From IMG/VR virus record IMGVR_UViG_3300045988_180769, positions 1-64,000 of that record: 64,000 bases of DNA. One strand, written 5' to 3'. Below the pieces are notes generated by a model, which did not search any database, was not told the origin of the DNA, and was given only the letters and a program-made list of their open reading frames with translations. The stretch comes from a virus. A program made the position numbers and the translations under genes. Numbering within the stretch: the first letter of the stretch is position 1; each line of letters starts with the position of its first letter. Below, piece after piece: positions 1-64,000 of the stretch.

Positions 1-288
1 TAGTGTTGATCATCAATCTTTTATGAAAACCACTAAATGTCTCAGTGAGCTCACTATTTACTTCAATGGAATAACTTAAATAGTCTTCTAAAAATTCTTT
101 GTCACCTATAGCTCTCTCACTACAATTTCTTTCAAAATTCGCTCGTAGATCTACTTTATATGTGTATTCACTCTTTTTTAGGAATTGAAAATTGTTTGTC
201 TCTTCCATTGTTCTCAATAGGAATTCGTACTCGAATGGTATGATTACTACTCGATCATGATACTTGTTGATAAATTGTTCTTTGGTCA
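1..288 (-). CDS. hypothetical protein (first 96 codons; 3' end runs off the window)
   Basis: ATG at 288-286, and the frame stays open to base 1 (MTKEQFINKYHDRVVIIPFEYEF...). It is absent from the track because no stop lies inside the window. Confidence 0.45.
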
Positions 289-320
289 TAACTTTACTGG
301 GTTTTATAGATGTAACAATA

Positions 321-360
321 GCCTTGGAGACATTTCGCTCCAAGGCCTTTTATTTATTCT
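321..360. terminator. GC-rich hairpin, terminator-like, with its T-run on the plus-strand side
   Basis: GCCTTGGAG (321-329) pairs with CTCCAAGGC (338-346) across an 8-nt loop, then CTTTTATTTATTCTTTT follows on the plus strand. On the coding (minus) strand the trailing sequence is only weakly T-rich. Confidence 0.4.
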
Positions 361-370
361 TTTCAATACT

Positions 371-685
371 TTATTGTGCTTCGATAAACTCGACCATCTT
401 ATCCATTGGAATGTATTTATTGTCATAGAACAATAACTTTGTGATCGAAGACCATTTTAATCCTTCTTGTTCTATCTCGAAACAATCTGGAATGATCCAT
501 TCGTCAGTTGCTTTAATCAATGTTGTACATGTTTTAAACTCGTTATCACTTCTACAAGACAATACTTGTCCATTCTTGTTGAATGAGAAGTAATATGCAT
601 TGTCATCACCTTGGGTATAGTGTTCATAACCAAACTTCATGCCTTTTTCTTTTGCTAACTTTCTTAATTGATCGATTGTTGTCAT
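371..685 (-). CDS. hypothetical protein
   Basis: 104-aa ORF with a promoter-like motif 30 nt upstream and a hairpin downstream. No recognisable motif. Confidence 0.65.
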   Translation of the reverse strand: MTTIDQLRKLAKEKGMKFGYEHYTQGDDNAYYFSFNKNGQVLSCRSDNEFKTCTTLIKATDEWIIPDCFEIEQEGLKWSSITKLLFYDNKYIPMDKMVEFIEAQ

Positions 686-713
686 AATTATTCTTGTTTT
701 ATTGTTTTCAATA

Positions 714-726
714 CCTAAAGATACAC
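714..726 (-). promoter_or_regulatory. promoter-like motif (coding strand GTGTATCTTTAGG)
   Basis: Member of the recurring TAAAGATAC (plus strand) family, 30 nt upstream of the ATG at 685. It shares the extended flank TTTTCAATACCTAAAGATAC with the site at 6260. Confidence 0.5.
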
Positions 727-758
727 TAAAAAGACCATATATGCTACTATATGGTCTT
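727..758 (-). terminator. intrinsic terminator-like hairpin after ORF 770..1069
   Basis: AAGACCATATA (731-741) pairs with TATATGGTCTT (748-758) across a 6-nt loop, followed on the minus strand by TTTT. Confidence 0.6.
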
Positions 759-769
759 AATATTTTGAT

Positions 770-1069
770 TTATTTCTTCATCTTTTCGATCGTATCTCTT
801 AATGTCTTTAGATCTTCATAGGTCATCTTATTAATGTCGATTGCATCAATGATCATCTCGTACATTCTTTCTTTCTCGTCTACTTCATTGAACAACTCGC
901 CCACTTCATCTTCTCCTTTGTACACTATTCCATCGCTATAGAAGTATGTTATTCCAGTGGTCTCGTCTATTAAGAATGCTTCGTCATTGTTGATCATATC
1001 ATCTACTCTTAATGTCCACTTTTCGTCTCTCTCGTAGTTTAAAAATGTTACTAATTCATTTGTCTTCAT
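770..1069 (-). CDS. hypothetical protein
   Basis: 99-aa ORF bracketed by a promoter-like motif (1110-1142) and a terminator hairpin (727-758). Confidence 0.65.
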   Translation of the reverse strand: MKTNELVTFLNYERDEKWTLRVDDMINNDEAFLIDETTGITYFYSDGIVYKGEDEVGELFNEVDEKERMYEMIIDAIDINKMTYEDLKTLRDTIEKMKK

Positions 1070-1109
1070 AATCGTTTTTGTTTTAATTGTTACTATTTTC
1101 TTTTCTTTG

Positions 1110-1142
1110 TCTAAAGATACACTTTATTTGAACACGCGACAA
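1110..1142 (-). promoter_or_regulatory. Bacteroidota-type promoter candidate (TTG-N20-TATCTTTAG)
   Basis: On the minus strand, TTG at 1142-1140 and TATCTTTA at 1119-1112, 42 nt upstream of the ATG at 1069. Confidence 0.55.
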
Positions 1143-1300
1143 CAATCTCGACCATAAATTTTGTCACAATTTTCATATTAATTTTTCCATTCTTATTTAC
1201 TTTTCTTATTAAATCATTAATTGTCAACACACTTGTTAGAATAGAATCTCGCTGCACAAAACACCAATTTTCATTCACTTTTTCATTCTTCCATCTTTAT

Positions 1301-1346
1301 GAACAAAAAGAAAGGGATTTACGTAGTTTCACAACTAATAAATCCC
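1301..1346 (-). terminator. intrinsic terminator after ORF 1368..1553
   Basis: GGGATTTA (1314-1321) pairs with TAAATCCC (1339-1346), with inner TAGTT/AACTA pairing, followed on the minus strand by TTTCTTTTTGTTC. The flank ATGAACAAAAAGAAAGGG recurs at 36886-36905. Confidence 0.65.
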
Positions 1347-1367
1347 ATGACTAACGTATAAAAACAG

Positions 1368-1553
1368 TTATTCACTCCATGTTATAGAGTCTATTGACAA
1401 CACTTTGCCTTGTTCTTTCTCTTCGATTGCTTTGGTGATTGCTTCTTTTTCTTTCTTTGTAGGTGGAAGTTTTGTTATATTCATTTCTATTGGTACATGA
1501 ACTTGTTTTGTTACTTCCTCATCTACTTCTAATGTTGCTATTACTACTATCAT
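1368..1553 (-). CDS. hypothetical small protein
   Basis: 61-aa ORF followed by a terminator. No motif. Confidence 0.5.
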   Translation of the reverse strand: MIVVIATLEVDEEVTKQVHVPIEMNITKLPPTKKEKEAITKAIEEKEQGKVLSIDSITWSE

Positions 1554-1662
1554 AATCTTTATATATTATTTGGTTGTTAATTCTTGTTTCTTTTGAGTCA
1601 TGAGTACTTTAATGTGCAATTTATCGTTCTTATATTGTTTTCTTAAATTAAACCTTGTTTTA

Positions 1663-1703
1663 CTAAAAAGTAAGAAGATCTATTTTCACAAACCAATCTT
1701 CTT
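1663..1703 (-). terminator. terminator-like hairpin after ORF 1747..2859
   Basis: AAGAAGAT (1672-1679) pairs with ATCTTCTT (1696-1703) across a 16-nt loop, followed on the minus strand by ACTTTTTAG. Confidence 0.4.
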
Positions 1704-1746
1704 GTGTAATCAATTAATAAACTAAAAACGATACAACATTTATTAT

Positions 1747-2859
1747 TTAACCCTTTCTCATTACTTTTATTTTCTTTTTGAGTTTTTCTCTTATATCTTC
1801 TCCTTTTTCTTCTTGAATCACCTCTATATCAGTGATTTGAGGTGGTTTCATTTCATTTAGGAACTTTGTACTTTGCTCTTGTAATTCACCCCAATCGTAT
1901 TGTTTTATTAAGTCGCCAGGGAGCATTATTTGATCTTGTCCAAGGATGTTTCTATTAAATCCATTGAAGTCCTTATACCATGAGGTCGCTAATTGGTAGA
2001 TTAATGTCTCAGGTTTAAGTTGAGATTTTGCTGCTACAAGACCTATAATTATGCTATTTATAGGTATGTCTCTCATAATTCTACTTATATTCTCTCCTCC
2101 ATGAATTGTTGCGCTAATATCGATTTTACCATCGACTGTAAGTTTCAATTCATTACCTTTTACTTCTTTTCTCGCTTGTTCGAGGAGGTTTCTTATTTCT
2201 CGAGACATATTCACTGCTTTAGTCTCTTGTCCTTTTTCAATGTATTCCTCGTATTTTAATAGTAAATCTGTGAGTATATCGTTGATTATCTCTAATCGAC
2301 CTGCCTCAGTGGCCACCCTGTATTTATCGCTTTTTAACACGAATTTCGATTGTCTCGATTCAATTACAGTTTTATTCTCATTATAGAACTTTTGTAATTC
2401 TCCTTCTTCGAGATCGTAACCTTCTTTTTGCTTAATAATCTTTCGAACATCTCTTATTGAACACAATGATCCAAAAAGGTCAAGTAGTGTAGGTGTCAAT
2501 TTAGCGAGTGCTTTCGATCTATCATTATAGAGATCAAATGTATGGAAATACTTGGTTTTCGCACGATTATACTCTCCAAGTAGAGGCATTAAAACTTTTG
2601 CTCTAATTTCTTGGGCATCTTGAATTGCTTCTTCACTCGCACCTCTATTCTTCATAATACCCTTTACATTCACATACTTTAAGTCTATAGAATGCATCAC
2701 ATTATTATGACCAATATATGTGAGAAAACGATCTGGACATTGGTCCAATTTCAATCGTGCCCTCTCATATTCAACATACGCATCCTGCATGTATTTAGAT
2801 GCGATTTGAACGAAGTCTGGAGCTTCTTTAATTATATCTTCTCTACTTACCTTATCCAT
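1747..2859 (-). CDS. hypothetical protein
   Basis: 370-aa ORF, helix-rich and charged. No recognisable catalytic motif. Confidence 0.75.
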   Translation of the reverse strand: MDKVSREDIIKEAPDFVQIASKYMQDAYVEYERARLKLDQCPDRFLTYIGHNNVMHSIDLKYVNVKGIMKNRGASEEAIQDAQEIRAKVLMPLLGEYNRAKTKYFHTFDLYNDRSKALAKLTPTLLDLFGSLCSIRDVRKIIKQKEGYDLEEGELQKFYNENKTVIESRQSKFVLKSDKYRVATEAGRLEIINDILTDLLLKYEEYIEKGQETKAVNMSREIRNLLEQARKEVKGNELKLTVDGKIDISATIHGGENISRIMRDIPINSIIIGLVAAKSQLKPETLIYQLATSWYKDFNGFNRNILGQDQIMLPGDLIKQYDWGELQEQSTKFLNEMKPPQITDIEVIQEEKGEDIREKLKKKIKVMRKG

Positions 2860-2884
2860 TTGATTGCTTTTTGTCTAAATTATT

Positions 2885-2917
2885 CGTAAAGATATGCTAA
2901 AAAACAATTCAATGCAA
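2885..2917 (-). promoter_or_regulatory. promoter candidate, variant box (TTG-N20-TATCTTTAC)
   Basis: On the minus strand, TTG at 2917-2915 and TATCTTTA at 2894-2887, 27 nt upstream of the ATG at 2859. Confidence 0.45.
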
Positions 2918-3301
2918 TGGGGATGGATCTTTTTGTGCCTCTCGCTTATAATGTTGTCGAATTTCTTCTTTTGCTCCAATTTCTTCCAAAGGATTCATTA
3001 GTGGCTCCATTTTGTTCACTTTTACAAGATTCAAATAAAGACGATCGTTATTGAATTGAACATTTTGCTTTGCATATACTTCTACTTCTAATAAGTAACA
3101 ATTTTGATTTGGCACTACTTTTGGTTCAAAGTTATATGCAAAGACACTCATTAGATGAGAGTTGTCCATTTCATCTCGATATTGAACAACAAATGTTGTC
3201 AAAAACGATCCATCTTCATTGAATTGTTTAGTATACTTCTTTTGATAAAGAGTCACTATCACTTTTTGTGTCATAATCTTTCTCATTGAATTGTTGAGCA
3301 C
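2909..3301 (-). CDS. hypothetical protein (start uncertain)
   Basis: The track start at 3301 is GTG. In-frame ATGs at 3286 and 3274 (MRKIMTQKV...) are likelier. Confidence 0.55.
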   Translation of the reverse strand: MLNNSMRKIMTQKVIVTLYQKKYTKQFNEDGSFLTTFVVQYRDEMDNSHLMSVFAYNFEPKVVPNQNCYLLEVEVYAKQNVQFNNDRLYLNLVKVNKMEPLMNPLEEIGAKEEIRQHYKREAQKDPSPLH

Positions 3302-3413
3302 TTCTCACTTCCATACATGAATTCTTATCCTCATATGGACAATTCGATTGAAAGTTACACGATTTACATACTTCACCAAAACTCTTGTTGATGTCTTTAA
3401 TTTCTTTTGCCAT
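3228..3413 (-). CDS. small Cys-rich hypothetical protein
   Basis: 61-aa ORF with CKSCNFQSNCPYEDKNSC. It overlaps the next ORF by roughly 50-70 nt. Confidence 0.35.
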   Translation of the reverse strand: MAKEIKDINKSFGEVCKSCNFQSNCPYEDKNSCMEVRSAQQFNEKDYDTKSDSDSLSKEVY

Positions 3414-3762
3414 ATTCTTCTATTCCTTCTTTAAGTTCACAAACTGCAATATATACGAAAGATTGATTAAGAGGTGAATGAACTAAAACTTCATCTCTCC
3501 AATCTAATACACTTTCACTCCACCCTGCCCATTCATCTGTAGATGATGCTAAAACAAAAACCCTTTCGAATTCATCTATACAAAATCCTACTACCATCCA
3601 TTCATCGTCATCATAGATAAAATTCTTTCCAAGATTGGCTTTGATGAATTCTAATTTTTCTAATTCTTGTGCTATTAACATATTATTTCTTTTTAGGTTG
3701 TTCAACATTTGCTTTTTCGATAAGTGCGAGGTTTTTAGAAATAAAGATTTCTTTTTCACCAT
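3397..3762 (-). CDS. hypothetical protein
   Basis: 121-aa ORF. Confidence 0.55.
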   Translation of the reverse strand: MVKKKSLFLKTSHLSKKQMLNNLKRNNMLIAQELEKLEFIKANLGKNFIYDDDEWMVVGFCIDEFERVFVLASSTDEWAGWSESVLDWRDEVLVHSPLNQSFVYIAVCELKEGIEEYGKRN

Positions 3763-3961
3763 CTATTTCAAGATGATATTGTTTGCCACCTCCCTTTCCA
3801 CATATACTCGCTATCTTACTTATTCTTCCAATAAGCATCATATTCTTTGCTTTTAGAATCTTTACTCTATCTCCTATTCCAAGTGCCATTTTTATAAAAT
3901 ATTTTTCAAAAAGGAGAGACTCGAAACCTCCCAATATCAAACAAATAAGCATATTAAACAT
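3683..3961 (-). CDS. hypothetical protein (possibly starting at the internal ATG at 3889, MALGIGDRVKI...)
   Basis: 92-aa ORF with a promoter-like motif 38 nt upstream of 3961. Its 3' end overlaps ORF 3397..3762 by 80 nt. Confidence 0.45.
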   Translation of the reverse strand: MFNMLICLILGGFESLLFEKYFIKMALGIGDRVKILKAKNMMLIGRISKIASICGKGGGKQYHLEIDGEKEIFISKNLALIEKANVEQPKKK

Positions 3962-3997
3962 TATTAATTTTGTCTCGAGTCTTTCTCCTTTTCTTTG

Positions 3998-4010
3998 TCT
4001 AAAGATACAA
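3998..4010 (-). promoter_or_regulatory. promoter-like motif (coding strand TTGTATCTTTAGAC)
   Basis: TAAAGATAC at 4000-4008. The extended flank TTTTCTTTGTCTAAAGATACA is identical to the site at 1110. No TTG at the usual -33 spacing. Confidence 0.45.
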
Positions 4011-4019
4011 TTTTCTTGT

Positions 4020-4259
4020 CTATTTATTCTTTTTAAGGTCTATATTCTTTTCAACTTTATATCCCATCCTATTAAAGAATGTTTGTACAACCATCCTATT
4101 CAATATCCTTTTCCCTCCATGAGTGTACGATCCTGGAAGATTATTTTCTATTGACCATTGAATGAATGGTTTTGATTCAATAAACTCCCATAGGAGATGA
4201 GTATATTCTTCATCACTCATCTCCTTTACTTGTCCTTTTGGGTTTGTCAATCTTACCAT
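4020..4259 (-). CDS. hypothetical protein
   Basis: 79-aa ORF. Its start shares one nt with the stop of the upstream ORF. Confidence 0.55.
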   Translation of the reverse strand: MVRLTNPKGQVKEMSDEEYTHLLWEFIESKPFIQWSIENNLPGSYTHGGKRILNRMVVQTFFNRMGYKVEKNIDLKKNK

Positions 4260-4801
4260 TACTCAATTCGTTTTTGATATGACACATCTTCAAGATTATC
4301 CATCAAAGCACTTATTTCCATAATCTTCTTCCATCTTTCAGGTGTCATTGGCTTTTCTTCTTTTGGTTCATCATCTTCGACATTAGAGAAGATATTATGT
4401 TTATTAATAAATGCATTAATGAGCGTTTCGAGTAAATGTTTCTTTTCTTTCTTCCATTGAGTAAAAAAGAATTCGTACATGCTTTGAATTTCGAGATATT
4501 GAGAATTAGTCAAGTTGAAATAGATCTCGTTCTTATATTGTCCTGTATGATATGAAATCGTTTTTTGTCCAGTCACATTTGCATATACTTGAAAAAGTAT
4601 TGTTCGAGCAAATTGATCATAGAAGGGTAATTTGAAATATCGACTTTCCTTCTTTTCACTAAAAAGATCATCAATATCGATATTATGTTCTAAACATAAT
4701 TTCTCCAATGCTCTTTTTGCTGCCAAAGCTTCACCATCAACACCTCTTTCTACAAGTGCCTGTAATTTCTTGACCTTATCTATTACTTTTTCGTATTCCA
4801 T
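4259..4801 (-). CDS. hypothetical protein, DUF2786-like N-terminus
   Basis: The N-terminal helix pair KVKKLQALVERGVDGEALAAKRALEKL resembles the DUF2786 pattern. Judged by eye only. Confidence 0.5.
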   Translation of the reverse strand: MEYEKVIDKVKKLQALVERGVDGEALAAKRALEKLCLEHNIDIDDLFSEKKESRYFKLPFYDQFARTILFQVYANVTGQKTISYHTGQYKNEIYFNLTNSQYLEIQSMYEFFFTQWKKEKKHLLETLINAFINKHNIFSNVEDDEPKEEKPMTPERWKKIMEISALMDNLEDVSYQKRIE

Positions 4802-4807
4802 TGTCGA

Positions 4808-5101
4808 CTAAATTTTAATCGTTTGCACATATTTTAATTCACCACTATAACCTCTCGATCTTAATTCATCCATAAGTTGCTTTGGAGTAAATTTAGCGAG
4901 TTCGACATTATTGTAGACTTTTTTCATATGGGGGGGGGTAGAAGATCGTTCACTTTTGAGTCGATCGTGATATTGTCTATTAATTTCTCTTGTACAATCT
5001 TTGCAATAAGATTGTAACCCATCCTTTGAACTTGCATTTTTAGCAAAACAAGACACATCTTTTGTCTCTTGACATCTTTTACATTCCTTCGTTGTACTCA
5101 T
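4808..5101 (-). CDS. zinc-finger protein (CxxC...CxxC) with a small C-terminal helical domain
   Basis: CKRCQETKDVSCFAKNASSKDGLQSYCKDC resembles the N-terminal module of the two HNH proteins at 7565 and 26371. Contains a C9 homopolymer on the coding strand (4930-4938). Confidence 0.6.
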   Translation of the reverse strand: MSTTKECKRCQETKDVSCFAKNASSKDGLQSYCKDCTREINRQYHDRLKSERSSTPPHMKKVYNNVELAKFTPKQLMDELRSRGYSGELKYVQTIKI

Positions 5102-5121
5102 AGTTTTTATTTATTAAAAAG

Positions 5122-5592
5122 TTATACTCCAAAGCAACTTATCATTGCTTCTGTTCCATATCTCAATTTACCTTCTTCACAATAATCTCTTTCTTGATAT
5201 AAAGCATCATTATCTTCTTTTGAAGAAAACCAATAAAGATGGTTTAGTGAATAATATGGTGGAATAAATTGATCTTTATATCTACTATCTTTATCTATTC
5301 GATAAAACTCAAAAAGAGTATTATAAATGACAAATTGATATGATGAATTTTTAGCAAAGTCTATTGCATTTTCACGACAAATATTACCTATCATCTTAAA
5401 TATTTCAATCACATTGCATATTGGTTTATTGAATGGTATCCACACTGGTTGGTGAATTTTATTCCAACTGTAACAATTTAATTCTGCGAGTCCAATTAAT
5501 TGCCATACGAACAAAGTTGTATGACCTTCACGTCTTCCTACGAGCTCATCTTCGTTTAGGAAGAGATTGTGTAGTCTATCTATATCTACCAT
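5122..5592 (-). CDS. hypothetical protein
   Basis: 156-aa ORF. Confidence 0.65.
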   Translation of the reverse strand: MVDIDRLHNLFLNEDELVGRREGHTTLFVWQLIGLAELNCYSWNKIHQPVWIPFNKPICNVIEIFKMIGNICRENAIDFAKNSSYQFVIYNTLFEFYRIDKDSRYKDQFIPPYYSLNHLYWFSSKEDNDALYQERDYCEEGKLRYGTEAMISCFGV

Positions 5593-5594
5593 AT

Positions 5595-5825
5595 TTATAC
5601 TTCCATTACTATTTCTACTTTCGCTAATTCAAAAAATACATTTTTTAATTGATCTAAATTCAATTCATCTGAGAGTACCATAATAGTTGAATTATCACTT
5701 TGATAATAGCTCAACTTTATAGGTTTGATATCAATCACCTTTTCATGAAAAGTTTTGATAACATGTTCGAGATCAATTCCTTTTAAGACCTTGATCTCGT
5801 AAACGCGTAATTTATTTTTAGACAT
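5595..5825 (-). CDS. hypothetical protein
   Basis: 76-aa ORF, abutting its neighbours. Confidence 0.55.
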   Translation of the reverse strand: MSKNKLRVYEIKVLKGIDLEHVIKTFHEKVIDIKPIKLSYYQSDNSTIMVLSDELNLDQLKNVFFELAKVEIVMEV

Positions 5826-6214
5826 TATCTTTCAACGATTTCGTAAGACTCTATTTCATATTCAACCCAATCCCATCTTTCTTCTGGATCGTCTTCTACT
5901 ACGCTTTGGATTTCTTCTTCTTCAATAGAAAAACGTTCTTCACTATCTTTAAAGTATAAGTAATCTTTATCACTCAACTTTTCATCAATAGTTCTTTCAA
6001 TAGTTTCTTCGCTGTCTAAGATCTTTCCAATGAAAATTTTCGTTTTCTCTTTATCATCTGATAAAATGTATTCACATTTTAAAGAATCAAAAATTAGCAA
6101 TATATCATCCTCTTTACTATTTCTTATTGCAGTTTGATATGCTTTCAATATAGTTTTGTAATAATTAGAGTCTTTTACAAATGCTCCATTAAGTTCTAAA
6201 TAAAATCGTTTCAT
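5825..6214 (-). CDS. hypothetical, strongly acidic protein
   Basis: 129-aa ORF, very D/E-rich toward the C-terminus (SIEEEEIQSVVEDDPEERWDWVEYEIESYEIVER). Promoter-like motif 47 nt upstream. Confidence 0.65.
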   Translation of the reverse strand: MKRFYLELNGAFVKDSNYYKTILKAYQTAIRNSKEDDILLIFDSLKCEYILSDDKEKTKIFIGKILDSEETIERTIDEKLSDKDYLYFKDSEERFSIEEEEIQSVVEDDPEERWDWVEYEIESYEIVER

Positions 6215-6259
6215 AATTGTATTGGTTTTTAGTTTGTTATTAATTGTCCTTTTTCAATA

Positions 6260-6291
6260 CCTAAAGATACGACTTTTTATTGACATAACAA
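6260..6291 (-). promoter_or_regulatory. Bacteroidota-type promoter candidate (TTG-N19-TATCTTTAG)
   Basis: On the minus strand, TTG at 6291-6289 and TATCTTTA at 6269-6262. Confidence 0.55.
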
Positions 6292-6302
6292 CCTTTTATG
6301 TC

Positions 6303-6351
6303 CAAAAAAAAATTAAAAAGTTGGCACCTTATTTCACAACAAAATGCCAAC
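6303..6351 (-). terminator. intrinsic terminator after ORF 6367..6798
   Basis: GTTGGCA (6320-6326) pairs with TGCCAAC (6345-6351), followed on the minus strand by TTTTTAATTTTTTTTTGG. Confidence 0.7.
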
Positions 6352-6366
6352 TATCGACTAAACTGA

Positions 6367-6798
6367 TTAGGGAATGTAATGTTCTATTTTAGTTTCTTTA
6401 ACATTAACGATCCTTGAATCATAATGTATATCGTTCATTTCTTTAAACGCGATTTTACTTGCTTCTGTAGAGTTCTTTGCTCTTACAAGAAAGTTCATTT
6501 TATAATTTTTCACTTTTCCTGTATGATCATTAATTTCGCTCCATTCTCCTTGACAAATGAACCATGGTCCTAAATCTTCTTCGTATACTCCTGAAATATC
6601 AATCTCTTTAATTGGTCTAATGGAATAATCTACATCAATATTCACATTGGCCCACTTTGTTGCAATTGATTCTGCGTGAGTATAATTTTCACCATAACAT
6701 GCAATTACATGAGTAAACTTCTTTATTCTTCCATTAAATGAGTCTGGATCAATATCATAATAGCTTATAGTAATTTCGAAATTCATCTTTGACAACAA
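6367..6798 (-). CDS. hypothetical protein, translationally coupled to the dpdA-like gene
   Basis: 143-aa ORF overlapping the upstream gene by 16 nt. The two halves look internally similar (YGENYTHAESIATKW versus AKNSTEASKIAFKEM). Confidence 0.65.
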   Translation of the reverse strand: MLSKMNFEITISYYDIDPDSFNGRIKKFTHVIACYGENYTHAESIATKWANVNIDVDYSIRPIKEIDISGVYEEDLGPWFICQGEWSEINDHTGKVKNYKMNFLVRAKNSTEASKIAFKEMNDIHYDSRIVNVKETKIEHYIP

Positions 6799-7568
6799 AA
6801 TTTTAAAAAATCGACATTATGTTCGATCAAAGGAATTTGTTCCTTTGTGATCGTTTTTTCAAAATAATCATGAGGAGTTGGTATTCTTTCAAACGATTGT
6901 TGACGAACTAAATCGATATTGTGAAGTGAAGAAAGAATAGGATAACAACTATCTGTGGATCGTACTATTTCTTCAGTGTAAGGATATGATAAAAACTCTC
7001 TTGGATCGCCTTGTCCTAAAAAATGCAATGGTTTCTTTAGAAGGTTTGATTTATCAAGTATCTCCACAAGATGAATTCTTGATGATGCAATCTCGTTGTC
7101 TCTCATAATATGAGGAATTGCTTTCTTACTCATTCCTATCGTAGCAACATGTTTGCTATACAAAAAGAACTTATAACATTCCATCCAATCTTTAAAAGTC
7201 TCTCCTTGTGGACACGCGAGAATGTTTGTATCATCCAACTCTCCTTTGATTTTTGCTTCTTTCATCCATTCAAGAAATTGATTGAAATTGATCAATGTTT
7301 GATCTTTATCATAAAGCACATCAAGTGGAATAACTTCATTTGGTTTTATTTCAAGTGTCAACTTGAATAATTCTTCATTAGTTAAAACTTCTCCTTCTTC
7401 TCCAGTACCATTGTCAAGTATAGTAAAACGACCATTTTGAATAGCTTCATGAACATACTTTCGATATGTTTCGTTTTTCTTATAATATTGACCTATAATA
7501 TAAAGATTATTATCTCCCAATTCACTTAATTCTAAATGATTCATAGGAGGAGTTAAAAATATTTTCAT
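6783..7568 (-). CDS. dpdA: DpdA-like (TGT-fold) DNA 7-deazaguanine transglycosylase, putative
   Basis: The ordered motifs ILDNGTGE, IPLDVLYD, ACPQG, IGMSK, LHFLGQG and RSTDSCYP match my recollection of the TIM-barrel TGT/DpdA pattern (DSG, QG, LHxxG, FDS). folE, queE and queD are also in the window. Confidence 0.6.
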   Translation of the reverse strand: MKIFLTPPMNHLELSELGDNNLYIIGQYYKKNETYRKYVHEAIQNGRFTILDNGTGEEGEVLTNEELFKLTLEIKPNEVIPLDVLYDKDQTLINFNQFLEWMKEAKIKGELDDTNILACPQGETFKDWMECYKFFLYSKHVATIGMSKKAIPHIMRDNEIASSRIHLVEILDKSNLLKKPLHFLGQGDPREFLSYPYTEEIVRSTDSCYPILSSLHNIDLVRQQSFERIPTPHDYFEKTITKEQIPLIEHNVDFLKFCCQR

Positions 7569-8206
7569 AAATTCTTTTTTATTTGATTAATAAATTCTTT
7601 TGCATTTTCTGGAACTTTTGCATTTTTAATTCCAGAATTCTCTTTTGCCCATAGAGGCTGTAAATTTCTGTAATTGAAGCAAATGTATAGTTGAGTTTCA
7701 TCGATTAAATTAAAATAACTTCTTGGAATGATATGATCAATCTGCCATCCTTCCTTTCCTCCATAATTATCCCAATTCATTTCTTCTTGAAATTGTTGTT
7801 CAAGATGTCGCTTTAAATGCTCAATTGAACAACCAAGAACTTTTAATAAACTTTGATACCAATTACATTTGTCAGGTTTAGTAGGTGGTATATTCAAAGC
7901 CTTGTATAATCTATTCGTATATAGCATTGAAGTTCTATAATTCTCATCTTGATATCTCTTTTTACTTCTCAAAGACTCTGCACCATTTTCTTGACGTTTT
8001 TGCCTTACTTTCTTTTGAGTAGACTTTCCTTTTTGTGATTGTCTATAATTCTTTTCTACTTCTTTTCCTCTTTCAGATTGTTTATAACGCATTTTTGCAG
8101 GCATGGCACATTCTTTGCATATGTAATATAAACCATCTTTATATGTTTTACATTTAAAAAAGTCTGTTTCATCCTTGTTTTTATTACATTTTGGACAATA
8201 TTTCAT
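7565..8206 (-). CDS. free-standing HNH endonuclease with an N-terminal zinc finger
   Basis: CPKCNKNK...YICKECA, then WQIDHIIPRSYF...NYRNLQPLWAKENSGIKN (H-N-N). Paralogue of 26371..27066. Confidence 0.85.
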   Translation of the reverse strand: MKYCPKCNKNKDETDFFKCKTYKDGLYYICKECAMPAKMRYKQSERGKEVEKNYRQSQKGKSTQKKVRQKRQENGAESLRSKKRYQDENYRTSMLYTNRLYKALNIPPTKPDKCNWYQSLLKVLGCSIEHLKRHLEQQFQEEMNWDNYGGKEGWQIDHIIPRSYFNLIDETQLYICFNYRNLQPLWAKENSGIKNAKVPENAKEFINQIKKNL

Positions 8207-8208
8207 AT

Positions 8209-9132
8209 TTAATCTTCTATTGAATAAACTACCTTTGTTCTTTCACTCAAACAAGTTAAAGCATGTATCATAAGATCTTTAACTCCTATTTTATTGTCTC
8301 CTTCTTCGATCTCCTCAAAAGAAAGATTTTTATTTTTTCTTTTATCCTTCTCCATCTTCTCATATCGAGACCTTCTTACTTTCATAGGAACGCACATAAC
8401 AATGATGTCATAATCAATCATTTGATCGAATGATTTTAGAACACCTTCTAATATACTAATTTGTCTACAACCAACAATGTAAATGTGTTTACTTTCTTGA
8501 AAAGGATTGTTCACTATTTCCATTATCTTATAATAGATGTTTTGAACAATCAAATTATCCAATGATCTATCAAATACTCTCGAAGTTGATGAAGTGATTT
8601 CTTGTACAATCTTACCAACTTCAATTGTGCAATCCAATACCTCTTTATTCTTTTGTACATAAGTTGTCTTTCCAGAAAAAGCCTCTCCTATGACAAAAAT
8701 AATTTTAGGAATTGGTTTTGTTGACTTCTTTTCTGGTATAATCGTCTCTATCAATTCTTTTCGCACACTCTTAATATCTTGTTCTACAATAGCATAGTTT
8801 TCGCCATCTTCACTTACTTTTACGCTGTCAAAACCAAATTGTATCAAGATCTCTTCAGCGATCATCTCACAGGATTTAGGACCAAAAGAACATACACCAA
8901 TGGTTTTATCTGGATAAGAGCTTAAAATCCATTGCTTTACTCTTCTATTAAGAATAATGAATTCTTCATCACGATCATTATGATTCACTCTCTTTCTACA
9001 TTCAATCTTAAATAGGTGTCTATGAGGATATTCAAGAAAACCAACTTCCTCACCATGATTTTTTGATGCTGTTGGATAATTGTGAAAACCTTCAACTTCT
9101 AATTTTATTCCTACAAATGCTTTCATAATCAA
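8209..9132 (-). CDS. QueD/PTPS-like domain fused to a P-loop NTPase/kinase-like domain
   Basis: The N-terminus (GFHNYP...FLEYPHRHLFKIE) resembles PTPS/QueD-like phage proteins. The C-terminus carries Walker A (GEAFSGKTT) and a hydrophobic strand (IYIVGC). Confidence 0.55.
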   Translation of the reverse strand: MIMKAFVGIKLEVEGFHNYPTASKNHGEEVGFLEYPHRHLFKIECRKRVNHNDRDEEFIILNRRVKQWILSSYPDKTIGVCSFGPKSCEMIAEEILIQFGFDSVKVSEDGENYAIVEQDIKSVRKELIETIIPEKKSTKPIPKIIFVIGEAFSGKTTYVQKNKEVLDCTIEVGKIVQEITSSTSRVFDRSLDNLIVQNIYYKIMEIVNNPFQESKHIYIVGCRQISILEGVLKSFDQMIDYDIIVMCVPMKVRRSRYEKMEKDKRKNKNLSFEEIEEGDNKIGVKDLMIHALTCLSERTKVVYSIED

Positions 9133-9386
9133 TAAGTTATATTAAATCTTCTTTTTTCGTTCTCTTTTGTTATTCCATATGTCGCACAATATTTTTTCTT
9201 CTTTGTTTGACATAATGTTACAGGGCCTTTGTAAATACATTTACCATCAAGGAACAATCTCATGATCTTTTGACCATTTATGTTCTTGTTCCTTTTCACT
9301 CTTTCTATGACTTCTTTTGTCACTTTATCATCTACCCAACCATTTTTGTGATAGATGAAATCTTTAAGTTCCTTTTCCATCTTCAA
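9129..9386 (-). CDS. hypothetical protein
   Basis: 85-aa ORF with a 4-nt overlap with its neighbour. Confidence 0.5.
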   Translation of the reverse strand: MKMEKELKDFIYHKNGWVDDKVTKEVIERVKRNKNINGQKIMRLFLDGKCIYKGPVTLCQTKKKKYCATYGITKENEKRRFNITY

Positions 9387-9708
9387 TCATTGGTTGAATT
9401 ATACATATTGGAATTGATGGATATTGTAAAACAAGTGGAATATGATCTTTATATTGATGTAAAGTCTTTCCACTTATCTTTTCAATAAGATCTTTAAATA
9501 TCTCCCTTCCTATTGTGATATACAAAGGTTTAGGTTTGTAAGATGCATCTTTTTCAAGTTCAATATGTTGAATCCTCATATGAATTTGTAGAGCTTCTTT
9601 ACATGGAAGATATTGCTTTAATTCCTTAATCTTATTAGCACTCACTAATGTTATCTTGTATTCCTTCACTTTTACAGGAATATACATTTTCGCTACTTCT
9701 TTTTCCAT
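9364..9708 (-). CDS. hypothetical protein
   Basis: 114-aa ORF. Start uncertain because it overlaps 9635..9910. Confidence 0.45.
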   Translation of the reverse strand: MEKEVAKMYIPVKVKEYKITLVSANKIKELKQYLPCKEALQIHMRIQHIELEKDASYKPKPLYITIGREIFKDLIEKISGKTLHQYKDHIPLVLQYPSIPICIIQPMIEDGKGT

Positions 9709-9910
9709 TACTCACTTTTTTATAAATACCATAACCAATTCTTTTTAGTTCTCCATTGTCACACTTTCTCTTCAAAGTCATATCGATTGCTGTTCGAATA
9801 GAAGTTGGTTTGCAATCTTGTAACTTTCGAACAAGTGTAGCTCTTTCTACAATTTCTTTTGAATTGTCAATAAGCTCTCCAACGATTTCAAAGTATGTCT
9901 TTCCTCTCAT
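9635..9910 (-). CDS. hypothetical protein, possibly winged-helix DNA-binding
   Basis: 91-aa ORF. ATLVRKLQDCKPTSIRTAIDMTLKRKCDNGELKRIGYGIYKK looks like a wHTH. Weak. Confidence 0.4.
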   Translation of the reverse strand: MRGKTYFEIVGELIDNSKEIVERATLVRKLQDCKPTSIRTAIDMTLKRKCDNGELKRIGYGIYKKVSNGKRSSENVYSCKSEGIQDNISEC

Positions 9911-9913
9911 AGT

Positions 9914-12472
9914 TTAAATATAACAATAAATTAATTCTTCTTTTGCTCTTGTAATTGCCACAAACTTCAAACACATTTCACTGTAGTATGCATCTTGTGT
10001 AATAGCATGTGGATTTGGAATTAGGTTTGGATTCAAAAAGAACACTTTGTTCGCTTCGAGCCCTTTTGACTTATGTATTGTACTTAATACCACTCCTTCA
10101 ATATCCTCTGTATAAATTTGTTTTATATGAGTTTCAAGTGAATCAAGATTATTCCATATCTTATATAGTTGAAATAAAATAGAACACTTTTCAACGAGAT
10201 TTATGTATGTAGGATTTTGAATTGCAACTTGATAAGATATTCCTTTCTCCATAAGTTTATTCACCTTCTCTTCTTTTAGAGCTTCTAAATCCTCAATCTT
10301 TTCAATCTTATCAAGAATTGCACAAAGTGCATCACCAAAGTCTTTTCCCTTTATTGTAGCTTTTACTCCTCTTTCGAGTAATGCTATGAATGCATCAATG
10401 AGTGGAAGATTGTTTCTACACAATACAAAGTCACCATCTTTTGCTTCTATCACATCACCATTTCTCACCAAACCTTCTATCGCATTAGGTGCACATTCAA
10501 TCCCACTTGAAAACACAGTTTTAGCTTCTTCTACTATTCTTTTTGCACAACGATAAGAAACATCGAGTGGTAAGGTTATTGTGTTTGGTAGATTTTCTAA
10601 CAATCTAAAATTTGATACACTTGATCCTTGGAACGCATAGATGTTTTGCCTTGGATCGCCAACTGCAATAAATCGACCAAATCGAGGCTTTAAATATCTT
10701 AATAGAAGTTCCCTTTGAATTACATTCATATCTTGTACTTCATCAGCGACAACTACATCGTATTTTGGAAAATCTTCATCATTCACTAAAATATATGGTA
10801 ACCACAACATATCAGTGAAATCCATTTGAAACTCTTTATTTCCATTGATCTTTTTCGCTTTCTTCATCCATTCTTCGTCAATCAATCGAATATCCTCTAC
10901 CATTCTTTCTCGAAATTCGATTTCCTTACCAATGCAAATGTTCATTATATCGTTCTCATAATCAACAAGTAGATTCATTCTTACTACATTCCATATATCT
11001 TGTAATTCAAAAAGATATCTCATTTGTTGTTTATAAGGAAGTTCTTTGAGATCAAGAATCTTCTTTGCGAGTACAAAACATTTATTCTCGTTCAACTTCA
11101 TTGTAAATGAAAAGTTGTAAAAAAGCACCTTTAGACCTTTGGCATGGAAAGTGTTAACTTCCACTCTTTCAGGAAGTCTACTTCTCAATTCCTCAGCAAT
11201 ACTCTTATTGAATGCCATGAAAAGAGATCTTTTTGTTATAGGTGTTCTTCGACAACATTCAACGATTGTTGTGGTCTTTCCTGAGTTATGAGTTATTGTA
11301 AAATCTCCTAAAACAAATCTTTGGTCTTTATCTACTGAAAAACCATACCAATCATCTATTTCTAATTTTTCAATTGAAAATCCAGTATGAAGAACGTTTT
11401 TAATTTGTCTTCTTGGTAACGCTTGTTTTCTTTTTAATTTTGTAGGAATTATTGATAAATCTCCAGAAATTGATATTAAATTATATTGTCCTTCAAAATT
11501 GATAGACTTTATTCTTCTTATAACTTTTTTAGAATAAGCTGCTAAACCAACGCTTCTACATAAATATAAGATTACATCTTTCAAATGATCGTATTTTGTC
11601 GTAATTTCAAAATAACCTGAACTTAAATTTCCATGAGTATCTCTAACTGTTGAATAACCATCTCCATCTAATAATCCAGCTAAAAATGCTAAACGATTTT
11701 CAAAAGAATTTATATAATATTCTTGAGGAACAATAATATCATTTCCTCTAAAAAGTTTAGAAAGTTTGTTCCATAAGGGGTTCGAATTTTTACCAGTTTC
11801 TTTTGTAGAATAATCTATGCACCAACAATTCCCTTTTTGCTTCGTTTTTCTTACAATCAACTTATTTTCTCCTTGAATATGAAAATTTTCCAAATATTCA
11901 AGAATTTCTAAATCGTCACAATTTACTGAAAGTTGACATTTATTCACTTGCTTTGTTCCATCAGCAAACCATAATCCTACAAAATAAGGATCTAAATCTA
12001 AATCTTTATATTTAAAATCAATTTTCGCTCGTTGCAAAAACAAATAAGATACATTTCCTTTTGGTGTTAACTTTCTATTTAAAATCTTATCCATTGGATA
12101 ATCTACTAAAGCAGTCTTGTGTTTAGAACATTTACTTTTCTTCATTTGAGCGTTAATATATTCATCCCAAACAGTTAAAATATGTTTGTCATTACATATC
12201 CATTCTTCTCCTTTTGTAGGTTTAATCTTATACAATTGACTTCGACCTTTGTGTATTTGCAATACATTGCGAGGTGTCGAATCGACACCCATTACTTGAT
12301 CTCCAATTTTGATATCTTGAACTTTTTTCAAAGAACCATCGTACATAAGAATATTAGTATCTTTTCCTAAACATCCTGCTGTAGCGTCTACAACGAGATT
12401 CTTTTTAGTGCATTCATAATTATCAAAAATGGTTTCTTGTCTAAAACTCCATTTGTTTGTTCCCATAATCAT
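9914..12472 (-). CDS. UvrD/PcrA-like SF1 DNA helicase, interrupted by an intein in Walker A
   Basis: After removing the intein, the extein reads DATAG|SGKTT. Downstream motifs are VVADEVQDMN, VGDPRQNIYAFQGS, VSYRC, STIHKSKGLE and VAITRAKEEL. Confidence 0.9.
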   Translation of the reverse strand: MIMGTNKWSFRQETIFDNYECTKKNLVVDATAGCLGKDTNILMYDGSLKKVQDIKIGDQVMGVDSTPRNVLQIHKGRSQLYKIKPTKGEEWICNDKHILTVWDEYINAQMKKSKCSKHKTALVDYPMDKILNRKLTPKGNVSYLFLQRAKIDFKYKDLDLDPYFVGLWFADGTKQVNKCQLSVNCDDLEILEYLENFHIQGENKLIVRKTKQKGNCWCIDYSTKETGKNSNPLWNKLSKLFRGNDIIVPQEYYINSFENRLAFLAGLLDGDGYSTVRDTHGNLSSGYFEITTKYDHLKDVILYLCRSVGLAAYSKKVIRRIKSINFEGQYNLISISGDLSIIPTKLKRKQALPRRQIKNVLHTGFSIEKLEIDDWYGFSVDKDQRFVLGDFTITHNSGKTTTIVECCRRTPITKRSLFMAFNKSIAEELRSRLPERVEVNTFHAKGLKVLFYNFSFTMKLNENKCFVLAKKILDLKELPYKQQMRYLFELQDIWNVVRMNLLVDYENDIMNICIGKEIEFRERMVEDIRLIDEEWMKKAKKINGNKEFQMDFTDMLWLPYILVNDEDFPKYDVVVADEVQDMNVIQRELLLRYLKPRFGRFIAVGDPRQNIYAFQGSSVSNFRLLENLPNTITLPLDVSYRCAKRIVEEAKTVFSSGIECAPNAIEGLVRNGDVIEAKDGDFVLCRNNLPLIDAFIALLERGVKATIKGKDFGDALCAILDKIEKIEDLEALKEEKVNKLMEKGISYQVAIQNPTYINLVEKCSILFQLYKIWNNLDSLETHIKQIYTEDIEGVVLSTIHKSKGLEANKVFFLNPNLIPNPHAITQDAYYSEMCLKFVAITRAKEELIYCYI
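11285..12373 (-). mobile_element. class 1 intein (363 aa) with a LAGLIDADG homing endonuclease, in the helicase P-loop
   Basis: Starts CLGKDTNILMYDG (Cys1, aa 34) and ends FTITHN followed by Ser+1 (aa 396/397). LAGLIDADG motifs are YFVGLWFADGT and LAFLAGLLDGDGY. Confidence 0.9.
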
Positions 12473-12939
12473 TCTAAATCTTGTTCATAATCTATAAAGT
12501 TCTTATAATTAGCCAACACATCTGCGACTGCGTTGCCATATACAATAGGGTCACTTAAATCTTTATCATGTCCTTTATGCCAATTTAATCGAATTCTCAT
12601 CTTTTTTCTCTTATTGAGTTCTTCGACAACTTTCTTCCAAAGATCGACATTAGAACACCCTTCCCAATCATCTTGTATATATTGAAAGAGTTTTTTCATA
12701 CCTTCCACAACATATTGACTATCGCTCCATATTGTGACATTCATTGGTTGAGTTTCACTTAATGATTCTATAGCAATGAGAAAAGCTCTTAACTCACATC
12801 TACTTATAGTTGTGTTACAATAACCTTTTTGAAGAAAATACTCTTCTTCTTTATGTTGGATATAAATACCACAACCACCTTTTCGAATTTTCCAATAACA
12901 CGATCCATCGATAAAGATTGTTAGTTGTTTTCTTTCCAT
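12469..12939 (-). CDS. rnhA: ribonuclease HI
   Basis: IFIDGSC...CGIYI, ELRAFLIAIE, IWSDSQYVV and WHKGH...NAVADVLA follow the RNase H D-E-D-D pattern. Confidence 0.85.
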   Translation of the reverse strand: MERKQLTIFIDGSCYWKIRKGGCGIYIQHKEEEYFLQKGYCNTTISRCELRAFLIAIESLSETQPMNVTIWSDSQYVVEGMKKLFQYIQDDWEGCSNVDLWKKVVEELNKRKKMRIRLNWHKGHDKDLSDPIVYGNAVADVLANYKNFIDYEQDLE

Positions 12940-12940
12940 G

Positions 12941-12971
12941 TCTAAAGATACTAAATATTTATCACTTTCAA
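12941..12971 (-). promoter_or_regulatory. promoter candidate abutting the rnhA ATG (possible leaderless transcript)
   Basis: On the minus strand, TTG at 12971-12969 and TATCTTTA at 12950-12943, then GAC and the ATG at 12939. Confidence 0.45.
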
Positions 12972-15821
12972 CTATTTCTTGTTCCTACTTTTATCTTTGA
13001 TTTTCTTTATGAGAAGCGTATCTGTCGATTCGTCATTATTAATTATTGTGTCGATTCCTTTATTCACTGCATCAGTAATTTTTATCTTATAATCAAGAAT
13101 TTCTCTTGTCTCAACATCTATTGTTTCTTGTGACATGAGATAATATGCATTCATATTATGAACTTGACCCATCCTATCAATTCTCGCTGTCGCTTGTTCA
13201 AGTTCAGTTGGGGTTTGTGGCAATTCAATAAAAACTATATTATAACAACAATCTTGTAGACCATCTATTCCTGTAGAAAGTGTTTCCATGTTTGCAAATA
13301 AAAATTGTTTGTCTCTCTTCCAATTCTCTACTTTATTCATCTTTTCTTCAGTACTTCCACCACCAACAACCAATTCACTATATTTTGAAAATTCCTTATA
13401 CAATTCTTTCAATGGTTCTTTCATCATACCAAATACAATGAGCTTCAATTCTTCATCACTTTCTCTCCAATCTTTCAAAAATTGTATGATGAACTTTGTT
13501 TTTCCTTTTATAGAGAGTCTCTTTAAATTTGTCAATCTTACCAAATGTTCTGCGTTTTTTGCTTTTTCTGCAGCTTCAATATCAATTCCTTCAAGATACT
13601 CAATAAAGTTCTCCTCAGCCATTTTGTATTCTTTCTTATTGGTAATGGAGCAATCAATCGTTTGTTCAATAATGGGTGGAAGTTCTTTTAATACCTCTCT
13701 TCTTTCTTTTCTAAAATAACAATAATGTCTTAATATCTCATTAAGTTCCAATGTATAAGATGCTCCAGTGACATTAAGTCCAAAAGGTGTCATTTTAGCA
13801 TTACAATATCTATAAAGAAAATATTTTAAATCTGGAAATATCTTATCAAACTTACCAATGATCTTGAGAACACTAATGATTTCTTGTGGTCTATTCATTA
13901 TGACTGCTCCACTTAAAGCAACGATCTTGTTTGATTGCTTTGCAATCTTTTCTACTGCCTTAGATCTCAATGCCTTTGGATTTTTACACAAGTGAACTTC
14001 ATCTAAAATCAATGCTTCCCAATCTTTTAACAATTCTTCACCATATCTAATCTTTACATCTTTTTTGTCACCATCACTATTTTTCTCAAACAAAAAGTCA
14101 TAATTAATCACTGTCACATCAACTTCCCAATCGACATTCTTTGAACTTTTCGAATCAAGTATATGAAGTGTTCTTTTTGGATTACATCTTTTCCACTCTC
14201 TTTCCCAACTTGTTTTTACAGTAGAAGGACAAACAATAATGCATGGAAATAAATCAAGTAACTCTACAAAAGCAATTGTTTGTCTTGTATTGTGAGTTAA
14301 TATGATATCTTCTCCTGAAGCATATAAAGCGTCTTTATTAGAAACTTTGATACATTGCATTTCTTTTTCACCTACATATTCGATAGATTTTATCGCTCTA
14401 CAAGGCTCTTGTCTATTTTCTTTCAACAACTTTACTTTTCGTGATAGTCTACAAGGTAAAAATTTTTTAGGTAATTTTAATACTGTTCTATAAACATCTT
14501 TACATTCGATTATCTTTCCATCTTTATCTTTATAATGAGTTTTCATTGACCAAATTTTTCTTGATGTTCCTCCTAAACTTTTTGCAATAAATGCAACTTG
14601 TTCTGTTAGTTTTTTAGAAACACAAGCAAATTCTATTAAACCATTCTTTGAAACATATCCATCTGAGTCTATTAAACCTTGTAATATTGACAATCTTACT
14701 TCTGCTGTGTTATATAAATATTCTACTGGAATTTCTTTTTCGTGTGCACATTTATTCATCAATCCATAACTATCTAATCTCTCTCTAATCTTAGACATAT
14801 CTTTGCCACATAGATTAAAATCAATTGAACCTTTTGCATTTTCATTCCAAGTAACGTTTTCTTCAAAGTGCAATCTTTTAAATACTTCCTCTTGGTCTTG
14901 ATGTGCAATAGTTACCATGATTCGATTTCTTCTTAAACAACCATCTCCTAATAAGTAACCTATAATATAAGGATCTATAGAAGTTTCTTTTGAAGGAAAA
15001 TTCATTTCTTTAATCATCGGAAGTCTCCACCAATACACTCCATGATTGTGTCTATAATATGATTTATCTTGATCGACTCCCTTACCTCTTAATCCAGTTT
15101 GCATAATCTCTTTTAAAGAAACTGTTTTAAGTTTGCGAGATTTATATCCATTTGTTTTTCCATACCATAATGTCCACAAATGATCATCACAACATTCCAC
15201 TTGCGAATCATCTGAAAAAACAACTTTATAGCACTCCTTTTTACCTTGAGGATAAATATGTTCTACAACCTGAAGTTGACCATCACTACCAAAAATTTTA
15301 TCTCCCTCTTTCAAATCTCCAAATAAACAAGGTCCTTTTTCAGTATAAATTATCATATCTAAAGGCTGTGCTTTTCCTAATCCCATTGAACAACCATTAA
15401 TACAATTAGCGTGATTTATCATATATGTCAATCCCTCTAATTGATAATCTCTTAAATTTAATGGTAAGTTGAGACATTCAATCATTTCCTCTACCAATTC
15501 CTCATCGACAGCATTTTCAATAGGTTTTAATTCAATTTCTCTTGATTGAATAACTCGTCCTTTCTCGAAACCATTTTCTTCGAGAAATCCTTTTAGCAAC
15601 AAAGACTTTTCGAGTCCAAGTTGTAAATACCATTCTTTTGTTGCAGGATTATATTTTGCTCCAAAATCTTTCTTCATCTTTGTTGCGAGATAAGGTCTAT
15701 AATCGAAGCCAATATATATCCAATCTTTTTCTCTATAATAATATCTCATAGGTCTTTTTAAATAGATAAAGAGGGAATTTTGTTTCTCAACACAACTCCC
15801 TCTGCAATTATGACAATCCAA
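12972..15821 (-). CDS. SNF2-family helicase/ATPase, interrupted by an intein in motif I
   Basis: The extein reads DYQLEG...MGLGK|TRQTIAF. Later motifs are ILDEVHLCKN (DExH), SGAVIMNRPQE, and the C-terminal helicase motifs LSTGIDGLQ and QATARIDRMGQ. Confidence 0.9.
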   Translation of the reverse strand: MDCHNCRGSCVEKQNSLFIYLKRPMRYYYREKDWIYIGFDYRPYLATKMKKDFGAKYNPATKEWYLQLGLEKSLLLKGFLEENGFEKGRVIQSREIELKPIENAVDEELVEEMIECLNLPLNLRDYQLEGLTYMINHANCINGCSMGLGKAQPLDMIIYTEKGPCLFGDLKEGDKIFGSDGQLQVVEHIYPQGKKECYKVVFSDDSQVECCDDHLWTLWYGKTNGYKSRKLKTVSLKEIMQTGLRGKGVDQDKSYYRHNHGVYWWRLPMIKEMNFPSKETSIDPYIIGYLLGDGCLRRNRIMVTIAHQDQEEVFKRLHFEENVTWNENAKGSIDFNLCGKDMSKIRERLDSYGLMNKCAHEKEIPVEYLYNTAEVRLSILQGLIDSDGYVSKNGLIEFACVSKKLTEQVAFIAKSLGGTSRKIWSMKTHYKDKDGKIIECKDVYRTVLKLPKKFLPCRLSRKVKLLKENRQEPCRAIKSIEYVGEKEMQCIKVSNKDALYASGEDIILTHNTRQTIAFVELLDLFPCIIVCPSTVKTSWEREWKRCNPKRTLHILDSKSSKNVDWEVDVTVINYDFLFEKNSDGDKKDVKIRYGEELLKDWEALILDEVHLCKNPKALRSKAVEKIAKQSNKIVALSGAVIMNRPQEIISVLKIIGKFDKIFPDLKYFLYRYCNAKMTPFGLNVTGASYTLELNEILRHYCYFRKERREVLKELPPIIEQTIDCSITNKKEYKMAEENFIEYLEGIDIEAAEKAKNAEHLVRLTNLKRLSIKGKTKFIIQFLKDWRESDEELKLIVFGMMKEPLKELYKEFSKYSELVVGGGSTEEKMNKVENWKRDKQFLFANMETLSTGIDGLQDCCYNIVFIELPQTPTELEQATARIDRMGQVHNMNAYYLMSQETIDVETREILDYKIKITDAVNKGIDTIINNDESTDTLLIKKIKDKSRNKK
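14289..15371 (-). mobile_element. class 3-type intein (361 aa, Ala1, WCT triad) with a LAGLIDADG endonuclease
   Basis: Begins AQPLDMIIYT right after GLGK. Block B is CDDHLW (Trp two residues after His), block F is MQCIKV (Cys), and it ends LTHN followed by Thr+1. LAGLIDADG motifs are IIGYLLGDGCL and ILQGLIDSDGYV. Confidence 0.8.
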
Positions 15822-15825
15822 TTTG

Positions 15826-17778
15826 TTAAGTTAAGAATTTCTCCTTAAACTCTTGGATTGTAAAGATAGAGATTCCAAGTGATTGTGCTTTCTTTTCTTT
15901 TGTTGATGCGATACCCTTTTCTTTCACCACAACACAAGAAGTTTTCTTTGAAACAGAAGAACCAATCTTATGACCAAGTTGAATTAATCGATTTTCAAGT
16001 GATTTGTCTCTAAATCCAGTGAAAACAACAGTCATTTGTCCTTCAAATGTTTTTTCTTCAAGTCCATAGAAGGTGATTGGTATGAAGTTATAATGATTTC
16101 CACTTTCTTTGCTCCATTCATCAATTCCTTTCATAAATGCAATCGCAGTTGTTTCTCCAATTCCTTCAATGTTAGCAATATCGCTATAAGTCACATTTCT
16201 TTCAATTCCTCCTTTATCAAGAACTTCTATAAATGCATCAACATCTTTTTTGGTAAACAATTTCATGCCATTAAGGATTTTTTGACATGTTTTTTCAGCC
16301 AATACACCTTTGAAATAATTTATTGCAGTTAGAAGTTTTGCAAAGTTTGTACCTTTCTTCTTTAATGTTTCAAATTGTTTTAAGAGATAATTTGATGCAA
16401 CTTTACCCAAACCTTCTACCTCATTCAACTCCTCCTCACTCATATCAATGATTTGATAAGGATATTTGTATCCAAAATTGAAGATCTTTTTTATAGTTGA
16501 TTCTCTAAACTCTTCGAATTCAAGTGTCGAAAAAAAGTATACACATCTCGCTAAAAGAATTCCATCACAATCTTCATTGCTACAAATCAAGTCTACACCA
16601 TTTTCATTCCACTTCACTGGCTTCCCACAACATGGACATAATGTTGGTAAATTTGTTTGTTGAGGCTTCACTACTGTTTTTAAATGTTTAGGAATGACAT
16701 CGCCAGATCTCGCAATGACTATTCGAGCTCCTTTATCAATGTTTTCATTAAATACATATCGAGCATTATATGCTGTGCATTTTGAAACAGTTGCTCCACA
16801 CAATTCCACTGACTCTACATAAACCACTGGAGCGAGTCTTCCATCTTTCGATATTTGCCAATCAACTTTTTTAACGATCGTTTCTTCTCTTTCTGCCCAA
16901 TCAGGATTTTTATAAGCAATCGCATATTTTGGGTTTCCATTTGGAAGGCGACCTAATTCATTTCTTTTCTTTGCATCATTGACATCTATCACAAGACCAT
17001 CGCACTTAAAATTCATCGTCAACTTTTCAAACAATGTATTCATTTGATCAATAAACGATTTTTCATTTTGAATCAATGAACCAATAGGAATACAAGTAAA
17101 CTTACATGTTTCACAATAACTCGCTTCATTAAGAAATTCAAGTTGTACTTTTTTATCCCAATCTTCTCTGTCACAACCATATCGAATATATGTAATGTTT
17201 TGCACAAGTGAAGATATTTGAGGTGAATTAATTAAACCTGCCACAGCGTTTCTCGCTGCTTTATATGGCGACCTTTCTTTGATCTTTAAAAAAGTATCAT
17301 TTCTAAAGATTGCTTCTCCAAATGTAAGTTCAATATCATCATAACTGTGAGGGTCCCATAAATTATTTCTCATCATTTCAAAGTGAAGATTGCAATGTTG
17401 ACCAAACTCTCCATCTCCTCTTGTCCATGCATCTCCTACATATTCGTTCACACATAATGATATTCCATCGTACTTAGGTGTTATGACTACGAGATCGTTG
17501 TTTTGAAGTTCTAAAGACTTTACCCATTTACAAATTTCCTCGTAAGACTTTGTTTTTTCAAGAGAATACATTGGAATAGGTAGTTTCTCTTTACGATCTC
17601 CTACATAATCATTTATACCTCTTTTAAACCAATTTGCATTTGGATTTATTTTCTTCAATAATTCCACAAGATCGTCAAATTCTTCATCAGTGACTTTTGG
17701 AGAGCCTTGTCTATAAAAATCATTCAACATCCTTATTTGTCTCTCCAATTCAATTGGATTTACTTGTTTTGCTCCCAT
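15826..17778 (-). CDS. ligA: NAD-dependent DNA ligase
   Basis: KYDGISL adenylation lysine, four-Cys zinc finger (CPCCGKPV...CSNEDC), HhH region (IEGIGETTA) and a C-terminal BRCT-like domain (VVFTGFRDKSLE...SVSKKTSCVVV). Confidence 0.9.
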   Translation of the reverse strand: MGAKQVNPIELERQIRMLNDFYRQGSPKVTDEEFDDLVELLKKINPNANWFKRGINDYVGDRKEKLPIPMYSLEKTKSYEEICKWVKSLELQNNDLVVITPKYDGISLCVNEYVGDAWTRGDGEFGQHCNLHFEMMRNNLWDPHSYDDIELTFGEAIFRNDTFLKIKERSPYKAARNAVAGLINSPQISSLVQNITYIRYGCDREDWDKKVQLEFLNEASYCETCKFTCIPIGSLIQNEKSFIDQMNTLFEKLTMNFKCDGLVIDVNDAKKRNELGRLPNGNPKYAIAYKNPDWAEREETIVKKVDWQISKDGRLAPVVYVESVELCGATVSKCTAYNARYVFNENIDKGARIVIARSGDVIPKHLKTVVKPQQTNLPTLCPCCGKPVKWNENGVDLICSNEDCDGILLARCVYFFSTLEFEEFRESTIKKIFNFGYKYPYQIIDMSEEELNEVEGLGKVASNYLLKQFETLKKKGTNFAKLLTAINYFKGVLAEKTCQKILNGMKLFTKKDVDAFIEVLDKGGIERNVTYSDIANIEGIGETTAIAFMKGIDEWSKESGNHYNFIPITFYGLEEKTFEGQMTVVFTGFRDKSLENRLIQLGHKIGSSVSKKTSCVVVKEKGIASTKEKKAQSLGISIFTIQEFKEKFLT

Positions 17779-18323
17779 TACTTATTATATTTTGAAAGTT
17801 CAGCTCGAAGGTTTTCGATATTATCACAAGAGTTATCTTGAATTTCTTCTTTTGGAATGTTCATCAAAATTAGATATGCTTCAGGAAATTGATCCTTTAA
17901 TTGCTTTGTCGTATTAATATTGTCCAATACACATCTCGTTCTTCCCTTCAAAGATCTTAGCTTCTCTTTCAATTGCTCAACTTCTCTAACAAATTTTACT
18001 CCTTCTTTTAAAGACATAATGCGATCAATAACATCTTCTTTGTTGTGAAAATTAGGAATAAAGTTGCTCACTGGAATGTGAATATATCTTCTATCTTCCT
18101 TTTTGGAAAAATCGCTAAAATAAAAGTATTCTCTTGTTGGAATTAAATCTTTGTATTTAGCTCTAAATGCTCTGATATCGTCAGGAGTTTCTCTTATGAG
18201 AAAGGGTTCCAATATATTTTTACTAAAATCCTCTATTTTTTGAGAAAGCTCTTTTTCAACTGGTTTGAGGATGTTTTTAACAATGTTTTCACGATCATCG
18301 TTTGTTAATCTTTGACTTGCCAT
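17778..18323 (-). CDS. hypothetical protein
   Basis: 181-aa ORF with a 1-nt overlap with ligA. Confidence 0.65.
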   Translation of the reverse strand: MASQRLTNDDRENIVKNILKPVEKELSQKIEDFSKNILEPFLIRETPDDIRAFRAKYKDLIPTREYFYFSDFSKKEDRRYIHIPVSNFIPNFHNKEDVIDRIMSLKEGVKFVREVEQLKEKLRSLKGRTRCVLDNINTTKQLKDQFPEAYLILMNIPKEEIQDNSCDNIENLRAELSKYNK

Positions 18324-18334
18324 AATTATTTGTT

Positions 18335-18658
18335 TTAATATTCATTCTTTTTATTTGAAATCAACCACATGTAATTGTCATGACCAAACTTGAAATCCTT
18401 TCTTGATCGACCTTGAATACGATCTTCGATTGTTATAGGGTTCAAGGATGCCATTTGAAAAGACATGTTTGATGCGAGGTCAGTGATGTCTTGTGCTCCT
18501 CGAACTTCGTTGAAAAAGACATCTCTTACTTTTGGTGAAAAACTTTCGACAAGATATGCTTTTATCTCACCAAGAAAATTGATCACAAGTACTTGTTTTT
18601 CTGTTGTAGCAACAATTGTCCATAAATTGTTGATCAATGAATTATCTCCTACTTCCAT
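18335..18658 (-). CDS. hypothetical protein
   Basis: 107-aa ORF. The promoter-like motif ends only 13 nt upstream of the ATG. Confidence 0.6.
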   Translation of the reverse strand: MEVGDNSLINNLWTIVATTEKQVLVINFLGEIKAYLVESFSPKVRDVFFNEVRGAQDITDLASNMSFQMASLNPITIEDRIQGRSRKDFKFGHDNYMWLISNKKNEY

Positions 18659-18669
18659 ATCATTTTTGT

Positions 18670-18702
18670 TTTAAAGATACTACTTTCTTATCTATTGACC
18701 AA
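18670..18702 (-). promoter_or_regulatory. promoter candidate (TTG-N20-TATCTTTAA)
   Basis: On the minus strand, TTG at 18702-18700 (inside the 3' end of ORF 18692..19021) and TATCTTTA at 18679-18672. Confidence 0.45.
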
Positions 18703-19021
18703 AGAAAGACTTTGTAACTTGTTCTCTTTTTACTCTTATTTTTTCATCAATGTCTTTTTTGATTCCTTCTTTATATCGCTTCTTCAACATTGTTGATTTA
18801 TCTTCATTACTCATTGAATTAAAAGAAGCGAATGCTACATTGATTTCTCCATCACTTTCAGGAAGTTCCTCTCTATATCCCATTTGTTTACCACAACACT
18901 TACAATATGGAATATCAATAGGTACTGTACCATTTGAAGTATACTTAAACATTGGCTTTACTTCGATTATTTCTTTGCCAAATTGCTCACAATCTTTATT
19001 TTCACATTTCCAATACAACAT
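18692..19021 (-). CDS. zinc-ribbon hypothetical protein
   Basis: CENKDC...CKCCGKQM. Confidence 0.6.
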   Translation of the reverse strand: MLYWKCENKDCEQFGKEIIEVKPMFKYTSNGTVPIDIPYCKCCGKQMGYREELPESDGEINVAFASFNSMSNEDKSTMLKKRYKEGIKKDIDEKIRVKREQVTKSFFGQ

Positions 19022-19023
19022 AA

Positions 19024-19512
19024 CTAATAATTTTTTCTTCGACCATATTCAGCTAATAAGAGAGCGTCTGCGAAGTTATCGTCTTCACTTGTACACCTCT
19101 TCGTTCTTTTTAAATCAACTGTAGGAAAAAGTCTATGACATGCCATAAAGCTCATTGTCTTTTTATCATCCTTATTTGGGATTCCTTGGTGCATAACTTT
19201 TTGCCAAGTCTTTGGAGCTACTTTTGTGTATGGCATTCCAAGAGATGAAATTGTTCCTTCTATCACACCAACAATCCATCCAAAATTAAAATTGGATTTT
19301 GCTGAACTTCCAAGGATAGAGTGTACATCTTCAAGTATTATATGACAATCATCTTCATAGATACTTAAATCAAATAATCTCGTCACAAGATCGTTCACAT
19401 CAACAACTTTATGATCTCTTAATAGAGAAAATGCATTGACAAACTTTCCTTTTTCATCTATCACAACAACAAAACCTTTTTGACCAGGATCGATACCAAT
19501 GTAATGTTTCAT
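19024..19512 (-). CDS. RuvC-like Holliday junction resolvase
   Basis: IGIDPGQKG, ILEDVH and DNFADALLLAEYG form the acidic tetrad pattern of the RuvC/RNase H fold. Confidence 0.75.
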   Translation of the reverse strand: MKHYIGIDPGQKGFVVVIDEKGKFVNAFSLLRDHKVVDVNDLVTRLFDLSIYEDDCHIILEDVHSILGSSAKSNFNFGWIVGVIEGTISSLGMPYTKVAPKTWQKVMHQGIPNKDDKKTMSFMACHRLFPTVDLKRTKRCTSEDDNFADALLLAEYGRRKNY

Positions 19513-19514
19513 AC

Positions 19515-21515
19515 TTATTCCTCCAATCTACTTATTCCATTCTCTTTAATAATCTTCACTTGTTTAATCTCTTCATTCAACTTTGGTACATGAGTAATGA
19601 TGATTGTTGGTTGCTTTAAGAAACTCATTGATGAAATAATGTTTTCTACTCCAAGAGGATCGCAACTTTCTAATACTTCATCAACAAGTAGGAAGTTCAT
19701 ACCACCATATGTTTTTGTAGCATTAATCATTTGTTGAATAGCGAGTATCAATGCTATTTCAACTCTCGCCTGTTCTCCTCCTGAATAATAGAAGAATGAT
19801 TCTATTTCCTCTCTAAACACATAAGGAGTGATTTCCTCTTTCACTTTATTATTAGCACCTTTCTTAAAACCTTCTATGACCAATCTCAAATCACTACCCA
19901 TTGACTTCAATACATCATTCGCTCTCAATTGAATATTCTTCAATTGTTCTAAAGCGAGATACATCTTGAAATCTTTAAATCGAGTAGTCCATTGAGAAAC
20001 TTTGAATACTTCATTACTCTTGTCAAGAATTTTTGGATCAAGTGTTTTAACTTGTTTATCAATTTCTTTAATAGAATGCTCTACTCCTGATGTATCGACT
20101 TTCAATACAGGATCATTTGTAAGAGAATATTTTTGTTCTTTTTTAGTATTGATATATTCTTGATTATCAAGAATTTCCTTATTCTTAACTTCGATCTCTT
20201 TTGTTCTTCTCGTTTCTTCCAGATTAAGGTGAATTAATTGTTCCTCAATTAGACCAATCTTTTGTCTTATAATCTTTTGTTTTTGAATAAGTTCTTTTTC
20301 TTCTTCATATGTCTCTTTATTGAGAATATTATATTGTTCAATGATTTCATAAATCTCCTCAAGATTACTTTCAATAGAAGATTTGTTCTCTTTATTCTTT
20401 ATCACATCTCTTTCAACAATTGACTTCTCCTTTCTCAATTCATCAACACTTTTATCGTTTTTGAGTAGAAATTCATGATGACACTTTGGACAAACAATTA
20501 CACCAGCGAGTAATGTTTCAATCTTTGAAAGACTTGATTGTAACGAAAAAAGTTTTGCTCTCATTTCTTTGAGTTTAGACTCATGAACATCTCTTTCTCT
20601 TTTTTGTTGTACAAGATCTTCTTCAATATCTTTATAGATGGCTTTGAACGATTCGAGATCAATTTCATTCAATTCATTCTCAATGTCTTTTTTGAGTTTT
20701 TCTTTCTCTTTTCGTGATGCTTTAATTTCAATGATTTTCTTCTTACAAGAATCAATGTCAAGTCTTAAATCATTGTTTCTACCTTCTGTGATAATGATTT
20801 CTTTTTGAATTGCATTTATTTGATCTTTTCTTTCTTGTTCAACATCTTTTTCAAGTAATTGTTTTAACTGCTCTTCATAAACTGACCTTTTACCCAATAA
20901 AGATGTTTTCGAATCTTCTAATTTTCGTTTTTCCTCGTTTATTTTAGAAATCTTCTCTTCAATAACACTCTTGGTTTTATCTATATTGGAAAAGTTAATA
21001 AACCTACTTATAAGAGCTAATTTCTCAGTATTAGAAGATGAAAAGAAAGATTTATAATTTCCTTTGCTTATCACATAATAGGATTTAGCATCTTCTGCTG
21101 AAATTTCAATCCATTCAGCAACAAACTTATTACCATCATTTACTGTGGCAACATTTACAAGATTCCAATTACATTCTTCATCAATAAGAGCAATTTCGAG
21201 TTTCGAACTACCTTTGATTGGTATTGTTCGATTTATCTCTAAAGTCTTCTTTCTTATTGGACAATAAATTTGAACCTGTACAAATGCACAATCAGCACCA
21301 ATATGAATTAGCTTCTTATCGAGAACACCTCTCAAGTTTGTGCCATATATTCCATAGAACAATCCTTGTTCCATAAAACTTTTTCCTGAACCATTCGATA
21401 ATTGATCGTCTTGTGTACGATTTTCTCCAATGATCGCAATTGGTTCATGAACAAAATCGTAAGACAATGACTCAAATGGTCCAAAATTCTCTAATACTAA
21501 TCTTGTTGGATACAT
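19515..21515 (-). CDS. sbcC: SbcC/Rad50-like recombination ATPase
   Basis: N-terminal Walker A (NGSGKSF), long coiled coil, central CPKCHHEF zinc hook, signature SGGEQARVEIAL and Walker B (FLLVDEV). Confidence 0.85.
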   Translation of the reverse strand: MYPTRLVLENFGPFESLSYDFVHEPIAIIGENRTQDDQLSNGSGKSFMEQGLFYGIYGTNLRGVLDKKLIHIGADCAFVQVQIYCPIRKKTLEINRTIPIKGSSKLEIALIDEECNWNLVNVATVNDGNKFVAEWIEISAEDAKSYYVISKGNYKSFFSSSNTEKLALISRFINFSNIDKTKSVIEEKISKINEEKRKLEDSKTSLLGKRSVYEEQLKQLLEKDVEQERKDQINAIQKEIIITEGRNNDLRLDIDSCKKKIIEIKASRKEKEKLKKDIENELNEIDLESFKAIYKDIEEDLVQQKRERDVHESKLKEMRAKLFSLQSSLSKIETLLAGVIVCPKCHHEFLLKNDKSVDELRKEKSIVERDVIKNKENKSSIESNLEEIYEIIEQYNILNKETYEEEKELIQKQKIIRQKIGLIEEQLIHLNLEETRRTKEIEVKNKEILDNQEYINTKKEQKYSLTNDPVLKVDTSGVEHSIKEIDKQVKTLDPKILDKSNEVFKVSQWTTRFKDFKMYLALEQLKNIQLRANDVLKSMGSDLRLVIEGFKKGANNKVKEEITPYVFREEIESFFYYSGGEQARVEIALILAIQQMINATKTYGGMNFLLVDEVLESCDPLGVENIISSMSFLKQPTIIITHVPKLNEEIKQVKIIKENGISRLEE

Positions 21516-22477
21516 AATGCTTCTTTTAATGTTTCATCAATCTCATTGAATAATTCAATATCATTTACAAGTACATCTCGAACATTATCCATTCCTTGTC
21601 CTAACTTTTCTTCACCATAATAGAACCAAGAACCTCTTTTTGCACATATTCCTCTTTTTACAGCGAGTTCAATTGTTTCTTGAATTGTATCAAAACCAAT
21701 TCCAAATCGAAGCATAACCTCACAAACTCTAAAAGGAGGAGCGATCTTATTCTTTACCACTTTGATCTTTGTCTTATTAGCGACAGCAATATCATCGTCT
21801 TTTTCTGTACCTATTCGAGCAAACTCTACTCTCTGCGTTGAATAGAATTTCAATGCTTCTCCTCCTGGAGTGGTGGTTGAAGATCCTCCAAAACCAAACC
21901 CTCCACCAATTTTATTTCTTATTTGGTTTAAACACAAAAGCATATTATTATTCTTGTTACACTTGTTCTTCAACACATTTAATTGTGCAGAAAGAAGTCT
22001 CGCGACCAAAGCCACCTTTGCATCACCAGCTTCGCCTTGTAATACAGCTTGTGGTACGAGACCTGCTATAGAATCAAGTACTACAACTCCTATTTCTGGT
22101 GTTTCAATCATTTCTCGAACTATTTCCAATGCTTCTTCTGCAGAATTTGGTTGAGTCATAATCCATTTATCTCTATCTAAAGATACACCAATTTGCTGTG
22201 CATATTCAAGATCAAGGGCCTGTTCTGTGTCTACAAAACCAACTGCTCTTCCAAGAGTCTGTTGAACTGATTTACACAAATGAAGCGCTGCTGTGGTCTT
22301 TCCAGATGAATTACCACCATATACTTCATGAATTCTACCTAAAGCCCAACCACCTCCAAGTGCTTCATCAAACGCTTTCGATCCTGATGATACAGTTGAT
22401 ACTTCAACATGATTGCCAACTACTGCTTCTTTACCAAAGCGCTTTTCAATTCTTCCACATAAATCGTCAAGTCCCAT
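21497..22477 (-). CDS. recA: RecA recombinase
   Basis: IEKRFGKEAVV, GRIHEVYGGNSSGKTTAAL (Walker A), VVVLDSIAGL, and a C-terminal KRGSWFYYGEEKLGQG typical of bacterial RecA. Confidence 0.85.
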   Translation of the reverse strand: MGLDDLCGRIEKRFGKEAVVGNHVEVSTVSSGSKAFDEALGGGWALGRIHEVYGGNSSGKTTAALHLCKSVQQTLGRAVGFVDTEQALDLEYAQQIGVSLDRDKWIMTQPNSAEEALEIVREMIETPEIGVVVLDSIAGLVPQAVLQGEAGDAKVALVARLLSAQLNVLKNKCNKNNNMLLCLNQIRNKIGGGFGFGGSSTTTPGGEALKFYSTQRVEFARIGTEKDDDIAVANKTKIKVVKNKIAPPFRVCEVMLRFGIGFDTIQETIELAVKRGICAKRGSWFYYGEEKLGQGMDNVRDVLVNDIELFNEIDETLKEALCIQQD

Positions 22478-22478
22478 A

Positions 22479-23504
22479 TTATATTACTTCTTTTAAGATT
22501 TCTATTCCTTCTTCACAATCATATTCATTTTGTTCACAGAACAATTTGAATTTATCTACAATATCTATAGTAGTGAGTGCTCTTACTTCTTCTATGTCAC
22601 CATCTATGTTTTCAATCTCATTGACTTTTGTTTTGATATCAATACCGAGAGATTGATATTCTTTTTTATCAATTGATTTAATAGCATCTTCACTACCTTT
22701 TATTTCTACTCGAACAAAGCTATCGTTATTCTCTTCTTTGAATTTCTTAATAACCTTATCAACCTGTTTAAAAGTCATTTCATCCAAGTTTACTACCAAC
22801 TTTCTATACTTCTTACCATCAGATGGTATAAGATCATAAGAAAGATCTTCATAAATGACCCAAAATCCTTTATTCTCATCTTCACCAAAATTGTTTTGGG
22901 TTATTGATCCAAGATGAATTACATTGTCTGTCAATTCTTGATGATCATGATAATGACCTGAAAAAACTTTACCCCAATCTTTAAACATAGATGGTGTTAT
23001 CGAACTCTCTACAAGTGTACCATCATTGTTTCTACTTCCTTGGAATGCTAAATGAGTGAATAAAATGCTGTTTGAAAGTTTAATCGCACTACCTATCTGT
23101 TTATATTCATCACACCATATTTCATTGGTAAAAAATGGAATGAAAAAACAAAAGATCTTTTCAATAGTAAAATAATCAACCCTTGTAATCAATTTAAAAT
23201 TAGGATGGTATTGAAATGCATCAAGAAATGATGTTTCGCTTTCGTAACTTGTTTTATCATGATTTCCAGGAATACAAAAGATACAATGACCATGATGTTG
23301 ATAAAGCTCTATGATTTTTGTCAATGCATTTAATACCTCTTCTCTTTGGCTTATTCGAGAATCAAAGATATCTCCAAGCCAAACATGATTCTTGATACCA
23401 AGTTTCTTTGCTTCAAGTATCTCTTGTTCCTGAAGTTTATATATCTCTTCAAGATTAGATGGCTTTAAGTGCCAATCTGTACTAACTAATATCTTTGGTT
23501 TCAT
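22479..23504 (-). CDS. sbcD: SbcD/Mre11-like nuclease
   Basis: Calcineurin-like phosphoesterase motifs STDWH, LGDIFD, GNHD and SGHYHDH. Confidence 0.85.
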   Translation of the reverse strand: MKPKILVSTDWHLKPSNLEEIYKLQEQEILEAKKLGIKNHVWLGDIFDSRISQREEVLNALTKIIELYQHHGHCIFCIPGNHDKTSYESETSFLDAFQYHPNFKLITRVDYFTIEKIFCFFIPFFTNEIWCDEYKQIGSAIKLSNSILFTHLAFQGSRNNDGTLVESSITPSMFKDWGKVFSGHYHDHQELTDNVIHLGSITQNNFGEDENKGFWVIYEDLSYDLIPSDGKKYRKLVVNLDEMTFKQVDKVIKKFKEENNDSFVRVEIKGSEDAIKSIDKKEYQSLGIDIKTKVNEIENIDGDIEEVRALTTIDIVDKFKLFCEQNEYDCEEGIEILKEVI

Positions 23505-24255
23505 TTTCTTTCTTTTTGTATAAAATATGATATGAATAATCGTTTTTATCAGGAACTACCAAATGATCAAAACCCCAATAAATTGGATAATAAAAAGCAA
23601 CTGATAATTCATCGTTATAGCCTTTATGACCACCTCGCTTACACCATTCTGCACAAACTGATTTACTATTCATAGGTAAATTCAATTCTTTTGCAATGTT
23701 TTCGTGTTCTTTTTTAATAATTTCCAACCTATTTTGAAATTTAATCTCTTCCTCTTCATTTCTATTTTTCAAATAAAAACAATGAATATTATTAAGATAG
23801 TAACGATCGATATCTTTAAATCTTTCTTTATATTCGTCTTCTGTAAAAGTGATTTCTAAAACTTCTGAACGACCACATCTTCGATCTTTAATATCAAATA
23901 ATGAAATACTAAGATCTTTCATTATTTTTGACCACCTTTTAACAGTAATTATTTTCTTCAATATCATACTATCATCTTTTTCAAGATGATTTGATGCTAT
24001 AAAAGAAGGGACAAAATCTATTTCTACTTTTATAATGGGTTGACAAATTGCTTCTTGTTCAAGAAGAATTCTTTGATACTGTTTGAATAGACTCGATAAA
24101 GATCGATCGTTAATTCCAGAACAATCTACATCTAAATAAAGAAGTTCGCTCTCTTTATTGAAATGAATAGCATTTTGAATCATTTCCACTACAATAAAGT
24201 TTACACTTTGTTGATCAATAACGTTCTTTGAAACTGAATAATAATTCTTTTTCAT
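23482..24255 (-). CDS. hypothetical protein
   Basis: 257-aa ORF. Confidence 0.65.
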   Translation of the reverse strand: MKKNYYSVSKNVIDQQSVNFIVVEMIQNAIHFNKESELLYLDVDCSGINDRSLSSLFKQYQRILLEQEAICQPIIKVEIDFVPSFIASNHLEKDDSMILKKIITVKRWSKIMKDLSISLFDIKDRRCGRSEVLEITFTEDEYKERFKDIDRYYLNNIHCFYLKNRNEEEEIKFQNRLEIIKKEHENIAKELNLPMNSKSVCAEWCKRGGHKGYNDELSVAFYYPIYWGFDHLVVPDKNDYSYHILYKKKENETKDIS

Positions 24256-24308
24256 ATTACTTAAATTTTAATTAAACATTTGGCGATTTTAACGAAGATT
24301 TAAGTACA

Positions 24309-24938
24309 TTACTTCCAAATTAAATATGTTCCTGTGACACCTACAAAGATATCAAATTGTTTATTGAATAAACCATAACCAGCTCCAATTGAAGCGCCAA
24401 AACCAAATCGAGGTTTTTTATTAGGTTTTGTCCATATTGTTACATCTTGAATTTTTCCTGGAAGATAAGAATTTATTTCCATTCTATTATCACTTCCAAC
24501 TTGTTGATGGGTCAAGATAAATCTATTGGTAAGATTAAAATCGAGTTTATATTTTGCAACATGAGTCGCCCATATATCTAATTTATATCCCACTGTATCA
24601 GTTTGTTCAGTAAAACGATAAAGAGAATCACTCTTTTCAAACTCACTTACTTTGTATTCGAGGCCCTCATACTTATACTTCCATTCAAACTCTATTGCTG
24701 TAATAAGATCTTCCTTTTCTTTTATCTTATTATAAAGCTCTTTATTCTCTTTTTTTAGCTTTGAAAATTCTGTAGAAGGATATAACTTGACATATCGATT
24801 TAAGGAGTCAATATAAAACTCGACATCTTTTGTTAATGAATCAACTCTTTTTTGATACCTATAATTCTTATAGCATAGAATAAGACTACTGATTATTATA
24901 AGAGTCGCTATCATCGAAACAAGTTTTAGTCTATTCAT
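24309..24938 (-). CDS. membrane-anchored hypothetical protein
   Basis: N-terminal hydrophobic helix (LVSMIATLIIISSLILCY), a coiled segment, and a Gly/aromatic-rich C-terminus (FGFGASIGAGYGLF...GTYLIWK). Confidence 0.65.
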   Translation of the reverse strand: MNRLKLVSMIATLIIISSLILCYKNYRYQKRVDSLTKDVEFYIDSLNRYVKLYPSTEFSKLKKENKELYNKIKEKEDLITAIEFEWKYKYEGLEYKVSEFEKSDSLYRFTEQTDTVGYKLDIWATHVAKYKLDFNLTNRFILTHQQVGSDNRMEINSYLPGKIQDVTIWTKPNKKPRFGFGASIGAGYGLFNKQFDIFVGVTGTYLIWK

Positions 24939-24953
24939 AAAAAGATAAATTAT

Positions 24954-24977
24954 GGGAGAAAGAATATTCTTTCTCCC
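24954..24977. terminator. perfect palindromic hairpin between the SSB gene and the membrane-protein gene
   Basis: GGGAGAAAGAA (24954-24964) pairs with TTCTTTCTCCC (24967-24977). Both sides are T-rich, so it may act bidirectionally. Confidence 0.5.
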
Positions 24978-24984
24978 TGTTTTG

Positions 24985-26349
24985 TTACTTTCTTTTCTTT
25001 TGGAGCTCTCGAAGTGCCTTCAATCTATCTGTTGCATCTTTTACAACATGACTATTTCTTACACTTTGTTTAATAGGTACTTCATCTCGCTCTTCATCTG
25101 AAGCACCTTCTTCAAAAGGGAGATCATCGACAGATTCTTCGTTTGTCTTGTAATCTTCAAATGGTAACATCATACCTTCTTTCATAAGATCATACCACTT
25201 TCTCATTTCGATCAATGGAAGAGATGGTAACACTTCAGTGCCCTCATATTCTCTTTCAATGTATTCATTGAGTTCACTCTTCATCTTTATAAGAGGAGGA
25301 TATGTTTTTGCTGTATCTTGTGTAGAAGATGATCTTTGTTGAACTTGAGTTTTCTTTGACTCTACGCTTTTAGCTGGTTCTTTTGTTTGTGTAGGAATTT
25401 TTGCAGCTTCTTTTACTTCGTTATCTTCAGGAACAAGTTTTTCAAGTTCTTCCAATTCACTCAAAAACTGATCATCCTGGAAAATATCGTAACCAGCTTG
25501 TTTATCAAGTCTTTCAAGACCTTCTAACTGCATATCCCAATCCTTTCTTGAAAATACGTCTACATATTGATCTTCAAGTGAAGGAAGTTCTTCGAGTGCT
25601 TCGAGAATGCTATCGCTCACAGAAGTTCTTTTGAAAAATTCGTCCCAACTTTCATTTACCTTTGGAAGGTCACAGGAAAGATCGTATTGCATCTTATTCT
25701 TATCATCCTTAGAAGCATTGATTATCAATGGGTACCCATTATCAGGATCAGAAAAAATGTCTATATTTATAACATCATCATTTGATCTTTCTACAGACAT
25801 TGTCTTCATCTTTTTCCACCACTGTGGTCTTATGTCGAATCGATGGATTTCTTCTTCAGCGTAAATGTAAGAAACATAATTCAAGTTTGGACTCGCACCC
25901 CAGACCCATTGTTTTTGTTTATTTCTATAGCCAGTAATTGGTGACAGAAACTTCTTTCTTTCGTCTACATCTTGAATTTCACTCGCTAAATTGTATACAT
26001 AATCAATGTAAATCAATACAGCATCTTTTCCTCCCATTCGATTGCTATGAATGTCAGATGTAAAGACATCTTTTGGTCGAACTTCCTTCTTACCAGTATC
26101 CTTACCATCTTTATCATAGACAGGACATTCAATAGGGAGTTTTACTGTTTTACGAGGCACATATGGCTTTTGTTCTTCAGGGGCAGGTAAAAATCGAATA
26201 ATATATCGACCTTCATTTCCTACTGAGAAAAAACTTGCTCTTCCACCTTGATTGCTGAACATAGGGTTCTTCATTGTGGACTCAGCGCTTTTCATTGATT
26301 CATCAATTTCATCCAAATTCGCTTTTTTGTACTTACTTCTATCAAACAT
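24985..26349 (-). CDS. gp32-like single-stranded DNA-binding protein, putative
   Basis: GRYIIRFLPAPEE and FDIRPQWWKKMKTM resemble T4 gp32 AVIRFLPS and YRFGKKIWDKINAM. It has a long low-complexity linker and an acidic tail. No Zn-finger cysteines. Confidence 0.5.
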   Translation of the reverse strand: MFDRSKYKKANLDEIDESMKSAESTMKNPMFSNQGGRASFFSVGNEGRYIIRFLPAPEEQKPYVPRKTVKLPIECPVYDKDGKDTGKKEVRPKDVFTSDIHSNRMGGKDAVLIYIDYVYNLASEIQDVDERKKFLSPITGYRNKQKQWVWGASPNLNYVSYIYAEEEIHRFDIRPQWWKKMKTMSVERSNDDVINIDIFSDPDNGYPLIINASKDDKNKMQYDLSCDLPKVNESWDEFFKRTSVSDSILEALEELPSLEDQYVDVFSRKDWDMQLEGLERLDKQAGYDIFQDDQFLSELEELEKLVPEDNEVKEAAKIPTQTKEPAKSVESKKTQVQQRSSSTQDTAKTYPPLIKMKSELNEYIEREYEGTEVLPSLPLIEMRKWYDLMKEGMMLPFEDYKTNEESVDDLPFEEGASDEERDEVPIKQSVRNSHVVKDATDRLKALRELQKKRK

Positions 26350-26370
26350 GATAATTAAAATTTAAAAGAT

Positions 26371-27066
26371 TTATAATATTTCACTTTTTAAAAATTCAAA
26401 TAACTCTTCAATATTTTCAGGAAGTTCATCACTTTTCTTCAAATTATCTCTTTTCCATAGAGGTTGAAGATTCCTGTAATTGAAGCAAATGTACTGATTC
26501 TCAGGATCTTTCAAATCAAAATAAGAACAAGGAATGATATGATCAATCTGCCATTCACCATAATTGTCCCAAGTCATTCCTTGTTCAAATTGAGATTCAA
26601 GATATTGTTTTAAATGTTCTAATGAACAACCAAGAAGATTGAGTGTTCGAACTGATTTTTGATTATTCTTGAGAGCGAGATTGGTTCTACTTCGCAAAAG
26701 TCTTTTTAATCTAAACTCAATATCATATTTATATCGCATTCTGTAATATTCAGCACATTTACCTGAATTAATATATTTTACAGATCGTCTTTTTATACAC
26801 TCTTTACCTTTTTCTTTTTGATAATATTTTTTATCTACTATTTTCCTTTTCTCAGATCGAATATATTTCTTATATGATTCTTGACCACTTTCAGTTTTAT
26901 AATATTTTCTGTTATAAATTCTTTTCTCTTCTTTTGTGCGAATTGTTTTAGAACAAGATTTACAGTAACCATATAATCCATCTTTAGTTTGATTGCTTTT
27001 ATAAAAAGAGTCTCTTGACAAGAATCTTTTACAATAAGGACAATATTTAACTTCTCTGTTCATCAA
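26371..27066 (-). CDS. free-standing HNH endonuclease with an N-terminal zinc finger (paralogue of 7565..8206)
   Basis: CPYCKRF...GYCKSCS, then WQIDHIIPCSYF...NYRNLQPLWKRDNLKK. It shares exact 20-nt and 24-nt DNA strings with the other copy. Confidence 0.85.
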   Translation of the reverse strand: MMNREVKYCPYCKRFLSRDSFYKSNQTKDGLYGYCKSCSKTIRTKEEKRIYNRKYYKTESGQESYKKYIRSEKRKIVDKKYYQKEKGKECIKRRSVKYINSGKCAEYYRMRYKYDIEFRLKRLLRSRTNLALKNNQKSVRTLNLLGCSLEHLKQYLESQFEQGMTWDNYGEWQIDHIIPCSYFDLKDPENQYICFNYRNLQPLWKRDNLKKSDELPENIEELFEFLKSEIL

Positions 27067-27344
27067 TGTTTATTTAATAACTTATTAACTATTTCTGTAC
27101 TAATCTTTTTATACTCTTTAATGTAATCTTCAAATGTTTTTAAATCTTTCTCACTTTCAAATATCTCATAATCTGCGATCTTCTTCATTAAATGCTCCAA
27201 TGTTAATCCATAAGCAACTGGAGTTTCTACTCTCACATTTTCTTTACCACCTCTATTTCCATAAGAAACTTTCATAAGGTCCCAACAAAATGGAGCGTGT
27301 AAACATTGTTCTATAAAGAACTTTTCTGTCAATTCAATTCTCAT
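27063..27344 (-). CDS. hypothetical protein
   Basis: 93-aa ORF, coupled by 4-nt and 1-nt overlaps. Confidence 0.6.
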   Translation of the reverse strand: MRIELTEKFFIEQCLHAPFCWDLMKVSYGNRGGKENVRVETPVAYGLTLEHLMKKIADYEIFESEKDLKTFEDYIKEYKKISTEIVNKLLNKH

Positions 27345-27874
27345 TATAATTTTGGTTTTTTAATCATAAATGAATTTATCTTACCTTCAATCAATTCTTG
27401 AAAAAACTCTTTTGGAACAATCTTTGGAAGAAGGTTGTTCAACTTCTTATCTTTTGATTGTATTGCCCAAAATAATGAATCAAGTTTGTCTCTTTTTGCT
27501 TCGAAATCAATTTGCTCGATTTGTAATTCTTGATACTTTTCATCCAACAATACTATCTCTTCAAGTCCTTTTTCAGTCAATTTGAATGTCTCATTATCAA
27601 TAGTAACTCTACCATTGTTTATTGCAGCTTCTCTTCTTATTGACTTTTTCAATCCTGAAACATAAACATCACAATAAAGTTTTGCTTCTTTTGCTTTCCT
27701 CTCATAATCTGCTTTCCACATTCCTACTTTATTCAATAATGCAGAAATTGTCACTGCCTCACCATAGAGGTTTGCATAATTTATCGTTGTCACTTCTTCA
27801 AGATTGATCTCTTCATCTTCATCAGATGAAACAAGAACTATTGTTTTATCTCCTTCTTCAATGATTATCTTCAT
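27344..27874 (-). CDS. hypothetical protein
   Basis: 176-aa ORF, coiled-coil-like. Confidence 0.65.
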   Translation of the reverse strand: MKIIIEEGDKTIVLVSSDEDEEINLEEVTTINYANLYGEAVTISALLNKVGMWKADYERKAKEAKLYCDVYVSGLKKSIRREAAINNGRVTIDNETFKLTEKGLEEIVLLDEKYQELQIEQIDFEAKRDKLDSLFWAIQSKDKKLNNLLPKIVPKEFFQELIEGKINSFMIKKPKL

Positions 27875-27894
27875 AGAATTTCTATTTTTACAGA

Positions 27895-27927
27895 TGTAAA
27901 ATTACTGTTTATTTTTGTTTTATCCAA
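27895..27927 (-). promoter_or_regulatory. promoter candidate, variant box (TTG-N20-TAATTTTAC)
   Basis: On the minus strand, TTG at 27927-27925 and TAATTTTA at 27904-27897, 22 nt upstream of the ATG at 27874. Confidence 0.35.
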
Positions 27928-27971
27928 CTTTCAATTGTTTGAATATGAACTTATCATTCTCATTTGTGAAC

Positions 27972-30035
27972 TCACGATAAAACTGTAAAACGCGAATCTA
28001 AATTTGTTTGTAGAACATATTCTTGTCTCCATTTGTCATATTGAATGTAACCATCAATAAGAAGAATGTTTCCTTTGCTTTCTTGAATGAAATTGGAATA
28101 TTCAGCATAGATGTCAGAGAAGATGATTATATTAATGAATTCATAGTTACTTTCAAGAATAACTGTAGCGAAAGGTCCTTTTCTTGATTTTCTTTCTATC
28201 ACATCGATAACAAAGCCACCTATCGCACATTCAACTGATCTTCCTGTTCCATCCCAATACTTAATTTGACCTATATCAAAGAACTCAATATCGTCTGTCT
28301 TAATAAGATGATACTCATTGACGAGTGATTCGTAATCAAATGTAGCGAATCCAGAAAGTTTCTTTTGTTGTAAAATCCACCACCAATTGTTTTTCTCTTT
28401 TCGTGCTTTTATAATACTTGTTAACAAGTCTTTGTCTTCAAGTATCTTCACTTTCTTATTCTCTCGATATGATTCTATCAATCGAAGTCTTTCTTTTGGC
28501 TCTACAATACCTTCGAGTTTATCGAATGCACCACTATAAATCAAATTCTCGATCACTGACTTATTCACTGGAGAATTCTTTATTACACATCTATCGATAA
28601 ATTCTTCTAATGAAAAGAATTCACCATTCTCTTGTCTTTCATTGTGAATAAATTCTTGTGCTTTCTCTCCACATTGCTTTACTGAATTTAATGCCCAATA
28701 CATACTATTGGTCTTTATATCAGAAACAATGTTAATATCACTCATATTGATATCTACTGATTTAATCTCAATATTTCCTGATCTTTGAATTTCATTAATG
28801 TAATAGGGGTAATCTTTGATCTCAGCGTGTGAGAATGTTACAGACCAAAACTCTATTGGATAATGAACTTTCAACCAAATACAAATGTATCCATTTCTCG
28901 AATATGAAATAGCATGACTAAAGTTGAATGCATATTTACCAAACTCTTCCATTTGTTTCCATAATCCTTCTGCATCTTCTTTACTCACATCAAACTTATT
29001 CATGTACCCATCTACAAACTTGTCTTCAAATGCTTTTAGTTTTGACATGATCTTTTTACCCATTGCTTTTCTCACTGAGTCAGTAGTTTCAAGGTCAAAA
29101 CCAGCTAAATGTTGACAAAGTCTCATGATATCTTCTTGTGTAATCAAAAGTCCAAGATGTGGCTTTAAGATCTCTTCAGCTCCAACTGGATATACGATAT
29201 CACTATCACCTCTTTTTCGAAGAATGTATTCATTATGATAATTGTTTTCAATAGGACCTGGACGATACAATGCAGCACAAAGTCCCATTTCATCCAAACT
29301 CTCTGGTTGCATTTGTACACAATAAGAAGAAAGTCCTTTCGCTCCAAAGTGAAATACATCTCCAAGAAATCCTTGTTTAATATATTCAAACACAGTTGGA
29401 TCGTCAATAGGAATATCTTTATAGAGATCAAGTCTTATTCCATGATTTTTCTCGATAAGATCGACCATATCTGTCCATTTATCAAGTTGTGCAATTCCAA
29501 GAATATCTTCTTTAAGAAAACCAGCTTCTTCAATCTCGTTACCTTCCCATTCTGTGACAATCAATCCTTTTTGTTCTTTAACTGGTACCCATTGTGCAGA
29601 AATCTTATCATCTGGAAAGATAATCGTTCCACATGCATGTATACTCGCTGCTTTAGGAGAATTAAGACATACCATCACATCATTAATGAGTTCTGTATGG
29701 TCTTTCACAAACTCTCTTAATTCTGTGTCTTTGCATATAACTTTGAAAAAGTCTTCAATGCTTTTCATTCCTTCTTCATCTCGAAGTTTAGATGTTATTC
29801 TTCGAACTACTTGAATTGGAATACTTTCACACCTCGCGAGGTCAGTGATTGCAGCTTTTAACTGCATTGTTGTATATGTTCCTAAAGAAGTTACTTGTGT
29901 TGCTCCAAACCTCTTTTCCATATATTCTTTCACCCTTGGTCTTTGTCGACCACCAAAATCTGTATCAATGTCAGGTAAAGATCCAAGTTTGGTAGACTCA
30001 ACTACTTCTTTTTTAATCGTTTTAATTGTTATCAT
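27972..30035 (-). CDS. dnaE: DNA polymerase III alpha subunit, C-terminal piece (palm, fingers, OB)
   Basis: LPDIDTDFGG (catalytic Asp motif), FHFGAKGLS, LYRPGP and FNFSHAISYS. The track start at 30068 is GTG. The ATG at 30035 (MITIKTIKK...) overlaps the upstream stop by 14 nt and is likelier. Confidence 0.85.
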   Translation of the reverse strand: MITIKTIKKEVVESTKLGSLPDIDTDFGGRQRPRVKEYMEKRFGATQVTSLGTYTTMQLKAAITDLARCESIPIQVVRRITSKLRDEEGMKSIEDFFKVICKDTELREFVKDHTELINDVMVCLNSPKAASIHACGTIIFPDDKISAQWVPVKEQKGLIVTEWEGNEIEEAGFLKEDILGIAQLDKWTDMVDLIEKNHGIRLDLYKDIPIDDPTVFEYIKQGFLGDVFHFGAKGLSSYCVQMQPESLDEMGLCAALYRPGPIENNYHNEYILRKRGDSDIVYPVGAEEILKPHLGLLITQEDIMRLCQHLAGFDLETTDSVRKAMGKKIMSKLKAFEDKFVDGYMNKFDVSKEDAEGLWKQMEEFGKYAFNFSHAISYSRNGYICIWLKVHYPIEFWSVTFSHAEIKDYPYYINEIQRSGNIEIKSVDINMSDINIVSDIKTNSMYWALNSVKQCGEKAQEFIHNERQENGEFFSLEEFIDRCVIKNSPVNKSVIENLIYSGAFDKLEGIVEPKERLRLIESYRENKKVKILEDKDLLTSIIKARKEKNNWWWILQQKKLSGFATFDYESLVNEYHLIKTDDIEFFDIGQIKYWDGTGRSVECAIGGFVIDVIERKSRKGPFATVILESNYEFINIIIFSDIYAEYSNFIQESKGNILLIDGYIQYDKWRQEYVLQTNLDSRFTVLS

Positions 30036-31638
30036 AATCAACCAATATATCGTTTTCTTGTAAGTCACTCGCCTTTATCACCAATTTTTCATCTCCTCTA
30101 AAGATCCTAACAAAATCTTTGCTTTTAATTCTTATGGGTGATGAACTTTCTTCATTGATTATAACTTCCTCAACCTTCTCATGTCTTATCAATCGACCCA
30201 TTGTTAAAAACCTTTCAAACAGTAAGTCATAATCGAGAGGATTGACCTGAACAAGACCTAATAGGTAAGAGACTAAACTACCTGCTGCAGAACCTCTTCC
30301 TGAACCAAGTAAAATATTCTCTTTCTTACACCAATTCACGATATCTCTCAAAGTAAGAAAATAGTCAACTACCTTTCCATCTTCAATTACTTTAAGCTCA
30401 CGATCAAGTCTTTCCCCAATAATTTCATCTGAATACTTCTCAAGTAATTCTGGGTGTTCTTCGACACCTTTGAATACAAGATCTTCGAACATTTGAATAT
30501 TATCTTCATATTCGAGCGCTTCTTCGTCTGTCATATAATAAACAGGCATATGTCGATTTTGAGTTTCGATCAAGAAATTACATTCAAAGGAAATATCTTT
30601 CAAATTGCTTATTGCATTGTCATATGTTTCAATGAACTTATCGTCATCGCCAAATAATGAACCTAATTCCTCAAAATATTCTTGATAATTTTTGAAATAT
30701 TGATTTTGACTTTCGTGAGTAACAATCTTTCCTAATGAATTAACTTTCTTTTTGATAGGAGCAAGCTCTTTTTCTGTGTAATAAGCATCACACATTGCCA
30801 CTGGTTTTAAATTGCTTTTAAAGAACTTCTTTAGATTATCGAGATATGCTTTATCTCTTTCTTCTTTTTCAAATACAACTGTATCTAACTGATAATATTC
30901 CACTATTTCATTGAAACTCCTTGGAATATTTGAATAACTTATTGTTTTTGGGTCCCATATGAAAATTAACCCATCGTAATAGTCTTCTATATCCTCTTCT
31001 GAAACATATGAAGAACCTTCTACATTCATTATTTCACTGAGTCTCAATAAATTAGACCATCCTTCTTTGTTCTTTACAAATGCTTTAATGGTGTATCTAA
31101 GATCCTTTTTCTCATTTAGAACATTAATCTCAAGACCTTGAATTGGTCTAAGACCCACTTTTTGACATGCATCCTGAAATTTCATTGATGCAGCTAATGT
31201 TCCTCTTTCGCATATACCAAGACTTGTAATTCCTAAGAACTTTGCTTTCTTACACCATTCGTCATAAAGCTCTAATCCATTCATTAATTCAAAAGAGCCA
31301 TGAACACCAAGATATGTATCAATATACAATTCATCTGAAAATAGGTTTGCTTTTCCAATCCATTTAACTTTTTCAAGTTTAACATTGTTTTCATTACCTT
31401 TCTTCAATGAATACCATATACTACCAAACTTGAAAATATAATTATCATAATTGGTTCGATCACAAGCCCAATGAAATTCTTCATCAAAGAAAATCCCTTT
31501 ATCTTGATCCTCCCATTTGAATGGCTCAAAAAGCTCATATGTTTGTCCATCTATATTGATAACAAATTCACTAACTTCTTCATATAGAATGAAATTGTCA
31601 GCGAGATATTGTAATAACTCACCATATAATTCTCTCAT
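30022..31638 (-). CDS. dnaE: DNA polymerase III alpha subunit, N-terminal piece (PHP domain to LFERFL)
   Basis: PHP-like GVHGSFELMNG...GITSLGICERG and GSGRGSAAGSLVSYLLGLVQVNPLDYDLLFERFL, then a 56-aa non-polymerase tail before the stop. Confidence 0.85.
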   Translation of the reverse strand: MRELYGELLQYLADNFILYEEVSEFVINIDGQTYELFEPFKWEDQDKGIFFDEEFHWACDRTNYDNYIFKFGSIWYSLKKGNENNVKLEKVKWIGKANLFSDELYIDTYLGVHGSFELMNGLELYDEWCKKAKFLGITSLGICERGTLAASMKFQDACQKVGLRPIQGLEINVLNEKKDLRYTIKAFVKNKEGWSNLLRLSEIMNVEGSSYVSEEDIEDYYDGLIFIWDPKTISYSNIPRSFNEIVEYYQLDTVVFEKEERDKAYLDNLKKFFKSNLKPVAMCDAYYTEKELAPIKKKVNSLGKIVTHESQNQYFKNYQEYFEELGSLFGDDDKFIETYDNAISNLKDISFECNFLIETQNRHMPVYYMTDEEALEYEDNIQMFEDLVFKGVEEHPELLEKYSDEIIGERLDRELKVIEDGKVVDYFLTLRDIVNWCKKENILLGSGRGSAAGSLVSYLLGLVQVNPLDYDLLFERFLTMGRLIRHEKVEEVIINEESSSPIRIKSKDFVRIFRGDEKLVIKASDLQENDILVDYDNN

Positions 31639-31657
31639 ACACTCTTTTTTTAAATAA

Positions 31658-31691
31658 GAAAGGCTGGAATATACTTCATACCCAGCCTTTC
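31658..31691 (-). terminator. terminator-like hairpin after ORF 31721..32239
   Basis: GAAAGGCTGG (31658-31667) pairs with CCAGCCTTTC (31682-31691), followed on the minus strand by TTATTT. Confidence 0.55.
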
Positions 31692-31720
31692 TTCCTCATT
31701 TGAAATTGGAATTTATTTAT

Positions 31721-32239
31721 TTAAGCGACAATGTCGAAGTGTTTATCGCAAACATGTTTTACTACAGTGTAGTAAGTTCCAAGTGATTTTGCAATTTGAT
31801 AGAAAGAGCGACCATCATTCTTCAAAAGTTCATCATAGATGTTTGAAGAAATAGTTGACATCTTTTCAGGCTTTTCACCTTTTGCTTTAACATTCAACAG
31901 AACTTTTGGAGCTTTTTCCTTCTTCTCCTTAGGTGCTTTCTTTGCTTTTGGAGCTTTTTCAGCCTTTTCCTTTTTTGCAGCTTTACGCTTCTTTTCATCT
32001 TCAGGACGAGGTTCTTCAGCACCTTTCTTCACAGTCTTGGCATGTTCATTCACCAATTCCTCTTCCTTTGCCACATCTTCGTCAGATGCGATCATTTCAG
32101 GATCAATGTAAGTTTCAATACCTGCCTCTTTCTGTTCGATCAACTTTGCAAGTTCTTCTTTTGAATACTTTGCATAATTCTGAATACCAAGTTCGTTTGC
32201 CTTTTTACGAAGTTCCAATAATGATAATTTCTTTTCCAT
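31721..32239 (-). CDS. Lys/Ala/Glu-rich histone H1-like DNA-binding protein with an N-terminal HeH (Rho_N/SAP-like) motif
   Basis: LSLLELRKKANELGIQNYAKYSKEELAKLI, then KKRKAAKKEKAEKAPKAKKAPKEKKEKAPK. Confidence 0.6.
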   Translation of the reverse strand: MEKKLSLLELRKKANELGIQNYAKYSKEELAKLIEQKEAGIETYIDPEMIASDEDVAKEEELVNEHAKTVKKGAEEPRPEDEKKRKAAKKEKAEKAPKAKKAPKEKKEKAPKVLLNVKAKGEKPEKMSTISSNIYDELLKNDGRSFYQIAKSLGTYYTVVKHVCDKHFDIVA

Positions 32240-32279
32240 AACTAAATTAATTTTAAATGTTTTGTTTTTCTTTTGACTA

Positions 32280-32312
32280 TGTAAAGATCGACCTTTATTT
32301 TCAATGTTGCAA
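32280..32312 (-). promoter_or_regulatory. promoter candidate, variant box (TTG-N20-GATCTTTAC)
   Basis: On the minus strand, TTG at 32312-32310 and GATCTTTA at 32289-32282, 42 nt upstream of the ATG at 32239. The leader resembles those of the other sites (CAAAAGAAAAAC). Confidence 0.4.
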
Positions 32313-32324
32313 CATGTTGTCTAT

Positions 32325-32906
32325 TTATTTCGAAGAAAAGATGACCTCTTTTATTTTCTCAATTCTTTCTTCCACTGTACCAGTAATAACTATATGTGGA
32401 ATTTTATAGTTGTTCAAAAATTGGACAATCTTTCTATCTATATCTTGTTGAAAGACTTCATCAGAAGATCTTACTCCATCATCCACAACTGGAAATTCAA
32501 TAGGAAGATAAACCACAAGTTCCAACTCCTTTGCTCTCTGAAGAACTCTTTTTCTTTCTTCAAATTCTTCGAGAGAAAGATTTTGATATTCCTCCAAATC
32601 TTCAGAACAATTATCAAATAAAACTGAAGTATAAGCAGCAACATCTACAATACATCTGTCACTTATAGAAGGCTGTTCAAATGTCTTATCTAACAATTTG
32701 TCATACTCTTCAAAGATCTTATGTTGAGATTTTGCATTACCATTTTCATTAATGGTAACTTCTCCTTTCTTCAACATATCTCGAACCAATTCTGGATAAA
32801 AAGCCCATCCTTTGAAGGATGGGTCTTTCTTTAATGCTTCGAGTAATGTTGTCTTACCAGTTCCTTGTGTTCCACAAAGATTGATTCTTTTGTTCAACGT
32901 TTTCAT
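32325..32906 (-). CDS. P-loop ATPase/kinase, AAA_28 (NadR-like) type
   Basis: NLCGTQGTGKTTLLEAL Walker A, a DRC.VD segment, and VVDDGVRSSD. Confidence 0.6.
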   Translation of the reverse strand: MKTLNKRINLCGTQGTGKTTLLEALKKDPSFKGWAFYPELVRDMLKKGEVTINENGNAKSQHKIFEEYDKLLDKTFEQPSISDRCIVDVAAYTSVLFDNCSEDLEEYQNLSLEEFEERKRVLQRAKELELVVYLPIEFPVVDDGVRSSDEVFQQDIDRKIVQFLNNYKIPHIVITGTVEERIEKIKEVIFSSK

Positions 32907-33472
32907 CGATTATCACCTGCTCCATGAATTACTCCTCTCTTTTTTCGAGAGGCCAATTTCTCATTGTTTTGAACAGCAACTTCTTCAATAGTCATACCCA
33001 TACTATGACAAAGACCATTCAAATACTTCCAAATGTTTTTCCAAGACTCGAGTACAATTGGTTTTCTATGTTCAGGAAAGATTGATTCTTCTCCTTCTTT
33101 CCATTCATCTCTCAACCACTTCTTTACTTGTTCAGCAATCTTTCCTACTTCGACAGGAAGTTGAAATGGATCTGGTTTCAACATTTCACTCCAATTCCAA
33201 TCTTTTTCAAGTGGAAGATCAAGTTCAACTCGAATACTTGCTAAATACCATAATTGATCGCCAATTTCTTTTGACACTTCTTCGATCTGTTTCTTTTGAG
33301 ATTGATCGTCTATCTCAATGTTGATCTTTTCATATGTTTCACCAAGTTCTCCGCTTAAACCTAATACAACATAAGGAATGGCGACTTTTTGATCATAGGC
33401 CTTTGTTGTGATGGCCTTTTCTTCATACTCTCTGTAATTCATTTCTTTATTATTTAGAACAATTGTTTGCAA
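32903..33472 (-). CDS. MazG-like nucleoside triphosphate pyrophosphohydrolase
   Basis: LGLSGELGETYEKI and EIGDQLWYLA form the EExxE/D metal-binding helix pair of all-alpha NTP-PPases. Confidence 0.7.
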   Translation of the reverse strand: MQTIVLNNKEMNYREYEEKAITTKAYDQKVAIPYVVLGLSGELGETYEKINIEIDDQSQKKQIEEVSKEIGDQLWYLASIRVELDLPLEKDWNWSEMLKPDPFQLPVEVGKIAEQVKKWLRDEWKEGEESIFPEHRKPIVLESWKNIWKYLNGLCHSMGMTIEEVAVQNNEKLASRKKRGVIHGAGDNR

Positions 33473-34211
33473 TTAATTTACAAAAATTAATGAAATCATC
33501 CTGTGTTAAAGTTGATTTCATAATATTTACGCTTTTATGAACCCATTGAACGTTTCCTTCGATATAACCCTTCGACGAATCAATTCTATCTAAAGATATT
33601 GTTGATTCTAAACGACCTCTTTTAGATCCTAAACTGTAATTCGATATACATAAATCAATGCCAGATAGAGCACATTTCATATTTTGCTGTTTAAGTAAGT
33701 TATCAAGATATTCGTTTGAAACATTCCATTCTAAATTTCTTGCCACAGCTCCTTCTTGAGCTCTTCTAATAACTGAAAGATTCAAATTTCCAATCTTTTT
33801 ACTTCCCTTATTTATTCTACAATTTTGACAACAAGAACTTCTTCCTCCTGTTAAAAATGTAATTCTGACATAATTTTCTTCTCCACAATCACACTTTACT
33901 CTATAAGATCTTTCTTTACTTTTGGTTAAAACCTTGAAATCCTCTTTATCAACTATAGTCCAATGTCCAAATTTCATTCCAGTTTCTACTACAGTCCAAT
34001 GTTTTGGTTTTTGCTTTTTTGCTGCAATAGTTGCTCCATATCTACATTTTAAGCATTGTTTTGAAGTTCCTGTTTTTAGATCGTAAAATCTTTTTGTTAT
34101 AACTTCTCCACATTCACATTGAACTTTAACTTGTCCTCCTGGAATTATTTCTATTATGGTCCATTTACCATACTTGTCTCCAATTTTAGGATATATTGTT
34201 TCTAACTTCAT
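33450..34211 (-). CDS. HNH-family (His-Me finger)-like endonuclease with duplicated Cys-rich modules, putative
   Basis: Two repeats (GKWTIIE...CECGE...CLKCR and GHWTIVD...CDCGE...CQNCR), then SLDRIDSSKGYIEGNVQWVHKSVNIMK. Confidence 0.5.
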   Translation of the reverse strand: MKLETIYPKIGDKYGKWTIIEIIPGGQVKVQCECGEVITKRFYDLKTGTSKQCLKCRYGATIAAKKQKPKHWTVVETGMKFGHWTIVDKEDFKVLTKSKERSYRVKCDCGEENYVRITFLTGGRSSCCQNCRINKGSKKIGNLNLSVIRRAQEGAVARNLEWNVSNEYLDNLLKQQNMKCALSGIDLCISNYSLGSKRGRLESTISLDRIDSSKGYIEGNVQWVHKSVNIMKSTLTQDDFINFCKLIANNCSK

Positions 34212-34840
34212 TTTTTTACATTTGAAATCATATCAAAAAATTCTTTTCTTGATCCAATTTCATTAGTTTTAAAATATCCACTACAATATGAAGTTTGCAT
34301 TGTTGAATCTTGTTCAATTCCTCTCAATTTAACGCACATATGCTCAGCTTTAATAAAAACAATTACTCCTTGATTATCTGGTAAAATTTCACAAAGATAA
34401 TCATGTATTTGTTTTGTTAAAAACTCTTGAGTTTGAGGACGTTTTGATAAAAAATCTACAATACGATTTAGTTTGGATAAACCTATAATATCACCATCTT
34501 TTTTTGGAATATAAGCTAAATGACAAATTCCAACTATACTTGCAAAATGATGAGCACATAAGCTGTGAACAGGTATATCTCCTTGAAATACAATACCATC
34601 ATATTGAGAATCATTTGGAAATACTGTGATCTTTGGAGGATTATCGTATGCTCCTGATGTAATTTCTTTTACATACATTTTTGCTACTCGAAAAGGAGTC
34701 TTCTTCATCGACTCATCATTTTCCCAATCGTATCCCAATGCTGTTAAAAACTCACCATACGCTTTTTCAGCGTCTTTTAACATCTTCTCTCTTTCTTCTT
34801 CTGACAGAATCATATTCTGTCCTGATTTAATTTTCTTCAT
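34208..34840 (-). CDS. folE: GTP cyclohydrolase I
   Basis: VHSLCAHHFASIVG, GLSKLNRIVDFLSKRPQTQEFLT and AEHMCVKLRG, the FolE type I signature motifs. Confidence 0.85.
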   Translation of the reverse strand: MKKIKSGQNMILSEEEREKMLKDAEKAYGEFLTALGYDWENDESMKKTPFRVAKMYVKEITSGAYDNPPKITVFPNDSQYDGIVFQGDIPVHSLCAHHFASIVGICHLAYIPKKDGDIIGLSKLNRIVDFLSKRPQTQEFLTKQIHDYLCEILPDNQGVIVFIKAEHMCVKLRGIEQDSTMQTSYCSGYFKTNEIGSRKEFFDMISNVKK

Positions 34841-34843
34841 AAT

Positions 34844-35695
34844 TTATCTGTATCTTTCTGTTCCCCAAATAACAATTTGCAATCTATCTGAATAGATAAA
34901 ACCATTCTTTGCACAATATTCTGCCACCATTTTCCTATTTTGATCTAATTCTTCGTTGGTCGATCCTGATGGCATTAATATAATATTTAGTGGTTGAATA
35001 AATTCATCATCTTCCCATACAATATTAGAATTTCTATATAGAGGGACTTTCATTCGATTTCTTTTATAAACATCATAATCGATAAGATCTTTAATTTGTT
35101 GATGAATTTCTTCAAAATCATTTTTGCTACCAACAACATATTTCAATCTAAAGTCCTGAGAATATGTCAATAAGTCCCATAATGCATCTATATTCCAACG
35201 ATTTTTAGAATGATTTTTCATGACTTCTGTCATCTTCATTCCAAGTTTAGCGCATTTCTCTTCTGTAGGTTCTGATGACTTTAATTTAGGAGAAATATTA
35301 ATTAAATCAATATTTCCTATTATTTTTGGACAAGGTGCTATTGTTCCATTTGTTTCAACGATTACATTTTTATCATAGGTTTTAGCAATTTCAATAATGT
35401 CTCTAACGATTTCAGGATAAAGAAATACTTCGCCACCTGTAATAGATATATCTTTTGTCAATGGATATTTTTCAATTTCATCTATTATAGACTGGTATGT
35501 ATACTTTCCTTTTTCAGGATTAAAACTTGAATACGCTGTATCACAAATACTATTATCAAAACAGCATCTAAGATTACAACCACTTAATCGAACAAACAAA
35601 GTTGGATTCCCAGTTGTGATTCCTTCACCTTCTATCGAAGTAAATACCTCAATAATTGGTCTATATTTAGAAAGATCTATATTACTTATTTTCAT
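34844..35695 (-). CDS. queE: 7-carboxy-7-deazaguanine synthase (radical SAM)
   Basis: FTSIEGEG, VRLSGCNLRCCFDNSICDT (Cys cluster) and ITGGEVFLY. Confidence 0.8.
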   Translation of the reverse strand: MKISNIDLSKYRPIIEVFTSIEGEGITTGNPTLFVRLSGCNLRCCFDNSICDTAYSSFNPEKGKYTYQSIIDEIEKYPLTKDISITGGEVFLYPEIVRDIIEIAKTYDKNVIVETNGTIAPCPKIIGNIDLINISPKLKSSEPTEEKCAKLGMKMTEVMKNHSKNRWNIDALWDLLTYSQDFRLKYVVGSKNDFEEIHQQIKDLIDYDVYKRNRMKVPLYRNSNIVWEDDEFIQPLNIILMPSGSTNEELDQNRKMVAEYCAKNGFIYSDRLQIVIWGTERYR

Positions 35696-36327
35696 ACTTG
35701 TTGATCTACTTTAGGATTTATAAACAAATCTTCATTTGGATTTTTATATGACGATTTTCCTTTCAAATACCAATTCCAGAGATCAGTTCCCCAATCTTTA
35801 GTTACTCCTGTCGAAAATTGAATAGTACCTTCTTTAGTCTCTCCATTTGTCATCACACCAAAAATATTTGGCATATCTAACAAATCTGAAACAAAACTTG
35901 TTGCACTTCCAGTTCTTGTTTCGTAATATTGTACAGAAAGAGCTGTCAATTCAGCTTCACCATTATTCGTTTGAGTGCACATAAGAATACCTTGAATTGC
36001 AGATAAAAGAAATAATGAGAGCATTTCAGCAGAAGGATTAAATGGAAGACTTATCCATCTATCACTATGCTTCATGATGAACTTAATATATTCTTCATCA
36101 TCCTGATTCCAAAACACAGTGCAGTGATCAAAAGAATCAATAAATTGCTTAATTGACCCTTTCATTAATCCAAAATCATAAATCATACCTGCATTATCTA
36201 ATTTAGAAGCAGTGAGACTTACAAGAACTTTGTAAGAATGACCATGAATAGATCTCTTACATCTTTCTGTTGAACAATTGCGCACAATGTGTGCCATTTC
36301 ACCTTCGAATTCTTTAGTAATTATCAT
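35692..36327 (-). CDS. queD: 6-carboxy-5,6,7,8-tetrahydropterin synthase
   Basis: FEGEMAHIV, CKRSIHGHSYKV and MIYDFG, the PTPS/QueD fold motifs. Confidence 0.75.
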   Translation of the reverse strand: MIITKEFEGEMAHIVRNCSTERCKRSIHGHSYKVLVSLTASKLDNAGMIYDFGLMKGSIKQFIDSFDHCTVFWNQDDEEYIKFIMKHSDRWISLPFNPSAEMLSLFLLSAIQGILMCTQTNNGEAELTALSVQYYETRTGSATSFVSDLLDMPNIFGVMTNGETKEGTIQFSTGVTKDWGTDLWNWYLKGKSSYKNPNEDLFINPKVDQQV

Positions 36328-36350
36328 ATCTTTTGTTTTAAATTTGATGT

Positions 36351-36383
36351 TCTAAAGATACTATAATTACTTTAAATCGTCAA
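36351..36383 (-). promoter_or_regulatory. Bacteroidota-type promoter candidate (TTG-N20-TATCTTTAG) ahead of queD
   Basis: On the minus strand, TTG at 36383-36381 (inside the 3' end of ORF 36367..36855) and TATCTTTA at 36360-36353, 25 nt upstream of the ATG at 36327. Confidence 0.5.
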
Positions 36384-36855
36384 TTGAAATGGTAGTTAAC
36401 ATTTTAAGTTTTACGTCAATATAAGGAACTATAAATGGAAGGCCTTTCTTTCTCACCATAATTACATTTTCATCAGGATTATTTGTTTTCACTCTATAAT
36501 CTACATCCTTCCATGTAACCATTCGTCCTTCACTAAAAAGATAGAATTTATCCCAATAAGAAACTGCTTCTTTCTTTGCAGAATATTGTAGTTTTGGAAG
36601 CCCATATTCCTGAAGAAATTTACTTCTCCAAAATATCTCGAAATTTTCATCTGAATCAAAAATTGTTTCCTTTCGATATCGTTTTGCTACATTTTGAATT
36701 TTCTCTTTCTTTTTTGCAGCAATATCGCTATTCATCTTTCTGAACTCAGGAACTTCATAGATTATTGATCTTAATTTATAACTCAAATATTCGAGTTGCA
36801 ATGTTTTTATAAATTCTTCTATCGAGAGACTTCTTGATTTTTCTTCCATGATCAC
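36367..36855 (-). CDS. hypothetical protein
   Basis: 162-aa ORF. Confidence 0.65.
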   Translation of the reverse strand: MIMEEKSRSLSIEEFIKTLQLEYLSYKLRSIIYEVPEFRKMNSDIAAKKKEKIQNVAKRYRKETIFDSDENFEIFWRSKFLQEYGLPKLQYSAKKEAVSYWDKFYLFSEGRMVTWKDVDYRVKTNNPDENVIMVRKKGLPFIVPYIDVKLKMLTTISIDDLK

Positions 36856-36889
36856 TTTTTGTTTGTAAAGCTATACAAATTAACTTTAT

Positions 36890-36922
36890 GAACAAAAAGA
36901 AAGGGTTACTTAATTGTAACCC
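36890..36922 (-). terminator. intrinsic terminator after ORF 36929..37300
   Basis: GGGTTAC (36903-36909) pairs with GTAACCC (36916-36922), followed on the minus strand by TTTCTTTTTGTTC, the same trailing sequence as at 1301-1313. Confidence 0.65.
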
Positions 36923-36928
36923 TAAAAC

Positions 36929-37300
36929 TCACCAATTAATTTTTACTAATCGTGCTCCCCATCCTTTTCCAGTTGCACCATTTAATCCACTTGTTCTATG
37001 TACTATTTTAAGATTCTTATTAATTCCTACTACGTGTTCATGGATAACTTGACCATAAGCACCATATCTATAAGACGCTTTTACAAACTCTCCATTTTCT
37101 TTTCTTAGAGAAGCTGAACACCATTTTTCAAGTTCTTGTGGATTGTAAAAACAAAGATGTCCTTCAATTTCAATTGATTCGTATTCATTTTCAACAGTAT
37201 AAGATTCTGTAACACTCTTCATCTTCTTTGTAGATTTTCCATTTCTCATCACTGGAACTTCTATAGTTCTAAACTTTGTATCTATAAAAATCTTCTTCAT
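36929..37300 (-). CDS. hypothetical protein
   Basis: 123-aa ORF with its own promoter-like motif and terminator. Confidence 0.65.
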   Translation of the reverse strand: MKKIFIDTKFRTIEVPVMRNGKSTKKMKSVTESYTVENEYESIEIEGHLCFYNPQELEKWCSASLRKENGEFVKASYRYGAYGQVIHEHVVGINKNLKIVHRTSGLNGATGKGWGARLVKINW

Positions 37301-37340
37301 AATTTTTCTCGTTTTTAATTGTTGTCCTTTTCTTTTGATA

Positions 37341-37373
37341 CCTAAAGATACACCTTTTGGACCAATGTAGCAA
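37341..37373 (-). promoter_or_regulatory. Bacteroidota-type promoter candidate (TTG-N20-TATCTTTAG)
   Basis: On the minus strand, TTG at 37373-37371 and TATCTTTA at 37350-37343, 42 nt upstream of the ATG at 37300. Confidence 0.55.
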
Positions 37374-37375
37374 CA

Positions 37376-38383
37376 CTAAACAAGATTATTTGTATAAAAA
37401 TTTATAGGTTCGACCATATTATCGAGAGCTTCAAGTAATTCTTCCTGAGTAGCATCTCCTGGATCTTTTTTCTTGTCTTTTAAACATGCTATTCTTACAG
37501 TGAAATATTTCTGTAGAGTCATTGAAACACTTTTAATCGTTTCAGGTTTATCAGGATCGTACATAAGAACTACTGATTGAACACTTTTCTTCTTTCTCAG
37601 TAACCTAATTTGATCTGTTCCTATATTATTACCAAAAGTGAAAATACATTTGATTTCTTCTGTCTCATAGAGATGAAGCTTTTCATCTACTGAAATATAA
37701 TCAAACATTCCTTCTACAACAATCACTGTGTCAGTCTTGTCAGTAATTTTATCATAACCTCCTATCACCTTTGCAAAACCATCTCTTGAATTTTCATATC
37801 GAAGTATGAGTTTTGACTTTCCTTCTTTGAATTCTTGTAGATTTTTATCATGCCATTCTTTCGACTTATTTGAACGAGCCAACCACGCAACAGTCTTATC
37901 GTTCATCGTAAATTGAAAAATGAACTTATCGTGTAGCTTTTTCTCTAAAAAGAATTTTGTGATTGCAGGTTTAAATTCTTCATAGTATCTTTTATTAAAT
38001 CCTCGATCGTCAAGATATGAATCGTTTTTAAGATATTCTAATTTTCTTGGCAATTCACACTCGTCAAGTTCTAAATTCGTTTCCTCATCTTCTTTTTCAT
38101 CTACAAGAGGAGTTAGCTTTGAAACTTTTACACTATTTTCATAGTTTATTTTAGCTAAATCCATCCTTTCGATCTTAAATAGGTATCCCTTTAAGTTAGT
38201 TTTATGACCACATTTAAAACAATGAAAAACACCATCGTTTCCATGATCATTAAAATGAATAGCCCATTTTTTACCTTTGCCACAAAATGGACAAGAAGTA
38301 TCTTTATCTTGCATCCATCCAGAAGCACCAAAAGGAGTCAGATTAAGTTCTTGTATAATTTCTAATTTATCAACTCTAAACAT
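37376..38383 (-). CDS. dnaG: DNA primase (zinc finger plus TOPRIM)
   Basis: CPFCGKGKK...HCFKCGH zinc finger, plus TOPRIM-like VIVVEGMFDYISV and VVLMYDPD. Confidence 0.75.
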   Translation of the reverse strand: MFRVDKLEIIQELNLTPFGASGWMQDKDTSCPFCGKGKKWAIHFNDHGNDGVFHCFKCGHKTNLKGYLFKIERMDLAKINYENSVKVSKLTPLVDEKEDEETNLELDECELPRKLEYLKNDSYLDDRGFNKRYYEEFKPAITKFFLEKKLHDKFIFQFTMNDKTVAWLARSNKSKEWHDKNLQEFKEGKSKLILRYENSRDGFAKVIGGYDKITDKTDTVIVVEGMFDYISVDEKLHLYETEEIKCIFTFGNNIGTDQIRLLRKKKSVQSVVLMYDPDKPETIKSVSMTLQKYFTVRIACLKDKKKDPGDATQEELLEALDNMVEPINFYTNNLV

Positions 38384-38385
38384 AA

Positions 38386-39816
38386 TTAAATTCTTTCAGC
38401 CTTTTTTAACTTCGTTTCTTTTTTTTGTTTATCATCTTTCTTTTTGACTGGATGATAATTGGTAAAAAGTTCTCTTGTTCTTCCTTTATTGCAAAATCTT
38501 CCTCGATCATAATCTGTTGCAATAGGAATGATTTCTTGAGATCCTTTATAATCTCGAATCTTGTCAACATATACTCGTAAAACAGATTGCTTCAATTCTT
38601 CTCTTGTTTGATTTCCAGTTAACACAAAAGAAAATGGCTTCACTAATGTCTTGTCTCCTTCAGTATAACTTCTATCAATCACTTTATCAGAATTATCCCA
38701 TATCTCTATAGGAACGTTACTTGCCTGTGTTGCAGTAACTCCAACCATTTTAAACTCCACACAAATGTTTTTGAATAATTGAGCACTTGTTTGAAGTTTA
38801 TCTTTTTTATATGCAGGATTCGTATCAATAATTTTATTTATTCCTGTTGCTACAAGATCTAACGAGTCCATCACCAACACTTTTGGAAAGAAACCATGTA
38901 CTTTGCCATAATCAAGAACAAGGTTTCTAACATCAACCATCGTTGCTTCTCCAAACTTCTCAAAACCATATACATCAATGTCTTGACCATATTCAATCAT
39001 AGACCTATATGATTGTGTAACCTTCTTTTGATCTTCTGCTTTTAAAAATCCCTGTCGAATATCGTTAAACGATTGATTCGTCCAAAACTGATCATACTTA
39101 TCCAAACATGCCTGTACACCACCTTCTAACTGAATATGTAACACTGGATTGCCATCTAACGCTGCAGCCATAGCCTGATATCTTAATGCTGTCGACTTTC
39201 CTATTCCAGACCTCATTATCCATAGAACAGTATCTTCACAGAGAGCACCTCCATATGCGAGATCGTCTAATTGATCTATTCCAAAAGTAATCTTTATAGG
39301 TGTTTGACTTGTTTCAATATTCTCTCGTCTTTTTTTCATTCGAGTATTGAAATTTCCAAACACTTTATGAAAATTTCCTCCATCGTGTCTTAATGAAAGA
39401 GATAGTATTCTTTGACTTTCTTCAGCGTTAACTCTTATAGCTTCATCTTTTTTACCATCTTCGTATAAATCATGAACTTTCTTTGACAATAATTGAAACT
39501 CAATATCTTTTATGTATGACTCAAGTTGATCTATTATTATTTCTCTATCAACTTTTGCAGCTTTATGTATTTCATCAATCGACTCTTGTACAAAGTCATT
39601 GTCAATATATTTCTGTGAAACAACTCCTAATGATGGAACTGTTTCTTTCTTTGTGAAAATTTCAATTGCTTCTCGAAGAAGATATTTATATCCAGACCAT
39701 TCTTTTGGTATTAATTGATATGTTAAATTGCTCACAGCTATCTGTGTCAATACTGGATCGAGATAAATCAATTTAAAGAGTTCAGCCATAAAATTGGCTG
39801 ATAATTTCTGTGCCAT
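38386..39816 (-). CDS. dnaB: DnaB-like replicative helicase
   Basis: Walker A (MRSGIGKSTAL), Walker B-like (VLVMDSLDLV), and a helical N-terminal domain of about 180 aa. Confidence 0.8.
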   Translation of the reverse strand: MAQKLSANFMAELFKLIYLDPVLTQIAVSNLTYQLIPKEWSGYKYLLREAIEIFTKKETVPSLGVVSQKYIDNDFVQESIDEIHKAAKVDREIIIDQLESYIKDIEFQLLSKKVHDLYEDGKKDEAIRVNAEESQRILSLSLRHDGGNFHKVFGNFNTRMKKRRENIETSQTPIKITFGIDQLDDLAYGGALCEDTVLWIMRSGIGKSTALRYQAMAAALDGNPVLHIQLEGGVQACLDKYDQFWTNQSFNDIRQGFLKAEDQKKVTQSYRSMIEYGQDIDVYGFEKFGEATMVDVRNLVLDYGKVHGFFPKVLVMDSLDLVATGINKIIDTNPAYKKDKLQTSAQLFKNICVEFKMVGVTATQASNVPIEIWDNSDKVIDRSYTEGDKTLVKPFSFVLTGNQTREELKQSVLRVYVDKIRDYKGSQEIIPIATDYDRGRFCNKGRTRELFTNYHPVKKKDDKQKKETKLKKAERI

Positions 39817-39817
39817 A

Positions 39818-42523
39818 TTATATTAGAGTTATTCCAACTTTGACTTCTTTTTCATCTTCTCTCAAACTATTGATTGCTAAAAATGCACTCATGGTGATAT
39901 CGTCATGTCCTGAACTTGCTTCGAGTTTACCATTATCACTTTTAAATGTAATAGAAGCAAACTCTCCAAACATTATTTCCACTGCTTGTTTTGTTTCTCC
40001 AGGAGCATATGGACATTTGATCTGTCCTCTTTCAAACATTGCTGAAAGACTTGGCAATCCAGTATAAAGATCCTTTTTATTTCCTTCAGTTGTTGTAAAT
40101 GGCTCTATATTTTTTAATCCTCTTTCTTGTGCCAATCCTGATAATATGGACTGAAATCCATTCGCTTCACATATAATTTTGTTTGGTCTAAAAAGACGAT
40201 CAAGTTGAACAATCTTATCTACCTGCTCATTATGAGACATTCCTTTTTGCCTATAATAATAAAGTAAATAGAAGTTCTTCATTGCATCAATGCCCCAAAC
40301 TGAATAAACAGTATAGTCAGCACCAATATTACCAGACACAGCAAAGTCAACACCAATATGAACTCTTGTCAACTTGATTGGAAATTCATCTATTGAACTC
40401 GCAAACCTTATATTCTCCATTCCAACAATACTTCTCATAAGGTATTCATATGGAAAGATCGTTGAAGAGTCACTAATTGGAACAACTAAATATTCTCGAT
40501 TGAATACAATTGTTCCAAGTTCTTCTTTCTTTTCGAGTATCTGTGAAAAAGTAAATCTATCTGGTGCCAATGGACGTCCATTTGGAAAGACGATTGGATA
40601 TTCAAAGCAATAAAATCGTTTATCTGCTTTTAATAATTGATACAATTCATTAGGAGCTGAAGAGAATGGAGTTCCACAAATAAGAAAATATCCATAAGGT
40701 TCTACGATAGGCTCTATTGTACCTTTTAAAAGCTCTTTCATCTTTTCTCTCTGTTCATCTGAATAAAGAGATGATTCATCAGGCATGTCATCGCATAATG
40801 CAGCTCCAACATGAAGACCTCGAATAAATCCATCCTTACCACGAACATGAAGAATTGAACCAGTTTCTGTTGTGATACCAGTCTCACCAATAGACGCTTT
40901 ATTGTTTGGATTTAACTTTTCCTTAATAAGATCATTTGTTTCAATTTCTTCTCTCACTTTGGCAACTTGTACTTTCGCCAGTGTCATCGTAGAAGTGATG
41001 TAACAAGTTTCCTTTCTATTGGCATTATCTATTGTATCAGGTCTCCAAACAGTTGGTCTACAATAACTCCACAATCTCCATAATATAAAAGCATAAGACC
41101 ACTCAAAACTATTGTGAACTACTGTTCCATCTTTATGAAGATATAAATGATCACCATCAAGATAAAAACCATAGAATTTTGTTCTCTCACCTTTGGTAAC
41201 TTCAATCTTTCCTCTTCTATAGTCTTGTCTATAATGAATCTGATGAGCTCGTTTTCTCTCGACTCTTGTTGGAATTGTATGTAAATCCAATGAAATTCTT
41301 AATTCGTCTCTACTAAATCCTTTTATAGTTCGTGAGCTTAAAGAAGTTCTAAATCCTAAAGACCAGGCTAAATCTTGAACTTGTTTAATAAAACTTCCTG
41401 ATTTTAAAGTTAATTCAAAAATAGTTCCTGTTGAACTTAAATGTCCATCTGTATCAAGTATTCCTGCTAATAATTGAAGTCTCTGCTCTCGAGAACCTCT
41501 CATATAAATATCAGGAATATGTTTATTATTCAATACATTAAGCTCTCTAAGAACATTCAAAACTGGATTAATCTCTCCATGTTTTTGTTCAACATTGGTT
41601 AAAGAATATTCGTATTTGTTTTTTAATTTGAATAATTTCATTCCAAGTGATTCTGCATACTCTTTCCAAGCATCTATAATTTCTATATCTGCAGAAGTCA
41701 ACTTTGTACAATTACTATGTCTATCTCCTAACCAAGTTCCAAAAATATATGGATCAATAGGAAGTGATTGATCAGAAAGCTCCCAACCATTAATTCTGTA
41801 ACCATATAATCTTTTTTGTTTTGATCTTGGAAGATCATAAAAATCCTTTGCTGAAATTTCAACTATTTCTTGTCCATTCTTTCTATAATTTCCATGTCCA
41901 TATTCCATATATCCAAACTTATCTTTTTGTAGATGAAGTATGTGTCTGGAATTAACAACATAATCTAATCCATGTTTTTGCTTAATATGATAAGAATCAT
42001 CTTCACATACGTGAGTTTGTAGAACTACTCGAGGTGTCGAATCGACACCCATCACTTTATCTCCTACTTTAATATCTTCGATCTTTTTTAAAGACCCATC
42101 AAACATTACAACTTCAGTTCCAGCGATCTCTGTTTTTCCACTTGCTCTACTACACAAGTAACAGCTCCATGGAAAAAGTTGTGTTAAATTTCCCCATTCA
42201 ATATTTCTCCATCCCATTCTGAACTTTGGGAGCATTGTTGTTTTGAAATAATTGAACGATAAAATTTTAAGCGTAGAATCCATTGAAGATTTTACATTCT
42301 CAACATACTCAAGATTCTCTGAATCAAGTGATTTACCCAGATATAACGCTCTTTCTGCCTGTGTTGTCATTTCTTTTAGCATCGCATCAACATCATTATC
42401 ATATCCTTCCATGAGTTGATATAATGCTTTTCCAGGAAGAGCTTCAATTACTTTATCTATTGTATCACATAAATAATTGAGTTGTATGTTTGAAAGTAAG
42501 TCTTTTCCATCAGGTGTTAGCAT
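39818..42523 (-). CDS. terL: terminase large subunit, interrupted by an intein in Walker A
   Basis: The extein reads CSRASGK|SFEWSYAFILW (P-loop). The C-terminal RNase H-like nuclease domain has HIGVDFAVSGNIGADYTV, ICEANGFQ and SGHDDITMSAFLA. Confidence 0.85.
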   Translation of the reverse strand: MLTPDGKDLLSNIQLNYLCDTIDKVIEALPGKALYQLMEGYDNDVDAMLKEMTTQAERALYLGKSLDSENLEYVENVKSSMDSTLKILSFNYFKTTMLPKFRMGWRNIEWGNLTQLFPWSCYLCSRASGKTEIAGTEVVMFDGSLKKIEDIKVGDKVMGVDSTPRVVLQTHVCEDDSYHIKQKHGLDYVVNSRHILHLQKDKFGYMEYGHGNYRKNGQEIVEISAKDFYDLPRSKQKRLYGYRINGWELSDQSLPIDPYIFGTWLGDRHSNCTKLTSADIEIIDAWKEYAESLGMKLFKLKNKYEYSLTNVEQKHGEINPVLNVLRELNVLNNKHIPDIYMRGSREQRLQLLAGILDTDGHLSSTGTIFELTLKSGSFIKQVQDLAWSLGFRTSLSSRTIKGFSRDELRISLDLHTIPTRVERKRAHQIHYRQDYRRGKIEVTKGERTKFYGFYLDGDHLYLHKDGTVVHNSFEWSYAFILWRLWSYCRPTVWRPDTIDNANRKETCYITSTMTLAKVQVAKVREEIETNDLIKEKLNPNNKASIGETGITTETGSILHVRGKDGFIRGLHVGAALCDDMPDESSLYSDEQREKMKELLKGTIEPIVEPYGYFLICGTPFSSAPNELYQLLKADKRFYCFEYPIVFPNGRPLAPDRFTFSQILEKKEELGTIVFNREYLVVPISDSSTIFPYEYLMRSIVGMENIRFASSIDEFPIKLTRVHIGVDFAVSGNIGADYTVYSVWGIDAMKNFYLLYYYRQKGMSHNEQVDKIVQLDRLFRPNKIICEANGFQSILSGLAQERGLKNIEPFTTTEGNKKDLYTGLPSLSAMFERGQIKCPYAPGETKQAVEIMFGEFASITFKSDNGKLEASSGHDDITMSAFLAINSLREDEKEVKVGITLI
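41111..42133 (-). mobile_element. intein (341 aa) with a LAGLIDADG endonuclease in the TerL P-loop; apparent Thr at position 1
   Basis: TEIAGTEVVMFDGSLKK aligns residue for residue with CLGKDTNILMYDGSLKK of the helicase intein. It ends GTVVHN followed by Ser+1. LAGLIDADG motifs are IFGTWLGDRHS (degenerate) and LLAGILDTDGH. Confidence 0.8.
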
Positions 42524-43188
42524 AATTGAAAACTTTCTCTGTATCGAACAGTTTTTTCATTCATTAATTCACTTTGTCCTTCTCCTCTCAATTTCTTGAT
42601 GTATGATATTAGAAGTTCAGCATTCGCATCAACATCATTCTGTGCTCTATGAGCATCAACGAGATCGACACCTGCCAATTGACAACAAGTTCCCAACTTG
42701 TAATCCATTTGCTCTAACGCTGAAAGATGAGCTATATGCATTGTATCAAGATAAAACTTCACATACCTATCAATATCATCTCCCATAAATTTAAAGAAGT
42801 TTTTGAGGAAAGCATTATCAAAACTAACAATATTGTGACCAGCTAAAGTGCACATTTGTCTTGGATTTTTGTACTTTGTAAACCAATCTCTACATGTTTT
42901 AAAAATCTCTTTCAATGGAACTGAATTCTCATCTTGTGTTTCTTTTGTTATTCCATGTACTTCTAATGCCTGTTGAGAATAAATTAGACCTTCTTTATAT
43001 CCATAAGGAAAAATCATATCAACTCGATCGATAATCTCTAATTTTCTCAGATCAATACAAGACATTGCTATTTCAACACATGGTGAATTTTCGAATGCAA
43101 TAATATCTTTAGTACAAAGATTTCCTGTTTCAAAATCGTAAACGATTACATAATTACAACTACTCTTCATATACTTTATTATTTTCAT
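42517..43188 (-). CDS. DnaQ-like DEDDh 3'-5' exonuclease
   Basis: Exo I is VYDFETGN, Exo II is GHNIVSFDNAFL, and Exo III is HRAQNDVDANAEL. Confidence 0.8.
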   Translation of the reverse strand: MKIIKYMKSSCNYVIVYDFETGNLCTKDIIAFENSPCVEIAMSCIDLRKLEIIDRVDMIFPYGYKEGLIYSQQALEVHGITKETQDENSVPLKEIFKTCRDWFTKYKNPRQMCTLAGHNIVSFDNAFLKNFFKFMGDDIDRYVKFYLDTMHIAHLSALEQMDYKLGTCCQLAGVDLVDAHRAQNDVDANAELLISYIKKLRGEGQSELMNEKTVRYRESFQLC

Positions 43189-43399
43189 TAGACAATACCT
43201 GATACATCTTTATAGTACAGTGTTTTTTTGGCACAACTCTAATTTCATTTCCTCCTAAATATTCTGGAATGTGACCTCTTATCAAATATGCCTGTACATC
43301 ATTTCGATTAAATGGTTTGCCATTTTCTTTGGTGAAATTTTCATTCATCCAATTCATCAAACCTTGTGCATTTACATCTGTTATTAAATACTTCTCCAT
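43160..43399 (-). CDS. hypothetical protein
   Basis: 79-aa ORF. Confidence 0.5.
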   Translation of the reverse strand: MEKYLITDVNAQGLMNWMNENFTKENGKPFNRNDVQAYLIRGHIPEYLGGNEIRVVPKKHCTIKMYQVLSNENNKVYEE

Positions 43400-43400
43400 T

Positions 43401-43793
43401 TTATCTCGCTATTAAAAGTCTTTCATAATCGATATCTCGATCCTCTTCATTTTCATATATCACATAACAATTCTTTATAGGATTGTCTTTAAATGAAGCT
43501 GTTTCATCCTCGAGTTTATTTATAATAATCACTGGCCTTCCATCTTTATCGTAATCCTTTTCTGTTGATATGATTAAAAACTTGAGAAGACTATAATTAT
43601 TTCCAAAGATAAAATTCTTCCTTTTTATCTCATTTTCAAAACCCTGCCATCGAAGAGCTTCTTCATATACTTTATCAAGATTAGAAGAATCAGGAAACTC
43701 CATATAATCTTCCAATCTTGATGCTAATCTTTTTGCTCCTATGCTTTTAAACACTTCTGTACAAAGTTCAATTATTTCTTGATCTTTACTCAT
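43401..43793 (-). CDS. hypothetical protein
   Basis: 130-aa ORF. Confidence 0.6.
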   Translation of the reverse strand: MSKDQEIIELCTEVFKSIGAKRLASRLEDYMEFPDSSNLDKVYEEALRWQGFENEIKRKNFIFGNNYSLLKFLIISTEKDYDKDGRPVIIINKLEDETASFKDNPIKNCYVIYENEEDRDIDYERLLIAR

Positions 43794-44217
43794 TTTTCTC
43801 TTTTTCTAAAAGTTCTTCTAAATGATCTCTTGAAATTTGATATTTCAATCTCGATCTATCTCCAAAATCATAGATATAATGGCATTCTCTACAAGCCAAT
43901 ACAATATTATCTTCATCACATCTTAACTTTGGATGAGCACCTCTTGAAAGAATGTGACTAAAATAAATCGGCTTCATTGTTGATCCTAAATAAGTTCCAC
44001 AATGGAAACAATAATGAGTTCTTTTCTCCCATATCCTTTCCATTACAACTTGAAGATCATTTTCATCATTCTCTAATGTGGCTCGATTAAACTTCTCTTT
44101 CTTTTTATTAGAAGCACAATCTTTACAAAGCCATTTATTTCGATCGTAAATCTTATGATTTGTTTTGCAACAAACACAAGGCCTTACTTCTTCTTTTTCT
44201 TTTCTGAAATAGGACAT
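43786..44217 (-). CDS. Cys-rich HNH/NinG-like nuclease, putative
   Basis: CVCCKT...CKDCA, then HCFHCG...FSHILSRGAHPKLRCDEDNIVLACRECH (H...N...H His-Me-like arrangement). Confidence 0.4.
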   Translation of the reverse strand: MSYFRKEKEEVRPCVCCKTNHKIYDRNKWLCKDCASNKKKEKFNRATLENDENDLQVVMERIWEKRTHYCFHCGTYLGSTMKPIYFSHILSRGAHPKLRCDEDNIVLACRECHYIYDFGDRSRLKYQISRDHLEELLEKEKNE

Positions 44218-44220
44218 ATC

Positions 44221-44718
44221 TTAATATGTTAATGCACTTTTACATGCATGTTTATATTGACAATCTTTACACTCAATTTCATCATAGAGTAATCCATCGT
44301 ATTCTCCACATAATATAAAACCTCTTGGAGTGTTCCAAAACTTCTTTCTTTGATACTCTATATATTCCTTTGAATAACTATATTTATTACTCTTCAAAGG
44401 ATTAACAAGTCTTCTTTCTCTTTGAAATCTCGATACAATAAAACTCCTTGTACTTGTTCTTTCATTCCATCGTTTTATAGAGTTTAAACTTATACTCTTC
44501 AATAATGTGAAAGATACTCTTCGAGAATAACGATTTTCAGATAAAACAGCCTGAAACAATAAAAACTCCCATATTCCATCAATTGAATTAATCTTTGTTT
44601 CCTCAAAGAAACGATTAATTGCTTTGAGATTTTTTGGAGTTCTTTTCACTTCATATGAAGGAGAACAATTTAATCTTTGTACTAAATACTCAAATATTTC
44701 ACAAAATTCCTCTAACAT
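44221..44718 (-). CDS. hypothetical protein
   Basis: 165-aa ORF, preceded by a promoter-like motif plus hairpin. Confidence 0.65.
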   Translation of the reverse strand: MLEEFCEIFEYLVQRLNCSPSYEVKRTPKNLKAINRFFEETKINSIDGIWEFLLFQAVLSENRYSRRVSFTLLKSISLNSIKRWNERTSTRSFIVSRFQRERRLVNPLKSNKYSYSKEYIEYQRKKFWNTPRGFILCGEYDGLLYDEIECKDCQYKHACKSALTY

Positions 44719-44740
44719 AATAAAATAGTATCTATTGATT

Positions 44741-44770
44741 GTAAAAGAAAGGATGAGTAATCATCCTTTC
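44741..44770 (-). terminator. hairpin with a short T-run, lying downstream of a promoter-like motif (terminator or leader attenuator)
   Basis: GAAAGGATGA (44747-44756) pairs with TCATCCTTTC (44761-44770) across the loop GTAA, followed on the minus strand by TTTTAC. Confidence 0.5.
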
Positions 44771-44774
44771 CAAG

Positions 44775-44790
44775 TCTAAAGATACAAAAC
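44775..44790 (-). promoter_or_regulatory. promoter-like motif (coding strand GTTTTGTATCTTTAGAC)
   Basis: TAAAGATAC at 44777-44785, starting 8 nt after the stop of ORF 44799..45356 and 58 nt upstream of the ATG at 44718. Confidence 0.45.
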
Positions 44791-44798
44791 ATTCAAAA

Positions 44799-45356
44799 TC
44801 AATCCCACGAAATTTTAAGATTAAGTTTCTCTTCCTGATCATGAACAATAGGTTTGTATCTTGATTCTGTTGTCAAGTCTCTTTCTGCAACAGTATTGTA
44901 TTCCAAAAGAGCTTTCTCTTTATCAACAGATCTTGATATCCATAAACCAATCATTTGATTTGGCTCCATATTTCCAATTGTTACTTTTTGATCAATTGTC
45001 GCTTCATACAATTCAGTCTCAAAAGGTTTACTGTAAGAATCATCTACACTTTCCATATACTGTTCATCTCCACTTTGTGTCAGTAATGTTGCTCCTATCA
45101 TAAAAGTACAGACATTTGTTTCTGGCGATTCAAACCACAACTCAACATTTTCAGCTACTTTCTCAGAATTATTCTGTAAAATTATTGCTCTGTATTGTGT
45201 CTTTGCATCTTTAATTTCTGACAAACTCAATTCATCAAACAAGTTTCCATTAACATCATTGGGAACACGAGTTGAAGATGGAAATCCACCCAAAGAATTG
45301 ATATAATTCGTTTGAGGTTGTAAATATCCTGAACTTACTGTATAATATAATTTCAT
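44799..45356 (-). CDS. hypothetical protein, probable virion component
   Basis: 185-aa ORF at the head of the structural block. The call is by position only. Confidence 0.6.
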   Translation of the reverse strand: MKLYYTVSSGYLQPQTNYINSLGGFPSSTRVPNDVNGNLFDELSLSEIKDAKTQYRAIILQNNSEKVAENVELWFESPETNVCTFMIGATLLTQSGDEQYMESVDDSYSKPFETELYEATIDQKVTIGNMEPNQMIGLWISRSVDKEKALLEYNTVAERDLTTESRYKPIVHDQEEKLNLKISWD

Positions 45357-45359
45357 CTC

Positions 45360-46193
45360 TTAATTTGATTTTGGAAAATTAGCCAAAGACCAATATTCTG
45401 ATTTAACTGTATTGTCAATAGAAACGACTCCTCCATTGTTTCTCACTCTCGCAATATAGAATTCGTTTTCTGATTTTACAGGAGGTTGTTCTAATGTCAC
45501 CTCTTGTACCAAACTGAAATTGTAGTAACTATATGTATAAAGTCCTTTCAATTGCTCATCTGTGAAAACTTTTCCCAATGGAATTGTACCTAAAATAATA
45601 ACTTGAAGATTAGTTTCTGCAACAAAATCTGACGCTGATGTTAACACAAGATTTTGATTATCGATTACATTAACAATCTCATAAATACCATTATTCAAAG
45701 GTAGTGAACCATCTTCTTTGATAAATCTTATTGCAACTGGAGTTTTTCCTGATTGTCCTCTTACTTTTCCACTAAAATCAACTGTTCCAGTTACAACACC
45801 TTTTTGATTTACACTCACTAAACCATTTTCATAATTCTTCGTTGTATAACCTACTTTCAACCAATAATAGGTGCTATCAGCAGGAATTGAGAAGTTGTCA
45901 TAAATATTTGTTAAGTTCACTACTTGTCCCAAAGCATTTACTGTCATTCCTGGAAGAATTTGAACTGTTCCTCCTGTTGTTCCTTGTTGCACTTCAAATG
46001 GATTTAAATCTACAAAACCATCTTTTGTTACAAAGTCAGGATTAAACACTTTAGGATTGTTTGTTACAATACCATAAGTATAACTCGTTGCAACAAGAAT
46101 CTGTCCAAGTGGATGATTCTGTAAGAAGCTCTGTAAATTCATTACTTCTTCCTTCTCTAAGAAGGTGTTTCTATTTACATTAATCTGTGTCAT
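45360..46193 (-). CDS. hypothetical protein, probable baseplate/fiber-associated
   Basis: 277-aa beta-rich ORF adjacent to the giant fiber genes. The call is by position only. Confidence 0.6.
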   Translation of the reverse strand: MTQINVNRNTFLEKEEVMNLQSFLQNHPLGQILVATSYTYGIVTNNPKVFNPDFVTKDGFVDLNPFEVQQGTTGGTVQILPGMTVNALGQVVNLTNIYDNFSIPADSTYYWLKVGYTTKNYENGLVSVNQKGVVTGTVDFSGKVRGQSGKTPVAIRFIKEDGSLPLNNGIYEIVNVIDNQNLVLTSASDFVAETNLQVIILGTIPLGKVFTDEQLKGLYTYSYYNFSLVQEVTLEQPPVKSENEFYIARVRNNGGVVSIDNTVKSEYWSLANFPKSN

Positions 46194-46208
46194 ATATCTT
46201 TTTCTTAA

Positions 46209-49200
46209 TTAAAACCAATTTGGATACTGATCATGAAGATCTTGATATTCTGTTAAACTTGTACAATTATAATAGCAATTAGTATGAGCGATTTGACTCA
46301 TTGATGGGAAACCATCAAAAGTTAATTGGAATGCTGGATCAAACATAAATGGCATTGGTAGATCCAGATAAACTCCATATTTGTTATACAATTCACAATA
46401 TGGAGCGTTTATCAATTTCGAACAATTATAGAACAAATTGTTATAAGCCAAACAAGTTTTAAATAAGCCACTTGTTATTGTAGCATTCGAAATTGAATAT
46501 CCAAATGGATACTTATCCATATTAGTCAAGTTTATACATCCTGAAAACATTTCAACTACAGATTGAATACTATTGCTACTTGCTGGTATAATCGTTGAAC
46601 CAATTGTTCTTAGGTTTGTACAATTCTTAAAACATCCCACATAAGAAGCACATTTATCGCTAACAAAGTAATTACTTGGAATTGTCACAACGCCACTTCC
46701 TTCAAAAGTGCTTTGACATAATATAGCATCGTTGAGCTTTATATTATCAATATTCAAAAGAACTTTATTATCCATAAATGTTTGAACCCAAGAAATACTT
46801 AATGTTGCATGTACATTAAATGCATTCGAGCTTACTTGTGATAAGTTCGTACTCGCGAATGCCTGTGTAAATACAGCTGTATTTACATTTCCAATAAATG
46901 AATTAGACTGTAATGATGTTATTCCTGTACCTGCACAAAAATATGTCGCATCGCAATCACTTCCACTCATAAATGAAATTTGACATGGTGCACTTAGAGA
47001 TGTACATCTTCTAAACATTCCAATACAATTGATAATGTTTATGGCGTTTATATCAAATTGTATGCTCGTTAGAATAGAGCAATCTTGAAACATACTACCA
47101 ACAGTACATCCTTGTCCTGATGGTGAAATTTGTCCAGTTACATTTGTAATTTTTGTACCAGCAAAAGTCCTATAATAATTATCTACTCCATATCCACCAA
47201 GATAATTTGTAAGATTTATAGCTCCACTAATATTACTTCCTTCATAAGTAGAGATATAACTTGTTCCAAACGATAATTGATTCGAAGGAACACTCTTTAA
47301 TGAAGAGCAATTGAAAAAGAAGTAATCTGTACTACCAGATATCAATCCTGTTGTCCATGATGCAACTTCTGTCAATTTCGAACAATTTGCAAACGCTCTT
47401 TCTGTGAATGAAGTGGAAACCTTTGTTGTAAACCATTTAACCACTCTTCTTAATTGTGTTTGGAACGAAACTAATGGATATGGTTGGCCCCAGATCATTT
47501 GAACAGTTTGATCATTAAAATCAAAAGTGATCGTATAAGTTCCCATTGTTCCATATGTATGAGAAATTGTTCCAATTGTTTGAGATCCATCTCCCCAATT
47601 TACTCTTAAATTGCCCAATCCTGTTACAGAAGTATTCTGAATTGGTAATGATACTGGTTCGCCATTCGTAGAAGTTTGAATTTCTATTACAGCTCCATCT
47701 TCCATTGTAATATAAACAGTCTTTGAAGTTTCTGTTGGTCCTACTGTATATTGACCATTTACAGTGAAATAATATGGTGAAGTTGCACTATATCCATATA
47801 TATCACCAGCAGGTACATACCATTGAACTGTTCCTGATGTTCCAGTCACACCACTACTTATTCTATCAGTTACAGTCACACCACTAATTGGCTGACCAGC
47901 TGTGTTTCGAACATTGTATGTCACCATACATTTATTTCTTGGCATTACAACATTCACTGTAGTATCCATCTCTAAAACAGTTCCTGAACCACTTTGACTT
48001 TGATATGCATCTTTTGTCGCCTGCCATGAAAATGCTGTACCTGCTGGATAAGAACTAAAAATACAATAACCTGAACTACTTATGTAGTTTAATGTTCCAT
48101 TACATCTTATCGCTACATCAGAAAGATAATTACCTGAATCATCTCTTACCCAAAAAATAATCGAATAATATTTAGCCCCTAATTCAATAGGAAATATTGG
48201 TGTCGCCTTATTAACAGTAAAGAATGTAGTATTACTTGGATAAACTGGTAATTTACTCGCAGTACAAATCAATGAATTATCTGACATAGGAACATTATAA
48301 AATAATGCATTTCCATCAGCACCTGAAACTGAACTCGTATTATTAAAGTTTACACTCGCACCTTGAATTGCTCTTTGTGTTCCTCCATAATTCTCATAAC
48401 AAAAAATCGTAACTGTTGTAGTCTTTCTTATGAAAGTCAAATTTACAGTCATGTTATTATACACTGTAAAGTCAGATTCCAGATCTGTGAAATATGTTCC
48501 ATACTTTGCAATGTAATGATAAGTACCTGCTGCAAGTTGAACTACAACTCTACCATTGGCATCTGTTGCCACAGTAGTTTCTCCATCAATTGTTATCGAA
48601 GCACCCTCTAATGTGTTTTGTCCTTCTTTGGCAATAAAAGTCACATTATAAAGAACTGCATCTTTTTCTGTCAATCTTATAGTGTAGTTGTTTTGACCTT
48701 GTACAATGTTTAAATTTCCTGAATTAGGTTTGTAATCTGTATGTGATGCTGTCCAAGGCCAAGTACCAAGAATTAAACTCCAATTCCCTGCAATACCATT
48801 AATATTAGAATATTTTGTTTCTCCATTGATTGTAACTGCAGCATTATTTATCGCAGTGCTTGTTGCATTATCTACAACAGTAACTGTAAGAGTTCCTCTT
48901 GTTTTGGCGAGATCAACAACAATTGCGATTGACTGATTTGTCAAAACTGCTGTTCCTGTTTGAATATCGTATCCTGTTCTTGTTACTGACCAAGGATAAG
49001 CACCTGGAATCTTAGTAAATGTAACATTACCTCTACCATCTGTATTCAAAGTTTCCTCATTACTTCCTGAACCAACTACTACTGGTTGATTAACTACTGG
49101 CTGTCCATCAATTCGAACTGTAAATACGATATTATAGGTTATCAACTTCAATACAACATTCACTGTTTTATTGAAACTATTTACAATTACAACTCCTTGT

Positions 49201-51647
49201 TGCAGATAATAACCATCTTTATTTACTGTCCAGTTATACGATCCTGAAATTCTTACAAATTGAGCTTTTCCTTGTTCATCTGTATTAATTGATTCTGTAC
49301 CAATAGTAATAAGAGCGTCTGCAAGTGGTTGATCGTTTATATCAACAACTGTAAAATCGATTGTGTATCCTATTTGAATAAGATTAATCTCTTTTATAAC
49401 TGGTTGGCCATTGATTGTTATTTGACCTTGTTGTGTATAAAATTCTGTTTTTGTAACTTGCCAATTATATGTTCCATCAATCTCTGAAAATACAACTGTT
49501 CCATTGGCATCTGTTTGCAAAGTCATTCCATTGAATGTAACATTTGCTTTCGCAACTGGAAGGCCATTACTTCGAACAATAAATGTTGCATCATACTTAG
49601 GAACAGGATTAAACTGCACATCTATGATTGCATTATTATAAATCGTAAAATCAGCTTCTTTTGTAACAAAGCCTTCTTTAACGACTTTATAGTGATATGT
49701 ACCTGCTGCTAATACAAAACCTGTTCCCAATCCTTGAGCATTCGTTACTCCTGTTTGAGGATCAATATCTGTACCAGTAACTAATATTGATGCACCTGAA
49801 ACTGGATCGACACCATTTCGAACTCTAAATGTAACATTGTAATATGGAATTTTTTCGAGCTCGATTTCAATATTGGTACTATCGATAATCTCAGCATTTC
49901 TTCTTATCGTATAATAATCTTCATACTCGACAACATATGGATAAATTCCTGGAAACACATCAAATGTTGCAATACCACTTGAACTTGTATACTGAATCTT
50001 ACCTCCAAAAGTGATCTTTACATTCTGCATCAATTCTTTTGTTACAGAGTCTCTCACATAGAATGTGACCACTCTTTCATAGGCCAAACCTGGAAGTTGA
50101 ATATACTCAACAGAATCTTTTGTTACAATCAAAACTCCTTCAACTTCATTAAAGTTCTCTGCTGTCGCTTTATAATACCATTGCCCTCTTGGAAGTATAA
50201 TAGATGCTTCACCATTTACATCTGTTTTTAACATTTGTCCATTTATCTCAATAGAAGTGTTTGGTATATATTTATTTCTACTTGAAAACACTTTAAAAAG
50301 TACTCTATAAGTCTCTTCTCCAGTATATGGTCTAATCAATTCACTACCAAAAACATTCTTATATCCAATAAGATAGGTTTTTAAGAAGTTTTCTACAGAG
50401 AATTTCGCCTGATAAGAGTTATTCTTATAATATGCTGCAATGATATCTCTTTCTCCAAGATAACCCTGAGAAAATGGCAAATACAATGGTTTTACTTTGA
50501 AGTCATATACATAAGCATAAGGTGAATTCGATTCTGGTGTTCTATCCTGAATAAATATTGGTGCTATGTATTTCATATTAGGAAGAATTGACAATGCTCT
50601 TCCAGTTGCGAAATTTAAACTTGGTGCATTGAGGAATTTCTCATTTGTTGATAAAAGAAGTCCTTTTATGTAATAATACATTCCTTCGTTTGGCAAATTC
50701 AAATATTCAGCAGTATGAAACCATATCGAATTTCCTGTGATCTGTCCATTTTCGAGAACTCCCATTTCAAGTGGAGCTCCATCTGTTGTTTCATAACCTG
50801 CAACACCAAACTTTAAATTTTCATTAGTTGTTCCTGAAACTTTTACTTGTAATGAAATCTCATAGCTTAAATTAGGATCAATGAGAATAAGTTTACTTAA
50901 ATCCTCTCTTCCATCAATACCAACCATTTGATTTCCAAAGAAAGTCATTGCATTAAAGATCTCACCATCGTCACCATTTTCATCTTGTGTCAAACTAATG
51001 TTTCCTGATGGAAATAATGGATAGTTGTCTAATGACTCTACTCCTTTTGTATATTCGAATGCTTTTGTTACATTCATTACAGTATTCGTTCGATCATAAG
51101 TTGGAGAACTATGACCCATCGCCCATCCTGTACTTTCAGGTTTCAATAAAGCAAAGATAAATTCATCTAATGAATTGTATCTAATTAAGCGAAGGAGTTC
51201 TCCTAAGATTTCTCCTTCTTTGCTTATAATATCTAATCGTCCTCTTTTTGAATATTCCAGTAAATAATTATAGAAGAGATATTCCATTTGATCCTGACTA
51301 TCTACAAGATTAGTCACAAGACCTCTGTTTTGAATAAAGAGTTCGAATAATATCTTGTTTGAATCAATTTCCTTATACTTTCGAGCATAGAGAACTGTTA
51401 ATGCAAACATATGTGTTATCGTTCCCCAAAAAGCTCTAAAGTCAGGATTATCTTTCTTTTTGATGAAAGTTGGTAAAATTCCGATTCCTTCCAATTTAGC
51501 TAATACATTTTCAGCCCAACCCATAACAGCTTTATCATTTTCTTCGAAAAAGCGACTAAAGACCAGGTTATCATATATTGAAGAACTTGAAGTTATAAAT
51601 AAGTCTCCACATGGATGTTCTTCTCTTGGATCAATTCTTTCTCTCAT
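46209..51647 (-). CDS. giant tail fiber/baseplate-associated protein (1812 aa) with 11 tandem beta-sandwich repeats and a BspA-type LRR C-terminus
   Basis: Uninterrupted 5.4-kb ORF. It has repeats of about 80 aa of the CarboxypepD_reg-like type (Y.V.F.V......G A.V...G...TD..G......G.Y.Y.V) and C-terminal F.NCS.L repeats. Confidence 0.85.
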   Translation of the reverse strand: MRERIDPREEHPCGDLFITSSSSIYDNLVFSRFFEENDKAVMGWAENVLAKLEGIGILPTFIKKKDNPDFRAFWGTITHMFALTVLYARKYKEIDSNKILFELFIQNRGLVTNLVDSQDQMEYLFYNYLLEYSKRGRLDIISKEGEILGELLRLIRYNSLDEFIFALLKPESTGWAMGHSSPTYDRTNTVMNVTKAFEYTKGVESLDNYPLFPSGNISLTQDENGDDGEIFNAMTFFGNQMVGIDGREDLSKLILIDPNLSYEISLQVKVSGTTNENLKFGVAGYETTDGAPLEMGVLENGQITGNSIWFHTAEYLNLPNEGMYYYIKGLLLSTNEKFLNAPSLNFATGRALSILPNMKYIAPIFIQDRTPESNSPYAYVYDFKVKPLYLPFSQGYLGERDIIAAYYKNNSYQAKFSVENFLKTYLIGYKNVFGSELIRPYTGEETYRVLFKVFSSRNKYIPNTSIEINGQMLKTDVNGEASIILPRGQWYYKATAENFNEVEGVLIVTKDSVEYIQLPGLAYERVVTFYVRDSVTKELMQNVKITFGGKIQYTSSSGIATFDVFPGIYPYVVEYEDYYTIRRNAEIIDSTNIEIELEKIPYYNVTFRVRNGVDPVSGASILVTGTDIDPQTGVTNAQGLGTGFVLAAGTYHYKVVKEGFVTKEADFTIYNNAIIDVQFNPVPKYDATFIVRSNGLPVAKANVTFNGMTLQTDANGTVVFSEIDGTYNWQVTKTEFYTQQGQITINGQPVIKEINLIQIGYTIDFTVVDINDQPLADALITIGTESINTDEQGKAQFVRISGSYNWTVNKDGYYLQQGVVIVNSFNKTVNVVLKLITYNIVFTVRIDGQPVVNQPVVVGSGSNEETLNTDGRGNVTFTKIPGAYPWSVTRTGYDIQTGTAVLTNQSIAIVVDLAKTRGTLTVTVVDNATSTAINNAAVTINGETKYSNINGIAGNWSLILGTWPWTASHTDYKPNSGNLNIVQGQNNYTIRLTEKDAVLYNVTFIAKEGQNTLEGASITIDGETTVATDANGRVVVQLAAGTYHYIAKYGTYFTDLESDFTVYNNMTVNLTFIRKTTTVTIFCYENYGGTQRAIQGASVNFNNTSSVSGADGNALFYNVPMSDNSLICTASKLPVYPSNTTFFTVNKATPIFPIELGAKYYSIIFWVRDDSGNYLSDVAIRCNGTLNYISSSGYCIFSSYPAGTAFSWQATKDAYQSQSGSGTVLEMDTTVNVVMPRNKCMVTYNVRNTAGQPISGVTVTDRISSGVTGTSGTVQWYVPAGDIYGYSATSPYYFTVNGQYTVGPTETSKTVYITMEDGAVIEIQTSTNGEPVSLPIQNTSVTGLGNLRVNWGDGSQTIGTISHTYGTMGTYTITFDFNDQTVQMIWGQPYPLVSFQTQLRRVVKWFTTKVSTSFTERAFANCSKLTEVASWTTGLISGSTDYFFFNCSSLKSVPSNQLSFGTSYISTYEGSNISGAINLTNYLGGYGVDNYYRTFAGTKITNVTGQISPSGQGCTVGSMFQDCSILTSIQFDINAINIINCIGMFRRCTSLSAPCQISFMSGSDCDATYFCAGTGITSLQSNSFIGNVNTAVFTQAFASTNLSQVSSNAFNVHATLSISWVQTFMDNKVLLNIDNIKLNDAILCQSTFEGSGVVTIPSNYFVSDKCASYVGCFKNCTNLRTIGSTIIPASSNSIQSVVEMFSGCINLTNMDKYPFGYSISNATITSGLFKTCLAYNNLFYNCSKLINAPYCELYNKYGVYLDLPMPFMFDPAFQLTFDGFPSMSQIAHTNCYYNCTSLTEYQDLHDQYPNWF
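46300..47615 (-). repeat. BspA-like leucine-rich-repeat region preceded by a WGDG/PKD-like module (approximate bounds)
   Basis: RVNWGDGSQTIGTISHTYGTMGTYTITF, followed by ERAFANCSKLTEV, FFFNCSSLKSVP, MFQDCSILTSI, GMFRRCTSLSAP, CFKNCTNLRTI, MFSGCINLTNM and LFYNCSKLINA. Confidence 0.7.
47700..50315 (-). repeat. array of about 11 tandem repeats, each about 240 nt (about 80 aa), beta-sandwich type (approximate bounds)
   Basis: Units begin YRVLFKVF, VVTFYVRD, YNVTFRVR, YDATFIVR, YTIDFTVV, YNIVFTVR, TLTVTVVD, YNVTFIAK, TVTIFCYE, YSIIFWVR and MVTYNVRN. Confidence 0.8.
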
Positions 51648-51701
51648 CTTATTGTTATTTACTGCATAAAAATACTAATTAATCTTTTAATTACAAACTC
51701 C

Positions 51702-54700
51702 TTACCAGATTAATTTATAACCATAAAAAGTTGTTGGTAACTTTCCTGATATGGCTGGATTTGAATATGATGGGTATGCAAAAGAAATATAAGAATCTCC
51801 ATTCCAAGATAAAACTTCATAAACAGATGGTCTATATACTTCTGATAATCCCCCTGCAACAGATTGATTATATGTACCCTCCATATTAATCTTATCTCCT
51901 GAGCCACCTAAAGATTTCCAAACTCCTTCTACATCGCTATATTGCCAACATGAAAATGATTTTGGATTATTTCCTTCTGCATATGATGTATTTTGAAATA
52001 ATGCTCCAAAACAACCTGCTGTTCCACTTATAAATAAAATCATTTTTGTACCTGACTTTGAAAAAATAATTTCTTGAACATAATAAGAAGCCATTTGACT
52101 TCTTAAAAAAGCTGTATGTTCTGTGTTCATATAAGTTTGTGAATCAACAATAAACCCATTCGCATTAATAATAACATTTCCATTATAATAATAAGAATAA
52201 AGTCCTTTTGCATATCCAAATAAAGTTGGAGACCCTTTTGGAACAAAAAACATCCATGTACAATTAGAATTGATCCAACAATTAGCACCAAGATTTGCTT
52301 GAATTACAGAAACTTGATTATCATAGTATGAATAGTTTGTTGAATTGTTAACTTGTAATGTTCTATCGTATTTTATACAAGAGAGTTTCCATGCTGTTAG
52401 TGCTGAAGCCTGGTCCAAACCCAATGCTAAAGTCACAAAGTATGTATTATCTTCGTAAGCCTTCATAAACTTATAATAAGAAGTTGTTGTATTCACACTA
52501 CCACTCATGTTTATAAGCGTATTGGAGGGTACATAATTATGTAATGTTGCTACGAAAGATTTTGGTTCAAAAGAGGGTGATATGATTATTTCACCTGACT
52601 CCACTGTATTATGACCAAGTACTACACCACCAATGCAAGAATAACTATTTAAACAGCCAAAATTACTAAAATAGTTATTTGGATTAGATGAAGTTCCGAA
52701 TGTTGTATTTATTATTAATCGCGATAAACACTGTTGATGATTGATATTATACATAAGTGTAAATGTTGCAATCGCAATTTTTGGCAAAGATTCCTGAGGT
52801 GATGCTGTGAACATATACAGAATACATTTTTCAAAAGTTCCCCAAGCACCAGATGTTTGGCTTGAAATCTCATGAAAAATCACTTTTGATTTCATTATAT
52901 TCTGATCATACATAGATAAACTTAACTGTTCTGAATATTGTCCAATATTTGAAGTATTCACAGCTGCCATATCAAATTGTCCAAGATTAAAGAAACCTCG
53001 ACTTGAATAAAAGTTAGCGCAACCAACTGATGGGATTTTATTCGAAGGTAAATTATTATAATCAAGAGGAACTACATAGGCTGAACTGTTACTTGGTTGA
53101 GAATAATAAGGATTATAACTTGGACCAATTCCTGTATATCTTCCATAACTATATTGATTACCTGCTGCATAATCATACACTTTTTGCACCCAACCATTAT
53201 TGCCAATATACATAGCTCTTACTTGTACACTTTGATCAATATTAAAGTTCCATACAGCAGGATATGTTGTGGTAACTGGATAATCACCTGAACTTGCACC
53301 TGTGCCCCATCCAGTTACCAATCCTCCTAACTGTAAGTAATAAGCTCCTGGTCTAATAACAATCGATACTGTACCTGCAGAATTCGTTGTTCCTGAATAA
53401 TTTATTGTGCTTTTGTTCGTAGATAATTTTACTGCACAATTAGCTGCAACCAAAGATGTATTATCCTCTCTCACTACATTAAATGTAATCGTAGCTTCAC
53501 TTGGTACGAGCTTAATTGTAAAGTTCGTAGTATTGGCATTAGTTGTCTCTAATGAATCATATTTGGAAGCACTTACTTGGTATCTGTTCGTAAGTCCTGA
53601 TACATAAACTGTTGCCTGTCCTGATGCATTTGTTGTAACAGTTTGTGGTGCGTAACCACCTGAAAAGGCACCTGAAATTGCATTACTACCATTAAGACCA
53701 TACATCTTTATTGTCGCTCCACTTACTGCAGCATTTGTTAAACTGTTTTGAACAGTCACTACAATCGTCTTTATCGCAACAGATGTAAATGCATTTGATT
53801 CTGCAGTTGGAACATTACTGAAATTATATGTAGGGGTGATAACATAAGGAGTTTCAGTTGTAGTTGCTCCTGTTACGAAGTAATTTGCAACTTTTGCCAC
53901 TACTGTTGTCGCAATACCTGCAATCCAAGTATAAGTTCCTAAATAAGAAACAGCTTCACTATTGGAAAGAGTTACTGTAGTTGCAGTACCTGCTGTTGTA
54001 TAAACAGGTTTCATATAAGTATTTATTGCCCACCAACCTAACGCAGAACCATACTTAATTCTAAAAAACGATCCAATAGATCTTGTCAATCTTGAAGCAT
54101 TGTGTGTTGATGCTGCAGTTGGCATATTAATGTTTGCACTACCAGCGACCCAATAACTTGTTCCTCCTCCCCATCTTACTATGTATGTACCAGTAATCAT
54201 TGGTCCAAAACTTACTTGACCTGATGAATTAGTACTTCCACTGAATGTAATAGTAGAAAGAGTTGTATTTGTTAATGTAACTGGACAGCCATTTGTATTT
54301 CCTTTTATGACTCCTTGATATACATCTTTAATCGTAATCGTAATCGAAGAAGTTGCTTCACTCAATATAATATTTACTGGAGAAGCAGTACCTGCAGCTA
54401 ATTGTGCAGATCCTGAAACATAATTTGTTTTTGAATAGGAATAAGTTCTTGTTACAGCACATCCACTTCGTAACAAAGATACATTTCCTGAAGAGTCTGT
54501 TGTTCCAGTTTGACCCAACATTGTTAATGTAACACCACTTAAATTTCCACCATAGTTTTTACTCTTTACATTAAAAGTTATTCTTGTGGAAGCAGTTAAA
54601 TTCATTGTCCAACCTTCACCTTCAGTAGTCCATGTATGAGTCTGTGTGGCATTGCTATAATAACTTGCATAGTTCTTAGGAGTATAAGTGTAAACAAGGC

Positions 54701-57700
54701 CTGCATAGACTGTATTTGATTTTTGACCATTTCCATCTAACGTTAGATCTGCATTTCCTCCAGTACTTGTTCTCGACATCACAGTAGAAGCCAATCTATA
54801 ACTATTCGATCCGATAACTTCATTCACTGTTAATGTTACAGTTACTGTTGTTCTCAGCATTGTAATCGTATATGGACTTGTCTGAGCTGCTGTCACAGTT
54901 CCTGAATAAGGATTGAAATATGTAGCTGTTCCTGTTAATGGTTTATCTAATCCACTTCGATAAAAGAAAACATATCCTTCTGATGTCGTTGTTTCTTTTT
55001 GACCAAAATAAACTAAATTCGCCCCAGGCAACACTGTACTCGCTGGTACATTTGAAACAACATTTACTCTTATTGAATTATTACATTTCAAACTTATCAA
55101 TGCCACCTGACCTGACGAAGTAAAGGTAATCGCATTATCTGGATTACTATAATAATTTCGATAATCAACTACACCAAAAGTAATTGGAGTTCCAAGATAA
55201 CAAGCGAAAGTTACATTTCCTGCTGTATCTAATGTCAATGGACTTGTAGAAGCTGCAGGTGTGAAAGTCATCTTCTTTGATGGATAAACAGATACTGGGT
55301 TGTACGAACCATTACTTGGCGTTGCCTTTCTTGTTAATGTCACTGCTGAACCACCACTATTATTATAGATAGTGATATTATTATTCCCATTTTGGAAAGA
55401 ATAGTCAGAATGACGAGATACCATCTTATCATATGTACATGCTCTCTGGATAATGGTTCCTGCTGTAGAACTTGTAAAATTATTTCCTGTTATATCATAA
55501 ACAGTTGCCAATCCTAATTGCCACGCCACAGGTCTTGTTGTTCCTTGTAAAACAAAGAAGAATGTTGATGAAAATGTTCCAGTAGAGTATGTTCTTATAT
55601 AATACATGTATAAACCCCAATCTCCTGTACCTGCAGTTCCAGTTAACCATCGTGATACTGCACTATCTCCAATTGCATTCGTATGAAAAGAAATACTATA
55701 TCCAGTAGGAACTTTTGCATAAAAATATGCTACATATTCTTTATTTGCAGCAGTTGGGAATGAATATGTAAATCCTCCTAAACCAGGACTTGTACTTCCA
55801 CTTGCTGCAGTCGCAATTTCCAAACAATAACCACTATGAACTAATGTAGCTTCTTGTACACTTAAAGTGACATTCGCAGATAAACGAGAAAGAACAACAT
55901 TCACTGTTCCAGTAGTTCCTGAACCAATCTGCCCAGATGTTCCTGTATGATATGTAGCTGAAACTTGATATTCTCTTCCTGGAACGCCTCTATAGAAACT
56001 TACATTACCACTCGAATCAGTCACACCAGCCTGTCCAAAGAAAGTTACATTCGCACCACTCAAATTAGTCCCTGATGGAATATTTGATTTAATATTGAAT
56101 GTAATTCGAGCTGTAATATTCAATGTCATTTTGAAAGTTTGATTCGCAGCAGTGAAAGTATAAGTTTGTGTTGGATTGCTATACCACGAAGGCGCTTCTT
56201 GTACTGTAAATGTTGTTGGCGTTCCAAGATATGCTGTAAATGATACAGTACTGTTTGCATTCAATGTAACACTGCTTCCACTTGTAAGTGGTGAAACAGT
56301 TATAGGTCGATTTGGGTAACTATAATCTGTTGTTGCCCCTGGATATCTTTCAACCACCTGTAAAGTTACAGTAGCAGTCTTTCTTGTCAATACAATATTG
56401 AATGGAGATGCAGAAGTTGATAATATTGTTCCGCTATAACCATTTATATAAGAACTGTCGCCTACAGTTATTGACTTATCCAATCCACTTCTATAGAAAG
56501 ATGCGTTTCCTGAAGCATCTGTGGTTTTCGTTTGATTGAAATATGTCACGCTCATATTTGCAGCGACATTTCCAGTTGGAACATTTACTTTAGTATTTAC
56601 CACAATCTGTTTTGCACAAGTCAATGACATCGTCTGTGATTGACCTTCACTTGTATATGTGAATGATTGAGATGGATTACTATAAAAATCAGTATTTTCT
56701 GTTACACTAAATGTTATCGCTGTTCCAAGAATACCACTGAATGAAACATTTCCTGAAGAATCTGTTGTAATATTTCCAGTAGATGAACCTGCTGTCCATT
56801 TAATCGTTTTACCAGCGTAAGCAAATGTTCCTGTGACTCCTGGAATTGTTTCTACTACTTTCAATACAATAGGAGTTGTTGCTCTTATCATTGTAATATT
56901 GAAAGGGGAAGATTGTGCTGCAGTCAGGGTCGTTGATAATGTATCAAAATATGTCGCAGAAGAAGAAAGGCTTTGATTCAAACCACTTCTTAAGAAAGTC
57001 GCATTTCCAGATGCATCTGTTGTCTTTGTCTGATGGAAATACGATACAGATGCTCCTTGAATATTTGTACTCGCAGGAATATTTGATTTAACATTTACCA
57101 CTACATTTGCAGAACAAGTTAAATTCATCACCCATGACTGTCCTGATGCTGTGAATGTATGAGCTTGACTGGCATTACTGTAATAGTTCGAATAATTCGT
57201 TGGAACAAATGTATAAGAAATTCCAAGATAATAAGTACCACTGACTAATTGTCCATTAGCGTTTAGATCATGAGAAGATCCTGTTATCCCTGGTCTTGAA
57301 ATTGTAATTTTGCTATTCGCCAATGGATAGTTTGTTCCTGAAATCGTTTCATTTACTGTTAAAAGCGCAGTAACAGCAATTCTTGTCAATGTCACTGTAA
57401 GTGGTGATGTTTGAGCTGCTGTAATTGTTCCAGAATAAGGATTGAAGTAAGAACCATTACTTACACTTAATCCTTGTGTTAATCCACTTCGATATAATGA
57501 AACTGTACCATCGCTCGCTGCTGTTCCTGTTTGATTGAAATATGTAACTGTTGCTCCACCTAAATTAGGATCGGTTACATATATGTCTGTTATGGCTTTA
57601 ATCGTTATTTTTGCTGAACAAGTTAAATTCATTGCAAACGATTGACCTGCTGCAGTATATGTATGAGATTGAGTTGGATTGGAATAAAACTCAGGGTGCA

Positions 57701-60700
57701 ATACAACTGCGAAACTTATTGGAATGCCTAAGTATGCATCAAAAGATGCTGTACCTGTCGCGCTTAATGTTAATGTCCCATTTCCTGCTGCAGATGTATA
57801 ATTGATCGTCATTCCATTATAAGCAAACGATCCAGTCACTCCTGGAATAACCTCTGCAACACTAATTGTTACTGTTTGCTTAATTCTATATAGCAATACA
57901 TTTACTGGAGAAGTAGTTGTAGGAGTTATAGTTCCTTGTTTAGTATCGTATCCACTATCATCTACACTATAATCTTTTGTTAAAGCAGAACGATATAAAA
58001 CAGCGTTTCCTGATGCATTCGTTGTTACTTGTTGTGAATTCCAAGTTACTGTTGCTCCTTGTAAATTAGTACCAGCATATTGATCTTTTACATTAAATGT
58101 GATTTGAGCTGATACGTTCAAATTCATTGGCCAAATATATCCATCCTCTGTCCAAGTATAAGTTTGTGTTGGATTTGAATAAAAGTTTGGATAAGCATCT
58201 GTTGTAAATGTATATGGTAGCGTTTTGATCAATGTCATATTTGCATATCCATTCTCATCTAAGGTAATTGTAATTTCACCTGCCTTAGATGTCATTGTAA
58301 GAGTTTGGTCTGCTAAATAAGCACTTCCATTTGAACCAAAAATCTCTGACACCTGAATACCAGCATTAATCAATTCATACTTAACCTCAACATCAATAAC
58401 TGTTCCAGTAGAAGTTTGAGGATGAAAGAATGTTCCAGTTGTGATTTCACCAGCCAAAACTGCGTAACTGTAATTTCCAGTAAATACATCTGGAATAATT
58501 GTTAAACCATTTACATCAGTTGTTCCTTCATAAACAAGTGTTGACTTATCTTCATTGGTAATTCTTACTATGATTCCTTCTGGTGCTATAATACCTCCTG
58601 TAGAAACATTGAATGTAACTGGAAAGACTTGTGCTTTCAATGTAATATCCATTCTTGTTTCACTTCCAGTAGGAGTAAATGTCAATGTCGTTGTATCATA
58701 ATATTGAGCGCTTACTGTATAATTCATCGATATTGGTGAAAGATACATATAAACTATTCCATCACTATCTGTAGTTTGAGTTTGATCAACACTCATTCCT
58801 TTGAAGACAACAGTTGCTCCTGTTAATTCTCCATATTGATCACTTGTAACATAAACAGGTATTCTTTTTGAACAAGTATATGTTAAAATAGGAGTTTTGG
58901 CATCTGTGTTATTAAGTTTTACTACTGCTCCATTACCTTCATAAAAAACAACTGGTTGTACCTCAAATCTCTCAGGCAAACCAGCATAAATTGTTTTTGT
59001 GAATTGACCACTCGCGTTGGTCGTAACATTGGGTCCTGATGAAGTACCATTTTCATTGTAATAACATGCTAATACAAGACCAGCTTTGACAGGATTCGCT
59101 GTGGACGATATTAATGGCAGAATTTCTTTTACTGTCGCTGTGATAGAGAACGATCTTCTCGTAGCAATAATGCTCGTTGTTTTTTCTGTAGGTAGATAGA
59201 TATCTTTTGTTGCGACCTCATAATTTCCATTTGCATCTCCAACAGTGATTTTATAATTTCCAGGTGGAATATTAAATGTTCCATTTCCAAGAGTATTCAA
59301 TACACCATTGGCATTCGTTGTCCCTGTAAATGTATATTGTTGACTTGGTGTCCCACCCCAAGTACTTGATACTGTTACAGGACAAGATTCTGCAACATGA
59401 TTATATGGAACAGTATTACTTACTGTTAGATTAAATGTGATCTGTTCATATGTTAATACGAGATCAATATAATCATTCGTCAATGGAGGAGTAAATGTTC
59501 CAGTCAATACATTATGATCGGGGAATGTACAAGTGTAACCCATTGTTAATGGAGTAATATATACTTTCGCTGAACCATCTGATCCTGATGTAACAGTTTG
59601 ATCTAAACTCATTCCTGTTACAACTATCTCTGCACCTTCCAATGGTCTTAATGTATTTGCCTGTTTTACTCGAAGTTCTAATTGTTTAGAAGCTGTGATT
59701 TGCATATCAACAGGAAAATTTCCTTCGAAATTCCATGACATTATAAATAATCCATTGTTTGTATAGAAACCAGCTTCTGTGATTGTAAATTCATAAGAAA
59801 CTCCTGGAGTTATATCTGGAAAAATTGCTCCATTTTCATTAGTAGTATATTGCTTTGTTGTTCCATCGACAGTATTCTTTGCAGTTACCTTTAATCCTGA
59901 TTTAACTGGCATAAAACGAGAAGACTTTTGTTGAGTCAACTTTATATTTCCAGTTGATTGACTAACTTCTGTTGTAACTGTTAAATCAATATAACATTCT
60001 CTTGGTGTCGCGTCCCTTTTTAGTTCAACATTTTCAGCTACATTTATCTGAGTTCCTTCTAAAGTAGCAAATGGACTGGGTATGGGGATAATGTTTATAT
60101 CTAATCGAGCACCACCTAACAATAACCAATCGTATTCGACATTCAAACCTCCATCTTCTGGTCTTCTAAAAGTTTGAACCAAATCTCTCATGTCAAAAGA
60201 AATAGCACTGTTTGGAACAAGAATACTTTCAGGCATTCTTAAAACATAATAAAAACCATCATTTCCTAAGGCTTCTACTGATTTTACTCCTGATACTTTA
60301 ACTGTATCTTCATCTCCACTTACTCCTGGAATAAACTCTGTTAAATCAACTTCTGTATTAATGTCTTTTCTTTTCATTGTAAATGGCACCTCAATATCTT
60401 TGAGCTTTTCTAATGTAACATCTTGTGTCACTGAAATATACCATTTGTGAGTTGCAGTCCAAGTATAATCATCAGCCTCTGCTGATAAGGTTACTTGACC
60501 TAAAGCATTCGTTACTCCTGAAGTAACTTTCTCCATTGTACCTTTATTTACAAGATCAATGTTCACTCCTTCAATTACTTCTCCAGTTAATTGATCTGTG
60601 GCAATGAAAGTTACTTCTGTATCTCGAATTTGAATATAAATTGTTTCAACTACATCCTGATCTTTAATAGTAACTGTTCCAGTATATCTCTTATAATTAG

Positions 60701-63002
60701 GATTCGTCACTACATATGTATATGTTCCATTTCCCAACATCACTGATGTAACTCCATTGACATTAGTGATCGCTGTCTCTCCATTGATTGATAATTGTGC
60801 TCCTTGAATGAAATTTCCATTCTCAATATCTCTAACTGTCAATCTAAAAGTATAATATGCCTTTCCTAACTTTACAATCTGTGATATTGACTCTCCATCT
60901 ACAACCAGTCTATTGGAATAAGTCATGTATCCTGTTTTGAAAATAGAATAATCATAAATACCATCAGGTAAACTAATAATTGCAACACCATTTTCATCTG
61001 CAATATATGTTGCATTATTTATCGAAACAGTAGCTCCAGGAATAACTGTTTCAGTCTCTTCATCTAATATCGTGAATTTGATTTCATAAGGAACTGCAGC
61101 CATTTCAATCACAACGCAGTTTGGTTCTTCACCAACTACTGTAATGTTTTGAGTTTTCCTTTGATATCCCTCTTTTAATACAGTTACTTCGTAATTACCA
61201 ACCTCAAGTCCTATTTCAGCCTGTCCTTCTTCGTTGGTTACTTCGTTTTGATTGACTACAGAAATATTCGCTTGTGGAACATAAACACTTCTTGTTCTAT
61301 CTATCACTGCAAAACTTACTGTAAGTGTTTCTAAAAACATTCTTTCGAATATTTCTAATGGTTGATTTTCAACTGTCAGAACACTTTCAATTGTTTTAAA
61401 TCCAGCCTTAGTTATTGTATAACTATATGTTCCAGGTTCGAGCTCAACTTTTGCTATTCCATCAGGATCTGTTGTTATTGTATAAATACCAACATTTATC
61501 GAAGCACCTTCCATTGGCGCGTTTCCTTCGTAAACAGTAAATACGACTTCATAAGGAGTCGCTGTAAAATCATTTACTGTTACAAAAACAGGACCATTTA
61601 ATACAACAAATTCACCAGTCTTTTGAGTCCAATTTGCTTTTGTTAAGCTAAAACTATATTCACCATTTTCGAGAAGAATATTCGCTGTTCCATTAGCATC
61701 TGTGATAATTACTTTATTACCTATTGTAATGTAAGCACCAGGAACTGGAATATTTTTTAAATTTGTTACAGTAAAAGATACAAGATATTTTTGAGATACA
61801 ATAGTTGTTTGTGTTCCTTTATAAATGTCATTATCACTCGCAGGATAAAAGATGTTCGAAAGATCAGAACCAGAATCATATAAAATATTCCCTTCCAGAT
61901 CTCTCATTCTAAATCCTTTGATTCTTGGTAACATATTCAAAGGTACTTCTTCATCATAATAGGGAAAGAAATATTCATCAGGAACATACTTAACACCATC
62001 TGATGATTTCACTACTTGTAAAAGATCGTCCCACTGAACAGTTTTTCCTGGCTCCCAAAATCTAAAATCCAAATATTTGGTCATTGCAATTTGAATATTC
62101 TTTCTTACATCTGCAATGTCTGTATCAGGATAAAGTTCAACTCTAAAGTCTACACCTTCTTCTCCACCAACATACATCCATTTTGCATTCTCAAGAACAA
62201 CACCAATTGTTTCTCCTGACAAATTTAATTCTGTTAAACCAAAATAAGGAGTTGCTTGTTCGAGGAGTGTTTCAAGTTCGTCATCAGTAAAAAACGATCC
62301 ATTCTGTGTAACAAGATAGATATGTGTTTTACCATCCTCACCAAGTCCAACATTCATCACTCTCAAAATTCTACTATCTAAATCCTGGAATATTTGTGTC
62401 CAAGATTCCATTGTTTCTTCTGAAAGCTTATTGTTGTAATTTATAATTCTGTTTCTAAATGTCTCATCATCCTCATAATCACGACCTCCAATAGCTGCAT
62501 ATTCATTTGTACACTCAATATGTGTCAATGGTCTTGGAGATACTTGAGTTATACTGTTTGCTTCTACATTAGTTGCTGAACCAGTAATAACACTCTTTAC
62601 ACTTACATATCCATATCCTGAATTATCAACTGTATAAGCCTGATCAACAATAAATCGTATACCATTCTTTGAAATGAAATATGTTCCAACTGCATAAATT
62701 GTTCCAGGTTGTGCAAAAACTCGTACATAAGTAGATGATCCTAAAGCCTGTTTTCTTGGACTTACACCAAACAATGCTGCAGACTTATCCAGATAATCTC
62801 CAGTCGCTGATTTTGGAAATATCTGCGCTTCTACGATACTAATGTCTTTAAGTGCTTTTTGTGCAACCTTTGCTGTACCAAAAGCAACTCCATTCAAGAT
62901 CGATCCATCAGCAATGTTGGACACCTTATCTGTCTTATTTAAAAACATTTCGATCCACAAGTTTTTTAAATTTGCGATCGTACTACTTGTTTTTGTAATC
63001 AT
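51702..63002 (-). CDS. giant baseplate-J-like::fiber fusion protein (3766 aa)
   Basis: Uninterrupted 11.3-kb ORF. The N-terminal ~390 aa are baseplate J/gp6-like (GSILNGVAFGTAKVAQKAL...FPKSATGDYLDKSAALFGV). These are followed by several families of tandem beta-sandwich repeats and a ~600-aa unique C-terminal domain. Confidence 0.85.
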   Translation of the reverse strand: MITKTSSTIANLKNLWIEMFLNKTDKVSNIADGSILNGVAFGTAKVAQKALKDISIVEAQIFPKSATGDYLDKSAALFGVSPRKQALGSSTYVRVFAQPGTIYAVGTYFISKNGIRFIVDQAYTVDNSGYGYVSVKSVITGSATNVEANSITQVSPRPLTHIECTNEYAAIGGRDYEDDETFRNRIINYNNKLSEETMESWTQIFQDLDSRILRVMNVGLGEDGKTHIYLVTQNGSFFTDDELETLLEQATPYFGLTELNLSGETIGVVLENAKWMYVGGEEGVDFRVELYPDTDIADVRKNIQIAMTKYLDFRFWEPGKTVQWDDLLQVVKSSDGVKYVPDEYFFPYYDEEVPLNMLPRIKGFRMRDLEGNILYDSGSDLSNIFYPASDNDIYKGTQTTIVSQKYLVSFTVTNLKNIPVPGAYITIGNKVIITDANGTANILLENGEYSFSLTKANWTQKTGEFVVLNGPVFVTVNDFTATPYEVVFTVYEGNAPMEGASINVGIYTITTDPDGIAKVELEPGTYSYTITKAGFKTIESVLTVENQPLEIFERMFLETLTVSFAVIDRTRSVYVPQANISVVNQNEVTNEEGQAEIGLEVGNYEVTVLKEGYQRKTQNITVVGEEPNCVVIEMAAVPYEIKFTILDEETETVIPGATVSINNATYIADENGVAIISLPDGIYDYSIFKTGYMTYSNRLVVDGESISQIVKLGKAYYTFRLTVRDIENGNFIQGAQLSINGETAITNVNGVTSVMLGNGTYTYVVTNPNYKRYTGTVTIKDQDVVETIYIQIRDTEVTFIATDQLTGEVIEGVNIDLVNKGTMEKVTSGVTNALGQVTLSAEADDYTWTATHKWYISVTQDVTLEKLKDIEVPFTMKRKDINTEVDLTEFIPGVSGDEDTVKVSGVKSVEALGNDGFYYVLRMPESILVPNSAISFDMRDLVQTFRRPEDGGLNVEYDWLLLGGARLDINIIPIPSPFATLEGTQINVAENVELKRDATPRECYIDLTVTTEVSQSTGNIKLTQQKSSRFMPVKSGLKVTAKNTVDGTTKQYTTNENGAIFPDITPGVSYEFTITEAGFYTNNGLFIMSWNFEGNFPVDMQITASKQLELRVKQANTLRPLEGAEIVVTGMSLDQTVTSGSDGSAKVYITPLTMGYTCTFPDHNVLTGTFTPPLTNDYIDLVLTYEQITFNLTVSNTVPYNHVAESCPVTVSSTWGGTPSQQYTFTGTTNANGVLNTLGNGTFNIPPGNYKITVGDANGNYEVATKDIYLPTEKTTSIIATRRSFSITATVKEILPLISSTANPVKAGLVLACYYNENGTSSGPNVTTNASGQFTKTIYAGLPERFEVQPVVFYEGNGAVVKLNNTDAKTPILTYTCSKRIPVYVTSDQYGELTGATVVFKGMSVDQTQTTDSDGIVYMYLSPISMNYTVSAQYYDTTTLTFTPTGSETRMDITLKAQVFPVTFNVSTGGIIAPEGIIVRITNEDKSTLVYEGTTDVNGLTIIPDVFTGNYSYAVLAGEITTGTFFHPQTSTGTVIDVEVKYELINAGIQVSEIFGSNGSAYLADQTLTMTSKAGEITITLDENGYANMTLIKTLPYTFTTDAYPNFYSNPTQTYTWTEDGYIWPMNLNVSAQITFNVKDQYAGTNLQGATVTWNSQQVTTNASGNAVLYRSALTKDYSVDDSGYDTKQGTITPTTTSPVNVLLYRIKQTVTISVAEVIPGVTGSFAYNGMTINYTSAAGNGTLTLSATGTASFDAYLGIPISFAVVLHPEFYSNPTQSHTYTAAGQSFAMNLTCSAKITIKAITDIYVTDPNLGGATVTYFNQTGTAASDGTVSLYRSGLTQGLSVSNGSYFNPYSGTITAAQTSPLTVTLTRIAVTALLTVNETISGTNYPLANSKITISRPGITGSSHDLNANGQLVSGTYYLGISYTFVPTNYSNYYSNASQAHTFTASGQSWVMNLTCSANVVVNVKSNIPASTNIQGASVSYFHQTKTTDASGNATFLRSGLNQSLSSSATYFDTLSTTLTAAQSSPFNITMIRATTPIVLKVVETIPGVTGTFAYAGKTIKWTAGSSTGNITTDSSGNVSFSGILGTAITFSVTENTDFYSNPSQSFTYTSEGQSQTMSLTCAKQIVVNTKVNVPTGNVAANMSVTYFNQTKTTDASGNASFYRSGLDKSITVGDSSYINGYSGTILSTSASPFNIVLTRKTATVTLQVVERYPGATTDYSYPNRPITVSPLTSGSSVTLNANSTVSFTAYLGTPTTFTVQEAPSWYSNPTQTYTFTAANQTFKMTLNITARITFNIKSNIPSGTNLSGANVTFFGQAGVTDSSGNVSFYRGVPGREYQVSATYHTGTSGQIGSGTTGTVNVVLSRLSANVTLSVQEATLVHSGYCLEIATAASGSTSPGLGGFTYSFPTAANKEYVAYFYAKVPTGYSISFHTNAIGDSAVSRWLTGTAGTGDWGLYMYYIRTYSTGTFSSTFFFVLQGTTRPVAWQLGLATVYDITGNNFTSSTAGTIIQRACTYDKMVSRHSDYSFQNGNNNITIYNNSGGSAVTLTRKATPSNGSYNPVSVYPSKKMTFTPAASTSPLTLDTAGNVTFACYLGTPITFGVVDYRNYYSNPDNAITFTSSGQVALISLKCNNSIRVNVVSNVPASTVLPGANLVYFGQKETTTSEGYVFFYRSGLDKPLTGTATYFNPYSGTVTAAQTSPYTITMLRTTVTVTLTVNEVIGSNSYRLASTVMSRTSTGGNADLTLDGNGQKSNTVYAGLVYTYTPKNYASYYSNATQTHTWTTEGEGWTMNLTASTRITFNVKSKNYGGNLSGVTLTMLGQTGTTDSSGNVSLLRSGCAVTRTYSYSKTNYVSGSAQLAAGTASPVNIILSEATSSITITIKDVYQGVIKGNTNGCPVTLTNTTLSTITFSGSTNSSGQVSFGPMITGTYIVRWGGGTSYWVAGSANINMPTAASTHNASRLTRSIGSFFRIKYGSALGWWAINTYMKPVYTTAGTATTVTLSNSEAVSYLGTYTWIAGIATTVVAKVANYFVTGATTTETPYVITPTYNFSNVPTAESNAFTSVAIKTIVVTVQNSLTNAAVSGATIKMYGLNGSNAISGAFSGGYAPQTVTTNASGQATVYVSGLTNRYQVSASKYDSLETTNANTTNFTIKLVPSEATITFNVVREDNTSLVAANCAVKLSTNKSTINYSGTTNSAGTVSIVIRPGAYYLQLGGLVTGWGTGASSGDYPVTTTYPAVWNFNIDQSVQVRAMYIGNNGWVQKVYDYAAGNQYSYGRYTGIGPSYNPYYSQPSNSSAYVVPLDYNNLPSNKIPSVGCANFYSSRGFFNLGQFDMAAVNTSNIGQYSEQLSLSMYDQNIMKSKVIFHEISSQTSGAWGTFEKCILYMFTASPQESLPKIAIATFTLMYNINHQQCLSRLIINTTFGTSSNPNNYFSNFGCLNSYSCIGGVVLGHNTVESGEIIISPSFEPKSFVATLHNYVPSNTLINMSGSVNTTTSYYKFMKAYEDNTYFVTLALGLDQASALTAWKLSCIKYDRTLQVNNSTNYSYYDNQVSVIQANLGANCWINSNCTWMFFVPKGSPTLFGYAKGLYSYYYNGNVIINANGFIVDSQTYMNTEHTAFLRSQMASYYVQEIIFSKSGTKMILFISGTAGCFGALFQNTSYAEGNNPKSFSCWQYSDVEGVWKSLGGSGDKINMEGTYNQSVAGGLSEVYRPSVYEVLSWNGDSYISFAYPSYSNPAISGKLPTTFYGYKLIW
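54370..58380 (-). repeat. seven-copy tandem array of a two-domain unit of about 495 nt (about 165 aa) (approximate bounds)
   Basis: Each unit contains the [FY]YSN[PA][TSD]Q..T[FWY]T landmark, at about 58190, 57695, 57200, 56690, 56190, 55165 and 54680. The spacing is about 485-510 nt except for one 1025-nt gap that holds an insertion. Confidence 0.8.
60370..61800 (-). repeat. six tandem beta-sandwich repeats of about 78 aa (approximate bounds)
   Basis: Units begin YLVSFTVT, YEVVFTVY, TVSFAVID, YEIKFTIL, YTFRLTVR and EVTFIATD, each with a G[AT].[IV]...G....TD..G core. Confidence 0.8.
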
Positions 63003-63007
63003 AGCAA

Positions 63008-63910
63008 TTATATTGGAACATTAATTAAAAAATCTTCTTTTGTTACTGTAACAGCTTTCACTTTCATGAAAACACTATCGTCTTTTTTCACCAAATCAAT
63101 TAATTCAGCACTCGCCCATCTATTGTCTCTCTGGAACATATTCATCAATGCTTTAAAAATAATAGGGTATTGAATTGCATTGGTTGTTGTGCCTATAAAT
63201 TCATTGGGGAGTCCATAATCTTTAAATTCTGGAATGCAACCTTTTAGAGCTTCAAGTACAATTGTTAAGGCCTGATCCATCGATTCGTGATACTTAATTG
63301 CTCTCAAATCATTATTCTCAAAACTAAAGTTCATATCTATATCTTTCCCAAGAATATTTTGATCCACAAGAGTATCAACTACATTATCAACATAATTCAC
63401 ACCCATGTTTTTCAAATTAACAAAGAAAGTATTACTACCTTCACCTGCCACATAATCCTCCTCAATTATATATTGAGGAATAGTTATATCCATCCAATCA
63501 TCTTCAGGTTCATTTGATTCCATTTGTTCAGAAACTGATTCAAATGTTTCTCCTGTCCTGAGTTGTTTGGCCATCTGTAATGTATTTGTTCTTCCAACTG
63601 TAGCACTTCTTAACCATCTGTCAGAGTTCTTTATCGTTAGAAGTTTTGTTTCAATCTCAGAAAAGTCTTCCAATAGCTCCCACATAGAAAGATCGTCCAA
63701 CTTATTTTCATGAAGTTGAAATAGTGGCTCGATTATTCTTACTTGTGAAATGAGTTTATCTAATTCATGGAATGACTTTGCATCTATTTCTCCTCCCTGA
63801 TAATAATCAACAATGTAAGGATAGTAGTTGTTGCAAAAGTCTACATATGATTGGAAAAACTCTTTTATGTTATAACCAGTCACTGATTTGAATTTTTCAA
63901 ACATATCCAT
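63008..63910 (-). CDS. hypothetical protein, probable baseplate component
   Basis: 300-aa ORF immediately upstream of the baseplate-J-like gene. The call is by position only. Confidence 0.65.
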   Translation of the reverse strand: MDMFEKFKSVTGYNIKEFFQSYVDFCNNYYPYIVDYYQGGEIDAKSFHELDKLISQVRIIEPLFQLHENKLDDLSMWELLEDFSEIETKLLTIKNSDRWLRSATVGRTNTLQMAKQLRTGETFESVSEQMESNEPEDDWMDITIPQYIIEEDYVAGEGSNTFFVNLKNMGVNYVDNVVDTLVDQNILGKDIDMNFSFENNDLRAIKYHESMDQALTIVLEALKGCIPEFKDYGLPNEFIGTTTNAIQYPIIFKALMNMFQRDNRWASAELIDLVKKDDSVFMKVKAVTVTKEDFLINVPI

Positions 63911-63912
63911 AG

Positions 63913-64000
63913 TTATAATATATTAGCGATTGATGCAGCTAAATCATTCACACCTTTTTGAACAACACCTGCTGCACAGATTTTTGTTAATGCTGTTTTT
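63913..64000 (-). CDS. hypothetical protein (last ~28 codons; 5' end beyond the window)
   Basis: Open frame ...KTALTKICAAGVVQKGVNDLAASIANIL with TAA at 63915-63913, 2 nt before the next ATG. Confidence 0.4.
   Translation of the reverse strand, partial: KTALTKICAAGVVQKGVNDLAASIANIL

What the first reader, a model, noticed from the sequence alone, without database searches (positions are those of the whole stretch)
32325..36327. folE-queE-queD cassette for a 7-deazaguanine base, with no queC anywhere in the window
Seen: three adjacent, overlapping genes carry the signature motifs of GTP cyclohydrolase I (LCAHH, HMCVKLRG), radical-SAM QueE (GCNLRCC...C, GGE) and QueD (HGHSY). A TGT-fold DpdA-like gene lies at 6783..7568. 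No ORF in the window has the PP-loop SGGxDS motif of QueC. Established: FolE, QueD and QueE convert GTP to 7-carboxy-7-deazaguanine (CDG). QueC converts CDG to preQ0. Phage DpdA enzymes exchange guanine in DNA for 7-deazaguanine derivatives as an anti-restriction strategy. Inference: this phage replaces G in its DNA with a 7-deazaguanine. If queC is truly absent from the whole genome, the inserted base should be CDG-derived (carboxy- or decarboxylated deazaguanine) rather than preQ0, ADG or G+.
Basis: partly seen in the sequence, partly recalled or inferred. Interest (0 to 1): 0.75.

Follow-up and report, generated by a model that had tools for sequence, protein, structure and literature searches.

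The report
Gut phage 7-deazaguanine DNA pathway
This human-gut phage carries the full gene set that marine Cellulophaga phage phiST uses to replace every guanine in its DNA with 7-deazaguanine, so it is a new example of a published system, and its kinase fusion hints at how the unproven steps work.

Summary
FolE (34208-34840), QueE (34844-35695) and QueD (35692-36327) are real. ORF 6783-7568 has a TGT fold. No QueC exists in any frame of the window.

- The stated span holds six genes. The extra three are a homing endonuclease, a MazG-like pyrophosphatase and an AAA_28 kinase.
- ORF 8209-9132 is DpdL, the proposed CDG decarboxylase with motif LEYPHRHLF, fused to an NMP-kinase-like domain.
- ORF 6783-7568 is an orthologue of phiST CGPG_00065, which is DpdA3.
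- This exact gene set was published in 2023. In phiST, dG is fully replaced by 2'-deoxy-7-deazaguanine (dDG).

The window comes from a 106-kb human-gut metagenome contig. I found no QueC on 79% of that contig. I found none on close relatives that cover the remaining 21%.

Best call: a phiST-type dDG system, a new member of a known kind, confidence 0.8.

One new angle emerged. DpdL, a kinase and DpdA3 are contiguous or fused in every DpdL-type locus I examined. A dNTP-hydrolase-type gene (MazG-, dUTPase/DCD- or HD-type) also lies nearby. This keeps open a pre-replicative route through the nucleotide pool, which the 2023 paper discarded.

The parts
35692..36327 (-). QueD (6-carboxytetrahydropterin synthase), long form, 211 aa, motif C-x4-HGH
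   Evidence: PF01242 2.6e-20. phrog_2389 1.2e-20. PDB 7v0f 1e-48 over residues 1-201 with the identical RCKRSIHGHSYK motif. TIGR03367 3.9e-18, below its cut-off.
34844..35695 (-). QueE (radical-SAM 7-carboxy-7-deazaguanine synthase); cluster cysteines C40, C44, C51 (CX3CX6C)
   Evidence: phrog_2076 1e-44. PF04055 2.5e-8. B. subtilis QueE 5tgs 9e-9. Five best NCBIfam hits are QueE models, all below cut-off. 29% identical to phiST QueE, 6e-34. The extended cysteine spacing is shared with the phiST, immuto, L116 and L117 QueE proteins.
34208..34840 (-). FolE (GTP cyclohydrolase I)
   Evidence: PF01227 1.4e-49. NF006826 168.3 bits against a cut-off of 162. 44% identical to phiST FolE, 2e-61.
33450..34211 (-). 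HNH homing-type endonuclease inserted in the cassette; not a pathway enzyme
   Evidence: phrog_3322 7e-21 and phrog_374 1e-18. phiST has no gene at this position, between FolE and MazG.
32903..33472 (-). MazG-like all-alpha nucleoside-triphosphate pyrophosphohydrolase; orthologue of phiST CGPG_00068
   Evidence: phrog_229 1e-22. PF03819 1.2e-4, 22.7 bits against a cut-off of 22. 33% identical to phiST CGPG_00068, 5e-26.
32325..32906 (-). AAA_28 / dNK-like P-loop kinase ('Kin1'); substrate unknown
   Evidence: PF13521 1.7e-21 and dNK 6e-5. phrog_2107 'thymidylate kinase' 2e-28. Homologues lie next to or near DpdA3 in Campylobacter CP220 gp057 (8e-14), Flavobacterium immuto gp203 (1e-18) and locus L116 (7e-12). 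Also present in 89 Streptomyces phage records; in the one examined it has no que-gene neighbours.
8773..9132 (-). DpdL domain (T-fold, QueD-like; proposed CDG decarboxylase), residues 1-120 of ORF 8209-9132; motif LEYPHRHLF
   Evidence: 50% identical to phiST CGPG_00067, 1.6e-31. tblastn hit to phiST. Invariant H17, L33, H37, H39, F41 in 50 homologues. The model matches E. coli QueD 4ntk, TMt 0.71. phrog_17812 2.6e-33.
8209..8730 (-). NMP-kinase-like P-loop domain fused to DpdL (residues about 135-307); homologue of phiST CGPG_00066
   Evidence: 31.5% identical to phiST CGPG_00066, 3e-15. Family profile against PDB sequences: SSO1041 adenylate-kinase-related protein 1.9e-7, adenylate kinase 1 5.6e-5, UMP/CMP kinase 6e-4. 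Foldseek: UMP/CMP kinase 5ukd 7e-7, 3lw7 8e-7, polynucleotide kinase 4gp7 1.7e-6. 27 of 50 family members hit Pfam AAA_18. Walker A GEAFSGKT; G221, R223 and Q224 conserved.
7565..8206 (-). Endonuclease VII / HNH-like mobile endonuclease inserted between the DpdL-kinase gene and dpdA3
   Evidence: phrog_1035 1.2e-9. Present at this position in only 2 of 13 IMG/VR relatives. Homologues sit at other positions in at least 30 related contigs.
6783..7568 (-). DpdA3 (TGT-fold guanine transglycosylase family); orthologue of phiST CGPG_00065
   Evidence: tblastn: phiST, phi13:1 and phi19:2 37.5% identity, 5e-50, 98% coverage; Campylobacter CP220 26%, 2e-9; immuto 'DNA guanine transglycosylase' 26%. AF2 pLDDT 95.6. 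Foldseek top 50 hits are all TGT. Invariant D52, E78, D83, Q121, H182, E191, D206.
6367..6798 (-). DUF4494 protein directly downstream of dpdA3; role unknown; conserved neighbour in this clade
   Evidence: PF14902 2e-14. Found directly after DpdA3 in 13 IMG/VR relatives at 44-52% identity. Not detected in phiST, MA9V-3 or loci L116-L118.

Best explanation
The window carries a phiST-type pathway for 2'-deoxy-7-deazaguanine (dDG) in DNA, split into two blocks about 23 kb apart on the minus strand of a roughly 106-kb human-gut phage genome.

Proposed steps:
1. FolE converts GTP to dihydroneopterin triphosphate.
2. QueD makes 6-carboxytetrahydropterin.
3. Radical-SAM QueE makes 7-carboxy-7-deazaguanine (CDG).
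4. There is no QueC, so the route stops at CDG.
5. The T-fold protein DpdL removes the carboxyl group to give 7-deazaguanine (DG).
6. The TGT-fold enzyme DpdA3 exchanges guanine for DG. The final DNA then carries dDG in place of dG, probably completely as in phiST, and resists restriction enzymes whose sites contain G.
7. The MazG-like pyrophosphatase, the NMP-kinase-like domain fused to DpdL and the AAA_28 kinase belong to the same functional unit. They most likely act on guanine or deazaguanine nucleotides.

Shown here: gene identities, orthology to the phiST genes, the folds, absence of QueC, and conserved synteny.

Inferred from the literature: the chemistry of steps 1-3, which is established for the families, and dDG as the product, which was measured in phiST, phi19:2 and phi13:1.

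Unproven anywhere: DpdL as a decarboxylase, the substrate of DpdA3 (DNA or nucleotide), and the roles of MazG and the kinases.
For: - Every phiST cassette gene from CGPG_00065 to CGPG_00071 has a counterpart in the window. The scores for FolE, QueE, MazG, DpdL, the CGPG_00066-type kinase and DpdA3 are listed under the parts. The window QueD is the exception: it is a different, 7v0f-type form that does not match phiST QueD by BLASTP.
- The DpdL motif LxxxHRHxF defined in PMC10516641 is present as LEYPHRHLF and is invariant in 50 homologues.
- DpdA3 has a TGT fold.
- No QueC: none in the window; none on 83.5 kb of the 106-kb source contig; none on a strain that is 99% identical over the 2.2-kb overlap, or on the closest IMG/VR relative, which together close the circle at 105.96 kb; none in 14 + 80 related loci.
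- Pfam scans of all minus-strand ORFs of at least 45 aa, except the 3766-aa tail protein, gave no QueC, QueF or ArcS hit. The precomputed Pfam hits for the 3766-aa protein show only Baseplate_J, PEGA and CarboxypepD_reg.
- The same DpdL -> kinase -> DpdA3 order, with QueD and QueE nearby and no QueC, recurs in three divergent metagenomic loci and in Chryseobacterium phage MA9V-3.
- phiST, phi19:2 and phi13:1 DNA contain dDG and no detectable dG.
Against: - No chemistry was measured for this phage.
- DpdL and DpdA3 could not be reconstituted in E. coli by the authors who named them, so the decarboxylase assignment is a prediction.
- 21% of the source genome was checked only through relatives at about 77-99% nucleotide identity.
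- The host, probably a Bacteroidota species, is likely to have its own QueC. It could supply preQ0.
- DpdA3 has no Pfam TGT hit and no CxCxxC zinc motif. Alignment of its catalytic residues to E. coli Tgt is weak (hhalign probability 2%).
- The QueE and QueD matches fall below NCBIfam equivalog cut-offs.
Confidence: 0.8

Rival explanations
1. Same genes and same product (dDG), but made before replication. MazG hydrolyses dGTP to dGMP. DpdA3, possibly with DpdL, exchanges or creates the deazaguanine base on a mononucleotide. The DpdL-fused NMP kinase and the AAA_28 kinase phosphorylate it towards dDGTP. The phage DnaE polymerase incorporates it. dGTP removal would explain 100% replacement.
For: - The kinase is fused to DpdL here, in all 13 IMG/VR relatives and in roughly 45 of the best 150 representatives at 50% clustering.
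- DpdL, kinase and DpdA3 are contiguous in phiST, MA9V-3, L116, L117 and L118.
- A gene of a dNTP-hydrolase type is always nearby although its fold differs: MazG-like in the window and phiST; DCD/dUTPase-like in MA9V-3, L117 and L118; HD domain fused to a P-loop in CP220.
- CP220 DpdA3 is flanked by two P-loop proteins.
- The kinase domain is closest to NMP kinases.
- DpdA3 is a bare 261-aa barrel without the zinc subdomain.
- A modified-dGTP route was proposed earlier for Campylobacter phages (PMC6884629). The ADG nucleoside was detected in infected cells.
- DpdL + DpdA alone gave no dDG in E. coli.
Against: - No TGT-fold enzyme is known to act on a mononucleotide (my own knowledge).
- The 2023 authors concluded that insertion is post-replicative because every such phage has a DpdA.
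- MazG and dNMP kinases are common in phage replication modules. The AAA_28 kinase family also occurs in 89 Streptomyces phage records, and the one region examined has no que genes around it.
- The kinase fold also resembles polynucleotide 5'-kinase.
Confidence: 0.35
2. The pathway stops at CDG, and DpdA3 inserts the carboxylated base (dCDG), as reported for Sulfolobus virus STSV-2. The DpdL-like domain would have another role.
For: QueC is absent. DpdL activity has never been demonstrated. dCDG exists in nature (abstract of PMC10516641).
Against: phiST has the same genes. CDG was looked for in its DNA and not detected, while dDG replaced dG completely. The DpdL motif and its invariant residues are fully conserved here.
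Confidence: 0.05
3. The phage makes CDG and relies on host QueC, or on an unknown amidotransferase, so the inserted base is preQ0 or ADG, as in Campylobacter phages that carry DpdA3 without QueC.
For: According to PMC10516641, Campylobacter phages stop synthesis at CDG and carry dADG. They encode DpdA3, as shown here for CP220. Many Bacteroidota make queuosine and so have QueC (my own knowledge).
Against: The DpdL search returned no Campylobacter phage. Window DpdA3 is much closer to phiST DpdA3 (37.5%) than to the Campylobacter one (26%).
Confidence: 0.06
4. The que genes do not serve DNA modification. They boost queuosine precursor supply for host or phage tRNA. ORF 6783-7568 would act on tRNA.
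For: TGT-fold enzymes classically act on tRNA.
Against: Every tested DpdA3 phage has fully modified DNA. The genes sit in the DNA replication module next to DnaE, RecA, ligase and helicases. There is no QueC, QueF or QueA to reach a tRNA-relevant base. ARAGORN was not run.
Confidence: 0.02

Closest known systems
Cellulophaga phage phiST dDG system: FolE-QueD-QueE-MazG-DpdL-CGPG_00066-DpdA3 (Cui, Hutinet et al., NAR 2023, PMC10516641)
   Same: Same seven functions, orthologous at 29-50% identity except QueD. No QueC. The DpdL motif LxxxHRHxF is present. DpdA3 is full length. The host phylum is probably also Bacteroidota. The local order DpdL -> kinase -> DpdA3 is the same.
   Different: - phiST has one contiguous cassette of about 4.1 kb. 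Here there are two blocks 23 kb apart, with the replication genes between them.
- DpdL and the kinase are fused into one 307-aa protein.
- Two homing-type endonucleases are inserted.
- There is an extra AAA_28 kinase.
- QueD is a long 7v0f-type form, not detectably similar to phiST QueD by BLASTP.
- The genome is about 106 kb and from the human gut. phiST is 79 kb and marine.
Campylobacter phage CP220 / Firehammervirus dADG system (DpdA3, complete dG replacement)
   Same: DpdA3 homologue (26% identity). According to PMC10516641, synthesis stops at CDG without a phage QueC. An AAA_28-type kinase homologue lies next to DpdA3. A phosphohydrolase is adjacent.
   Different: No DpdL. The product is the amide (dADG), not DG. 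The phosphohydrolase is an HD domain fused to a P-loop protein, not MazG.
[quoted passage not shown]
   Same: DpdA3, FolE, QueD and QueE are present. An AAA_28-type kinase lies two genes from DpdA3, and the DUF4494 annotation appears in the cluster.
   Different: It encodes QueC, QueF and a formyltransferase (DpdN), so it proceeds to a preQ1 derivative. It has no DpdL.
DpdA1/DpdA2 phage systems (e.g. phage 9g dG+, preQ0 phages) and the bacterial Dpd system
   Same: A 7-deazaguanine base made from GTP through FolE, QueD and QueE. A TGT-superfamily transglycosylase is present.
   Different: According to the 2023 paper, those systems use preQ0 as the key intermediate, which is made with QueC or Gat-QueC, and they modify only 0.1-30% of G. 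From my own knowledge, their DpdA keeps the zinc site and is detected by Pfam PF01702. The window protein is not detected by Pfam.
T4 hydroxymethyl-dC and S-2L/phiVC8 dZ pathways (dNTP pyrophosphatase + dNMP-modifying enzyme + dNMP kinase)
   Same: The logic matches only under the pre-replicative reading. A dNTPase removes the canonical dNTP and supplies the dNMP. An enzyme changes the base. A kinase returns it to the pool. Replacement is complete (my own knowledge).
   Different: The enzymes are not homologous. No evidence yet shows that DpdA3 works on nucleotides.

Membership tests
phiST-type dDG DNA-modification system | FolE, QueD and QueE present (CDG synthesis) | tested here: met
phiST-type dDG DNA-modification system | No QueC (PP-loop SGGxDS, PF06508) in the phage genome | tested here: met
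   A QueC HMM on six-frame translations gave no hit in the window or in record positions 14,773-98,311 of the 106,012-bp source contig. The remaining 21% was covered only by a strain 99% identical over the 2.2-kb overlap (L122) and by the closest IMG/VR relative (L115), both negative. Controls were positive.
phiST-type dDG DNA-modification system | DpdL: QueD-like T-fold with LxxxHRHxF replacing CxxxHGH | tested here: met
   LEYPHRHLF is present. 50% identity to phiST DpdL. The fold matches QueD.
phiST-type dDG DNA-modification system | DpdA3 subfamily transglycosylase | tested here: met
   37.5% identity, 5e-50, 98% coverage to phiST CGPG_00065. TGT fold.
phiST-type dDG DNA-modification system | dG replaced by dDG in virion DNA | not testable with these tools
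   This needs LC-MS/MS of phage DNA. It was measured only for phiST, phi19:2 and phi13:1.
TGT/DpdA superfamily (ORF 6783-7568) | TGT-type TIM-barrel fold | tested here: met
   AF2 pLDDT 95.6 and pTM 0.92. The Foldseek top 50 PDB hits are all TGT, probability 1.00.
TGT/DpdA superfamily (ORF 6783-7568) | Catalytic acidic residues (nucleophile Asp and general acid/base Asp) | tested here: inconclusive
   D52, D83, E191 and D206 are invariant or nearly so. hhalign places LGQGDPRE191 on E. coli Tgt MGVGKPED, but at only 2% probability. The nucleophile position would be Glu rather than Asp. That residue assignment rests on my recollection of TGT.
TGT/DpdA superfamily (ORF 6783-7568) | Zinc site CxCxxC...H | tested here: not met
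   The sequence has no such motif, and the family has no conserved Cys cluster. This seems to be a trait of the short DpdA3 proteins.
TGT/DpdA superfamily (ORF 6783-7568) | Sequence-profile match to Pfam PF01702 | tested here: not met
   No Pfam or NCBIfam hit. A family profile against PDB sequences finds no TGT. The 2023 paper reports HHpred 98.8% for the phiST orthologue.
QueE (7-carboxy-7-deazaguanine synthase) | Radical-SAM three-cysteine cluster site and QueE-specific profile | tested here: met
   C40, C44 and C51 are spaced CX3CX6C, not CX3CX2C. This spacing is shared with phiST, immuto, L116 and L117. The top five NCBIfam hits are QueE models, but all fall below their cut-offs.
QueD (6-carboxytetrahydropterin synthase) | Catalytic Cys plus zinc-binding HGH motif | tested here: met
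   CKRSIHGH is present, identical to the solved synthase 7v0f.
NMP kinase (C-terminal domain of ORF 8209-9132) | Walker A P-loop, NMP-binding segment, LID arginines, NMP-kinase fold | tested here: inconclusive
   Walker A GxxxSGK[ST] is invariant; G221, R223, Q224 and R256 are conserved. Profile and fold searches place NMP kinases first. Polynucleotide kinase scores almost as well by fold. The substrate is unknown.
QueC / Gat-QueC | PP-loop ATP pyrophosphatase domain | tested here: not met
   No ORF or frame matches. This confirms the system is not a preQ0-type pathway.

The most novel reading that the evidence does not exclude
DpdA3-type systems, the only 7-deazaguanine systems that replace 100% of G, may work on the nucleotide pool rather than on finished DNA. 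A dGTP pyrophosphatase (MazG-, dUTPase/DCD- or HD-type) would make dGMP and remove dGTP. The zinc-less TGT barrel DpdA3 would swap the base on a mononucleotide. The kinase that is fused or adjacent to DpdL would rephosphorylate the product for the phage polymerase. The CGPG_00066-type kinase would then be the 'other unknown enzyme' whose absence made the published DpdL + DpdA reconstitution fail.
Probability: 0.33. Interest if true: 0.8.

Novelty: new member of a known kind. Interest (0 to 1): 0.42.

Why it matters
- Reach: complete G-to-7-deazaguanine replacement is so far documented only in marine Cellulophaga phages. This locus places the same machinery in a large clade of about 105-kb human-gut phages. 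Their capsid-region 548-aa protein matches at least 148 IMG/VR stretches. Several DpdA3 clusters hold hundreds of member sequences.
- Practical consequences: such DNA should resist most restriction enzymes. My inference is that this could bias enzymatic library preparation or nanopore base calling for these phages.
- Biochemistry: the conserved DpdL-kinase fusion and the nearby dNTP-hydrolase-type gene give a concrete gene set for reconstituting dDG synthesis, which has failed so far. They also offer a direct test of whether insertion happens before or after replication.

Tried and rejected
- Megablast of the cassette against 50,697 phage records: no match. The phage has no close sequenced isolate.
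- Single-sequence PDB searches for the AAA_28 kinase, the MazG-like protein and the DpdL-kinase fusion: nothing significant.
- DpdA3 family profile against PDB sequences: only chance hits. The TGT relation is visible only by fold.
- hhalign of DpdA3 against the single E. coli Tgt sequence: 2% probability.
- IMG/VR scan with the last right-flank protein: nothing found. I closed the genome through L122 and L115 instead.
- AAA_28 kinase as a marker specific to 7-deazaguanine phages: rejected. 89 Streptomyces phage records carry it, and the one region examined has no que genes around it.
- Adenylosuccinate synthetase in locus L117 as PurZ (a 2-aminoadenine genome): rejected. It matches PurA at 1e-88 against PurZ at 1e-15.
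- DUF4494 as a universal partner of DpdA3: not supported outside this clade.

Full report
**What is in the sequence**

The window has 32% G+C, and essentially all long ORFs lie on the minus strand. The stated span 32325-36327 holds six genes, not three.
- QueD, 35692-36327: PF01242 2.6e-20. It matches PDB 7v0f, a 6-carboxytetrahydropterin synthase, at 1e-48 over the full length, with the same RCKRSIHGHSYK motif.
- QueE, 34844-35695: phrog_2076 1e-44. Its five best NCBIfam hits are all QueE models. It matches B. subtilis QueE at 9e-9.
- FolE, 34208-34840: PF01227 1.4e-49.
- An HNH endonuclease, 33450-34211.
- A MazG-like pyrophosphatase, 32903-33472: phrog_229 1e-22.
- An AAA_28/dNK-like kinase, 32325-32906: PF13521 1.7e-21.

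QueD and QueE overlap by 4 nt. QueE and FolE are 3 nt apart.

**The second block**

ORF 6783-7568 has no Pfam or NCBIfam hit. By tblastn it matches the 'hypothetical proteins' of Cellulophaga phages phiST, phi13:1 and phi19:2 at 37.5% identity, 5e-50 and 98% coverage. Chryseobacterium phage MA9V-3 matches at 35%. Campylobacter phages such as CP220 match at 26%. The annotated 'DNA guanine transglycosylase' of the Flavobacterium immuto phages also matches.

I built an AlphaFold model from 60 homologues. It has pLDDT 95.6. Its 50 best PDB matches are all tRNA-guanine transglycosylases.

Two genes upstream, ORF 8209-9132 (307 aa) has two domains.
- Residues 1-118 match phiST CGPG_00067 at 50% identity and carry LEYPHRHLF.
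- Residues about 140-290 match phiST CGPG_00066.

**Match to a published system**

PMC10516641 (NAR 2023) describes exactly this set in phiST. That phage has FolE, QueD and QueE but no QueC. CGPG_00065 was named DpdA3. CGPG_00067 was named DpdL, a proposed CDG decarboxylase with motif LxxxHRHxF. CGPG_00068 is a MazG/dUTPase-like protein. In phiST DNA, dG is undetectable and is replaced by 2'-deoxy-7-deazaguanine. CDG was not detected.

The phiST gene order is QueD-QueE-FolE-MazG-DpdL-00066-DpdA3. The window has the same genes in the same relative order. They are interrupted by two homing-type endonucleases and by about 23 kb of replication genes: DnaE, RecA, an SbcD-like protein, ligase, SNF2, RNase H and UvrD.

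**Is QueC really absent?**

- I built a QueC HMM from seven sequences: E. coli, five phage QueC proteins and one Gat-QueC. I ran it with --max on all six frames. It found nothing at E<=10 in the window.
- It also found nothing in the flanks of the source contig, in 14 IMG/VR relatives, in the phiST region or in the MA9V-3 region. The controls scored 2e-104 and 3e-24. No SGGxD[ST] motif occurs in any frame.
- The window comes from a 106,012-bp human-gut metagenome contig (ERZ917822). Three look-ups gave record positions 14,773-98,311.
- I closed the remaining arc in two steps. L122 is a strain 99% identical over the 2.2-kb overlap, and it adds 9.45 kb. L115 is the closest IMG/VR relative, and it adds 12.97 kb. 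L115 joins back to the left flank.
- The pieces sum to 105.96 kb. That equals the contig length, so the contig is probably a complete, circularly permuted genome.
- No QueC lies on this path. None lies in 1.5 Mb of 80 related contigs.
- So QueC absence is direct for 79% of the genome and indirect for 21%.

**What the extra genes say**

The DpdL-kinase fusion is not a peculiarity of this contig.
- It is a single reading frame in all 13 IMG/VR relatives.
- Roughly 45 of the best 150 representatives at 50% clustering have the same two-domain length. In total, 1777 proteins matched at E<=0.001.

The model of the fusion (pLDDT 89.8) has two parts. The first is a QueD-like T-fold (E. coli QueD, TMt 0.71). 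The second is a P-loop domain whose best matches are UMP/CMP kinase, the AMP-bound adenylate-kinase-related protein SSO1041 and adenylate kinases. Polynucleotide kinase scores close behind. A family profile against PDB sequences gives the same order: 3lw7 at 1.9e-7, adenylate kinase 1 at 5.6e-5 and UMP/CMP kinase at 6e-4.

Three divergent DpdA3 loci (37-43% identity to the window protein) show the same contiguous order DpdL, kinase, DpdA3. The first two are fused in L118. QueD and QueE lie upstream, and FolE or FolE2 was identified in two of the three. None has QueC.

A gene of a dNTP-hydrolase type is nearby in every case, but its fold varies.
- MazG-like: the window and phiST.
- DCD/dUTPase-like: MA9V-3, L117 and L118.
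- HD domain fused to a P-loop: CP220.

The AAA_28 kinase has homologues beside or near DpdA3 in CP220, immuto and L116. The family is also found in Streptomyces phages. In the one examined it has no que-gene neighbours.

The 2023 paper stated that other phages lack CGPG_00066 homologues. Wider sampling shows that the kinase is a constant partner of DpdL.

**Mechanism**

Steps GTP -> H2NTP -> CPH4 -> CDG follow from established family functions. CDG -> DG by DpdL and G/DG exchange by DpdA3 are published predictions that have not been reconstituted.

The conserved kinase linkage and the nearby dNTP-hydrolase-type gene fit poorly with a purely post-replicative exchange on DNA. Destroying dGTP would be counter-productive if dG must first be polymerised. 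They fit a T4-like nucleotide-pool route. The 2019 paper (PMC6884629) still allowed such a route for Campylobacter phages.

I rate the identity of the system at 0.8. I rate the pre-replicative variant of its mechanism at about one in three.

**Novelty and interest**

This is a new member of a known, published kind. It is notable for three reasons: it sits in an abundant human-gut phage clade, it has a split and fused architecture, and it supplies a testable lead on the unresolved biochemistry.

Noticed in passing
window 9914-12472, 12972-15821, 39818-42523 (all minus strand): Three essential genes carry intein-like insertions. The UvrD-type helicase and the terminase large subunit have both Hint and LAGLIDADG homing-endonuclease domains. 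For the SNF2 helicase only the homing-endonuclease domains (LAGLIDADG_3, Hom_end) were detected.
   Followed up: no
window 27972-30068 and 30022-31638 (minus strand): DnaE (Pol III alpha) is encoded as two ORFs that overlap by 47 nt. They split at Pfam PF07733 profile position 98/100, with about 85 extra residues at the junction. Relatives MA9V-3 and L118 have a single DnaE of about 1185 aa. The cause could be a frameshift, a split gene or an assembly error.
   Followed up: no
window 46209-51647 and 51702-63002 (minus strand): Two giant tail or baseplate proteins of 1812 aa and 3766 aa. They have repeated CarboxypepD_reg domains and a Baseplate_J hit. The 3766-aa protein varies by 15-17 residues between strains.
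   Followed up: no
window 6367-6798 (minus strand): A DUF4494 protein sits directly after dpdA3 and is kept there in 13 relatives. A gene annotated DUF4494 also lies between folE and dpdA3 in Flavobacterium phage immuto. phmmer did not link the two, and the domain was not found in the other dDG loci.
   Followed up: partly
window 7565-8206; loci L014, L018, L037-L114: The endonuclease between the DpdL-kinase gene and dpdA3 is present at that site in only 2 of 13 relatives. Homologues sit next to the 548-aa structural gene in at least 30 related contigs. It behaves as a mobile homing element.
   Followed up: partly
window 17778-18323 (minus strand): A weak, sub-threshold hit to Pfam Nmad5 (nucleotide modification associated domain 5): 1.3e-4, 22.6 bits against a cut-off of 27.
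   Followed up: no
L119 (Campylobacter phage CP220) 5847-8340: DpdA3 (gp056) is flanked by an HD-phosphohydrolase::P-loop fusion (gp055) and a 'thymidylate kinase' (gp057). The latter is a homologue of the window's AAA_28 kinase at 8e-14.
   Followed up: partly
L118 7879-8454; L028 (immuto) 12774-13169: A phosphoribosyltransferase gene lies inside the que/dpdA3 cluster in two unrelated phages. It could salvage released guanine or turn a deazaguanine base into a nucleotide.
   Followed up: no
L117 11778-13776: A DpdA3/DpdL locus from a MAG contig (GCA_029935855.1) also encodes a Vut_1 family protein (from memory, the YhhQ queuosine-precursor transporter family) and an adenylosuccinate synthetase. 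The synthetase is PurA-like (1e-88), not PurZ (1e-15).
   Followed up: yes
L002 (Chryseobacterium phage MA9V-3) 10647-11528: In MA9V-3 the annotated 293-aa CDS upstream of the kinase combines a region similar to the window's HNH endonuclease (33450-34211) with the DpdL domain in one reading frame.
   Followed up: no
L035/L115 (IMGVR_UViG_3300045988_181155): The IMG/VR contig closest to the source by the 548-aa structural protein (90% identity) was not returned by the DpdA3 pattern scan. The best DpdA3 hit in that scan was 69% identical over the full length (80% for one truncated copy). Either the scan missed it, or close relatives differ in their modification module.
   Followed up: no
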